Shown piece after piece: positions 1 through 64,000 of a stretch of 64,000 bases of DNA. The translations under genes and the position numbers were made by a program. Under the pieces are notes generated by a model, which was not told the origin of the DNA, did not search any database, and saw only the letters and a program-made list of their open reading frames with translations. Location of the stretch: contig OZ176051.1 of assembly GCA_964247055.1 (NCBI GenBank), positions 7,192,001 to 7,256,000 on the forward strand, in the 5' to 3' direction. Each line of letters opens with the position of its first letter. Positions within the stretch are counted from its first letter, which is position 1. Source of the DNA: Paragordius varius (taxonomy: Eukaryota > Animalia > Nematomorpha).

Positions 1-1931
1 TGTGTAAATATGACCATTTAATTGCTATATAACTAAGCTGCTTAAGTTATGGAGCTTTGAATCATTCGAATCATTATATATTGCTAATGTATTTAATAGG
101 AGTTTTTGAAAAAAACGTTCTTCATAAAAGAGATTGCCATGCATCATTATCTTTTACTGGCTTTACCACCACGTTACCTTTTAGGGAAATTTTGAAACCC
201 TATATCGATTTTAAATTTGAATATCAAAGTATTTTAGAAATAGGGCCCATTTTATATACATGGATTGTCAAGTTTTTTAGGCCTATGATTCAATAAAATT
301 AAATCAAAATAATAATAAAATTAAAAAAAAATCATATTAAACTTAAACTCTTTCACCGTCATTTTTAGGATTTCGCTAATGCACAGGCAAATAAATTTAT
401 AATATAGTAAGAAATGAAAATAATATAAAACTTTCATATTACATTTTAGTAAGAAATTTTAAATTAATTTTAAATCAGCTATTTGTGATTGGGTTTCGGA
501 ACTTTTCAATTTGGACCTAGGAAATATCGTAAAATGTAAGTTTTTTATAAAATAAACTCAATTTTCTATAACTTGTTTAACCAAACAACTATTAAAAATG
601 TAGGTTTTAAATGTTAAAGTTTTGAAAATTAAAAATAATCAAACAATTAAAAGGTAATGTAGTGAAACCACCCTTATATAAAAAATACAGATAATAAATT
701 ATTATGTTTTTAAAAATTTATAGCTAAAGTAATACTGAAATCACCAATAAATTTTAATTAAAACACACTGGTAAATTTTTTGGATGTTATTATGGGCATT
801 TCATCGAATAGTCTTTACAAATAAATACCAATTATATTATTTTTAGGTCTAATTTGCAAAACTAGATGCAATTTCTCACATATATCATAAATATTATTGA
901 TCAATAAAAATTATATTAATTAGAACATTAGCCTAAAGACTTTTTTCCCTATGTCTAATTAAAATTTATCATTTAGTTTGTTTTGCATGTTGTTCTTACC
1001 AATAAATTGTACAAATCCCAATACAAATATTAATTTGTCATAAAACAGACTTGTTAGAGGAAATTGTAAGGATTTTTTGGATATTCCACTACTTTTAAAT
1101 CCTATTTTGCATAAATTATAGATTTAATAATTCCTAATCATGTGAGAATCCAAAATAAAACAGTATAAATTTTTTTACACTCATAAACCAGATGACAAAA
1201 AAATGCAAAAATAAAAAACAATATTTTTGGTTTTATTTTGATATAGAAGTTTATTTTACTGTAAATAATTAAAAAAATTTATTTTAATATAGTTTCATTA
1301 AATTTATTTTGTCATTTAAGTGTGATAAAAGAAAAATATCATCTTTTGACCTGAAATTTCTTGACCCAAACTATATGATTTTAGGATATTTATATATTGA
1401 AAATATCTCCTAAGATGATAATAAACCATAATATTTCAAATTTTATCATTATTTTTTGAATTATCCTTAATTATCCTAAATTTTCACTTTTTGCCCAATT
1501 TCGATTTTCTCTCAATATCTCAAAAACTAGGTTGTCAACAAATAAAAATTTTTGCGGATGAATACGCTGGTCATAAGCTATCTCATGAAAAAAAAATTTT
1601 TCGTTTCAAACATATTTTCATTGAATCCTAATCTATGAATAATTTTTCAGAATGCTTTTTAAAAAAATTTAAAAACTTTTAAAAGAGAATATTTCAAGAT
1701 ATTCTAGGAATCTTCACACAAAATATAAAATTTAATTTTTTCGAAACAGAAAATATTAAAAAATTTATATCTCAAAACAGTGATATTCCATATACTTTTT
1801 TTGTAATTCAATATTTATGCCCAGGTTTAATTGAAGATCATTTACAGTGAAAAGTGAAATTATAAGCGGACAAAACGATGTAAAAATATAAAAATATTTT
1901 TTTTAGAATAAAAAAACATTTATTGAATCAA

Positions 1932-4900
1932 CTACAAAAAAGAAGAAGACGTATAATACGTAACATAGTAAGGTCTAATTTTCATAACGGATCTTTCAAT
2001 CTTAATCCATTCTTGAGTTCGCGAATCAAACCAAGTAAGTCCAATATCCCAGCGCCCATTGAGATTGCATTTTTGGCAATGAGAATACCACCAACCTCCT
2101 GAATAATATTTAGCACAATCAACCGAACTAGCATCTTGATCGCTGAGAAAAAAAGTTATTTAAAAAAGTACAGTAAAAATTTAAATTATGCAGCGAACAC
2201 AAAACATGTAATAATAATAAATTTAAACGGATAAAACAATCTAGACCATATTCACTAGAAATGTAAATTGGTAACACTCTCAAATATAGAGCAAAATTAT
2301 AATTATACGGACAGTAAAAATAAACCATATTTTTTCTCAATAAACCGCTGTGCTTTTTTACTTAATTATTTACGTGAAATAGAATGCAGATTACCATAAT
2401 TTATATGTATTTTAAATTGTAATTAATTATTTTATATGGAAGGTTAAAAAAATATGGTTGTCTTATGAATAAAAATATTTGTCTTTATGGTCTTACGTTT
2501 TGTCTCAATTTTTACGGTACATAAAACATACAATAAAAACAAAATTATAAGGATAAATTTTTTCTAAAAAGCCCATATTTTTAACTCTTGTTCGCAGAGG
2601 ACTAGATATGTAAATTGGTAAACACTTTCAAAATATATTCAACCATTGTAAAAATAAAAGACAAGAATCAAAAAATGTAATTTGCTTGTTTCTCTTTTAC
2701 TTTTTTATTTTGTGTTTAACATTTTAATTTATACTGTTAACACCTAATAAGAAACCTACTCTAACAAAGTATGTTTCTGTTAAAAAAAATTCCACGCTAA
2801 TAAATACGTATTTATACTTTTCTTTAATAAGCTTCTTTGAACAGCCTTTCCTTGAAAAACTCAATTCAATTAATATTTGGAGATTAATATTTTATTGTTT
2901 ACCGATCTATGGTGCTAAATCGAAATCCGTTGTGATTCTCCATCAAACAATCCGAAATATAAATGATATCGCTATCATTTCTAATTTTCGAATAATATTT
3001 TTTTTGTAGACTTGAGCTAGAAATGTTTTCATTAACTTTAAAATCACTGTCCCGTTTCATTATATTATTGCTTTCTACATTATTTTCCACCTTTATGTAT
3101 GGTGCAACAGAGGAATTTATATTTTTGTCAAATTTTGTTGTAACATTTTTATCGAACAAGTAATTATCATCTATTTTAGATGTTGAATTGAACATGAGGG
3201 GATTATTATTGGATTTCTGCTGTAGAAAAGCTGTTAAATGTAATGCATAACCCTGATACTCTGAACCAATTTTAAAATCCATGTATTCAGCTCTTAGGTG
3301 TGATGATGAGGCATCCCACATATCTATCCTTAGAAAATAATATTTTTTCTTGCTAATGACTTTTTGTGTTTGAGAACCCTTGACTGAGTCTTTTAGATTG
3401 GCAAATTTCGTTCTCTTCCCAAGCGTTTCAGGAAAAATCAATTCATTAGCTTGATCGCGTGTTATTTGATGTATTATGTCATTGCCTAACCAAAAGTCGC
3501 CTAAAATTTAAGATAATAACAGCCATAAAATACCCACTACACCTAAATCAAAAATAAAATACACAGTAAAAATGAAATTACACGGACAAAAAGTTATTAC
3601 ATAAAGATAAATATATTTTTTTCAAAAGACAACAATACTTAACTATTCATATATAAATAATAAAATTACAATCGAAAAGTATGTGAATGATTGTGTTACC
3701 CAATATACATATCTATTTCGTACTTTGCAATTTACAATGAGTTATTATATTAAAAATATGATTTAAAAAAGATTTGTTTTTTTGTCCGTATAATTCCAAT
3801 TTTTACCTATATACTCATTAGATTAACTTTAAAAACTGTGAATAAAATTTAGTAAAAAAATATGGGAAATACCATTCAAATTTCCAAAACCATTTTTATA
3901 ATCCTTCCATGTTCGTGTAAAATTAGTGTCTCCTTTCGTTCTACGCTGAATGACAGTCCAACCTCCAATCTTTGGTATTGTGATTTCGGGTTCAAAATTT
4001 TTGTCCGTGCTGCTCTCTTTGAAGTTTTTATAGAGATTCTGCTTTTTTAGGGAATTCCGAATTGTATCTGTATTGTGTATGTCTTCCATATCGCAATAAA
4101 CCTAATATTGGTGATATAAATAAGGAAAATATACCATTTATAATTCAAATTAAGCCTTGAACAATTCAAATTCACCCTAAAAATAAATCATGTGTTTTCG
4201 GGCAGCTAATATAACTCCATATTAATAGGAAATATATTCTCATAGCATAGTATATTATTTTTTCAGTATTATAAAAAATTTTAACGTAATTTCCTTTTAA
4301 AAAAAATATAAAATAATATACGTAATTTTTAATCTTACACACATATAATTTATGGTGAATTTGAAATGTTTAAGGGTGAATTTAAATTGTTCTTGAGTGA
4401 ATTTGAATTGTTCAAGGGTGAATTTGAATTGCTCAAGGGTATTTGAACGGTAAATGGTATTTGATGGAACAATATTAATAATATCGGAAAAATTACATTA
4501 ATACACGACCCAAATTTACAATTGTTAGGTATATATTTGTTATTTATATTAACCAGTTTAAAAGTTAAATATTTTCATTATTAAACTTAAATATTTTAAT
4601 CCACTTTTATTAATTATATTCGAATATTGTTGTTGTTTTACGTATAATTTACATTTTAATTATTTAAAATATAATTATTACATCAAACACATTATTAATC
4701 AATATCAGTCCAAGATATTTGATAATAAAACATTGAAATTATATATAGTTATAATGTATATTACTTGAACAAAATGGGATTGTATTGTGTCTGTTAAATT
4801 TATTCTGTAGTTAGTATCAGCTGATACGGCAGAAGGATTAATTAAATATAGACCAGATTTATATTCAGCAATCTTATAATTCCAATCCATTGTACAATCT

Positions 4901-7900
4901 AGAAAAATATGTGAAATATATATGGATATTTTGCATTGGATTTTATTGAAAAACTAAATCTTAAATACAGAAACTCATTAATAATTAAAGTCCAACCCGT
5001 CGAATGCTGTAAATTTATATATCTATATATTTGTGCTAATACTAGAGTGACCGTCGCTCTGAGATTAGACAAAGTTGTATATCAAGAGCATTAGAAACTA
5101 AATAATACAAATATTTTCAGGCTTCGCGAAGATAAACTTAGAGGAAAATTTAATAGGTGTGCTCTCGCCCATAAAAGATGAATGTAAACCATTTTCAAAA
5201 TTTAATGGATCATATTCTTTGGAAAATTGTTAATATTTGATCAAAATATCTCTTTGTTCAGCGAGTAAGGATTGAACTTAGGGGCTAATTTCAAAAAGCG
5301 CTATTACTCTCAACGCAATTTCGAAAAATCAAAAATATGATCATAAATCAGAGGCCTAAACAATATCCGGAAATGTGCTTTCAAAATATTAATTTAAAGG
5401 CTCTTTTGGAACTGATAGACAAATTCAAAAAAGTCGCTCATTGACCATCGGTGTAATTAGGAAAGTAAAAAAGTCAATTATTTATTCTGAATAGGGCGTC
5501 CACATTTTCTCGAAATTTGCTTTTTAAAGACACTAAATTTTTTTAAAAACCCATTATGTTTTCACGGGGGCTAAACTTAAAGATTTTACAGTAAAAATGA
5601 AATTATACGCACAAAATGTAAAAATATAAAGACAAATATTTTTTTAAACGAAAACCATATAAATCTTGATTTTTAAAATTGGTATGATTGTTAAAAATTG
5701 CAGTGTATGGATTTAAGATGTATATTGGTAACACAATCAATCATATATTTTATAATAATTGTAAAAAATGTTTTTTATATAAAAAATTAAGGTTTAAAAA
5801 GTATATTCTTTTAGAAAAAAAATATTTGTCTTTATATTTTTACGTTTGCCCATAGTATAATTTCAATTTTTACTGTAAAAACCGGATCAGTCACTCTCTG
5901 GGCTTTCATGAATAAACTTCTACTTTAGAATTTTAATGGGCCTACAAGTTTTCCAAAAAAATTCTAGATTATATAGAGGTCTTTAATTATAATTTTTTAA
6001 CGAAAAAATTAATATTGCAATATTTTGTTTTGTAATGATGTCACACACATGTAAAGTAAGATGATTTTAACGAAGCAGTTCTAGACACACGAGAGGCATT
6101 TAAAAATTCCATAAGTTCTGAATCAAGATTTTAAGCATAAAAAATTATACCATGTGGTAAAGTTTGACTCATTTTATCCATGTCACCTTTCAAAGAGTCA
6201 TAGAGGGCCGATAATTCATGCAAGCGTTCGTTTTTAAGGACAAGGAATTGATTTTTCAGTATCAACAATACTTTCTAAAAGCGTTGGGAAAATAAAAATA
6301 TGGTAAAAACTAAAATTATACGGACGGTCAAAACCTAAAATCTAAAGACAAATGTTTTTAGTTTCAAACGCTGTGTATTCTAAAGTTATTTTTTCCATAT
6401 ATAACTCATTGTTTTGCCGAGTGCAAAATAGAGATATATATTGGTAGCACAATCTATTATTATTGTAATTACAGTATGAGTAAGTATATATTGCTAGAAA
6501 GTGATTAATTATAGCCAAATAGCCTATTCAGCAGCAAAGAGAATTATTATTGGCTAATAATGTTAAAAAAGGGAAAAAAACTATAAACCAATTATACCGC
6601 CCTTTGTGTGCGTTATTTGACAATAATTAACTTTCTAGCAATGTTTACTTACTCATATTGCATATATTTTATATAGGTAAAATTATTAAAAATATACATT
6701 TGTCTTTTGAGAAAAAATTTTGTTTTTATATTTTATTTTTGTCTGTTTTTTTATATAAAAAAATGATATAATAAAAATCGGTTGCTACATACTACTATAT
6801 TATAAAGAAATAAAATTACACATTTACTTTGATATTTTGATATTCCAATTTGTTTGTAGTATCTTGCAATGATACAGTCAATTTGTGAATTCTAAATCCA
6901 AGAATATAGATTTAACCCAAATAAACTGGGCTGCATTAAAATTTAAGTAAAAACGGGTTATAAGCGCTAAAATAGTTGAAACAAAGTTTTCTTGAACTTT
7001 TTCAAAAACTTGAACCAAACTTCGACTTCCCAATTTTATTTTAATCAAAACGCTTCAAATCATCCCGTTTTGCAGTAAAAAGAAGTACTATACAGAAAAA
7101 AATGTTAAAACTAAAAGGCATATAATGACATATTTTTTGCAAAAAACAACCATATTTTTTTAAGGTTTAATTTTTTAATAATTTATCGTTTGGTGTTGCA
7201 AAAAAGGAATAGGGAAGTTTATTGGTAACTTACTTATTTATATATTATTAATATGTAATTATACCATTAATTCACCCTTAAACAGTAAAAATATAAAATA
7301 TATGGTTGCGTTTTCAAAAAACAAATTCGTCTTTTACGTTTTTTCCGTATAATTTCATTTTTTACTGTATAGTTATGTAGATAGAAATTTTGAAGTATGC
7401 GTTTTAGTTTTTTCATTTTGTTTGTATAATATTTCATTTTTTACTCTATAATCACTCAAGATGATCAATTATAATGTTTGAGAAAAAATAACGCTTGCTT
7501 TCTATGCTAGAGTGCGCATTTAAACATAAAGATATGGTACTTTTTATGCACGGAATCTAATTCCATAGTGTGGTTCATAATTTTGATTTCGTGATTCAAC
7601 AAATCAATTTTGGTTTGAAGTTCGCGCCCATTATTTTGACAGGATAGATGGGACAGCGCAGTTAATTCTGATTGCTGATTTTTTATATTTTGACTCACTT
7701 CGGCAAGTTTGACATCAAGCACTGAAACATTCTGAGAAATCTAATTGATACAAACATTATACCAATGCTATATAAAACATATTACATTAAATCATAAATC
7801 AAGGGCTTTTTATACAGTAAATTTATGCACAGAAAGGCGAAAATTCAAGGACAAATATTTTTATAAAATACAACCATATGTTTTTAAATATATGTCATCA

Positions 7901-10900
7901 TTTTGCAAAATAGTGATATGTTAACAAACTCAATTAAACAGTATTGAAATTATACACAAGACTAAAGGTAAAAATTTAAGGATAAATATTTTTAAAAGAT
8001 AACAATACTTTTTTAAGTCTCAATGTTCCTTTATAAAAACTATTAAAATTCAATTATATGAAAAATATAGTTGATTGTACCAATTTACATTGCTATTTCA
8101 TAATTTGCAGTTAAAACAATGAGTCATATAGATAAAAAATCAAGTTTAAAAATACATAGCGGTCTTTGGAAAAAAAACTTTTGTTTAATGTATAAAATAC
8201 TTTGTCGGTATAATTTTAAATTTACTGCTCACTTAAAAAAACAATTTACCCTTAAATGACTCATGGTAATATCCTTAAGTTCTTCCCGTTGGACATCTAA
8301 TGTTTGTTGATGTTGGATATCAGTGAAAAGTGATTGCTTCAAGGATTCTTCTATGATTGGTATTTTGGCATTAAATTTGCTAACAAATGAACTCAAGCTC
8401 TGATTGATTTGAGAAATTCTACGGTCTAAATACTCCACCTATTATTAGTTAGAGAGAGATTATATGGTATGGATTTTATTTTCACAAAAAATAATATGTC
8501 ATATAATTGAAATACAGAAAGAAGAAAATTTACAGTAAAAACTGATATACGGACAAAATGTAAAAATATTAAGACAAATATTTTAATTAAAAGATAAACC
8601 TATTTTTTAAATCTTGATTTATTTCAATATAACTCATTGTTATTAATGGCAAAATGTGAAATAGAGATGTATATTACCAAACAAATTATTTATTTTACAA
8701 TTGTAACTATGTAATGAGAAAAATGGAAGTTTTAAAAAGTATGGTTGTTTTTTAGATAAAAATATTTGTCTTTATAATTTTTTGTCCGTATAATTTTAAT
8801 CTTTACGGTAAATATAAGGACATAATTTTTGCAAAATTCATTTTTTTCAAATAAATTTTAAGATATTCCATTTATTTTTAAATGAAAACTATTGCAATCA
8901 CAAAAATTGAATACGAATAAAACGTAAAAATATAAACGCAAATATTTTTTTAAAAGACAACCATATACTCTTTCAAACCATATTTTCCTCTATAAGCTAT
9001 TTAAATACGATTGTAAAATATCAACTTGGTTGTTTTAATATGTATTTCTATTTCACAATTTGCAATATTAAATAATGAGTTATATTCAAAAAAATCACAT
9101 TTAAATAGTATGATTGTGTTTTAGAAAAAAAATATTTGTCATTATATTTTTAACTTTTGTTTCTTCTAATTTCAACTTTTACTGTACATATTTTATGATT
9201 CAAATTATATATGATTTACGAAAAAGTTAGGTTTTTATAAAAGTAGAGTTTTTATCTTTTGTGAACTAAGTATATTATAAATACGCATCTTGAAATTTTA
9301 TTTGTCTATAATTTCAATATTTTAGCTTAAAATAGAAGAGCTCACTTTGGTATCCAAATCAATTTTTTCAATCAACGAAAGATCATGCAATAAAGCTTGC
9401 TGATAAGTTAAATTTCCCACATAATATTCAATAGCCGATAATTTTTTATTGAATGCCACAGATGTGTTTAGTAACGGTTTTATGTACATTAACAAGGGTT
9501 GGTTATTTGAATCTGAAAAATATATAAAATTATAAAACATTTTTCATTATATATACTACGATTTATACTTTAAATTCACCCATGAACAATTCAAATTCCG
9601 TAAACAATTCAAAATTACCCTTGAACAATTTACCCTTAAACAAATCACCCACCCTTAAAATTCAAATTCTAAATTTAAATTATGTTTTTTCGGGCTAATA
9701 AAACTCATCATTAATATAATTATTTCTTAATAGCATAATTTATTATTTTTTCAGTATTATGTTAATTTTATAAAATGATATTATATTAAATTACAAATTT
9801 AGAAAGAATTTGAATTATTCAAGAATGAGTGAATTTGAATTGTTCAAGGGTTAATTTGGATTGTTCAAATACGAATTTGAATGGTTCAAAGGTAAATTTG
9901 AAGTGTAAATGGTATATTTTGATAAAATTAATAATTAGTAAGTTTTACCATTTGAAAAAGCATTGATTCCAAGCACCGTCTCTAACCGCTGAATTCGTGA
10001 TCTTTGATCATCTAATTCTTTTAGCAAAATCTATGTGAATAAAAGGTTTTATAATACAGTAAAAATATACGGATAAAACGTAAAAATATAAAGACAAATT
10101 TTTTCTAAAAGACAACCATACTTTTTTAATTAAATTATCTTATTAAAACGTTTAATACAATCCTAAAATACATATTGTTTTACTAATATATATCTCTATT
10201 TTATATTTAGCAATTTTAAATAATGTGTTATATAAAGGATTAAAGTTTGGTTTTATTTTGGAAAAAAATATTTTTCCTTATATTTTCACGTTGCGTCCAT
10301 TTTGACTTTTATATTTTAAACACGTTTGTAAAAATTGGAGGTTGCAAAATAGAATAATTTAATCTTTCACTGGGTTGTATATAAAATTTTTATTAGGAAA
10401 GCATTTATGATCTGACAGTGGTGTATGACTATTTGAATTGTGCATACAGTAAAAAATAAAATTATACGGACAAAACGCAAAAATAAAAAAATATTTTTTT
10501 CTCCTGATTTTTTTGATTATAACTCATTGTTTTAAACTGCAAAGTATAAAATCGAGATGTATATAGGTAACACATTATGTATTTTACGATTGTAATTAAA
10601 TGATTTTAATAGGATAAATTAAAATTCAAAAAAAGAAGGTTATCTTTTGAAAAAAATAGCTATCTTATTTTAAAGTTTTGTTCTAAATTTCAATTTTTAC
10701 TGTATATGTTAATATTTGCACAATAAAATTAGTTTTGTAAACGCAATTATTTGCAATAATATGAATTCTATTATTATCAGGCTACAGTTTTCGAAATTCT
10801 AAGCAAAAAATAGGATATATACTTTATTTAATTGTGATTTTATATATTGATCGTCCCTAGGTGATTTCGATTCCTCACTTCTAAAACTATTGATGGTAAC

Positions 10901-11728
10901 ATTGGTAACAAATTCAGTATTATTCTGCGGTCCTGTTTTAGGAATAATTTTTGAACGATTTGAAATGTCAACAACATTTTCATTTTGCTTATATACATTG
11001 TTTGTGGTTATTTGAAATTTTTTTATGTTGTGATGTCTTATGCCGCTAAAATTTTTCTGTTGCCCAATTTTGCCTTCTTCGTAAGAACATGTTTTATGTA
11101 GATGACAATTTTTAGATGACATATTTGCGGTTTTTAAAGGATTTTTGTCATTTTTTGGATTTCCTAATATAATATTAGTGCGATTTGAAATATCAACTTT
11201 AGTATAGTTATTTGGCTCCAATTTCGATTTTAAAAGTAATGTTGTATTTATGGGTCTTGGAATAATTTGCAGATTAATAGTTCTATTTTTCCCCTGCAAA
11301 GATTTATTCTGAGGAATTGATTGCGGAATTGAATAACTTTTATTGTAGGTATTGTGGGTTTTAGGGAAAAGGGTTGATTTGTCAAATAAACCTTGATTTT
11401 TTCTGCGGTTTTCTAAGATAGTTTTGTCTGAATTTATACTATTGTTTTCGTTGATATTATTCACATGCGTTTCATTAGACATTCCAATAAGTATCAGAGA
11501 TGTTTTAATTTGAGGTTCTAATTTAACAAAAGATTCATTAAGTACTGAAAATAATTTAATTCTATTTTTTGGTAAAATTGATTGCACTGAAGTCGTTTCA
11601 GACATGTTTCCATCTAAATTCCGAAAATCATAAATATTAGTCGAATTTTCAATATATCGAATAATTGCAAAGGTAGGCTTAATTAAAATTAGGAAAAATA
11701 AAATTAAAATTGAATTTGAAATATCCAT
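1932..11728 (-). CDS. sca: Scabrous-like secreted protein: signal peptide, Asn/Lys-rich region, coiled coil, C-terminal fibrinogen-related domain; 11 exons, about 967 aa
   Basis: Hand-spliced exons, all GT-AG and phase-consistent: 11728-10823, 10030-9949, 9512-9346, 8438-8250, 7740-7541, 6891-6828, 6274-6151, 4898-4765, 4101-3873, 3500-2903, 2142-1932 (2904 nt, TAG stop). Signal peptide MDISNSILILFFLILIKPTFA. Fibrinogen motifs LPHDC, VYCDME, GGWTVIQRR, GDFWLGND, FSTIDRDQD. The C-terminus GGWWYSHCQKCNLNGRWDIGLTWFDSRTQEW matches the recalled Drosophila Scabrous signature GGWWFSHCQHANLNGRYNLGLTWFD. Confidence 0.88.
4134..4457. mobile_element. MITE family B copy (TIR ccatttacaattcaaattcaccc, 21-bp subterminal repeats)
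   Basis: ta|ccattta ... taaatgg|ta; repeats gggtgaatttgaattgttcaa; in scabrous intron 4102-4764. Confidence 0.85.
6472..6660. mobile_element. Small MITE nested inside a family A copy
   Basis: Imperfect TIR of about 40 bp: cagtatgagtaagtatatattgctagaaagt versus actttctagcaatgtttacttactcatattg; TA at left. Confidence 0.65.
9565..9912. mobile_element. MITE family B copy, left end eroded
   Basis: Right end gtaaatgg|ta; 21-bp subrepeats in both orientations. Confidence 0.75.
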
Positions 11729-13479
11729 ATCTTTCAAATATTTCTTAATTAAATAAAAACTTTCTGAAACTGTTTGTAAAAATAAGAAAGATGATTCTTA
11801 AACATAGATAATGTTAAATATTGAAAAATAAAAACATTCATTCTAAAAGCTTTTTTGATTTTATTATTATAGTTTTAGTTTATTTTGCTATCTGTACCCA
11901 TATCAATCACGTAATGTATGTTAAGATTTACATAATAAATTAATGTAAAAAAATATAAAATTAAAAATAAAAATTTAATTATCTATTTGGCGTCAGGCTA
12001 GATGTCCTCCTGGTAATATATTTATAATTATTATATATATACTTCAAATTTTCATTGGGTAAATATTTTTACATTTTTTGAAATAAAAATTATTTTTTTA
12101 TTTATAGAAACATTTGTGCTTCTTTTATAATGATTTAACCTTATGATATTTTGCAGATTCAACATTTCGGCAATAACTTTCCAATTACCATAAAATTACT
12201 TGTAAAAAAATTTTTTAAGAGTAATTCAACATTAAAGGAGATGTAATATAAAAAAAACATTTAAAAAAATTAAAAATAGAATATTTTTTGATCATGTATT
12301 AGATATTTATAAATAGATAATAAATTAAAGAAATACAGAAATACAGAAGTTTTAATAGATCTTCCCGGTATAAAAACAAAAAAATTATATTAGTATTTTT
12401 TATAAATAAGCCGCTTTAAGGACTTTGGCTCCTGTAGAAAAATTACATGTCTTCGAAGTAAATTGTCCCCTATAAAATAGAGTATAAATGAAAATTATAC
12501 GGGCAAAATATAAAAACATAGTTTCAAAAGACAACATACCTTTTCAAATCAAGATTTTTTTGATATAAATCATTGTTTTAAATTTCAAAGTATGGTATTG
12601 ATATGTATATTAGTAAAACATTCGATTACCTATAGATAATTGTAATTATATAATTTATAGGAGAAAAATATTGGTTTTAAAAGTATGGGGTTGTCTTTTA
12701 AAAAATTATATTTGTCTTTATATTTTTACGATCTGTCCGCATAATTTCAGTTTGTACCGTAAGTTTTGGGTTCAATAATATAAATATAAATTTTTAGTGT
12801 AAAATTTTATGGATTCCCTCTATATCCAAAAAAATGTTAACACTTCTTTATCTCTTGTGCTGGATTTATCTTTTAGGGTAGTTTTTTACCCCAGAGCTTT
12901 AATTTTGAAAATAAATCACAGTTTTAAAAGTTATTTTAAATAATAATTACAGTAAAAATAGAAATTATACGGACAAAATGTACAAATATAAAGACAAATT
13001 TTTTTAAGATAACCATACTTTTTAAACCTTAATTTTTCATATATAAATTATTAATTGCAATTGTAAAAATATATAATTGATTGTTTTACGAATTTTACAT
13101 ATCAATTTCAACTTTGCAGTTTAAAACCATGTGTTATAATTTTAATAGATCATGATTCAAAAGTTGTTGTTTAAAAAATATTTGTCTTTATAAATTTACG
13201 TTTTGTTATAATTTCAGTTTTTACTGTAATTATCAAACATTGTTTTTTCATGTATTAGATAAAAAATATTTATTTATTACAGTTTTGTGACTTCTAAATT
13301 AGGGGTAACTCTGAAACACGATTTAAACAAACAGCTGATAATAAAATCAAAAATATCAAGTTTTTGATGGTAAAATGAAGCCTGAAATCTTTTTATTTTT
13401 AAGCATTTACATTTCTAACCATAATATACATTTGTTTGCCTGTTGCATTTAGCGATTTAAAAAAAACATTAGTGAGATA

Positions 13480-14360
13480 AAATGGCGGCAAAAAAAGTTT
13501 GATATGAGGATTTTCGGATTCTGTTGGCTATCAGGTTTTCAAACATTTTTAAACCATGTACTAAGATGCCTATGGGACGAAAGTTGGAAACGTAGATTTC
13601 TTTTTTTTAATTATATCTATCAGGGATATTTGCCACCACCATTTGAATGCTTTTTTAATATTCGATTTCATTCTGCCAACATTCTTCTCGAGTGATTCAA
13701 TGCAGCTATATTTAAAGGAATTCCAAAGATGTTCCCGTAGAGGTTGTTTTTAATTTAAGGGAATTTTCCGTCGAGTTCCAATCTATTAATAATATTATTA
13801 TCGTATATTTTTGATATCTAAATTTAGTTTCATTTTGTGCCATGTCTGATTTGGTTGTTGTAGATTTAGATAATTCAGTAATTATGATGAGTTTGTGCTG
13901 TAGTTCTAAATCGGGGAGAGATCTAATATTTTAAAGTTGGATTTGTCCTCTTTTCTTGATATTATTATATCAATCATTGAGCGAATGCCGGATATATAGG
14001 TTACAAGTTATTATGACTTCTTTTAAAAAAGGTATTAATGATGAATAAATTATTATTACTTGCGAAATCTAATAAAACCATTTTTATTTAAGTCATCCAT
14101 TCCAAAACCTCCATGTACTGAATGTAGAGATTCTTGACCAAAATGTGAGTTTAAATCACCCGCGATAAATATGAAATCAGTGTGTGGAATAGCAGTGACT
14201 TTTCATATAAATTTAACCAGAATAAATCCTTACAATCTGATGCACAACCGATTTGCGGAGCGTAAACGGGGAAAATATGATAAAAAATTTTTTGAATAGA
14301 ATTTTTAATATGATAATCTTTCTGATGAGTCATCAATCGATATGATATTGGGTACGATGG
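13480..14360 (-). mobile_element. Degenerate RTE-clade non-LTR retrotransposon fragment (endonuclease to start of reverse transcriptase)
   Basis: Minus-strand frames give VYAPQIG..DLFW..IP..DFIFIAGDL..VHGGFG..LDFASNNNLFIINTFFK (AP endonuclease) and SNFRPIGILVHGLKMFENLIANRI (about 13515-13590, first RT block), with stops and frameshifts. Confidence 0.8.
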
Positions 14361-14364
14361 AAAC

Positions 14365-15280
14365 CATTTTCCACCGTCTTCTAAATTATTGAAGTACGGC
14401 TCTGCGAGGGTGTGTCCATTGATGCGGAAATGTATTAAGCAGGTAGCGCCAGACCAGAGAATTCAGCGGATTCAAAATTTTCCATCGGAGTGATTTTAAA
14501 GTTTTTTACTGGTTTTGCTTGTGAGACGGAACATCGTGTAAAAAGATCATTGTGCCATATCTTCTGGCCAATTCCCGTTTTTTGATTAGTATATAGTTTA
14601 AATTGGTTATTTGTTGGCCATAGTTGTTAACCATTTTACCAGGTTTAAAAGTTCATAATACCGCTCTGATACTGTCAGATATAGAGCATTATCTTCTTGC
14701 CGAACCCATTTGGCCTTGGTGTGGATAGTCCGGTTTGGTTACAAAGTAACACTTTTTATCACCCGTCACAATTCGATACAAAAATGATTTACCTCGTTAA
14801 AGCAGGATTTCAAGAGTCATCTTAAGGTTCATTCAAATTGTGTGGGTCTTATTCACCGAGTTGTATTTTCTATTGCTCTTAGGCATCTACTTATTTTATA
14901 TGATATATGCAATTATTCCAATTTTCGCTGAGTCATCGTCCAATACTCTTGCATTTTATCGTCTTCGAAGTTGTGTGCAAGAGCGCCCACACTCATCAAC
15001 ATGATATTTTTCCCAACCATGGTTCACATGTTTTATCCTTGGAGCATGTTTATTATATGTTTCTACTAGGAAACAACTAACACCCTTTTTCTTCTTATGT
15101 CGATGCGCCGCAAATGATCTTTCTGAGGCAGAATATTCCACATGATTACTAAAGGATAAAAATAAGACGTTATTTTCAGGCAACAGTTGTTTATGTCCTT
15201 TAATGTCAGATAAACATGAGGTCTGTATCAAATTAAGCGTCTGCGTATTTTTCGGTGACGTATTCCATTCTTTAAACCGG
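14365..15280 (-). mobile_element. Degenerate mariner element resembling Mos1/mauritiana subfamily, 3'-truncated
   Basis: Broken frames give LVETYNKHAP, FEDDKMQE, KSFLYRIVTGDKK, PRPNGFGKKIML and GHTLAEPYFNNLE, collinear with the recalled Mos1 transposase (FLHRIVTGDEKW, RPNRFGKKTML, GHALAEQRF). A TIR-like end (ta|ccggtttaaagaatggaatacgtc) lies at 15280. Confidence 0.82.
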
Positions 15281-15768
15281 TAGTAACTATGACTCTACAT
15301 ATGGTATAAATGTTTTTTATTCAATTTTTTTATTTAAAGAAAATATAGTACTAAAGAGAGGATTTTAAGTCAACGCGATAAGGTTTCCTTGCATAATAAA
15401 CGCTTCCTTAAATTATTAAATCGGCCAAGTAACCAAATTCAATAATAACTCCATCCGTTAACGATAAAACTATTTAACAAGCAAACCTTCACTAAAATCC
15501 ACCTTTAAAATGCCAAATCATCCTGCTACAATAAAAAATAGCATTAAATCCAACCCTTTCATAATTTATTTTTCACGCCAAAATAAAACTGATCTCCAAT
15601 ATTCGGTTGAAACAAGATTATTCAAAGAAAAAAAAATAGGTGATTTACCACTACATCATTATGAAATGAGATTTCGCATATGATTTTACAAAAATGGAAA
15701 ATGCAAAGAAAGGTATATTAATAAAAATGAATGTTTATAGAAAAATAATAAAAATATACAGTTTAGAG

Positions 15769-16345
15769 CAGTGGCACTCACCAAAAATTTGACGGGCCAA
15801 ATAAAATATATATATTTTTTTTCGAGGTCCATGAAACTTATAATGGCAAATATTCCATAACTATTTGACACATATGCACATATTTATACACTAAATCAGC
15901 ACAAAAATTTTTTGTGGATCGCATGTAAATCCAGCTAAAAACTCGTTTTGCACCATTTAGTTTAAAAAATTAAAACATTTTAAAACTATTTTGATATTAA
16001 CCAATATTTTTAAACAAATTTGGTTTCGCCTCATGACAGGCCAATCTTAATGCATCGTCTATATGATCATCGGTTTCATATTTCAACCTGCCGTCTCATG
16101 CGTGTAATTTGAGGGAAAAACAGTTCTTGACCTTTTTTTATATTTTCATATTTATTTGGCACATCTTGCCAAAACTCTACATATCTTTCTTTTCCACGAT
16201 TATCCTTGAATATAGCTTTGAAATTGGAATCTTTAAAATCTACGAATTCTTCAATGATAAGTGCCTGATCAAAACCGAAATGCTCAAGTTGCTTAAAATT
16301 GGATATATTTAGAATTGTGATTTTGACCCCCTTTTTCAAAAAAGG
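15769..16345 (-). mobile_element. hAT (Charlie/Buster-like) transposase C-terminal fragment with element terminus
   Basis: EFWQDVPNKYENIKK and TDDHIDDALRLA resemble the hAT dimerisation region; a hAT-like end, cagtggcactcacc..cgggccaaat, starts at 15769. Confidence 0.65.
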
Positions 16346-16568
16346 GGGTTAGACTTAGGTCATACCATATGTTATTGCCAATAATAAATAACTACACACA
16401 TAAATACTTGATTAAATTACATAAAAAAGGGTTAATATATGTCTTTTTTAATTTAAAAGTAAAAACAACTTATTTACCCAAACACAAGAATATATTAATT
16501 ATTAACAATCATAAGTCAAATGATTTTACATAAATTTAATAATATATTGATTTATATTTAATACTGAC

Positions 16569-17222
16569 ATGTATCGGTTAAAGTACAATAATTTTTGGTC
16601 AACTAACCCACAATCAAACTTTAATAATATACCAAATAATGTATCTTATAACCTATCAAGATCTGTTTGGAATACCAAAGACTTTTATCCGCTTATGTGC
16701 AAATCGGATAAGAATGATAACACGCTACACTCACAAAATTGTTGTAAAAAATACCATGGTTTTGACATAAACGATGACTCGCAAATGTTAAACATAATAG
16801 AAAAGAGCAATTGGGATCAACAATTATGGAGTATTAAAGGACCCATTTCGATTACGCCGGAAAAATCGTCTTTCAATTTTCTAAAAACGGAAGATTTGTT
16901 AAGTGAGGCCACCATTCAATCAAAAAAGGAATATGATATTAGAAATAATGAGACATTAATTTTGACCGGTACCATTGAAATAGGTAAAAATAAACAACAA
17001 AATGCGTTCGGTTACCTTGAATTTAGAATTAAAAGTTGTGATACTCTACATTCCAAGGAAAGTGATTTTAAGTATGACATAAATAAATTATCGTCCGGTA
17101 AAGAGTTGCTAAACGCTGCCCTAATACTAAGATTATGTGCTAAAGATAATACAACCTATTTGGAAACTATTGGGAAAATTGCTGAAAGGAGAATAGCAAC
17201 ACAACAGGTTACTAAAATTTAA
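16569..17222 (+). CDS. Intronless 217-aa ORF of unknown function
   Basis: ATG to TAA, 654 nt open in very AT-rich DNA; Asn/Ser-rich N-terminus, globular-looking C-terminal half; ATTAAA just after the stop. No family recognised. Confidence 0.5.
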   Translation: MYRLKYNNFWSTNPQSNFNNIPNNVSYNLSRSVWNTKDFYPLMCKSDKNDNTLHSQNCCKKYHGFDINDDSQMLNIIEKSNWDQQLWSIKGPISITPEKSSFNFLKTEDLLSEATIQSKKEYDIRNNETLILTGTIEIGKNKQQNAFGYLEFRIKSCDTLHSKESDFKYDINKLSSGKELLNAALILRLCAKDNTTYLETIGKIAERRIATQQVTKI

Positions 17223-19787
17223 AAACATTAAATAACGCTATATAGACATTTATTATTCTTTATGAAGCATAATTTGGTTCAAATCATAAACAATATATAT
17301 CTTGATTATATATAATCGGAAACATCAGGATAATGGTAATGTGAGGAGTGATTAAAAAAGAAATCAACACTATTGTCCTGCTGCTTCATATTAGAAAATT
17401 TAAACACATTGTCTTTAATCAAAATGTTTTGTTGAAAGATAAATGCTTTATTCCAAAAAATATCATTAAATACATTAAAAACTACCTATAAAAAGCAAAA
17501 CGAATTGAAATTTTAGATGCGGGCGCTCCGAAAGTGTCCTCGTTAATAATGAACAAGTTCTCCTAAAATTTAGGCATAAGGACCAAGTTTGCGAGAAAAA
17601 AGTTTAAAGATATGCTACAAATATTAATATTCTCATAAAAACTCTTCGCTTTTATTGTTAAAAAGCTCAAGGGGGGATATTATTTGAGACTTTGTGAGTG
17701 TAAGTCCAAAAATTAAATATAGTTTATGATAAAATTTATTGATTTTTTTACTATGAGGCATTTAGCGTTCACCAAAAAATTTATTAAACATAATGTGCGC
17801 TGAGCACCACAAATACGAATAAATATCATATATCACTCATAGCCCTGAACCAAAATCACCAAGACAATCATCTACCAATCAGAATATATAAATTTTACGA
17901 GTTCTATGCACTCGGTTGGTGCTTAGAGAATAGAGCTAAAAAATATTGAATTTGAAAGCCTGCGGCTTTAAATTTAACACTTGGCTACACACATTTATTT
18001 TAGTCATTCGATCAAAGTGGGTTTGGTCACCCAAGCATTTATGTTAAATATTATAAAATAATTTATACCATGGCAAAGTTTGAACTTCTTTTGACTAACC
18101 GTAATATAAAAAATTGTTTAACAACACTTGATATTGCTTATTTTATGGGTAAACCTGCAGGTTGAATTTTAACCAACATGAAAGTGTGTATTATATAAAA
18201 ATAATGCAATAAACACCAATTTTTGCTTTAAATTAATGTAAGATGTAGTTTTTCAAATAATAACATTTAGCGTTAGAGTCAAAAAAAGACGATATCCTGC
18301 AAAAATGTTGTAAAAAATGGCGTCTAAGCAGTTTCATATCGATTTTTTCAAAACTAAGTTTAATTTAATTTGGCTAATTTATATATTTTATCAGGTTAGA
18401 AGCATAAATTTAAATTAAAAGCGTATCTTCAGTAGTTTTTTAAGAATAATAATTTAAATATGATGTGACATTAATTACCCCAATTTCAATCGAATTGATT
18501 TTATTTGGCTTATTTCATGACCTTTTGGGGTAGTTGTATATCCTAGTGCAATTAAATATTAATGTCACAATATTTTTAGCATTGGGCCAGAAATATACTT
18601 CCTTTAGCCTTTTAGGCGCATGATACAATTTTTTTTCAAAATAATATAAAATTGCAATAAATCCTTATCTACTCAGCCACTTTTTTTCTTTAAATTTTTT
18701 AAATCATGAACAGGGAAATTTTTATGGTTGAATATAAATAATATACTTTGGAAAGTTTTGAATTTTTTAGAACAATTTTTTTATATTAATTGTTTTATAC
18801 CAGCTGTTCTTTTTAATGTTTTGCATCAATTCAGAGTACTGTAATATTTCTAAGTTAAATCTAAACGGGTGAAGAGCGTTGATAATTAATTTGTAATCAA
18901 AATAACTTTCAAAACACTAGTTTGTTTAATATGCTTTGGAGTAGTGTCCTAAAATGTCATCGCGTACAAAAAATTTAAAGGTGAAATGTCAATTTTTTTG
19001 GAAATAATTACAGTTTTTACCATAATTTTTATTATATAATCCACTAATTTAGCTTCTTTCTGAGATGAAGAAATTATTACAAAAGTAAGAATAAAATAAA
19101 TTCGTAGGGGAAAAAAGCAAAAACTCTATGGTTATTCTGATATTCTAACATAATATATAAAATCAAAATTTTATTTAAGTAGAAGGCGTAGGAAACAATT
19201 ACAAAAGTGGCATAAACTACTTGGATAAAAATGGGGTATCTATAGACCTCATTTATTTAACTTAATATATTTACCAAGTTACTCTAAGAAACGGTTCCAG
19301 ATATACTTTTATCCGTATATAAATAGGCCAAAATAGCTAAATATTTTTTTAAAAAAAAATAACATATCAACTACCTATAGTCCCATAAATTTTTTTGTAA
19401 ATATCATGTTTATTTGAATTAACGTTCAAATTAAATCTTAATTAATTAAATCACATCTATTCATATCTATAAAAAGTGGTTTATTTGGATTATTTTTATA
19501 TTAATGAACACTACTATTATCTTGAAATTCATCCATAAAATATGTAATATCAAGTTTTTTTTATAATCTTTTATATGATAGGAAAATGTATCAATTTTGG
19601 TATTGGCCCTTACGGGTGATATAATAAAGTTAACTTTTGTGGCAAGTAGTCCATCTTCAAAAATGGCAAAATTTGGGCACATTTTTTCGAATAATATTTT
19701 TTTGGTAAAAATGCTTCATTCCAAAAATATCCCTAAAATACAATATAAACTATATATGAAAAACAATATTTTTAAATATTTTAATTA

Positions 19788-20393
19788 GATGTGGGTTCGG
19801 AAAGTCCCAAATTTTTTCCCTCGTCTAATATGGGCTACTATTAAATTAAACATAAACGGGATCGGCGATAAATATTTAATATGCTATATTTTGACATAAA
19901 AACGTTTAATTTTTAGAAGTAATTTGTTAACACATACTTTATACTACAGGAATGATGAACGGTATAAAAACGCTTTAGATATTAAAAATTTATATGATAT
20001 GATTAGACTGAATATTTTATCAGCGCAGAATTTTGTTTAAAATATTCGTTCGTCATATAATGTCAAATATATTGGGTTTTTTAATAAAATACCAAAATCT
20101 GGAACTAACCGAACCTTTATATAAAAATTCTGAAGCGAGAGAATTGTTCAGAATCATCAGATTTTATAGAAAAAGTGTTTTAAAAAGCGTTTTACCGTTT
20201 CCAACATGCCTAAAAATAGAATAAAGTACGTTTGCACAAAATATTAAAAAAAATCAAACTTTTGTAAAAATTATGCATTAGATGTCAAAATCTAGCATAT
20301 AAATTTTATTCCCCAATCCTGGAATTTTTGAATATCAAAAAAAACTAGCCCCATTTTAAAAGATCAAAAAAATTATCTTTCGGAGCCCACATT
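19788..20393. mobile_element. MITE family C copy (about 600 bp, ends gatgtgggy(t)ccgaaag)
   Basis: Left gatgtgggttcggaaag, right ctttcggagcccacat; related ends at about 17517 and 58755-59352. Confidence 0.55.
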
Positions 20394-20573
20394 AAATTAA
20401 AATATTATTTGTTTTGCTTTTTATAGGTAATAAAATAATTATATTTTGTGATATTTTTGAGAAAAAAAACATTTAGCTTTCACCAACAATAATTTAAAAA
20501 AATGTTGTGAAATCATGCCATTTGCTGACATGGAGCAATTACAAAAAAATGCACCATGATATTTCTGTTAAAT

Positions 20574-20575
<2 letters not shown>

Positions 20576-20641
<66 letters not shown>
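20576..20641. repeat. (AT)n microsatellite, about 33 units
   Basis: Direct reading. Shorter (AT)n runs at about 26035-26058 and 28300-28330. Confidence 0.98.
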
Positions 20642-20643
<2 letters not shown>

Positions 20644-21206
20644 TCAAGTTATTTATATCCAATTTTGGAGGTAGCGTAAGTGCAAACATCTGCAGGATTT
20701 TCTATTTATATTTTAAGATATATTAGATTTAAAACAGGCTGGAAGTCGCCAAACTCAAATTTGTTCCGAGGATTGAAATGAATGTGTTAAGTTTTAAACT
20801 ATTATGGCCCAAAAAAACTATAAGAATTTCGATACATCTAACTTTAAATATATATTTTATAATCATTTTTGATAATTCTGTCTCATAGTAATCTGGGTGT
20901 TAATCTATAAATATTTATTATTTCATCATATAATTTATTAACATAGACCTCATTTACTGGTCACTCATACAAGTTTGTTATTATTACCAAGTCAACTGAG
21001 ATTAGCGCGAAAATTTTTGCTTCCAAAAAAGACTGTTCTGATCTGATTGTCTACCAAACAAGTTGCAACAAGTTTGATGAGAAAAATAATTTTATTGTTA
21101 TAAAAAAATATGGAAATTATTGTATTGATATTATAAATCTTTCAATAAATATAAAATAAAATGATCACCTGTGATTTCATATCTTCATGATATCGGTATA
21201 TCAAGC

Positions 21207-24200
21207 ATGCTTCAAAAAAATTCAAATTTTATCGATGGCAATTCATTATTGCGTAATATTGTTTTTCAAAATTGGATAAAACTACATGTGAAATTAACCG
21301 TTGATATAAATTATGATATCAAATCCCTAACGAAACTTGTTAACCAATTATTTAATCAAACTTTATTTAATCGCTTTTCTTCTAATGAAGAACTGTATTA
21401 TCAATTGTCCCATTTCTTACACCTAGATATAAATTCTAAATTAAGGGGTAAATTTTATGAAATTTTCATTATATACCGAAAAATTTTAAAAAATTCCGAA
21501 ATCGCCACGCTTCTGTTTTAACAACAAAGAATTAATCCTTTGTACTATTTTAACCCTTGTTTCATTATTTGTCATTTTATTGAGTATATAACAATATATA
21601 TGTCACTTTTATACACTTTTATCAACTACAAAAAGAATATATCACTAAGGAATTATGTAAATTATTTATGATTTATAAAACATATAGGTATAAATGCAAT
21701 TTTGTTTAACAAACTTTGTTTGTTTTATGTTTGCAACAAAAACTATGGAACTGAAATCTTCACAATTTTATTAGAAGAGTTTATAATATGAAAAAGGATA
21801 GACCAACATAACAATGTTGTATACCAATAATTTTGATAAATTCTTTTTTTTAATTTTTGTTTAAATGATTAATTTTCTAATGTTAAATGCAGGACGACGA
21901 TATTAGAATTTCTAAAAAATAGTGGTGTCCGATTAATTTTTTTGCCTAAATCATCATAAAAATTAAAATAATTTTTTTATTATCAGCCTATAAATAGATA
22001 TACAGTCATGTAGACTTTATATTGTTAAAAATTTACTTTTTTTTGTTAATTGGGTATTAATATTTGGTAAAGAACATAAAAACAAGAGCTATATGGTATT
22101 ACCATATCATATTCTTTAAAAAGTAAAAGAAGTGTGGGGGAAGGGCGTCGGAAATCTTTAGTAAAAAATGAAAATCTTAAAATATTGTTATAGGGGAATA
22201 GTAATATTTTTGTTAATCTTTTAGCAAAATTTATATGTTGATTTTTTTTAAAAAAATTATTTCGCAGTACACATTTGAAAGAGGATTGACGTGAGAATTA
22301 ACATAATTAATTTGATGAATATTTTGTATGTTAAATTTTGAGAATATTACAGCAATTTATGTTAACATTTAAAATATTGTGTTACGTATTTAGATGCGGA
22401 ATTTTGTGGGTTTTTATTCTTAATAATTTAATAATTAGTAAAATGGGTATTTTAAATATATTTATGATTCATAATTAAATTCAATAATTACTATTTTTCA
22501 ACATGATAAATACCTTTATTAATCAAAATTGGTATTATTATTTTAAATAGTTGTTATTAGTAATTAAAATACAGGTTATATATTTATGAAAATTTAATTA
22601 GATTATAGATTGGTTTTGTTTTTATGTTTTTCATGGTTAATTTTTATGTGTTTACATTTTAATCAGGTAAAAATTGCGGTTTTTAAATTTAATCAAATTT
22701 AATTTTTTTTGTTTTTTTATTTAACATTGTTAATTGTAATTAAATACTACATATTTGGAAATTTTAAAAATACAGGTAAAAATTTCAATAATAATTTTTT
22801 TGTATCATTGTTATTTGTTATTAATTATGAAATATTTTTGACATCTAAATAACAGGTGAAAATTGCGGTTTTTAATAAAATTAATAAATTTTTAATATTT
22901 TGTTCAACCTGGCTAATTTATTCAAATGATAATAATTTTTACCTGTATATATCAATGTATCAAAAATATATAGTAATTAACAAATTTTACTAATTTATTA
23001 AAAACGGCAATTTTCACCTGTTTTTTAAATGTCCAAAATATTTATTAATTAAAAACAAATAACAATGATACAAAATAAAAAAAAAATTTGAAATTTGTTA
23101 TAAACCGGAATTTTTACTTGTATTTATTAAAATGACAAAATAAAATAATTACAAATAACAATGCAAATCCTAAAAAACAAAATCTCAATTTTTATTAAAT
23201 TTATTAAAAACTGAAAATTTTATTGTAGTTATTAAAATGTCCACAATATATAATTAATTACAATTACCAATGAAATAAAAATAAATTTGAAATTAACTGC
23301 CATTTTTACCTGTATTTTAAAATTTCCAATATGTAGTAATTAATTACAATTTGCAATGCAAATCCAAACATAAAAATTAAATTTGACTAAATTTAAAAAC
23401 CGCAATTTTTACCTGTATTTTTTAAAATTTCCAAATATGTAGTATTTAATTACAATTAACAATGTTAAATAAAAAAAGAAAAAAATTAAATTTGACTAAA
23501 ATTGCAATTTTTAGCTGATTAAAATGTAAAATAAATATTAACCATGAAAAACATAAAAACAAAACCAATCTATAATTTAATTAAATTTTCACAAATATAT
23601 AACCTGTATTTTAATTACTAATAACAATTATTTAAAATAATAATACCAATTTTGATTAATACAGGTATTTATCATGTTGAAAAATAGTAATTATTGAATT
23701 TAATTATGAATCATAAATATATTTAAAATACCCATTTTACTAATTATTAAATTATTAAGAATAAAAACCCACAAAATTCCGCATCTAAATACGTAACACA
23801 ATATTTTAAATGTTAACATAAATTGCTGTAATATTCTCAAAATTTAACATACAAAATATTCATCAAATTAATTATGTTAATTCTCACGTCAATCATCTTT
23901 CAAATGTGTACTGAGAAATAAATTTTTTAAAAAAAATCAACATATAAATTTTGCTAAAAGATTAACAAAAATATTACTATTCCCCTATAACAATATTTTA
24001 AGATTTTCATTTTTTACTAAAGATTTCCGACGCCCTTCCCCCACACTTCTTTTACTTTTTTAAAGAATATGATATGGTAATACCATATAGCTCTTGTTTT
24101 TATATTCTTTACTAAATATTAATACCCATTTAACGAAAAAAAGTAAATCTTTAACAATATAAAGTCTACATGACTGTATTATGATATATTGACATTAATA

Positions 24201-27200
24201 GAGTATATAGCCTTTTTGATGATTTAATTAATTTACAATTTTGCGACGTGTGCGGCGTTTTTTATGGCTTTAGAGTACAAAGTTAACCACCAGAAAGTTT
24301 ATATTAATCCCTCTATCATCAATAGTTTTAAACATTTTATATGGCTTACAAGTGTTGAATAATCCAACTTGAAACTATAATTAATTTTATAATTATTTAT
24401 TAAATCATAAAAATGTTTTTTTCTTCAAAGCATTTATTTTTAAAACGGTCAAATTATGATATGAACAACATTAATTTGTGTGACACACATTACCATAGTG
24501 GCTTTTTTTTTAAAAAAAGATAATTTTTTCGCTCAAGAATTTTTATTTCGTCTTTGTTTATAATGAAATATTTTTTACTTTGTACAATAATTATTATTTT
24601 TTAATTATTTTTGAAGCATAAAATTTGTTCGAATGGCAATTTTTAAATTACGGTTCTGGCATAAAATATATTATGATATGATAAATAAAAATAGATAGGT
24701 TGATTTGCCTTCTAAAATTTTGTTAAAGTTATATCGTATGACTGACTAATAAGGTATATTACAGTTGTCCTTATATTACATTGTTTTAATAATCAGCATT
24801 AACTCTGAATTTTGTAATTATTTAGCATTTAAATCGCTTTTGTCCTTGGGAAAATTATTGATACTCATATTTTACGTATTTTTTCGTATAATTATTTTGA
24901 TTTATTAAAAAATGCGTCGTTTTAATTTTTTTATCCGCCTAATGCTAAGTCTAATCATTCAAAGTAGCTTCGATTTAAAAATTTAAACCTTTTTTTACTT
25001 TTTTTGTAAGAAAAAGTAAACGATAAAAAATATTATTGGTTTTAATATTTTAATCAAAGTTTCAGTACTGATACGACTGATTTAAAATTAATTTCTATCT
25101 AAAGTCTTTAAATTAATACTTAAAAGTTGTAAGTATTTATAGTTGTTTGTTTAATATTTTACAACATTAAATTTTTTTTCATAACTAATATATAATTTAT
25201 TTTTTATGACTAAAATAAATTATATCAAAACAATTTTACGGACACCCCTAGATACGATCGATGATAACATTGATGATGAAGTCGCCATATATAATGAACT
25301 TTTGTGGGCCATCATAGTAAATTATCAAATTTTGCATCCCAAATGCTTTTTCACGGGCTCAGAAAGTTCCACTACTATTTCCCCCATTCCCTCCGACCAA
25401 GAATTAATAGATGTCACTTTGATTGGGTTGAATAGCGTGTTTAATTTGTCAAATAATGCCTACATCAATAATTTGACGGATGATTGGGCCGATGGGAAAT
25501 TGTTACAGTATAATAAATAACCTTAAAACTTAAATTATAAGCATTCTTAAAGTTGTAAATATTTATTATATTTAAGATGTCGGCTTTTTCCGTTTATTTT
25601 ACTTTCAGAACCAGCGCAATGAGTACTTTTTAGCAATGTATATAATAAGATGTTGAAATATTGCGTTTGGAATCGTTTTTAAATTTATTTTTTTTCAAAA
25701 TGAGTAAACTAAAATCCTCGAAAAACATAGCGAAAAATTTGGATTTAATTTAATTTTATTTATACGGATATTATATTAATCACATTTTATTGCTTTTTTT
25801 TGGAAAAGATGGAGAGGCCTTATTTCTAATAAATAATATATTTTTTATTCATCTGAGGTTAGCTATCTTTTTAAATTTCCTGTGTTAATCACGATAAAAA
25901 ATAGGAATTTTTCATTTGGGTCTTTGGAGCAAATTGGCTTTTTACTCTTCAGTTCATTGAAAAAATATTTTTAACCCAATAATTCCCAATCATTATTTTA
26001 AATAAGTTAAAGCAACGCGTGACAGGGCACAACTTATATATATATATATATATATATAGAAACATATTTATATTTTTTTTTCTCAAATAATATTTATTTT
26101 AGCTTATTGATTGACTGGTGTGTTGGGATCCAGAAAAAAACGCTTCATACTAAATCGAACTCAGGGTAGATATTATATATTAATCATTATAACTAATTAA
26201 CCATGCGTATTATAAAAAGGCAAGACCTAAGTATTTGTTTCCTTTTGGTAATTTTTCAATCATTAATCAATATATATTATATATATATTGTAATTTATTG
26301 TTAAAAAACTAAAATTTTGTAAGATTACTAATATACATTATATTAATTAATACAATATATAACTGTAAGAAGATCATCATCATTTAACACATTTTTTTAT
26401 TCTACAGTTAATTAACCTAGATTAAAGCAGAGATATACATTTCAATTTATTTCATTCACACACTTTTCTATCTAAATTGCGTTGAGAGAGTTCTGTTATA
26501 TTTATCTTTTCTTAGTAGTGATTTATAAATAAAAATGAAAAGTGAAGATAAATCAGTATATAAATGTTTGTTTTGCTTATCAATGAATTTTATCAGTTTA
26601 AAACAAAAGTAACATTTATTAGATTTATAAACTTAAAATCTACAATAACAACCGATAACTAAAAAGGAATTTACTTAAGAAACCTGCATTGTAAATGTTT
26701 TATACATAGCTTCGAACCGGGTCGAAAAAAGTGAAACCGGAATCGGAACGCTTATATGGAACCGTGTTACTAAAATTTTGGAATAACCTAATTGGTTCTA
26801 TAAAAATTAAACGGTGGCGAAACCATTTCACATTTAGTCCCGGTTTCAGATTGGTTCCTGATTTTTCATTAAAAAATTTCATACAACAGTTCTACAAGAA
26901 TAGTAAATCAAAACATAACTTATTGGAATAGCCATAACTTAAAAAAATGGTTGCATTTTTAACCTGAATGCATTGAAATTATTGCTTAAAAAATTCTATA
27001 AAATTAATTTTATATTTATGTTTTACAACTTAAGCCGTGGTCGGCCTAAATTCATCGATTCATATAAGAGCAGATTTTTGTATTGAGGTCTATTTTGGTT
27101 TTAATAGTTCTATCGACTTATATAACATCAAATAGCATATCTAAAATTAGCAAAATAACAAAAATAACCAATCTCTAATATAATAGGTATGCGATTTTTT

Positions 27201-28295
27201 TAAATTATTTATCTGTACATAAAGAAGCGTATAATCGTAAGTTCCATATTATGGTATAGAACCATTTTTTCCTTCTAAATCCATAAACATTATCTTATAA
27301 ACCATTAACTCCTCTTCACCCTTTAACAATTTAAATTCACCCTAAGAACAATTCAAAATTACCTTCGAACAATTTAAATTTACCCTAAAAAATTATATGC
27401 TTTATCAAAATTACCTATAAAATTTTTGAAAATTAAATTTCGTTTAAAATTTACATGTACAAAAAAATAATAAATTCTATAAAGAAATAGCTCATATTAA
27501 TGTTGGGTTATATTATCCACCAAACATAATTTATTTTTAGGGTAAATTTGAAATGTTTCAGGGTGAATAAGAGGTGTAAAGGGTATATAATTAAATTTTC
27601 ATAAATATTTTCTACAGTAAATTCAATGCGTACACTTTTAATGCCGCCCTACAAAGGGGCAAACAAGAACTCCGTATCCCTGATCTGTTTGGTGAAGATG
27701 GGTTGGATGCAATCAAGAGCGCTAACGGTTGCCTAGACAACCGTGCTATGTTAACGTATCTTTCCTTGTTTACACAGAATGCCTTACCTTTGGCTCTCGA
27801 AGCAGGGAAAGTATCGTCCGGTAAAATGTATTCAAATCCGTATCCTGATACGAAAAAACAATCGCTCTTTGCAAATTCAAGTATCATGTATATCGGGCCA
27901 TTTTGTACAACCTTATTGGCTTGGATTAATGAGAAATTGGATTTGGCTTTGACCGTCGATAATTTTTCTGTGAGTCAATTAATTTATATTAGCATAATAA
28001 TGTGCTTAATGCTATTTTTGTAGACTTTAACAGGTCTTTTACGGTTAATTGGATTAGAAATGATTAAAAAAAAAATTCATTAAGTTACCAGTTTTCGCAA
28101 TTTTCGGGTAAAATTTTACCTTTTTTCTATTTTCATAGCATTCTTGGGTGGATGGAATGTTGCTTGAAGCACTTGTTTCACTGTTTTCAAATCATTACAT
28201 TTTGGACGATATAAGAGGAAAAGCCAAGCATATCACAACTGAAAGTGAAAAGTCCAACACTAATGTATCCAAAAGCGCAGAATGTAAAATTTATA

Positions 28296-28334
<39 letters not shown>

Positions 28335-31300
28335 TGAAATATTTTTTGAAATATATATATAGGGATACATAAAGCCAAAGAACTGGGTATTAAACCTTTC
28401 CTATCCAACATCGACAACACCACCAATGGATATTACGTTATGATGTACATTAGTCAATTTATCCGCCTTGATAACACGTATCTGAGAAAGCGCATTCTTA
28501 ATGAAGAATTGAGTATAATATATATTAGAAAAGATATTTATTTAACAATATATTAGATGGCACTAGTATTTTGTGGGTGATATTCGTTAAATATTCAATC
28601 GGTTTAATTTTCGATATGGTTACAAGTTTCACACAAAATATAACTTTATTTACGTATTGGATAATTTTTTATTATCATTCATTAACTAATAACGTAATAT
28701 CTAGTGTGGCAGTAAATTTTGATTTACATTTAACAATTTAAGTAGAGAACAAATTACCCAATATTTTTAATATTATGTCTTAAAATTTTATTGTGTGAAT
28801 CTAGCCCACAATTTTGATGCCATTAAGCGTGATTTGAAAAAGACACCTGCAAAATCAGCTTCCGCTAACAATACTACAAACAACAACCAAATGAATGCGC
28901 TTAAGGCTCAAATACTTTCAAAACCTAAATTAAAATCGGTAACACAAACCCGTATTACACCTAAATCATTTACAACCGTATCATCAAATAATGTTTCAAA
29001 CATTAATTTTTCTCACGCAAAACTGAATCAATCGGTAAATTCAGTTGTTAAAACACCAACTATAAATTGTAATGGAGAAATGGTGGCTCATAATGGAATG
29101 CACGTTCCCTTGCAAAATAATACCACTAAATATAACAGTTCCCAAATCAACAATAACAACAACTCTGTTAATAAAGTCGCTCAGACTAAATGTAAATCAT
29201 CGTCTCCTTCTATGTTGAAAAATGATGGCCATACACATACCAATAAAATAAAACGGCTTAATGCAAGTCCTATGGATAAAAATGATTATAGAATGATTGC
29301 AGGTAATAAAAATTTGCCCAAATCCCCCAAAGATCTGAAAAATGGAATTGCTTCCAACAATATCAACCACATAAAAGTCGGTAAAAATGGGAAAGACAAT
29401 GGTCGAATAGAAGTTACTAGAAAAGTACATGATGCAACCCATAACGCTAATCAAAATGATTATCGTTCATGTCATAGTTTGCGTAAGAAAAATGATTGGA
29501 TTTTGTCAAAATATGCTGCTGCTGCATTGGACAATGGTTTAAAACAACCTCTTCCTAACCGTAATCCTAAAACTAATTATACGGTTAATAAAAAACTGGA
29601 TAAGAATCTTTCTTCTCAAATTAATGGCGAATCAACTCATGAAACAAATGGCCACATTGATAATTTTATGGATAACAATAAGCATACTTTGCATATTTCC
29701 CATGTGTTAATTTATCAAAGCCTAAAGCCGTTCCTTCATATCAATAAACTTTATGCGCTAGATTTTTCGGTCATTGATGAAAATAACCAGCAGTCTTTAA
29801 CCGATGTACAGGATTTCCTTCAGCCAATAATGATTGGTATTGGTAGATTTACTTAATATTTAATATTTTTGTTGTGTAAAACCTAATTTTTAAATCAAAT
29901 TGAAAGATTTATTAACTTAAATTATTATTAAAACACAAACACAATAAATTTCTTACTTTTGCAGGTAAGTTTTAGATACATTTGTTAAATTAAAATATTA
30001 AAGTCTTTCTTTTTATTTTCTAACTGGAAAAGTTTTTGGAAAATATTAAATAAGATGATTATACCGTTTATTTATTACAAATATTTTATGTAAGAGTTTA
30101 ATTCAAAACCTTAATTTACTACTTTTTTCCGAAAAAGTATTAATCTTTGCTATAATAATAGGACCTAATAGCGAAAAATCATTGGAATTCGATAAACACC
30201 CCACAACCTCACATCGATATCGGTTAAGTTTACGACCCCACGAAATTGGTATTTTCAAAATTAAATTAAACTTATACTGATTATATAAGGCATTGAAAAT
30301 ATGTTGCATTTTTTTAATTTAATATTTTATTAAAGGAGAACATATACTTCGATTTGTAATTGACGGGATACCAATTTGCGTGCTAGTTAACAAACTCATC
30401 AATGATGTTAATCCAAACGAGAATCCATTGTTGGATTTGCATTTCAAAACATTCGATGCTTCTAAAGTTATGTTTCAACCCCTTAGATACTGTGTTTTAG
30501 GGCAACCAGCAAAAATTTTAAGTAAGTCACATCTATGACAAAAAGAAAATATTACCATTTTTTTGTAATAATGTGATATAATATGCTAAATTTTTTTCAT
30601 TAAAGTAAGGGCCAAAGACGCAGGTGCCGGAAAATTGGAAGTATTCATCAATAATGGAGCTACTAAATCGTCTATTTTGGCCCTGGGTAACAAAATGTTT
30701 GAGGTTCAATTCATACCAACTGATACAAGCAAAATTAATTCATCGTCCAAGAATGAAACTGTGTTATCACAAGAAAAAAATATTAATACTGATAATACTA
30801 GCAGCATAACTAATGTTTGGAAATGGCAAACCGTTGAAATTCATTTTAATGGTGAAAATATTAAAGGTATATAATATCTCTAAAGCTTAGTCTAAAAAAC
30901 CAAAAACTTTTATTAGATTTTCCTATAAAAATACGCAACATTTATGTTTTAAAACAATATATATCAGTATTTATAACTTTTGTGAAATGATTTAGATTCG
31001 CCTTGGAAGTGTCCCTTAATTAATCCGGTTGATATAAAATGTAAGGGTAAAGGTATCGATGACCTTGGTCCATTTAAAGTGAAAACACCATTGTCATTTA
31101 CTGTTCGAACCAGTATTTGTACCCTTGATACTTCCGATCTTAAAGTGAGTTTTAATTAAAATTTGTTTACTACATAAGACATAAATAATGGATAAAATCG
31201 TAATTCCAGCTTTGTTGTATAAGATTTATGATAAAAATTTTTGTCACATTCTTATATATTTTAGGTGTCCATAACCTGCCTTCCATGTGCTAGAAAAGAG

Positions 31301-34300
31301 ACTAATATGATGTTGAGATCCGAAATCGACGAAAAAGACACTCAATCACCGCACAACAATTCAATGATAAAGCCTATAGTTACAAGGTTATCCCCGCTTG
31401 AAGTTGGTTTATTTTCGGTTCATTATGTGTTACCAAAGGCTGGAACTTACCGCATAGCGGTCGCACTTAAAATTCGGGCCAAAGAAAATTCTTTATTAAA
31501 CGGTTCATCAATGTTTGCTGGCGCATTAGGGACCCGATCTCTTTCTCGTGAAAAAATTTGTGACTACATGTCAGATTACGACAATAGAATGCATGACATA
31601 GATTCTGATGACTCGAGTGATTCCCAATACAATGAATCTTGTCATTATGTCCAAATACCTTTACGGGTATAACCACCATTTTCAAAATTTTGATGATAGT
31701 TTTTTTAAATTTTTCATTCCATTTAACTAACTAGTTTGAGGAAAAGGTACCAATCTATGAATTGAGCATCAAAGCGTTTGATCCAAACATGATTTCATTG
31801 TCCGATAGTTTGGCCCTCATAAATCCAAGTAATACTAAATTTTATTCAGCAATACCAATATAAATTCGATAATTATTTTCCGAAATTCCTTTTTCCTATA
31901 TGGGCCATTTTTTAGAAAAATGTTTCAAATCAAAATACGTATCATATTTAGTTACAATACCATCTTTGGGTCTACCATTTGAGATACCGATCCGGATTGA
32001 TCCTAAAGCAGGGGAAGGACAATTGGAAATTAATATAGATGATGGTGATACGGAAAATACTGTAAAACTTGTTAATGACCCAACGAAATCTACTTTACCA
32101 GTTGATGTAGACAAGAACGGTAATAACTTTTTAAACTTATTTTTATTATACCATTTGCTATTGAATTATATTAAACAATCTTTCTCTCTATTAGATAATT
32201 TGCGTGAAAAAAAGGAAGGGAAAATATGTGTGATTACTTTTGTACCGACCCTAGCAGTTCACGATGTCCAAGTAAAATTTAACGGATCCGACATCTCCGA
32301 CTCACCAACTAAAATCCATTTTTTGTATGCAAACTCAGCGCAAATAGACGAAAAACTTCCACAAATTATGGAAAATGAAGATGAAAGCATTATGCCTAAT
32401 GGAAACGAAACTATTAGCCCAATCATCTCTCCTGACAATACGTTAAATTTAAAGCCGACAAAATTATCGTATTTTACGTTAGATCGGCTTAAAAACTACA
32501 CAATATTTGATAGTTCCGTTTTAAAAAGTGATAACAGACTTTGTTTATTACGTTATGAAATTGGTGATGGTAAATGTCCAGAACCCGCTACTGTGGAGCC
32601 TATCAAAATATCGGTAATACAATATTATTCGTATAATTTTTATATTCTTCCAATTTATATTTATTATTACATTTATGATAGATTATGGATATGAATTATT
32701 TTGTTTGTAACTTACCCATGGGTTGTACAAATATCAATATATATGCCGACAATGGTGATGAAAAAGCTAAAGTTATATATCACGATATTGAATTTTATTA
32801 ATGATAAGTTACATACATTGTTTTCTATTTTATTATGTCAAACGTTTTAACTTTTACTCAACTCCATACTCATAAAAATATTCACCCAATCCTTATATGT
32901 GTTGTTAGGTTTTCGACGTATTTACTAAACGGTTAAATGATTCGCACATAGCCGTACAACGTATTCAATCATACCTAATAATTTTGGCTTTTACAAATTA
33001 TCAAACAAATTATGCCTTAACATGCCAATGGAGGAATGGTGAGAATGGATGTTTGCATACGATAAAGTTACCCTTAATGTGTGAATGGCCTACAGATTTA
33101 TACGGCATATTGTTTTTTGATTTTGGGGCTAATTTCGGCAAAGTTGTTCAAGATATTATTATGGAGCCAAAACCACCTGTAAATTGTTTTGGATATGCTG
33201 GAGTAGATTATACATTTTCAGGTATGAAATATGTTTTTAAAAAGCATAAATTGTTCCAATTTAATGAAAATGTATCAAACATATGATAATTATTATATTA
33301 CTATAGCTAAATTTTCTGTAAACCCACATGCACCGAAAGATAATAAACCCTTAACTTTGGATTTCATAACACTTTACCATGGTGACAATGATCAAATTTT
33401 GAAAAAGGAAGTCAAAATAGTTAAGATTGATACGAACGATAAATTAAAGTCTTACACTTTTAAATTCAATCCGCTAGTCGCTGGTTTCTATGCCTTTAAA
33501 TTCAATATCAAGGGCCATGGAACAATAAAATGTATATTATTGCATATTGTGGCCTAATATATTCGTCATCATCAATTTAATTTAAGTTACATTAACTGTG
33601 TTTCTGTTATTTTAGGTTCATTTTATCATGAAATCTATATATTTGATCACTCACCCTGTATGGATTTGAATACATCCGCTATGGCATTAAATCAATATTT
33701 TACGGTGCTACCAACTTCTGCTCTTGATATGCGAAATTTTGTGCTCAAAAATATTAATCCATGGTCCATTTTTAATTCCAATGACTTTTCAACCAATTCC
33801 ACTTGTTTACTTAACGAAAATTTAATATATACTTCAAAGTATGGTCATGACTCTGGTACACCTATAATTGCATGCAAAACTAAATCCTTGTTTTTCCTAA
33901 AACATATTGGAGGTCACCAAAATCTAAGGTTTTACCTTTTACCACTCAAGACATGGTGGAAGATCCAAGAAAGTGAACCTATCCTAAATAATTTATGGTT
34001 AAGTGCATCTTACAATCAGGAAACGCAAAATTTTGAGGTTGTTTGAACAGAAAATTAAATAAATTTATAAATCCAAAAATACAAATAGATTTTTATTTTA
34101 TCCTCATAGCATTAGTTTGTCTATTTCATTTTCTAAAATAATGTTATATAATAAATACACTACTTATATATTTAACCATATTATATAGCTTGCTGTGAAT
34201 GATGAAGTCCCGTGCGGAAAATACATTTTAGTAGCATTCTTATACAACATTCCATTAACATTTTTGTTTGTGCAATTATATGATGAATCCCAAGTTACCA

Positions 34301-37300
34301 TATTAAATGATAACATCGGCGGTCAAACCTTAAAAGAGTTAAAAACTTATACTACTCTTAGTAAGTTAATTGATGATTGTCATTTTGTTAAATGTTTTAT
34401 TTTTGAAATCAAATATATCTATGCTAACATATTTAAATTGTATTCATTTGTGACAAAAAAAATTTACGGGTAATACTGGTTTTTGGGATAATGTATTTTA
34501 ACGAAATTGGGAAAAAGCGAATATTATGAATAAGGATAATGTTTAAATTTAATATACCATTTACTGTTCAAATTCACTCTTAAACAAATCAAATTTACCC
34601 TTGAACAATTCAAATTCACTCTCAAATAAATAACATGTTTTTTAAGATTAGAAATTACCTATATTTTTAAAAATAAAATTTTGTTTTAAATTAAAATAAT
34701 ACTGAAAAAATAATAAATTATGCCATAAAGATATATTTTGTATTAATAATGAGTTATATTAGTTCAAAAACTAATTTATTTTTAGGATGAATTTAAATTG
34801 TTCGAGGGTGAATTTGAATTGTTCAAGGGTGAATTTGAATTGTTCAAGGGTGAATTCTAATTGTTCAAGAGTGTTGAATTGTTCGAGGGTGAATTGGAAT
34901 TATTCAAGGGTGGATTTGAACTGTGAATGGTATAGTTCTAATTAATTTAATTAGATCAAGCATAGAATATAAATATAATGATATTTTTGAACTGTAAAAT
35001 AAATAGCTAAAATATTATTTTAAAATTTTCATTTGTCTAATATTTAACCCTTAACATCATAAACCCCCTTAACATTTTTTGAGTTAAAAAATCATTAGTC
35101 TAAGGCCGTATGAAAAATTTAAAGGGTTTTATTAAAATGATATATAAAATAAATTTTCTGTGATAATAGGGTTTTTTAATAACAAACGGTCATTATTATT
35201 TTTATAATCAACAAACATACACTATCATTTAGCTATCTTTTAACTGTTTTTGTTAAAATAATAGATACATACATTAAAACATCATTTTTAAGCTCATGTT
35301 AACCTCTTGATATGAGCGATATCAAATATTTAATCGTAAAAATTCATACAAAATTCATGGTTTTTTTAATTCATCATAATTTATGCATTTTCTTTATATC
35401 ATATATGGCCCAATAAATCATACTAGTTGTTCACCAAAAAAGGTTTTGTGTCATAATATTTATACAATAATACTTCAATAATATTTTATAAAAAAACATC
35501 TTTTTTTAATATATATATATAAATTGTTTAGTTGACGTTGAAATGGCGGGTGGGGATGGTCCTTTCGAAATAAAATTGAAGGATTGTAAGGCCTTAACCC
35601 AATACCAACAAAATGAGGCATCATCAACAGCCCATGTTGAAAAAACTTATTATGTAACCGCTAAACCTTACATAGGCATAACTGTCCATATAACACCTAA
35701 ACATTGTAATACTGATGCGATGCAAAATATCGAAACATCCGATAAGAATTACACTGAATTTAAATCTTGTATATACTGTATCAATATAAGTCTCTTTTAC
35801 AAACCCACTTCAACTCCGTTTATTGCTAATGCAATAAACAAAAAAACAGTGGATGTTATTGATTTGGGAATAGATCTTACATATTGGTATAAAAGTATTC
35901 CATTTCAAACTTTAAATAATTTGGGTGGACAAAATCGGCAAAGCATACAAAACAGCGCGAAAAACTTTGGATTCTCAATTGATATTCCCTCTCTTGATTC
36001 AGTTATAAGTGACATTAAAGAACAAAACAGACCACCTGCATTAATTGATGCACATATTTTAGCGTGTGAAAAAAATGACATCTCTCCCCAAAATGATTGG
36101 GCACCGGCTTATCGCCCCACTAATCTGAGTGTACTTTGTTTGTTTGATAAATCGATTGATAACGCACAAAATACCACTTTAAGGGACACGATAGAAGCAT
36201 TGAAATGTAAACCGGAATCTTTTTTGACTGATTCCATCACACAAACTAAAAACCATCATAAAAATATTAATCGAACATCAAATCTAGCTATCCCCTTTAC
36301 ATGTTCCATTGAAAATCCAGCATCTCAAAAAAATTGTAAAAATCCACCCATTTTATATACGGTTGGAGTAAGGAAAATCCCGAAAGACAAAATGTTTACC
36401 ATTTTCACTGATTGTAAATCTCTAACAGACTGGTTATTGAACCAAACCCAATCTAAGCTGGACAAAAATAAATTAATCTCCGAATATTATGAACAATTGG
36501 TGGCATTTAATATAAGTTTTGTTCCGTGTGAGGTGGGACTTTATCAACTAGCAATGCATAAAACTCCGACAAGCATGAAAGTAATAATTTTTTAATATAA
36601 GACTCAAAAAATTATGTATTAATTTAAATTCTAATTATATATATATTAACTCTTTAGTCAATCGAAGATATTGAATCATCCCATATGTTAAAAATACCTG
36701 TCCATGTATACGATTGTTCCAAAGTCATCATTAAACCATTAAAGTGCTCTAGAGACATTAAAAACGATGAAAACGTATCATATATACCAATCAAAGAACA
36801 TGGAACCATTTTAGGTAAATCAGAAATTGCTGGATTCTAATAATTTTTTTAAAACCCAGTACCGTTAAAATTTTGGTGTTGCGGTTAAATTGTTTTATAA
36901 TCAAATGATATTCGGATTCGTTTTTCGTTTAAAATTAAATAGTCAAATCAAAATTAGAATATATTTATGTTATAATAATAATAATAATAATAATAATAGA
37001 AAACCCAGACTATTAAAATTTGGGTAAATTGTTTGAACTTGAATATATTGTTTTTAACAATCATTTTTTTTGAATTGTCCTTTTTGTTCCAAAATAACTT
37101 AGTCACGGTTCTAATTTGTGATCCTAAATAAGATCTTTGAATTGACCACAATTTAGTTTAACAACCGTTGACACAATTTTTTAATAATCATAAATTTCCC
37201 TTATTTAATAGGTTAATCAAATAATTTTCTGCGGTAAGCTTAAGAAATTTTTAAAATTATTTCAGGGACGTTAAAGAAAGTTACTTACCTTATTTTCTGT

Positions 37301-40300
37301 AATTTTTATATTAGAATATTTAAAAAATTGTATCCAAAACTATATATATAATTTAAGTTACCTAATGGATTGGCCAATTTTTAGGTGTTCAGCATTAAAA
37401 ACCCCATGAGACTATAAATGCACCTTATTTTGTCCAATATTTATCAAACTTTCTCATTCTCTTGATAAACTCAAGTTTATATAAAATCTCGTATAATTTG
37501 CTAAAAATACTTCATTTTAAGCTATAACCATAAAATTATTATTGTTGTAAAAAACCATAAAAAAATTTGTTCGGGTTTTCCCACATTAATCTTGTGTTAT
37601 ATCTTTTATAAATTTTATCTTATCTTTATTCTATAAAATATAAATAAATTCTGGCAAAATATTTGTTGCAGTATTTTGAGCGTAAACATCTGGATAAAGG
37701 GATAATAAATTAGTATTCTTTTAATTAATATCCTAATTATTTTTTAATTTTATTTATGATATTTTTCCTGTTATCCTGATTATTAGATATTAATTAGTAA
37801 AATCTCTGAATTTACTTTATTTAATATTATATCTCACATGATTCAAGTTTTTCTGAAAGCAACCCTAAATCATAGAAATAATATTTGGTATTGGACTATT
37901 TATATTGGTAAATGGAGAAAAAAAAAAATATTTTGTTTGAATTAAAACGATATTATACATTTTTTTCCTTATAATTACCGATTTGGCGGTTTACTTTATA
38001 GTTATGGCATTTTAATGGTTGCTTATTTTACACTATAGTTGGGCAATTCGCAACACAGTAATGTATGGAAAAAAATGTGAAATAAGCAACTATTAAAATG
38101 CATATCTTTCAATATTCAACAGCGCTTTGTAAATGTATAACAGTTTTACACATCACATTGCTTCGGTTTTCTTCGTTAATTTCATCGGAGTTATATTTGT
38201 ATTTATAATCTCATACATATTATGTGCATTTTTTTGATGCAACAATGTGTATTATTATTATATTTACCATATGAAAAGGTTATTCAAACAAAATAAAAAA
38301 ACCGAAAGAAAGAGAGAATCTAATCATATAAGCAAAAAAATAAACTTAGAATTATCGGTTTTATAGTTTTTTTTACTATTTGTTTGCAAATATAACAATA
38401 TTTTTACAATTTTTTCTTTGAGTACATATTACTTGGTAATATAAATACTCACTAATCTTTATTATCATAAACATATCAATTTCCAAAAAAATATGTGTTA
38501 ATTTTTTTTGATCAATTTTTTGATATGGCCTTGCCCTTTAACACAATTTTTTTTTTCGTTCTAAATTTTTGAAAAAAATAAATTTGAATCATCAATGCGC
38601 TTACCAAACAATAATTCCAATGCTCTCCTTGACCAACCGAAAAGGAGTGCTTTGAACCAAGAGTTATTAAGCGTATTTCAAAAGCGCAAAGATTTTGCAC
38701 TTTTAAAACGAACCTCCCCCATAAAACCATTATTCGATGAAACTGCTAATTCTAATTTTTACAAATATCAGCATAACGGTAATTGATTCTGTATACATAT
38801 AATTGTTTTTATTTTTGTCTAGGTCAATCATAAGCTATTGTGTCCTTAAATAATTCGATAACATCCAATCTTTTTCCTTCCAATTACTCTTATTTTAAGC
38901 ATCAATCCTATATTTCTCTGTTTTTGTTTTTTTATCATATATATTACTAAAGGGTTGAACAAGAGCTCAATTTACTATTTTTTATGTGTTTGCTGGTTAT
39001 TTAGTTATAAAATATAGAGTTATACAATATAATCAATTCCTCGCAATCTTAATACATTTTTCAAATCTTAATTATTGATATATGCATATGAATATAGTTG
39101 ATTGCTCCAAAGCCGGGGGCTGTAAAACATTGGACATTAATATTGTGAATCCTTTAGCAGCAGCTAATGAGGAATCCGCCATCTCCCACGAAATAGATTA
39201 CAGTGATGCCGATCACCATAGGTATAAGGTTACGTTTGTGCCTGAAAGCTTGGAACCGTATTACCATGTCCATATCTCCATCAACAATGAACCAGTCAAA
39301 GGTAATGATAAATATAGGGCTTGCTTTTAAACGAATTTTAGTCCGAATTTTTTGGTTGATTATGAATGATAGGTTTTCGCTTAAATTTCAAATACGAAAT
39401 GGGAGCTTGTGTGGGTGATTTTGCATGAGTTTATTGGAAATCCAATTTTTCCGTTATCTCTTTATGAATGCCGAGAGTTAAAGTTTTTATTAGGTTAAAT
39501 CCAATTTAAGCCTTACTCCTTAAACTAAAAGGAAATAAAGGACACTCAAAGCTGTGTATTTATTTATAATTCTTAATCATACTATTTGGTATTTTTCATT
39601 TTTAATGAATTTTTTAGCGTTATATTGGTGTTGATCCAACCAATAGTATAAACCTTTTAATGCATTTTACGTTTTTTGGATTTTATATTGATACACATAT
39701 TTTTTTGATACAAAAACATATATATGGGATTAAAGGGTTTATAATGATTAAAATAAAATTATGGACGCTGGTTTAAATAGCCAACCAAATATCTAATCAT
39801 ATCGATTGCTATTAAGAATGTGAATTCTTTCGCAATGAATAACATGTGAAAAAAAATATTTTTATTACATTTTTTTGAATAATAAAAATTGTAGATTCAT
39901 AAAACCCAAATAAAAAATCAACAGTTTTCATCCGATTTCATACCATAATTATTGTGTTATTTCGAGCCTATGTAAATCCATTCTAACTTTTAAAGTTTTG
40001 ACTAATAAAACCAGTTATAATAGTTACAAAAAATTTATATAACCTATATACATATTACAGGGAGTCCATTTCTAGCTAAATATTGTCCAGATTATGTTGT
40101 TGACGAGAACGACAATCGCTGCTTAGATGACCATAAAGGAAAGGTTGATATGAGTGAAAGTATTCGACATATAGATAGCATTGATGGTTCGGCTTACGAT
40201 TCAAGCGCTATTCGCCAAAAAATAAAAACGGAAAAATCTTGTCCAGGTATTAATAATATACGATTAGATATTTAAAATTGTGCTGTATTATTTAAAACAA

Positions 40301-43300
40301 AAAAAGAAAATGATTGATATTGTATGTATGCTAAAATTGTTTGAAAACATTGCAACGAGAAAACGGTTTCAAATGTTCCGGTAATAAATATATTGGCCTG
40401 AAGTTTTTTTCCGGTAAGGATTCAGATTTTTTTTAGTTTCTAAATGTTAAAGACTGCTAATATTTTATGGCATATGAAAAATAACCAAAATATTAAATGA
40501 AAATAGATCGTAAGTTTTTTTTAAAACTGTTTTTCAATATTTGTAGTTAAACGTTGAGTTTTTGATTGGTAATCTCAACATTGAAATTAGTTTAATGGTA
40601 AAACCTTTTTTCAGTTCTCAAAAAGTTCGAAACAGCTAATGTTTTGAATTCTACCTCAAAATATGAGTTTTTTAGTTATAATTTTAATATTTTAATAATC
40701 AGAAACAGAAGCCACTACACTTGGAAGTTCCAAACATTTTATTGATAATGCATTCGATTCCCAACCTTTGCCAACCCATGGGGTTATCGACAAAGAATTA
40801 AATTTCACCAGTAGGTCTTTTCTTACAAAAACATTCATATATGCTCAAAAATTTTTATCATAATATACGGTTTGTATTCCTTTTTAATATTCCAATAATT
40901 ATATGTCATAACTATTTTTGTGCAAAATAGTTCAATTGAAGCAATCAGACACCGATAATGTGAAAGCGGACGATTTTGAAATGACTGTGGATAAAAATGT
41001 GAAAAATTTGAATATGACAATTTTATCAAACCAATCTTCTGTTGCTGTTTCCTGCATTCCAGAATCTCCAGGAATTCATAATTTTGTTTTGAAGAATGAA
41101 ATTCATGGTAATAAAAATATTTATCTATTTTAATATCTTTTATAAACTTACAGGTAAGGCTAAGATTTGATCTTGTTAATGATCGTTTTATAGATATATT
41201 ATAGTTTTAAAATTATCCTAACAAGAAAAATAATAATTAATATTGAATGGCCATATTTAAGGCATATATTTATTTATACATCCATCTATTTAGAAAAAAA
41301 TCTTGTAGGCTTAGACTATTTCAAATATATCCACTACAAAATAGATTATATCAAGTTAAATTTTTTGATTTGGTGAAGGCAGGTCCGTCTGCAAAACATT
41401 CATCAATTAATTTCTCTCTTAATATACGTTGCAATTAATATAATATATATTTGCATTATTTTTCGTTTGATTTTAGGCCATTCATATACGGAAACCATTA
41501 ATTGTTATGTTTGCGATCCGATTGAAAAACGTCAATTTTTGGCAGCGCACCAATTGCATATTTTTATGCCAGCTACCAAAGTTGATGGAATGATAAAACA
41601 AGGACATCCACTAAAATTTCAAGTTTTTGGACCCTTAAATCTCGAACCATATGACATTGAAGTCAAGGGTTAAAATATTATTAATTCATTTTAAAGTTTT
41701 GTATAAATGTGATAATTGGATCGTTGTTTTGCTATTAATATTATCACAATAATTATATCTATATAATATTGGATATTTAGCAATAAAGAACATATATATA
41801 TTAGTATATTTATGATAATTTATCACAGTAAAATGCCAATTACATTTATGTAATATTTGCCGACTTATTAATTACACTAATTAAATTATTGATAATTTTA
41901 AATTTGATTTATCTAATTTTTATGTAAGTTTTACACATTTTTCAGATGACTATGCATCCATTTTTACCATTTCGCCTAATTCAGATCATGGATTGGATGT
42001 TGAATACACTCCGAAGTTTATAGGTACTTTTCCATACATATATTTTTTTAATAGAGCGATTTATTTTAGACAGCAAATTAATTAATTAAACTTTATTCAA
42101 TATTTTAAAGGATGTAAAAAATTATTTTTTATGTTAGGAGATACTCGAATACAAGTACATCACAATGGTGCACCCATAAATGGGAGCCCAATTCAACTAA
42201 AAATTTATGATTCTACCAAAATATTTGTGAAAGAACTTAAAAAGTTTATAATGTTTACGGAACATATCCATCATATACCCAATTTAGTACAGGAAGAAAT
42301 CTCATTTATAAGTATTATTAAATATTTTTTGTTCCAATATTTTTGGTTTCAACTCAATATTATAATTTGTAAGTATAAACATTTTCACTCGAAGCAAATG
42401 AATTTTTATCAAAAAATTATTTGTAAAATCTATGTAGTTAGTGATTAACACGTAAATAAATGAATTTAGTTAATTTTTTATGAACCTATGTTAATTTTTA
42501 TATAAATAATAATAATAATAATGGAAACAATATTCATTATTATATCTGAGAAAAACGTTTTTTATAAAAAGTTCCTATATTCTTCGATAAACCCCTATAA
42601 TTTTTATCAATTTTTCACAGTTGATGCCAGAAAAGCTGGGGTGGGGAATATGGAAATACTTATAACATGTGAATCCACCCCCATACCAAATAGGGTTGAA
42701 ACGCTTAAACCCGACAATCCAAATTTATTGTCACCTACTCCATTAGACAATGGCATGCATAATAGCAATCATAAAAATGGTTTGGGCTCATTACCAACTC
42801 CCCCAGTCATGTATGATACCCAAAATAATCGAAACAAAAAGATATTTCGTGTTTGTGCCAAACCGTATGCTCCTAAACTCCATAAGATTGAAATCAAGTT
42901 TAATGGTCAACAAATACCAGGTATGAAAAAATGGGTCTTTTTTTACCAACCAAAATCGTATTTAATACATTCCTCCATATGGAGCGATTTTAAAACAAAA
43001 ACTTAGGCTGGGATCATCATGTACTTTTTAGTTTGGAATTAAGGTCATAATTCCAAATTTTTAACTGATTAGTTCCTGCCACAACCCATATGGGTATTTT
43101 GAACCCAATATAATGAGTTAAAACTATAAAAATATTCATATTAATCGTAAAACATAATTCAAAATTTAATTTCAAATAATCAATTATAAGATATCTTAAA
43201 TAATATTCACGATGCGAAATACTTTATTATTTTTAGAGAATTAGACCCATTGAGAGAAATGTGTATTGTATATATTATATGCATTGAACATTTTGTTTTT

Positions 43301-46300
43301 TATATATAGGTAGCCCATTTGAATGTCGCATCATAGATCCTTTTGCATTTACTTTGGATTGTGTTCAAAGTCCACACTATTTACAAATAAATGATATTAA
43401 TATTATTGGATTTTCTATGCCTACCGTGTATGCCCAATCGCTTGATACTCAAAATTCTCATGATATAAAAGCCTATTTAGCGCGTATGTTAAATTTGTTT
43501 AAAAAACTAAAATGATCTTTGAAAGGCATATTTTTATACATTAAATATTAGATGAGTTTTTAATAGTACTATTACCGATATAAATATTTTTCTCTAAGAC
43601 TTTATAAACTTTACCATATTTCACATTTTCTTAGCCCTCTATCCCCCAAACACTGATATAAAAGATTTACATAAATGCCACACAAAAATTCAACCGTTGG
43701 CATCTATTGCGATAGATGGCGTGTTTAAATTTATTGATTCTATTACAACGGCTCAATCGAAAAACCTTCATCATAAATTGCATGATTCAAATTCCATTAA
43801 CAATAATAATAATAATAAAATGGCTAATGAACACGCCTCCATAAATAATTATTTGATTGAATTTAATTGTAAAACTGTCTCTAACATTGGTCAACACTTT
43901 CGTTTGGTTGTGGAGTTATGTGGTATGGTACTATTTCAAATCCCTTGCCTAACCTATGATATAACACCCATTAAAGTGCTTAGATTACGAAACAAAATCA
44001 AGCTAAATAAGCTACAAATATTTCAGGGTACGTTTCCTTACTTTTTGTGTTAATTTCACGTAAAATAATATAATATCAATAATGTTATTATCATAATTTT
44101 AAGTTGACACTTCAAGGGCTGGGCCTGGAAACCTTAAAGTTTACATAAATACAAATCAAGCCTTACCCCTACAAGGTAGTGAATTGGGTTGGATGGTACA
44201 TGAATCGATGGATATAATGGTGCCTTTGACATGCACTCCACAGTATATCTAATTTTTTGCACCTAATTACTAAAATTGTAAATTAAAGTGAACAGCAATA
44301 TTTTAATTAAATTTAAGACAATTTTTTATTACGAAAAAATTGGATCACGACGATTTCTTTATTTATTTATTATATTAATAATTAAGGTTCATTTTTTAAC
44401 CAACAATCTTCCCAATAAATAGCCCAAACAGGAAATTTTATTAATATATATATTTCAACAAAAATAAAATTTCAACTCCTAACCGCTGTTTTAGTTTTAA
44501 TAACGGTTTAACACCCTTTTTTTAAACTTCAATCCAAAATAGCTCCACGGTGTGCCATATCGTTCCAATCCCTTATTATAATTTTTCCCTACAACAAATA
44601 TAGATTTGTATACTTTTTCCATTTTATATTTTATAGGTTTAAAAGTGAATCCAATCATCAATATTTACCTCCTGATATGTCGTTATTTCAATCATTAACC
44701 ATGTTTAACACCAATTCTGGTAATATTACATCTAATGAACCAATATATCCCGATAGCTATGATATCGCTTATATGACACAAAGCATTGGGGCTCATACCA
44801 TCACAATTGAATATAATGGAAAACATATATTAGGTATGAATGATTAGTAGTGTTTTAAATGTTTTTTCTGTTTTTTTTGGGGGGTTTGTACTTTTACTTT
44901 ATTTACGGTTAAATTAGTCCGTCAATAATAATATATAGTAAGAATTGTTGGAGTTTAGTTAATTTTATCATTATTTCTTAACTATGCGTTTAGACTACTG
45001 AATGAAATTTATATTATGTTTTTAATAAATTATAATTCTATCATAAGATTTTTATTATAAAATTTATTTGATATCAACATGTTTTGTCAGATTAATACTT
45101 TAGATTGATGCTTTTACCAATAAATCTAGAATAATAATATTTTCAAATTCACTAATCTATAAAATCTTTTATAAATAAGATAATAAAATTTATTACCATA
45201 GTTGATATGATTTATTTTGACAATTAAAACTTGTCCCGAAAATTATGTTTTATAGGTAGCCCTTTTGTTATTCATGCGGAACGTGGCCATAACAAATTAT
45301 ACGCTTGGGGTCCTGGGGTTTGTGCTTATCCATTCTCCAGTTCCCTTTTCAAGTTTCCACCCTTCTTTTACATTGATTGTCGGCATTTGGGATTGAATGT
45401 ACGCGAACTTTTAGACAAACATTATCCCATCAATAATAATACCAATAATCTTAAAACTAACAATAAAATGTTTGAAATAAAGGATATGTTTAATTTGGAT
45501 CCAAATTTGCAGCAAAATGGTTTTACGAATGATACCTTGGCTCATTCAAACAGCCATGATACATGCAACAATAATTTGAGAAAATCATTTTCTTCAAGCA
45601 CATGGTCTTCCAGCATGTATAAAAACCACTTAGATATACTTATTAAAGGTATACTCTTCTATATATATTTTGTTTGCCATGTTTTAACTGCACCTGCTAA
45701 ATCATTATTGCTCTTTAATAAGAAATTAATTTTTGAAGCACTACTATTATTTTTTATCATTTTTAAACGTGTTTTATATTAATTCTTTAAAAGTGAATTA
45801 AATTTTATCATAAGATTTTACTGGTCAACCCATAAAATGGTCCACGCTTCCTATCTTTAAGCATAGTGTTGATAAAAACAATTTCTCCAAACACGATGGG
45901 AATGCCCGTTCAAATTCTATGGTAAAAGAGTTTTTGCCTCCTTCGAACGAAAACGATACTAACCAGGAGACAATGAAAAATTTGTGCTTAGACACCATTG
46001 TTATTCAATATTATCCATATTTTGCTGGGGAACATTTCCTCTCAATCTTTATACGTAATGCGTTGACAAATAACAGCAAAGATGAATATATCGAAATAGA
46101 GGGATCACCCTTTAACGTTCTGATTTATGATGAAAAAGATATTGGTATAACGATCGATAAAAGCAAATCGACGAATCAAGAAGCCCTAACACGCTCACTT
46201 CTGAAACCGTCAGCTAAATGCCTGGAAACACATGGACATAATAACCATTTAAGCAATGATAACACTTTGCTGAATACATCTATAAATCGTAAAATTTTTG

Positions 46301-49300
46301 TTTTTTTTTCATTTTTTATAATAAGCAGTTGAACTGCAAACACGAATTCTATATTTTTTTTTATTTGATAGAATCTTCTGATAGTTTCTCTACCCCTATT
46401 TCTAAAACAAAGCCTCCTGAAGAAGACACTAATACCATTGGTTTTGTTGGACAAATTTATTCAATATTTGGTATTATTATAACGGATTATTTTATTATAT
46501 TCGCAAATCATTTGTTTTTTATTATAACTAATGAATATTTGTTACAGAGTTGTATGTTTAATTTCTCGTTAACGATACATTTTAAATTAAAAATAGTTTT
46601 TCATGATAAATAACTATATATAAAATAGTCAAAAAAACTTATATTGGATAAAAATTAAAAACCTAATTAATTAAAATTTAAAGGTTGTTTTTAAAACCAA
46701 TTTGATACATATTATACAGGTAAAACGCTAAATTGGCGTATATTTATATCCTAAAAATTTATATTTTTTGCCCTGAATTTAAAGTTGATGTCCCATTTTG
46801 TGATGGTAAACCCATATTGCCACCCAAAGTAAACATTAGCACGCAATCCTTAGATTCCGATATAAATAATAATACTGAGAGGGAGATTACATTTACTTGT
46901 GGTCGTACCAATATTAAGGGTAGATACCACATATCTTTTACCCCTTATACAGCTTCTGATTATATCATAACTGCATACTCCGCAAACGAACAAGAAATGT
47001 TATCAGGTTAATAAATATATTAGTATGTGTTTGTTTGATTTTTAAAATAAATTTTTGTGAAACAATTTGATATCAACCGATTTTGTTGAAAAAATACTTA
47101 ATATAAAAACATTAGGATTTCCCCGAACAATCAAGGTTGTCGAACCCATTGATGAAAAGCCTACGAAAGAAATGGCTACTTCCTTATTAACATCGTCGAA
47201 AACTTATCATAGTTTGTGTCAAGAAAACGGGATAGAAAATAAGCGCAATATTAGTGGTTTTTTGGATAAAATTAGTGTTAGAAACTCACAAAGAACTACA
47301 AGTACCCCAACTTCAATAGTTAAATCACCAAACGCGGCAATGGTAAAACATATCGCGGATAAACATAACTCAAATTTGTCACCAAACAAATTTGGCGGAG
47401 GCCTTTTTTCACGCAACTCTCCCTCCATTATCTCGGAAAACAATTCAAACTCTTTACAAAGTGCATGTCTAGCAAATGATAATAATGATATTTTTAACAC
47501 TGCTGATGATATGGATCAAGGTTCACCAAAAATTAGTAAAGAAATTACTACTGGTACAGAAGAGACTTATGTACAGGGTGGTAAGAAAAAGAATAAAGCT
47601 AAAAAGCATGGTGCTTTTCTTTTCACAACTTCAAGGAATAATAATCATAATAATGGAGGAATTAATAAGGCTCAAAACAATAATTTACCCCAAAAATCGA
47701 ATAAAAGCCGGGCTACTTTAAGTAATGAACCATATGCTGAAGGCAAAAATTTATCGTGTAGTGCGATACATACAACATCTGCATTCACTATGTTTAACAT
47801 TGGCCCAGGACAGGAAATAGATGTCATTATATCAGGTACGATACGTTAGTTTTTAAAACACAATGAATTATAAAGATTAATTTTTAATTTTTCCGCATAT
47901 TCATTCTTATAATGCTATTAACTATACACAGGTCCTGATAATTCTTTGGTTCCATGTCAATGTTATTACATGCAACCCGGTGTATACAATGTTGAATATC
48001 AACCAGAGATTTTGGGTAACTAACATGTTGTTAATATTGGCAAAATGATTCAAATATTCGGGATTTTAATAAATTAACCATGAATAGTTTGTGAATAGAA
48101 TTACCCAAATTTTAAATGACATATAATATATACCATTTACAGTTCAAATTCATCCTAAAATAAATTAGGTGTTTTTAAGATCGAAAATTACCTTTATTTT
48201 ATGATATTTTTAAAATATGAAATTCTGTTTAAAATTAATATAATGCTGAAAAAATAATACACTGTATAAAAATATATTTCATATTAATGATGAGTTATAT
48301 TATCCCGAAAACACCAATTTATTTTTAAGGGTAATTTGAATTGTTCAGGATTGAATTTGAATTGTTCAAGGGTGAAGAATTGTAAATGGTATATATAAAT
48401 ATATAGGTGAACACAAAATTGAAATATCGGTTGATCATTGCCTTTTGCAAGGGAGCCCATACATTTGTCAAGTTTATGATCCAACGAAAGTAGAATTAAA
48501 GTTTCCATACAATGAAGACAAAAAATCTTTTATTGTGCAAAAAGAAAATTCTTTTACTTTTGAAGGTTATTTTAGATTATCATTAAATATTTATAAAATA
48601 TTTATGGCAAGTCATTGAAATTTATATATTTTAACATTTTATACTAAAATCATAGCTAATGCATGTAATGCTGGAGTTGCAAAATTTAAGTGTGATGTAA
48701 AACGAAAATCATTAGATAAGCATAACTCCACGTTTGAAAAGGAATTAATTAAATGTCCCAAAGAAGAATATACATTAGAAATAGTTTACAATACAGAGAG
48801 TAATGATATCAAAAGTTGTAAAAATTCCGAGTTCACAAATAAGAATCATTTTAATTATACTGTTACGTTTACACCCATGAGAACAGGAGAATTCGTATTA
48901 ATCCCAATATATGGAGATTTTGCCATCCCAGGTTATTATTATCTTGTAGGCCAACTTTTTTTACAATACAATACATTCATCATAAATATGGATTATTTGC
49001 AATTTATTTTGATTATTAGACGGGGATATTGCAATCAAAGTTAAAGAATACATTACTGAGATTGAATGTGAAGGTGAAGGATTGCGATTTGGCCTAATAG
49101 GTCAGCCATGTAATTTCAAAATTCATGCCAAATATATACAATCAGTCAACGCTAAACACAATAATAAACAACAATTCCCACCCCATAAACCCTGTGTTTT
49201 GATTGAAGGTTTTTCAAAATTTGAAAATATATTTTTTGCAAAATTATAAAATTTTCTAGTGATCAAATTATAAATAAAATATATAAAATTATAGGACCGA

Positions 49301-52300
49301 ATAGTATCCCCACATATGAAATTGTTGGGAACGCTAGTTTAGACATGTTTTCCGTCTCATATGTCCCAATGGAAATTGGTGAATACAAAGTGTTGATAAC
49401 TTTAGAAAATGATTCTGATACAAAACATGGTTAGTTAAATGAATTATTATTATATTATAATTTTTTATTACAACTTACATATATCAGGTCCTTTTACGGT
49501 CAAAATTTGTGACTTAACCAAAATAAAGCTTATAACCCCGGTAAACAATATGAAAAAATTGGTGATTGATCAAACTTCTCGCATTCTTATTGATTGTAAC
49601 AATGCCGGTCCTGGTAATTATATTTTTCAAAATTATTTCTTATTTATTTTTATAAAATCTTATTAAAAAACGCAATATTAAATGGATTTTAACTCTTAAA
49701 AAAATTAATCAAAATATATCCTAAACAAAAACATTATATAAATAATAAATGAATGCTCTTTTTAAAGGTCATTTGGAAGCATTCTTAAAATACCTACCCA
49801 GTTTATCTGACATGAAAAAATTTGAAGGATTGAGTAACGTGGGTGATAAAGATGAAATATCTGATGCCGTTGTTCAGAAAATGACATCACAGGATTATTC
49901 TATATTACTTACGGCTAAAAAATTAGGTATAATTTATTTTTATTTTTTGGTAACTAAATATAATTATAAACTGCTTATTTATTTTTTTATGCCTTTGGTT
50001 TGGATTTTACATACTATAGGAAAAAAAGTTTCAAACTAAATGGTGCACCGACTATAAAAATAAATTTGCCAAAAATTTTCTCGGCTCGAATTTTAATCTT
50101 TTTTTCAAATTGTTCTGATCTCCGTCTTTTTTTTATTTGGTAACTCCATTAACATAACATTCTAATTAGTACAATTCTTCACATTTTAATATAGATTTAT
50201 GATTTTAAGTTCCATTTTTAATATATTAGGTGAATACCTTTTACACCTTAAATGGAATGGTTATGATTTACCAGAATGTCCGTATCTTATTGAATGTGTA
50301 GATAAAGTAATTGAACAACCGTTAGTATTCAAACAAACTACAGTTGATACCGATGATATATTGTCAATCCTTAATAAATACCTTTCGGATGTTAAAATAT
50401 CGCAAGATTGGTCCAATTATTTCACCTTAAATGAAAATCTAAAATCCTTCTTACCCATCGATAAACCATATTCATTTCAAATTGATATGGCGAAATTGTT
50501 TGAAAGTTATATATAATTTTTAAATACTATCGAAATTCAAATATTTATTTATATTTTGACTAATTCATTAAATAATTATGTTAACAGAATTAAAATCCGA
50601 ATGTCCCAATATCGAAACTTTCAAGCCAAATTTATTCCCTAGTATGTATATCGTTTCGACAAACCCTAAAGATACGGCTGATGTAAAAGAAAACCCATTT
50701 TTATCATCAAGCTCAATACATCAAACTGTTATAACGTACGAATTCATAATAAGGCGTAAAGGTTAGTTTGATGGCAAAAAAGTTTTCATATTAAAAAAGA
50801 TTTTGCATAAATATATACTTTTCCATTAATTGTTTAGGACAATATTATTTGAATCTCGGATACCCGAATACTCAAAGTGAATTGGCTAACAAGTCGCCTA
50901 CTGATGGCGAATCATTCAAAACCGGTTTTATACATATATTCGAATCTCCATACAAACTTAATTGTTTCACAAAACTGTCTACATCACTTCCATCATGTAA
51001 CGTTACTGACGTACAATCTGATAAAAACAACGGCACTAAAAATGATTTTTCCCCAATAGAATCTCAATCATTCATAAAGAGTAGTCATAACATGGAAAGT
51101 ACACCTTTAACGAGTGTATCCAAGGAAAATATACTCAAAAAAATGAGTAATATGTTTATCTTTTATAATACTACATATTATACTATATTGGGCTATTTTA
51201 AATTAGCATCTTTATATGTTTAATCCGAGAAATATCGTTTATAAAAATAACGTTTGATAAAAAATTTATTATCTAGGAATGTTCATTTATGACATAAAAT
51301 GTTTCCAGAAAAATATGTAAACATATGCTTTTAAAAGGTGATTTTTTGTCCAGATTAAAGAGAAAAATACGTGAATATGTTTGATTTTTTGTTCAGATTA
51401 AAGAGAAAAATACGTGAATATGTTGTTTCTTTACTATTTATTATTTTTGCGAAATGTCATTAGAGTCTAAATCATTGTCGTCCGAACATCGCAACTTCTC
51501 AGGCCCCTGTGATGTAGTTAATGCAACAAATGCCTCTTGTGTCAAAGTCTCAGGACCTGGTATCAAAAATGGTGTTTTATCAAACTTTAATAGTCAATTT
51601 TCGATCGATACAAAAGGTGCATGTGCTGGCCAATTGACAGTTAAGATTCGTGGTCCAAAAAGTAACTACGCGCGTGATTTATTTTTTAATTTCTGATTTC
51701 GTTTGGTTTGCAAAGATGGAATTTCAAAATATTAAAAAAATTCGTTCTTACATATATTGTCATGATTTAGTAAAAAAATTAAATTTTACTCAAATATCAG
51801 GATTAGATGCCATTTTGTGGTTAAAATTCTTTGGGACTAGTGATTATTTTATATTATGCTTTTATATATTTGTTTAACTAGTTTTAAATTTATAATTAAG
51901 CCTATTTAATCTTGAAAACTGAAAATGCCTGGAGAATAGGCAACTTACCAAACTTTTTTGCCATACAAAATAAAGAATTAACATCTATATATATGTATTT
52001 GGCTAGGCGCTTTTCACGTTCGAATGAAACGAGATCCTGTACGAGACAGAGTTATTCATTGCGAATATCAGCCAACCGAAGTTGGTCATTACACAATTCA
52101 TATCACGTGGTCTGGTAACCATGTACCAGGTTCGCCATTCAATGTTAGCATTTATGGAACATCTGAAGATTATTTAGCGGTGCAATCGGGACAGACGCAT
52201 TATTCAAGAAAAATAAACAGTAATCAAATTCATTTTTTAACAATTAATTTTGGCTAGAGAAATGAATGAATAATAAAAATAATTTGCGAAAAATATTTAA

Positions 52301-53017
52301 AAAACATGAGTCGATAACACGGTAATAGGAAAAACTCAATCGGGTTAACACGTGGGCTATAAGTAGCAATAAAATATTATGTTTTTTAATTATTTGTAGA
52401 TATAACTTTATGTTTTTCCCTTCATTGTTTTCGTATTAAACCAACATTATCCATGATTATTTTTATATAACATTTTAGAATCACCGACAAACTCATCCCA
52501 TACCACTTCGGCCGACGATCTAGATCGTTTTATAACGCAAGCATTTTCATCCGATAATTTGGGTGATTTAGGACTTCTTACTGCAACAGAGAGTAGTGGG
52601 GATGGAACGACCACCTCTCTTAGTAGTAATCTTAAAAATGATAAATTTGGTAGTCATCAGAGTCGGAGTGAGAGCTCTTCGTTGCGCAAAAAAAAATTTG
52701 ATACCATTGAACGGTATGATGGGAACTTTGTACTAAGTGCCCCAAGCCACATAAATCATGCAAATATCAGCAAAACGGATACTCTTTTTACGAGTAATAG
52801 ACCATCTTATCAAAATGGATTTTCGAATAATGCCCTAAATTCATCCAAAACTTATGATAGTTTATTGTCACCTCCTAAACAAGTGGATTCAGATACTGCT
52901 GCCTATAATTCGGAAACTTTGAAAATGTCGTCAACTCATAAAAATAGTTTGAAACAACAAAAGCTACTGTTTGCGAAACCGTCTATACTCTGTACCCCGG
53001 ATCCGTTATATAACTAA
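21207..53017 (+). CDS. jbug: Jitterbug-type filamin: three calponin-homology domains plus many filamin Ig repeats; about 50 exons, about 4,400 aa (approximate)
   Basis: CH exons 21207-21447 (IVFQNWIKLHVK), 25252-25507 (LLWAIIVNYQI; INNLTDDWADGKLL), 27618-27969 (AMLTYLSLF; LLAWINEKL), 28139-28283 (SWVDGMLLEALV), 28363-28512 (VMMYISQF). Filamin-repeat motifs recur from 30336 (DAGAGKLEV, VDARKAGVGNMEI, VDTSRAGPG, GSPF). The last repeat (51464-51661, 52007-52219: FSIDTKGACAGQLTVKIRGPK..FHVRMKRDPVRDRVIHCEYQPTEVGHYTIHITWSGNHVPGSPF) resembles the recalled Jbug C-terminus. Final exon 52479-53017. Some internal splice sites and the start codon are uncertain. Confidence 0.85.
22003..24176. mobile_element. 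2.17-kb foldback / long-TIR non-autonomous DNA element in filamin intron 1
   Basis: Ends ta|cagtcatgtagactttatattg and caatataaagtctacatgactg|ta (TA duplication). Inverted arms align for about 0.9 kb, with about 6 mismatches in the first 88 nt. Interior has roughly 100-bp subrepeats with the core acaggtaaaaattgcgg. No ORF. Confidence 0.92.
27302..27583. mobile_element. MITE family B copy
   Basis: ccattaactcc..aaattcaccc at left, gggtgaa..gtaaaggg|ta at right; in a filamin intron. Confidence 0.7.
34557..34930. mobile_element. MITE family B copy with expanded 21-bp repeats
   Basis: ta|ccatttactgttcaaattc ... gaactgtgaatgg|ta; about six tandem gggtgaatttgaattgttcaa units at about 34790-34925. 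Confidence 0.88.
36970..36997. repeat. (TAA)n microsatellite
   Basis: Direct reading; intronic. Confidence 0.9.
38595..38778 (+). CDS. Candidate alternative first coding exon of the filamin gene (CH-less short isoform)
   Basis: ATG-started 61-codon ORF in intron 36815-39097. It ends AAC G|GTAATT, a phase-1 donor that fits the phase-1 acceptor at 39098 (G+TT GAT TGC = V-D-C-S-K-A-G). No AG acceptor lies in the roughly 80 nt before the ATG. Confidence 0.6.
48133..48389. mobile_element. MITE family B copy
   Basis: ta|ccatttacagttcaaattc ... tgtaaatgg|ta; fills most of the filamin intron 48017-48406. Confidence 0.85.
51343..51425 (+). repeat. Tandem duplication of about 41 bp
   Basis: tttttgt(c/t)cagattaaagagaaaaatacgtgaatatgtt occurs twice; intronic. 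Confidence 0.9.
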
Positions 53018-53199
53018 TTATATTTTTTTATCTACAAAATAATTTATGCAATGTTATTTACGATTTTTAGACAATAATAATGCAAATCTCACCAAATATT
53101 ATATATTTATTAGGTTTCTTATTAATTTATATATTTATCTTAAATGTATTAATAAATTTTATAAATAGCATATTGATAACGTAACGTTCATAATTGATC

Positions 53200-55146
53200 T
53201 TAAAAGACAACGTGACCAAAATCAACCTAAATATATAATACGATAAAAATAGTGGAAATTATAGCATTAAATTATGTGCATTAATCGAATTAATTTTAAT
53301 TACTTCAAATTGTTCGCACCAAATAGATAGCCATCCAATTTCGTTTGCATTCGATTCTTTCAAAGTTAATCGAATCGTTTCCCCATTGTATGGCCTAAGA
53401 TTGCCTGTGCTAAAATATTTATCAAAAAAAATGTTGGTTACTTTTCCTATTTACCGAAGCCGGTAAAACCTTAAAAACATACTATTAAGGACTATTTGCT
53501 TTAAAATTAAGGACAAAACAGTTATTCTATTGTTAAAATTAATAAATTTAATAATAGAAAATTAGACAATATTTCATATTTTTGCGGCTTATTGCTTGGG
53601 AAAGTATTTCATATATACCATTGACAATTCAATTCACCCATGAACAATTCAAATTCAAACTTGAACAATCCAAATTTACACTAAAATAAATTATAAATTT
53701 TCGGGCTAATACAACTCATAATTAATGTGATATTTTTCTTTATGGTATGTATAGTTTATTATTTTTTCAGTATTATTATAAACAAATTTCATTTTTTAAT
53801 AACTATAAAATATAGGTAATTTTTAATCATAAAAAAAACATAATTTATTTGTGAATTTATATTGTTCCAGGGTGAATTTGAAATGTAAACGGTATATATA
53901 CTTGTTATTTCGAGCTTCTATATCAATGAATATAACTTAAAATACTTTCACAATATTGCACAAGGAGTATAAATTTTAGGTATTTATCGCTTATTTTTTT
54001 TACACGATTACGGCTTTTTTGCGTTTGCGAATTTGAACACAATTTTTTTAGGCTTATTTTTTAGCTATCAAAATTAAAAATCAACCACTTTGCTACCCTT
54101 AAAGAATAACAACACTTCTAATCCTTCATCCTAAAAGACTCATTTTATCCCGTAAATAGGTCGAGCTTTATGTTGTAAAAATCAATTAATATGGTAATAA
54201 ATTAAACCTGCCAGATTCATTTTCAATGGTTATCCCCTCTCGGCTTGGTAAAGGTGAATGACGCCCTCGGAAACCGATAAAAAATTTTACGTCTATTTAT
54301 TTCAAAAATAAAATTTTAATTAAAAAAACTGATATAATTACCAAAAAGCACTTCTATTTCAAAAGGTATTATTTAAGGCACACATTTCCGATTTTTAATC
54401 ATACCGCTACAATCTTTCATAATTTCGATACTAATTGAAAAGATATGAATATTTGAAACAAAATCTTTGATGACTATGGAATATATTAGGTAATCAACTG
54501 ATACTATCCATTATAAAATTTTATCCAAACTGAGTTTGGTCCCTATTAAACCTGAAAATTCACTCTAAACATCTTTTATTATATATGAATTTTTAATGAA
54601 TGCAATTAAAACAAAAAAGTATTAAAATAAAAAATAATCAATTCTACATCCTTTTTCTATATTATATCTTAGTAAAACATATAATTTTATTTAAAAGTCT
54701 TAAACCGCTGATGCGCATTTTATGGAGGCAAAAATCCAGCACTCCATAAAAAACTAATAAGTGAATCAAAGATACCATAAAATACTTTTTACCGTCACGG
54801 ATATGAAAATCCACTAAATACTAAAATTTCATATTGAAGCGAATCAATAAACTAATTTAACCAAATTTTACATTTTTTAACAATTATTATTTATGTAAAG
54901 AACATTAAAAAAACATAAATTTATAGATGATTCATTAAAAATTATAAAAAGTTTATTTGAAAAAATTGTTTAGCAATAAAATACCTGGACCGCCTCCATT
55001 GTAATACAAATTTTGAATGCAAATTCGATTGCTGTCCTCAACATAAACATCTCCTCTCACGCCATACGATGTTTGACCGCCATTGTTTGAGGGGCCAACA
55101 AAAGAGCCTTTTCTAACACCGCGACATGTGTCCTGACTTTCAATGA
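53200..55146 (-). CDS. Single DM13-domain protein (Skeletor/Knickkopf-type domain); four exons recognised, 5' exon uncertain
   Basis: Exons 55146-54985, 54292-54208, 53409-53304, 53226-53200, phases 1/1/2/0 consistent. Translation: YGVRGDVYVEDSNRICIQNLYYNGGGPDVKFFIG..PSREGITIENESGS..LRPYNGETIRLTL..IGWLSIWCEQFEVDFGHVVF*, which follows the DM13 consensus (G.VY..D..TI.I.NF.YDG.GPD..F; WLSVWC..F.V.FG.V). Confidence 0.85.
53618..53892. mobile_element. MITE family B copy in a DM13 gene intron
   Basis: ta|ccattgacaattc ... tgtaaacgg|ta with the family subrepeats. Confidence 0.82.
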
Positions 55147-56296
55147 CTAATTTTAATATGACAAAATTATTAAAATAAATAATTTTTCATAAATCAAATT
55201 ATTTAGCGTTAAAGGCCTTAATGCAGTTTTTTATCAATCACTAAAAAGTATTTGAAAAAGATATAAATAGGAGAGTAAATCTTGGCAGTAGAACTGACAG
55301 CATTTTTTATTGATCAATCCCAGTAAAAATTTTTAAAAAATTAAAGTAAATACATACTATTAGATTTAATTAAACAAATACCCAAAAAGAGACTGAAGGC
55401 AAATATTAATCCTGAATATATGAACATGTTAAACAGATAGATTATTGTAATATTAAAAATTTAAAAAGTGGTTGTTGAAAACCCAAAAAATAATATATTA
55501 TGCAAATATTTTATTACCAATTTGTAACATAATACCACAAATTATATCAAAAAATTATTCAAATACTTTATTATCGTATATATCGTATATTGTGAGGTAT
55601 TGAGGTCGTCTAATATAAATAAACACATATAGATTTCTCCAAAATTAATATTTTTCAAACTAATTTTTTATGTTTAGGGTGGAATAAATTATGTCTAAGT
55701 TTATATTATAAACATTATACATATTATTTATATTACTATTATTATGGCAGGAGGTTTAAATGGCAATAACCGCTAACTAATGTTTCCAATCCTTTTGATG
55801 AAATAATTTAAATGGCATATGAAAGGTCTTTAATCAATTATTTTGGCCCATTCACAAAAATATTCAACTGTTTAGGAGTTACAATAAATTAGGCTATCGT
55901 GAATATTAGAGGGAAATGTTATTCAAATTATTAATGCGACGTTTTAATATTTTTAAGCATCTACGGGTACAATAATGGGCAAATTTGTTTTTAATAGGTT
56001 AACAAACATTATAATAATTTTTAACAATCCTATTTAATACTATCACTTCACAACTTTATTGATATAAGCATTGTATTAATTGCGCCCTTTTGTGCCGTTT
56101 ATGATGAAATTTCTTTTTAGACATTTCTGAAATCAAGCCGTATTTAAAATCTGCCTTAAACATTCTACATTAGACCTTAAAACATTAAGGAGCTTCCTTA
56201 ATAATTTCAATTTTCTTTAAATTATATTATGTGTTTCAGTTAACTCATCTATATATTTATAAAAATAGAAATGCTGGCTTTGTGATCTGGTACCGG

Positions 56297-57006
56297 TAGG
56301 GTTGTGCATTTGACTGCTTTTTCAAAAATGTCCGGTCAGACCTGGTCAGATAATGGTCATGACCACGGTCATGACCACTTTACAGTAAATACGATGCGAT
56401 ATTGGTTTGTGAAAATAATGTTCGAACGACACTTGCGTTCCACAATAATGTCATGTTTTTTCCTAAAAGTTTATATTTATACATTTTTTTATATTTACAA
56501 TATTTTCATCAAATTTAATCAAGAATTTTGTTTTGAAATAAATTTTGCCACATTCTTGTGGCCTTCTGAATCTTCAATTTCATAGCTTTTATTAAAGGAT
56601 ATTTCAAATTTAATTTTACCTAGTTTGTTTTACACTTTCTTTCATCATTGTAATATCCAATTATAAAATGTTCTTACATTTTATTGGTTCATATATAAGG
56701 AATAATCGCATATTTTGCAAAATGCTTGATTGTTTTTCCAAATAACTGGATATGCTAAATGCTAATGTTATAAGGATGCATGTCTAACAATTTTATATTG
56801 TTAAATACGCATATTTAAATATTTAATTTATATTTCTTAAAAAGTATATTGAAAAGCAACAAAATCTTACTATCTCTCTTCCAAAAAAAATTACCAGCAA
56901 TTTTTAAAAACAGCTGTTTTTTTAATGACCATGGTCAAAAAATAAACACTGACCTGGTCATGACCCGGTCAATTGACCGGGTCATGACTTGGTCAGCACA
57001 ACTCTT
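56297..57006. mobile_element. Non-autonomous TIR element (hAT-like) with ggtcatgacc subterminal motifs
   Basis: Ends tagggttgtgc and gcacaactctt; clusters of ggtca/tgacc motifs inside both ends; AT-rich non-coding centre. Target-site duplication not resolved. Confidence 0.6.
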
Positions 57007-57710
57007 GTAGACCCATTCAAATCCAAATATCGAAAAAATATAATCATTAATGAATGCCCCAACAATAGCTTCGCCCTTTTTTTAAATTAGGCCCCCAATT
57101 CGGGCCCACCCCGAGTAAAAAACGCGTTTTTTTTGAAAACACAAGTGCACAAAAATCGTCTCTTTGAGACAATTTTCCGGAGAACGTGTTGGACCATTCA
57201 ATTTCAAATATGATGTTTGCTTAGTTGTTTTCGATTGCGCCGAACAACGTCGTCTCGCTTTTTCAATTTAGGCCCTATTTTTACCCGCTCCCCTCGTAAA
57301 ATGCCATTTTTTTCAAAAAACAAAGTCCACAAAAATAATTTTTTGAATCTATTTTTCGCCAAAGGTATGAGAAAAAATTCTGTTAAAAGGCAAAAATTTT
57401 AGTCAAGCGTTTCTTTATGATAGCTGCTGGGTAAGGAGCTACCCGCTAAAACTGATCCTTCATGTGGCTTGTGATCTGTTTCCGGACCGGTAGACCCATT
57501 CAAAACCAAACGAAAAATTATAATCATTAATGAATGGCCCCGACAATACTTTCGCCCTTTTTTTAAATTAGAGCCCCGATTTGGGCCCATCGCGTTTTTT
57601 TTGAAACAAAAGTCCACGAAAATCGTGTCTTTGATACAATTTTCCGGAGAACGTGTTCGAACATTCAACTTCAAATATTATTTTTGTTTAGTTATTTTCG
57701 ATTGCGCCGC
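57007..57710 (+). repeat. Tandem repeat with a unit of about 480 bp (one and a half copies, plus a stub at about 56275-56296)
   Basis: gtagacccattcaaa..aatcattaatgaatg..ttttccggagaacgtgtt..ttttcgattgcgcc occurs at 57007 and again at 57490. Confidence 0.8.
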
Positions 57711-58754
57711 CCCCCTCCCCCCAAGAAGTCCGAAGGACTCCCTTGGGCTGATTAGCAGCACGAGATTTACGCTAGTAATTGATAAAAATAGTTATTAGAT
57801 ATGTCATAGTATATCATTCAATTGTTGTTAAAATAATCATTCAGGCACCTACATCAAGTTCTAATCATTTCTGGATCCGTGAAATTATATACTGATGATT
57901 TTTAACTAAATATTTAAATAGCCCCTTTACTTCGGCCAGATCCCTAAAGTTATGTGAACGGATAAGCTGGATAGGCTGATTTCTCAGCACAGTACTGGGT
58001 TTTCGAAACTTCGCCTGGACTGCGCTGACTTTTGCACTGCTTTTTGAAATTAAAAAAAATATTTTTAAATATTTTATTATATGATTTACCATTTATTACA
58101 AATAAACTATTGTAGAATTTGATAAAGTACTTTTGTTAAAATAACCCCAATGTGTAAAAAAATAATGGTTCATTTTACGGTAAAAAACTAACATTGGTCC
58201 ATTTTTAATTGATTCATATTTTATTCTATGCTTGATTTATACAGGAAATCGGGTTTGGACCGGTCAAACCGCTAATGAATGCAGCCATTCGCGCAGTGTC
58301 GGAACTATAAATCTCAGACTCTACTGCAAGATTTGGTCTAAATGGCCTTTCCACTTCAGGGCTTCCGCAAAAGAGGCCTTAAAATTTAAAATAACACAAA
58401 TATTAATGATATTTTAGTAAAAATATGCTTTTAAAGTTTTTTTGTTTCATTTTAGTTTCCATTAGTTTAAGTTTTGTTTATTTTTTTTTAAATTGCAGTG
58501 TGTTCGCAAAAAAAATATCCTCAAAGAATATATATTTTAATAGGGAGAAGATTATCATGCTGATTTTGGTTGTGGAGCTTACGAGTGATTTAAATGTGTC
58601 ATTATACTTTTGTGGCTTCCATGTCAAAAACGGCATAATTTATGCACATTTTTTGAATTTGGAACTAAATGCTTCATTCAAAAAAATATTTCTAATATAT
58701 ATCATAAAACTACATATAAAAAACAAAACAATATTTTTGTAAAATGTTAAATAT

Positions 58755-59352
58755 TAGTGGGGGCCGAAAGTCTCAAATTTTTGGACCAATCTTGGCAAAT
58801 TACCCGAGATAGCTAGATAAAAAAATTTAATACATTATGGACTATGGTATTAGAAAAATTTTTTAAAAAAAGCATACTTTGTTCAAAAATTTATTTTCAA
58901 AATTTGTTAAAGAGTACTTGATGCTATTTAGAAGCATTATAAAAACAACGGTATAAGCTTTAGGAATTGTAAAAACACTTTTTCCATTTGAACATTTCTA
59001 TCACTTTTGTGTGAATTTTCGTAAAAAACATATTATATCACAAAATTCAAGACGAACAAATATTTAAATCATACTTTTGAAATTATAGATATGTTCAACA
59101 TCATCGAATTTAAAAGGAAATTGTTTTTATAATATCTTAAAGGGTTCTATACCGTTTCCATCCTGCCTAAAAATAGGATTAAATACGCTTCAACAAAATT
59201 TGGAAAATTGAATAAAATATGCATTTTTTCTGTAATATGTTTTTTTACGTGATGTATTATAAAAAATCGCGACGCGTCACTTTACGTTTGTTTTGAGAGA
59301 ACCAATCGATTTTAAATGGACAAAATATTTGGGTTTTTTGGAGCCTGCATCA
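58755..59352. mobile_element. Probable MITE family C copy
   Basis: Left gtgggggccgaaagtctc, right ttttggagcctgcatc; similar size to 19788-20393. Confidence 0.45.
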
Positions 59353-60750
59353 AAAATTAAAATTTTATGCCTTTTTATTTTGTGTAGTTTATGATATTTT
59401 AGTAATATTTTTTAGAATAAAGCAATTAGCTTTCACCAAAAAATTTTATTTAACAAAATGTGGACATGCCATTTTTTTATGTGGAACACTTACCCCAAAA
59501 GTGTTAACATTCTTATATTGCTCGTGAGGGCCAAAAATAAAAGCACCGTGAAAATTCTGATATTCCTATTATGATATATTTACCAGGATATTTTTTGTAC
59601 CCTATCGGATGAAGCTAGGAGTCGTTTCTTTTTTTGCCAGATGTTTTATTAAATAAAAAACATTTTTAACGAAACTTAATTATATTTTCAAATTATAAAT
59701 TAGCAATAAAATAAATTAATCTATTCAATAAATTTATAAAAATCAGATATTAACACCGGAATCATTTGTCATTTTTGCATCGTTTCATAACTTTTTAATG
59801 TTATAAATGCTACATATGCTAATTTTTTTATTTACAAGTTTTCACTTAAAATTATTTGTTTTTTGGCTATTAACGCACATTATTTATTTATCTTAAACTC
59901 AAAAATATCATTGGAATAAAGGCCAAAAGTTTTGAAATTGAATGTAACCAGTCTAAAACTAAAAACGGTTTCGGCATCCCTGATATTGTTTAATATTTTT
60001 AATTGTTTTTTAATGTGTTTATAAATAGTAAACAATATAATGTGATAATAATAAACCAAAATCTGGTGTAAAAAATAGGCAAAGTATGTTTTAATATTAT
60101 ACTGCGTCTGGGTCAAAAATAACTGGTCACATATAATTAGAGCAAAAACTTGGAATATCAATGTCGGGAAAATCGAAAGCACCAACGTGGTAAAATCAAA
60201 ATGCTTTGGATATAATTAAAAACCAAGATAACGATGCAACAGTTGATATCCATTACGCCCAACCGTACAAGCTGTCGAAACTGGACTTACGAAATAGCGA
60301 TAGACTCTGATTTAAGCTACAACAATATAGTTTATAAATTCTAAACCTATTATTTGAATATAACATAAATACTATATCAATGCGATTTTTTAAAAAAAAT
60401 GCATGTATGCTTGATTTCTTATAATTAAAAAAACTTAAATGCAGTTTAATAATATTAAAATTCAACAGTAGACCAGAATTCATTTATTATAGTAAAATTA
60501 AAATAGAGACAAAGCATAAAAGGAAAAGACTAATATTTTTTATGAACAATCATGTTAAATTTTTCGGGGGCTGGAATGGAAATACCATTGATTTTATATA
60601 ATTATAATCATAAAGGTTAATAAGGATAATCAGAGATCAAAAAATATGGTAAAACATTATTAGTCTGTACCTTTTTTATTAATTTCAATTTGATCTAAAA
60701 AAATCCATATTTTCACCTCTGACCCAACATCATACTTTAATTTATATATA

Positions 60751-61055
60751 CCATTTACAATTCGAACTAACCTTGAACAATTCAAATTCACTCTCTAACA
60801 ATTCAAATTCATCCTATAAATAAATTATGTTTTTCGGGTTAATATAACTCATCATTAATATGAAATAAATTTTTACATTATTTTTTCAGCATTATATTAA
60901 TTTTAAACAGAATTTCATATTTTATAAATAATAAAAGATAAAGGTATTTTTTAATCCTAATGAAACACATTAATTATTTTAGGGTGAATTGGAATTGTTC
61001 GAGGGTTTTGAGGGTGAATTTAAATTGTTCAAGGGTGAATTTGAACTGTAAATGG
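60751..61055. mobile_element. MITE family B copy
   Basis: ta|ccatttacaattcg ... ctgtaaatgg|ta. Confidence 0.85.
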
Positions 61056-62763
61056 TATATTAAACTGATGGCATTGCATAATCCATATTTAATATTAAAT
61101 GAATATTATAATAAAAAAAATTACCATATACGTAAATACTGAACATTATACAATATTTAATTTGAAAAAAATGTGTTTTATTAAAGGACATAAAAATTTT
61201 TGGCAAGTGAAAAAGTTGTATTGAATATTTTCCATGTTCTATTTACACAACTGATAATATCATATCTTAACCAAAAAAATGTTATTGATTATATGGTCTT
61301 TTTATATGTATTTTTGATATTACTCCGTAATTATTTATTTATTTCGATTAGAAAAATATTTTTCCCGAATTAATCCGTTTAAAAATCGTAACTTCTGAAA
61401 ATCCAATTTATCCATATCGTATTGCAATTATGGTATTTATTTTGGGTATTCAAAAATTAATTAATTAAATTGCAATATAAATTTATATATATTTGTAAGT
61501 AAACACCAAATTTTATAAAAATTAAACATATTTGTAAAATTGTTCGGAATGCTAGTGTTTTTTACGAGATTGTGCGATAAACGCCCATCAATTTTAAAAA
61601 TTTTATTTATAAAATTTATATTAAAAAAGAAAACAATTTCTATAAAACAATAGATTCTTACAAAATTATTTGCCACTTACAAAAGTATTAAGGCATAAAT
61701 TTCTATAATATCTAACAAAGATTATCTTTATCAATTGATAATTTGAAATTTAAGTTTAAAATATTTATGAATTAACCCAACTAAGCACACTTAAACCCAC
61801 CATAAATTTTTTGTTAAAAAAATAAAAAAATACATTAATAAATAAATATTATGTTTCAAAAGTATATGTATATATATTTATCATTTCTGTTAATAATGTA
61901 ACAATAAGATATGGTATTATTTGATTAATATATGACGGAATTGACTTTAACCTACTTCGATAACAAAAGTAAAGTAGATATATTGAAACAAAAAGTATCA
62001 AACAAATATTTATTCATACATTATTATTATTTAATAAATTAATATTGTAATTTCATAATAATAAAAAGAAACCTTATATTAATAGTTTTCGATACATAAA
62101 AATATTTGTATCCAGTTTTTATTTGTCATAAAAAAATATATTTTGAAGTCCTGAAAATTTTTATTGGGCAAACATTTTTTCCCGAAACTTCGTTTATTTT
62201 AAATTTAACACGCATATAATATCAAGAATTTTCAATTTAATTTCATATTTTAGGGTAATTATATAGTTTTACATTTTTTAATTATTTGCGAAGAAATTAT
62301 GTGAGATGTACTTAATTCATTTTTTAATAGAATCCCTGATGTGATCCTATAATAATTCGCTATAAATTTCTAAATAAAAGTATGTATGAAATTTTTTTAC
62401 TAAACAAATCCACGATAATAATCATAAAATGATAATCGAAATATATATAATTAATTATTCATATAATCAATATTTTAGCAAAAAAAATAAAATAATTACC
62501 ATATTTTTTTACTATATAGTACTAAAGTTGTTTTGTTTCTAAGAGACAACTAACTATCAAATGAATCCCGATCATATAGAAATACGATTCCTACTAAATA
62601 TTAGAAACATCCATGTCGCGATATACGTATAAAGCCTTACAAAACTACAATTTTTTGTTTATTATGAATTTTTCAACAAGATCTTACACATATATGAATT
62701 ATATCAACCTGATGGATAATATATTATTTTTAAACCGAATGTCAAAATTTTGATTCTGAAAAG

Positions 62764-63987
62764 ATTTGAACCAAATGAAGTGCCTAGAAAGCTATGAGAT
62801 TTTTGGAATCGTATTTGGATCTGTCCTGGGCACGGCGTTTGTAACATTACTTATCACAACAGTGGTGCTATTGAATCGATGGAAATATCAGAATAAACTG
62901 AAAGGTAAGCCAGATTTTTTGCATGTTTCTATCAGACTTTTATTGTATAATATTTATGTAGTATGGAGTGATAAATTTAATTACACTGTTTATCCAAAAA
63001 TATTGGCCTCGATTTAACATTAAACTCGAAATTTTTAAAATTAAAAGTTTTAGATATAGTCCCATGTATTTTATATCATTCGAAAGAGCGTAAAAAACTG
63101 AATCTTTCTAGTGGTATTTAGTTATTTAAATCAGTCTATTATAAAAATTTAGCTTTATATGGTCAAAATTTTTAACCTTTAAATGAGTCATAATATTTTA
63201 TTGACACACTAATTTAAATTGATATAAAATTTAAAAATATCTAAGAAAAGATTTTGGTTTGCTTTTTTATTATTTTACATAGTGAATACTATAATGCATG
63301 GTTATAACTGTAAATTTATTACATAATGCCTATAAACGATCAAGAATATCTTAAACTATATTTCTAGTCTTTATTTGAAATCATAAGCCTTTAAAAGCAA
63401 ATAATTAAAATTGATATGATAGTTTTTAGATAACAAAAAAATAAAAATGGCTGTTTTGAATGACATAAAAGCAATAATTAAGTTGAATCAAAAAAACTTT
63501 CATTGCCATATACACAAAGTTTTAGCTATTTTCATCCATTAGTTTCAAAATATATTCATTACAAATACGCCCTCGCTTCGCGGGTTTGTTGCTTCCTAAC
63601 TCTAATATTAACTAACAATGTAAACGTATACTATGCATTTTATAGAGTATTAATTATGCTTTCATATGATATATAACAAATGGGCATTTGTTGTATATAT
63701 CCAAAGAAAAGCATTCCAAAATTTTGATAAAGAAGGCGCATAATCTTAAAAAATCAAATTATACAAAATTCTTGGGTGTTATAATTATTATTTCTAAAGG
63801 ATAATAAATTTCAGAAAATGCAATAAAAAACTTTAAGGGCAGAAAAATTTCTCTAATTTTATAATATTGGTTCCTTTTGTTTTTTTTTTTTGTATTCTAG
63901 ATAGAACAGGAAGGGCCAATTTTGGTTACCATGATTATAAAAACAGCACCTTAAGAATGGATTCCAATTTTTGTGATGTGGATCATG
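62764..63987 (+). CDS. Partial single-pass membrane protein gene: transmembrane exon plus cytoplasmic exon; runs off the window
   Basis: Exon 62764-62904 (aag|AT..AAA G|gtaagc) encodes EIFGIVFGSVLGTAFVTLLITTVVLLNRWKYQNKLK, a hydrophobic span with basic stop-transfer residues. Exon 63901-63987 (ttctag|AT..CAT G|gtaaca) is phase-compatible. Upstream exons not identified. Confidence 0.7.
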
Positions 63988-64000
63988 GTAACATATAACA

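Follow-up and report, generated by a model that had tools for sequence, protein, structure and literature searches.

On balance, we lean towards reading the two LKKT/LKSV strings behind the third CH-like domain of a Paragordius varius filamin gene as part of a drifting spacer in a filamin of the FLN-2/Jitterbug class, and not as a tandem-WH2 nucleation module. The two strings, the open frame that carries them and the splice-compatible joins of their exon are real: as the initial annotation of the window (the whole 64-kb stretch of DNA that was analysed) had described, HNFDAIKRDLKKT stands at the start of an exon and MNALKAQILSKPKLKSVT follows about 15 residues on, in a 349-codon frame whose remainder is rich in Asn, Ser and Lys. 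What the strings do is a separate matter, and for the second of them, the one whose register and core are those of a canonical WH2 motif, we consider a chance match more likely than real actin binding.

A divergent filamin gene with a long spacer exon

Filamins are F-actin crosslinkers and scaffolds. The gene had been annotated as a filamin with a third CH domain, and its filamin identity is confirmed, with Pfam support confined to the C-terminal exons, where PF00630 matches at E=1.8e-6 (51418-51693) and E=5.3e-10 (51982-52254) are both above the gathering score. Beyond these and a weak match at Ig repeat 2 (E=0.064), the filamin repeats were recognised by pattern only; Ig repeat 1, which begins within the spacer exon, runs on through 30162-30248 and 30336-30521 to reach ...RPHEIGEHILRFVIDG..., a typical filamin-repeat ending. 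The CH part of the assignment was likewise read by pattern, in exons 21165-21518, 25185-25517, 27618-27969, 28139-28283 and 28363-28512, which form three blocks; in the exon at 27618..27969, the patterns seen by eye are RIPDLF...MLTYLSLF and then LLAWINEKL. Pfam and PDB searches with the exon pieces, each of which is part of a domain, returned no CH match, and a profile made from three CH-like half-domains gave too poor an alignment. From pattern reading of these split exons we infer three putative CH domains.

The spacer exon starts at 28805, is 1,032-1,038 nt long and stays open for 349 codons, a run with a chance of ~5e-12 at the stop-codon density of the window; its other two frames contain 20 and 55 stops. 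Its 349 residues include 55 N, 38 K and 31 S. Upstream, the donor A|GTATAA at 28512/28513 and the acceptor AG at 28803-28804 join the CH3-like exon to the spacer exon, and the resulting junction, EEL-T|HNF, is the sole frame-preserving splice, with a split codon A+CC that encodes Thr. Both strings sit in the frame beginning at 28807. At the 3' end, a phase-1 donor G|GT at 29836 or 29842 leads to the acceptor at 30161/30162 and gives Gly; further on, the open frame continues beyond the donor at 30248/30249 into the intron. Seven sequencing runs matched the locus, none of them recorded as RNA, and contigs built from three runs of the locus or a relative and from one possible RNA run showed no splice joints and did not extend over 28706-28973. 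Rfam at gathering scores found no non-coding RNA in the window.

Table 1. Features of the filamin gene around the spacer exon, in window coordinates.
Feature	Coordinates	Strand	Remarks
Exon, end of second CH-like domain, short linker and first helix of third	27618..27969	+	acceptor AG 27616-27617, donor GTGAGT 27970
Exon, middle of CH3-like domain, SWVDGMLLEALVSLF...	28139..28283	+	acceptor AG 28137-28138, donor GTAAAA 28284; pattern only
Exon, end of CH3-like domain (HKAKELGIKPFL...YYVMMYISQF) and tail YLRKRILNEEL	28363..28512	+	acceptor AG 28361-28362, donor A|GTATAA 28513
Intron	28513..28804	+	292 nt; GT..AG ends; stops in all frames; sole phase-compatible join
Spacer exon	28805..29836	+	~295 disordered residues rich in Asn, Lys and Ser, followed by the opening strands of Ig repeat 1; donor alternatively 29842/29843
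Motif 1, HNFDAIKRDLKKT	28807..28845	+	exon residues 1-13; LKKT core at residues 10-13; helix register non-canonical
Motif 2, MNALKAQILSKPKLKSVT	28891..28944	+	exon residues 29-46; LKSV core at residues 42-45; canonical WH2 register
Start of filamin Ig repeat 1, LHISHVLIYQSLKPFLHINKLYALDFSVID...	29689..29836	+	within spacer exon; pattern reading
Exon, middle of Ig repeat 1	30162..30248	+	acceptor AG 30160-30161, donor G|GTATTT 30249
Exon, end of Ig repeat 1 and start of Ig repeat 2	30336..30521	+	acceptor AG 30334-30335, donor A|GTAAGT 30522
Exon, most of Ig repeat 2 (RAKDAGAGKLEVFINNG...HFNGENIK)	30606..30866	+	splice sites read; weak Pfam Filamin match E=0.064 (30590-30871)
C-terminal filamin repeats, same gene	51418..52254	+	Pfam PF00630

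Comparison with a contig ~6% divergent from this locus, made from sequencing runs and covering sequence outside 28706-28973 (the interval that holds both motifs), revealed that eight of the nine changed codons in the middle of the spacer are non-synonymous and that a one-codon insertion has been accommodated with the frame kept; in the CH-like exon at 27618..27969, the same contig carries four synonymous and three conservative changes. Searches for further relatives were negative within their scope. A word-indexed protein search with the 349-residue exon and with its first 100 residues gave no match among targets of 0.55-1.75 times the query length, a range outside which full-length filamins lie, and a search of 1.84 billion representatives with the CH2/CH3 exon, a query of two half-domains that is short for this library, gave one spurious repeat-protein match only. 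An exact look-up found the product of the spacer exon not to be on record, and a scan of JGI metagenomes gave pattern matches only, none of them encoding a relative.

Register, statistics and family searches of the two motifs

We derived WH2 registers for comparison from the structures of WIP and N-WASP: in the WIP WH2, L36, L37 and I40 (-10, -9 and -6) precede L46KKT (PMC7407642), and in N-WASP a helix at residues 37-46 precedes LKSV at 50-53 (PMC6770570). Motif 2, which supplies the earliest Met in the open frame, has hydrophobic residues at -13 (M), -10 (L) and -6 (I) from the Leu of LKSV and a Lys at -9; hydrophobic side chains thus occupy three of the four anchor sites, exactly in register, and the stretch expected to be helical, residues 29-38, is the counterpart of the helix at 37-46 in N-WASP. 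The hydrophobics of motif 1 stand at -11 (L), -7 (F) and -4 (I) from the core Leu, forming a face two residues nearer the core than in WIP and N-WASP, and the motif has the highest helical hydrophobic moment in the spacer exon (0.70). The two cores are 32 residues apart. Of the tandem WH2-like motifs proposed in the initial annotation, motif 2 fits the WH2 pattern in register as well as core, and motif 1 in its core but not in its register; with a single canonical motif out of two, the tandem reading loses weight. The idea that motif 2 is a recent copy of motif 1 was rejected, there being no DNA repeat between the two.

Because the patterns were defined after the motifs had been seen and the scan covers many genes, the shuffle probabilities for the LKKT/LKSV strings are suggestive and not proof: composition-preserving shuffles of the spacer exon gave two LK[KS][TV] cores at P=0.0016 and, over the whole exon, a core with hydrophobics ahead of it at -13, -10 and -6 at P=0.0017, and shuffles of the first 60 residues alone gave P=0.00016 for two cores and P=0.0003 for the canonical motif. 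The strict canonical pattern occurs once in the 67,457 residues of the six-frame translation of the window, and this occurrence is motif 2 itself. In AT-rich translations, every 1000 residues contain 0.2-0.35 strict LK[KS][TV] cores; looser WH2 patterns are frequent, and the ELM WH2 class matches unrelated viral proteins too in pattern scans. The two strict cores that occur in plausibly coding sequence of the filamin gene both lie within 36 residues, directly behind the actin-binding head.

The Pfam scan suggested along with the tandem claim matched neither motif: WH2 (PF02205) and Thymosin (PF01290) gave no match at E<=10, whether the query was the exon, its first 50 residues, its first 100 residues or either motif on its own. 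This silence on WH2 is weak evidence, because the Pfam WH2 model is short and HMMER filters hide most matches above E ~0.1. A PDB sequence search with a 50-residue piece did not find a WH2 peptide. With a 60-residue piece, a language-model atlas search placed WH2 and thymosin clusters at ranks 2-4 among the named neighbours, with scores of 0.77-0.83 that are under the 0.9 reliability line; the Thymosin-family cluster was fourth in the atlas feature search, at 0.77. These sub-threshold clusters appeared only with both motifs together, and searches with each motif alone gave nothing. AlphaFold2 predicted disorder throughout the spacer exon (mean pLDDT 35.5), with a pLDDT of at least 50 only at residues 5-11 and 27-39 of the 349, which correspond to the two motif helices; from a single sequence, a helix was not predicted at motif 1.

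Possible origins and roles of the strings

The reading that we favour places the strings in a highly divergent FLN-2/Jitterbug-class filamin of an AT-rich animal, where a spacer of about 295-310 disordered, fast-drifting residues would connect the third CH-like domain to Ig repeat 1. The main role of this spacer would be that of a flexible, basic linker governing how far the actin-binding head can extend from the rod. Motif 1 probably prolongs the helix leaving CH3 as a basic amphipathic segment, and motif 2 would be a WH2-pattern match that arose in Lys-rich disordered sequence, with a candidate function at most; we infer that WH2 activity is absent from the spacer. This reading is favoured by the lack of Pfam and PDB matches to WH2, the displaced hydrophobic face of motif 1, the predicted disorder, the drift in the middle of the spacer, the long intervening sequences described for FLN-2 and Jitterbug (PMC3143143), the frequency of loose WH2 patterns and the sub-threshold atlas scores. 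It is a doubtful possibility that motif 2 is instead a genuine WH2/beta-thymosin-like short linear motif born in the spacer, perhaps assisted by motif 1 as a less effective partner of non-canonical register. On binding, an amphipathic helix would then form from residues 29-38 and occupy the actin cleft between subdomains 1 and 3, with LKSV extended along the surface, and the F-actin-binding head would be adjoined by a site for monomers or barbed-end subunits; an isoform without the CH head that started at Met29 would bear this site N-terminally, and C. elegans fln-2 isoforms without the actin-binding domain are known (PMC3143143). The canonical register (-13, -10, -6) and LKSV core of motif 2 speak for such a motif (PMC7407642, PMC6770570), as do a core spacing of 32 residues vs 28 in N-WASP (PMC6770570), a disordered location in which local increases in pLDDT coincide exactly with residues 5-11 and 27-39, the appearance of WH2 and Thymosin among the closest named clusters of the atlas, the shuffle P of ~0.002 and the lack of any further strict core in the likely coding long open frames of the gene. 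Against these points stand the Pfam and PDB sequence searches, which are without a match, the Lys at -9 of motif 2 and the displaced register of motif 1, atlas scores below the reliability line that vanish for each motif alone, patterns that are post hoc in a scan of very many genes, and a neighbouring spacer that evolves almost neutrally. Weighing both sides, we think it rather unlikely that this filamin has gained a de novo WH2-like motif 2 that would bind the actin monomer or barbed face, possibly helped by motif 1.

The basic amphipathic stretch after CH3 (...YLRKRILNEELTHNFDAIKRDLKKT) may, alternatively, extend or regulate the CH3-like domain, its likeness to LKKT being incidental; it might form an extra helix packing on CH3, make side contact with acidic F-actin surfaces, act as a calmodulin-, lipid- or kinase-regulated switch or constitute a nuclear-localisation-like patch. 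We judge this improbable: the stretch has the top helical hydrophobic moment of the exon, is contiguous with the C-terminal helix of CH3 across the splice junction, is rich in Lys and Arg with Thr or Ser after basic residues and contains a motif 1 whose register is non-canonical for WH2, but it has no family or structural match, and AlphaFold2, given the single sequence, predicted no helix at motif 1. More remote still is an artefact of the gene model, by which part of the motif region would be missing from the mature protein or the exon would occur in a minor isoform only. An in-frame 30-nt GT..AG micro-intron at 28829-28858, for example, would remove DLKKTPAKS, and it lies exactly over LKKT; the open frame that runs beyond the true donor at 30248 shows that exons in this gene are not delimited by an open frame alone. 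The donor of this micro-intron, GTGATT, is poor, however, a single such GT..AG pair is expected by chance, and the 349-codon frame is far too long for non-coding sequence.

The consequences differ with the reading of motif 2. If it binds actin, the gene would present a new domain combination, a WH2-like motif that originated within drifting spacer sequence, in which one protein couples F-actin crosslinking with G-actin capture or filament-end binding, and this could alter the view of how the little-studied FLN-2/Jitterbug branch works. If it is a chance match, the locus provides an annotated example of an extremely divergent filamin from an under-sampled phylum, and illustrates the ease with which LKKT-type strings arise in Lys-rich disordered sequence.

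Comparison with known actin-binding proteins

Spire and Cordon-bleu, like the present spacer, carry a series of WH2-like motifs within disordered sequence. They contain three or four canonical repeats with defined linkers, however, and nucleation of the Spire/Cordon-bleu type is unlikely here because at most one motif is canonical; we regard a tandem-WH2 nucleator as unlikely overall. The beta-thymosins and Ciboulot share with motif 1 an LKKT core after a short amphipathic helix, but their second, C-terminal helix is not evident here and there is no Pfam Thymosin match; the helix-to-core spacing of thymosin beta-4 is also longer than that of motif 1.

The short linear F-actin-binding motifs (SFMs, of the Lifeact/ITPKA type) are likewise short amphipathic helices in disordered regions, to which motif 2 would correspond in targeting the same actin cleft, and motif 2 has hydrophobics at their positions P1, P4 and P8 (M..L...I). 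An SFM reading (VxxLxxxFE) was nevertheless rejected, since it would align motif 2 as M..L...IL and motif 1 as F..I...LK, with misfits at P8 and P9; motif 2 has Ile in place of the strongly conserved Phe of P8 and Leu in place of the equally conserved Glu of P9 (PMC13364712).

The likeness to domain V of N-WASP and to WIP lies in a disordered region with a helix of ~10 residues that ends four residues before an LKK[VT]/LKSV core, and motif 2 matches these WH2 motifs in hydrophobic register, its LKSV being identical to the core of the second N-WASP WH2 (PMC6770570). In contrast to these proteins, motif 1 has a linker two residues shorter, motif 2 has Lys at -9 and is without a Pfam WH2 match, and no proline-rich or central/acidic (CA) region is present around the motifs.

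As for the class of the host protein, none of the papers searched describes a WH2-type motif in FLN-2 or Jitterbug. C. elegans FLN-2 and Drosophila Jitterbug carry three CH-type domains at the N-terminus, and their filamin repeats are poorly conserved, with long sequences lying between them (PMC3143143). The comparison with these proteins is one of architecture, the CH-like domains here being without Pfam recognition on exon pieces: the present gene combines CH-like patterns in three blocks, repeats detectable by Pfam only at the C-terminal end and inserts of 300 residues.

Exon structure and repeats

The window (G+C 22–33%) carries one very long gene on the forward strand, occupying roughly 16.5–53 kb. 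The exon of interest, here called the spacer exon, lies between the last CH-like exon and filamin Ig repeat 1; its start can be placed at 28805 because only one AG acceptor is compatible with the donor of the preceding exon, and it reads T/HNFDAIKRDLKKT... (the slash marks the splice junction). Its frame runs for 349 codons without a stop, which has a chance probability of about 5e-12 at the stop density of the window; the other two frames contain 20 and 55 stops. At its 3′ end the exon enters Ig repeat 1, and joining it to the next two exons yields ...RPHEIGEHILRFVIDG..., a typical filamin-repeat ending. Spliced across the short intron between those two exons, the product (...RPHEIG/EHILRFVIDG) agrees with the filamin-repeat consensus, whereas read-through does not; the open frame overruns the true donor at 30248, meaning that exon ends in this genome cannot be read from an open frame by itself, a caution against ORF-based exon calls.

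A 21-bp minisatellite (unit ~GGTGAATTTGAATTGTTCAAG) is dispersed in both orientations over at least seven sites of the window, most of them intronic, and yields NLNCSRV... strings when translated. At the 27524–27568 site, run depth is thousands-fold with many partly matching contigs, marking the minisatellite as a repeat family of very high abundance across the genome. Introns also hold microsatellites of pure (AT)n/(TA)n.

Positions of the features discussed, in window coordinates
Feature	Position	Strand	Detail
21-bp minisatellite	4354–4447, 9806–9906, 27315–27394, 27524–27568, 34568–34631, 34784–34924, 60977–61036	both	
Microsatellite	20576–20641		intronic
Microsatellite	28290–28335		in intron separating last two CH3-like exons; reads break there
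Donor of last CH-like exon	28512/28513	+	A/GTATAA, phase 1; exon end ...YLRKRILNEEL, read from sequence
Acceptor of spacer exon	28803–28804	+	AG
Motif 1 (LKKT string)	28807–28845	+	spacer exon
In-frame GT..AG	28829–28858	+	30 nt, exactly over DLKKTPAKS
Motif 2 (LKSV string)	28891–28944	+	spacer exon
Start of Ig repeat 1	from ~29689	+	first strands, 3′ end of spacer exon
Donor of spacer exon	29836 or 29842	+	phase 1; joins next exon
Next exon	30162–30248	+	
Intron	30249–30335	+	87 nt; 5′ part in frame (IFKIKLNLY)
Following exon	30336–30521	+	continues Ig repeat 1
Third WH2-like string	38565–38783	+	open frame between Ig-repeat exons
Same third string, reading ...ALLDQ...ELLSVFQKRKDFALLKRT	38595–38778	+	same open frame
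Low-complexity frame	47061–47846	+	262 residues, Ser/Asn/Lys-rich
Low-complexity frame	52457–53014	+	186 residues, Ser/Asn/Lys-rich

Comparison of the two strings with WH2 motifs

The initial annotation proposed that tandem WH2-like motifs behind the third CH domain of a filamin might bind or nucleate G-actin. Both strings were found where it had placed them, in the spacer exon frame, and the 349 residues of the exon include 55 Asn, 38 Lys and 31 Ser. AlphaFold2, run on the single sequence, predicted disorder throughout (mean pLDDT 35.5); pLDDT 50 was reached only at residues 5–11 and 27–39 (counted from 28807), the helical parts of motifs 1 and 2. The two motifs share no repeat at the DNA level, ruling out a recent duplication of one from the other.

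In WIP, the cleft-binding helix presents L36, L37 and I40 ahead of the core L46KKT49, that is, hydrophobic residues at −10, −9 and −6 from the core Leu (PMC7407642); in N-WASP, helices 9–18 and 37–46 precede cores 22–25 (LKKV) and 50–53 (LKSV) (PMC6770570), so that the helix ends four residues ahead of the core and the cores lie 28 residues apart, compared with 32 for motifs 1 and 2. Measured against this canonical arrangement, with its LKK[TV] or LKSV core, motif 2 is in exact register, with M(−13), L(−10) and I(−6), Lys at −9 and a predicted helix at 29–38, whereas motif 1, with L(−11), F(−7) and I(−4), is set two residues too near its core and its helix span is shifted. Profile scans for WH2 and Thymosin gave no match at E<=10 for any piece, although HMMER filters mask very weak matches, and no PDB sequence matched the motif region. 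In a language-model feature search with a 60-residue piece, WHAMM-like WH2, partly-WH2 and Thymosin clusters took ranks 2–4 of the named clusters, at scores (0.77–0.82) below the 0.9 reliability line; neither motif submitted singly retrieved a cluster with a family. Nor is there a fit to VxxLxxxFE, an F-actin-binding motif described recently, P8 and P9 being wrong (PMC13364712).

The in-frame GT..AG over motif 1 has a poor donor; were it a micro-intron, the LKKT core would be removed, a possibility to which we give little weight. Motif 2 begins with Met29, the earliest Met in the open frame, and in principle a transcript without the CH head could initiate at this residue; such transcripts are known for fln-2 (PMC3143143). 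Further along the gene, a third WH2-like string, ...NALLDQPKRSALNQELLSVFQKRKDFALLKRTSP..., has an LKRT core with hydrophobic residues at −13, −12, −10 and −9 and Arg at −6, and has no Pfam match.

Chance, drift and the likely reading

Shuffling the spacer exon gave two LK[KS][TV] cores with P=0.0016, and a core with hydrophobic residues at −13, −10 and −6 in exact register with P=0.0017; shuffling only the first 60 residues gave P=0.00016 and P=0.0003, respectively, all for patterns defined after the motifs had been seen and in a scan spanning very many genes. Strict cores occur at 0.18–0.35 per 1000 residues in six-frame translations of the window, those elsewhere in the long open frames of the gene falling only in probably non-coding frames, and the strict canonical pattern has one match in 67,457 six-frame residues, motif 2. 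We estimate that a few coincidences of comparable quality would be expected per proteome; one right behind an actin-binding head would be less expected, yet not negligible across a large scan.

No protein of comparable length resembling the spacer exon or its first 100 residues was found, an exact look-up of its product returned no record, and a metagenome scan yielded no relatives. Parts of it are present in seven public sequencing runs, none of them RNA, and among contigs from four runs placed on 27500–31500 none covers 28706–28973. One run, X3, holds contigs identical to the window together with contigs ~5–6% divergent (for example 27535–27837, 29331–29569 and 30296–30623), which could stem from another species or from a deeply divergent haplotype within that sample and would be useful for selection tests. 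In the divergent genotype, eight of nine changed codons in the spacer middle (29331–29569) are non-synonymous, alongside an in-frame codon insertion; the CH exon has four synonymous and three conservative changes, and the Ig1/Ig2 exon five non-synonymous codons of six changed. The spacer sequence therefore drifts freely while its frame is kept.

A tandem-WH2 nucleator is unlikely, since just one of the motifs is canonical and neither is supported by a profile, and the wider actin-binding or nucleation interpretation is weakened. That motif 2 functions as a single WH2-like motif is a candidate reading suggested by its register, and a rather doubtful one. The most likely reading, held with moderate confidence, is a head-to-rod spacer of the kind typical for filamins of the FLN-2/Jitterbug class, disordered, basic and drifting fast, in which LKKT-type strings arose fortuitously.

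Filamin identity and related proteins

Pfam filamin repeats exceed the gathering score in the C-terminal exons only (E=5.3e-10 and 1.8e-6), with a weak match at 30590–30871. CH-like patterns can be read (LLWAIIVNYQI, DDWADGKLL, RIPDLF...MLTYLSLF, LLAWINEKL, SWVDGMLLEALV and AKELGIKPFL...YYVMMYISQF); queried as single exons, no piece matched Pfam CH or PDB CH proteins, and an exhaustive search of the CH2/CH3 exon against 1.84 billion representatives returned a spurious repeat protein only. As the CH domains are each divided among several exons and were searched only in single pieces, we infer CH identity from these patterns. Two long low-complexity frames, between or after the filamin repeats, suggest that this gene also encodes several inserts and a C-terminal tail that are disordered.

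In the searchable literature we found no paper that connects Jitterbug or FLN-2 with WH2 motifs. Drosophila Jitterbug and C. elegans FLN-2 are described as having three CH domains and repeats that are poorly conserved and separated by long intervening sequences (PMC3143143), and the architecture of this gene, its CH domains being recognized by pattern, agrees with that description.

Follow-up and report, generated by a model that had tools for sequence, protein, structure and literature searches.

Filamins dimerise through their last Ig repeat, and filamin isoforms that lack the actin-binding domain are generally regarded as actin-independent scaffolds. We know of no filamin in which promoter choice swaps one actin-binding module for another within the same gene. 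In Drosophila, the filamin gene cheerio gives rise to FLN90, an isoform made from a separate, shorter transcript of 3 kb; it comprises the C-terminal Ig repeats without the N-terminal actin-binding domain (PMC5173320). The initial annotation of the DNA described here had invoked a short Drosophila isoform of this kind in proposing a hidden alternative first exon within a filamin intron, and FLN90 bears out that precedent. The peptide encoded by the proposed exon also invites comparison with WH2 domains of the WASP/WAVE/WIP type and with the short peptides of the beta-thymosin and ciboulot type.

Here we describe the candidate exon within a window of 64 kb (C2:7192001-7256000, the whole stretch of DNA analysed), which belongs to a genome of 110.5 Mb in 44 contigs. 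The window is very AT-rich, with 18-33% GC in 2-kb bins. We propose that the candidate, at 38595-38778, may be a genuine alternative 5' exon, specific to its lineage, in a filamin gene that has diverged strongly, a reading of the genomic sequence that we favor tentatively.

Results

The gene around the candidate exon

As judged from its translated repeats, the host gene is a very divergent filamin. Two Filamin/ABP280 Ig repeats scored above the Pfam cut-off of 26.9, one at 51982-52254 (40.4 bits) and the other at 51418-51693 (29.1 bits), and the hallmarks of the repeat were seen in many more exon-like ORFs between 30.3 and 52.3 kb. A Ser-rich tail closes the gene, which terminates near 53017. 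At the other end, CH-like strings at 25.2-28.4 kb are visible by eye only, and the CH assignment rests on these strings; the exon pieces of this interval, searched piece by piece, gave no Pfam CH match. A spacer exon of 350 aa lies at 28795-29856. The initial annotation had placed WH2-like motifs at the N-terminal ends of both the long and the short isoform, which does not apply to the long isoform, as its LKKT strings sit after the CH region.

Frame, donor and splice junction of the candidate exon

The candidate and the adjoining parts of the gene are arranged as follows.

36658-36814, plus strand: normal upstream exon, encoding the first strands of an Ig repeat; donor TAG/GTAAAT at 36815, phase 1
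36815-39097, plus strand: intron holding the candidate exon; 2,283 nt, wider than any other gap that separates exon-like ORFs of the gene
38595-38778, plus strand: candidate alternative first exon; starts with ATG, 61 codons plus 1 nt (phase 1), 184 nt
38640-38678, plus strand: codons of an amphipathic helix, residues 16-28 (KRSALNQELLSVF), predicted by co-folding to lie in the actin cleft between subdomains 1 and 3
38703-38714, plus strand: LKRT, an LKKT-like tetrapeptide in the translation (residues 37-40), outside the confident co-fold contacts
38779-38786, plus strand: donor GTAATT, then directly the in-frame stop TGA (38784-38786), which ends the unspliced 63-aa ORF (38595-38786)
39098-39301, plus strand: downstream exon common to both starts, phase 1 at both ends; Pfam Filamin (PF00630) match at 39100-39300 with E 6.4e-4, from model position 28 of 93

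The frame of the ATG at 38595-38597 is open from position 38565 onward and closes with the stop at 38784-38786. The donor of the candidate reads ACG/GTAATT at 38779, and its core is identical to that of a likely real donor of the same gene, CTG/GTAATT at 49614. Exon 39098-39301 is preceded by ...atatag and followed by GTAATG. The donor at 38779 and the acceptor at 39098 are both in phase 1, which allows an in-frame join to the Ig-repeat exons, and the junction codon (G+TT) is identical for the candidate donor and for the normal donor at 36815. An ATG-started exon at 38595-38778, lying in a 2.3-kb filamin intron and carrying a phase-1 donor that fits the next exon, had been claimed in the initial annotation; its coordinates, its frame, the RSAL at residues 17-20 and the LKRT string were all confirmed.

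In a transcript that starts at the candidate, the CH region would be missing, as would the 350-aa spacer exon and approximately 6 kb of Ig-repeat exons (30.3-36.8 kb). By a rough tally, which is not a gene model, the exon-like ORFs downstream of 39098 sum to about 2,000 to 2,300 aa. The CH-less isoform of roughly 2,400 aa that had been put forward agrees with this in its in-frame join and in its order of size; the description as merely CH-less falls short, since the product would also skip the spacer and the Ig exons and would start mid-repeat. Exon 39098 begins at position 28 of the 93 positions of the Filamin model, so that the first Ig repeat of the short product would be without its first two strands.

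Composition, coding signals and chance expectation

The candidate could be an unused ORF that arose by chance where a long AT-rich intron is slightly richer in GC, with its WH2-like look and its co-folding result both coincidental. We regard this reading as rather unlikely, and the base composition argues against it. The GC content of the candidate exon is 35.9%, compared to 22.9% and 23.8% in the flanking intron, while the neighboring exons range from 31 to 43%. The segment 38556-38805 is the sole non-exon GC island of the gene: every other 184-nt window with a GC fraction of at least 0.34 (25-53 kb) overlaps an exon-like ORF. Moreover, a good donor stands in phase exactly where this island ends, a further point against a chance ORF.

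The codon usage of the candidate points the same way. Using a log-odds score trained on the long exons of the gene, we obtained 0.30 bits per codon for the candidate, within the range of 14 real small exons (0.19-0.47). The signal is strand specific, as the ORF on the opposite strand of the GC island scored 0.009. About 3 of 52 antisense chance ORFs outscored the candidate, which ranked about fourth. Conversely, two other measures are in keeping with a chance ORF. Purines occupy codon position 1 at a frequency of 0.51 in the candidate, compared to 0.59-0.68 in 10 real exons, a weak bias that falls below all ten. In addition, the ESM Atlas language model gave the candidate a low recognition score (1273), in the range of shuffled sequences. 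The position of the junction inside an Ig repeat also favors a chance ORF.

The rates at which such ORFs arise by chance are not small, whether simulated or empirical, and this too speaks for the chance reading. In a second-order Markov simulation of the intron, an ATG ORF of at least 180 nt with a phase-1 GTAA donor appeared in 1.7% of trials, and one of at least 150 nt appeared in 3.4%. The empirical rate is higher. On the opposite strand of the 64-kb window, GTAA donors accompany five ATG ORFs, in two cases in phase 1; from these two antisense cases, about 0.15 to 0.6 such ORFs would be expected over the introns of the gene (approximately 14 kb). The minus strand of the very intron that holds the candidate carries two ORFs of chance length, at 36954-37151 and 38512-38730 (65 and 72 aa), a further point on the side of chance. 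Taken alone, the candidate ORF with its donor is not beyond chance and is only moderately more than chance would give. The LKKT-like string weighs against coincidence: L[KR][KR][TV] occurs three times in the 28,164 residues of the window ORFs of at least 40 codons, or approximately once in 9,000 residues. Two of the three occurrences fall within the filamin gene, at the start of the spacer and in the candidate exon.

Copy number and homologue searches

The candidate stretch is single copy in the genome, both as DNA and as protein, and hence belongs to no repeat family. An origin from a repeat family found elsewhere in the genome, raised in the initial annotation as an objection to the exon, is ruled out by this result. 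We also rejected the candidate as a duplicate of the LKKT region of the long isoform, since a BLASTP comparison with 28771-29853 gave an E value of 3.5.

A search of 1.84 billion representative proteins with the 61-aa peptide retrieved no homologue. The sole match, P0001, was rejected as a relative despite an E value of 2e-7, as it is a tandem-repeat artefact, 799 aa long and translated from a tandem repeat of about 60 aa. A word search with the peptide returned no candidates, which says little for a short, fast-evolving tip, and a word search with the 82-aa downstream ORF returned none either. Neither the 350-aa exon product nor the 63-aa ORF was on record by exact look-up. The ESM Atlas search with the candidate gave no usable match, the PDB sequence search gave chance-level matches only, and an exact scan of metagenomes with 34 nt of the exon gave 0 matches. 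The lack of relatives and of a Pfam match counts in favor of a chance ORF. As a side observation, the case of P0001 illustrates that short Lys/Leu-rich queries can pull repeat artefacts at E 2e-7.

These searches bear as well on a non-coding or relic origin, which we consider improbable. Under this reading, the stretch would be an intronic enhancer or promoter, a non-coding or nonsense-mediated-decay exon, or a decayed former exon, and its frame would be incidental. A GC island unusual among the introns of the gene, both strands open across that island and a weak 3-base periodicity would all suit such an element. The Rfam search over 37800-39400 yielded no match on the candidate, only sub-threshold hairpin matches elsewhere, and comparison of the candidate with the filamin repeats and the rest of the gene showed no similarity; both results argue against this origin. 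It also leaves unexplained the coincidence of an ATG, an in-phase donor and an actin-cleft helix.

Predicted actin binding of the candidate peptide

We compared the 61-aa peptide with the WH2 domain by profile and by spacing. Pfam WH2 (PF02205) did not match the peptide, nor did any other Pfam family whatever at E values up to 10. A genome-wide scan with PF02205 detected three sites; all three lie outside the window, on another contig. Canonical motifs are present at two of them (RSALLSQIRKGIQLKHV and SNLLSEIHQGIKLKKT). At the third, where the match has an E value of 5.99 and falls below the family cut-off, no more than the helix is visible before the match ends. The candidate has the RSAL start and carries a Leu at the conserved Ile position of canonical WH2 motifs. 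From Leu24 to the Leu of LKRT, it spans 12 residues, compared to 5 in the canonical WH2 motifs of this genome, and is thus 7 residues longer. As read from its sequence, the candidate peptide is not a WH2 domain by either profile or spacing.

Co-folding of the peptide with a nematomorph actin, that of Gordionus (P0002), scored 0.81 in each of three runs, while the best of three controls scored 0.01 and the controls for this actin pair ranged from 0.00 to 0.01. In a calibration that excludes peptides, and in which a pass may mirror likeness to solved complexes, 51 of 78 solved complexes attained the mark, as did 2 of 108 mismatched pairs, which scored 0.34-0.59; for eukaryotes, the corresponding numbers were 39 of 65 among solved pairs and 2 of 126 among unrelated pairs. 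At least 49% of contacts agree between the runs, with a partner pLDDT of at least 50. Confident predicted contacts join peptide residues 16-25 and 27-28 to actin residues 142, 145, 147, 166-168 and 344-354, which we take to be the cleft between subdomains 1 and 3, the known seat of WH2 and similar helices. The candidate peptide is thereby predicted to grip the barbed-face cleft of actin. Support for the WH2-like motif of the initial annotation is mixed: its predicted helix scores well in the actin cleft, but the Pfam WH2 model does not match and the linker is about 7 residues longer than in the canonical motifs of this genome.

The actin cleft attracts many amphipathic helices. If the candidate were a chance ORF, its score could be understood from the Lys/Leu-rich amphipathic helices that are common in AT-rich ORFs and that the model would readily dock into this cleft. 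Against this, the score of the candidate stands far above those of the mismatched pairs that passed, and the controls stayed near zero.

The unspliced 63-aa ORF might also be a nested, stand-alone small gene for a thymosin-like, single-motif actin-binding peptide, its donor being coincidental; its own stop two codons past the donor, a predicted actin-binding helix independent of filamin and an exon-like composition would fit, but a right-phase GTAA donor within the last few codons has a chance of approximately 3% (our estimate from base composition), Pfam thymosin and WH2 matches are absent, no small homologous protein was present in the databases searched, and we judge this reading very unlikely. 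An internal cassette exon was rejected outright, as there is no AG between the upstream in-frame stop (38562) and the ATG, and the sole in-phase internal AG (exon start 38662) has no pyrimidine tract and would insert 39 aa into an Ig repeat.

Other features of the intron, window and genome

Several further features were recorded in the course of the analysis. The intron that holds the candidate also contains a perfect (ATA)9 microsatellite at 36972-36998 and the following element.

38007-38101, unstranded: palindromic repeat element about 500 nt upstream of the candidate exon; arms at 38007-38032 and 38076-38101

The arms of this palindrome are 26 nt long and 92% complementary, and they enclose a 43-nt loop; the RNA fold has an energy of -37.5 kcal/mol (z -6.2). 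The palindrome gave sub-threshold Rfam matches to plant miRNA families. The family is abundant: of 1,088 first-look candidates, the 40 that were scored gave 88 matches across many contigs, and its copies are often facing pairs approximately 100 nt apart. The palindrome looks like a MITE-type repeat.

Another filamin intron carries a 21-nt tandem repeat at 34784-34924 (6.9 copies, consensus AGGGTGAATTTGAATTGTTCA), which translates as NLNCSRV units. The same units occur in ORFs at 60660-60791 (minus strand) and 60960-61142 (plus strand), which marks the repeat as a dispersed minisatellite. Elsewhere in the window, minus-strand ORFs at 2899-4089 contain fibrinogen-C-terminal-like strings (GGWTVIQRR...KDYKNGFG and FSTIDRD) and represent a neighboring fibrinogen-related gene. 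A GC-richer block at 56830-58452 (up to 45% GC) holds near-duplicate minus-strand ORFs at 57082-57207 and 57399-57674, both starting with MKLN..TRSPENC; the block is probably a repeated element or a tandem duplication.

The best actin gene of the genome lies on the same contig (C2:5809830-5811066) and consists of two exons separated by an intron of about 106 nt. The protein encoded by its second exon is 99% identical to actin of Gordionus sp. m RMFG-2023 and approximately 79% identical to ordinary animal actins. The actin coding DNA is about 80% identical between this genome and Gordionus (GCA_954871325.2), and the flanks do not align. The matching actin gene of Gordionus sp. m has no intron and occurs twice, approximately 30 kb apart. 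From these comparisons, the genome probably belongs to a nematomorph other than Gordionus sp. m.

Discussion

Our favored reading remains that the candidate is an alternative 5' exon of the filamin gene. According to this model, an internal promoter in the largest intron of the gene would drive the candidate exon, and its donor at 38779 would be spliced in frame to the exon at 39098. Neither the CH-type actin-binding region nor the long spacer would be part of the product, and the first block of Ig repeats would be absent as well; it would retain, on the order of 2,000 aa, the distal Ig repeats together with the C-terminal tail. At its new N-terminus, the amphipathic helix (residues 16-28) is predicted to dock in the hydrophobic cleft on the barbed face of actin, like WH2 and related motifs. 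The short isoform would then hold actin in another way rather than lose actin binding altogether.

The matching phase, the donor, the GC island, the codon score, the single copy, the co-folding result, the rare LKKT-like string and the precedent of FLN90 all count for the exon and make it a good candidate. On the other side stand the chance ORFs that are not rare, the weak purine bias, the low recognition score, the lack of a homologue and the partial Ig repeat. A much bolder proposal, which we consider unlikely, is that the short isoform is real and, with filamin dimerising via its last Ig repeat, displays a pair of cleft-binding, WH2-like helices on a dimer that is long and flexible. Filamin would in this way change from a crosslinker of F-actin to a scaffold for actin monomers or barbed ends, or to a nucleator of filaments.

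If the exon is real, promoter choice would alter how a crosslinker engages actin and not just whether it does so, as a CH-type, filament-binding domain would be replaced by a WH2-like helix that binds monomers or barbed ends. The locus would also provide a clean case of a young, lineage-specific coding exon born in an intron of a fast-evolving parasite genome. If instead the candidate is a chance ORF, it would serve as a warning that peptides from AT-rich ORFs can score high with actin and that controls from the same genome are needed.

Compared to WH2 domains (PF02205; WASP/WAVE/WIP-type), the candidate peptide has an RSAL-started amphipathic helix, a predicted seat in the subdomain 1/3 cleft and a later LKRT that resembles LKKT/V. 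It differs from them in the absence of a Pfam match, in the 12-residue rather than 5-residue spacing and in the position of LKRT outside the confident contacts. With the beta-thymosin and ciboulot-type peptides it shares a short length (63 aa for the unspliced ORF), a single helix predicted to bind the cleft and an LKKT-like string; unlike these peptides, it has no sequence match to the family, and its phase-matched donor suggests splicing into filamin. The putative isoform resembles FLN90 of cheerio as a filamin form without the N-terminal actin-binding domain. Unlike FLN90, it would retain a much larger part of the protein (on the order of 2,000 aa), and its own N-terminus is predicted to bind actin by another motif. 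Relative to FLN90, the possible novelty of this locus would be an isoform-specific actin-binding tip.
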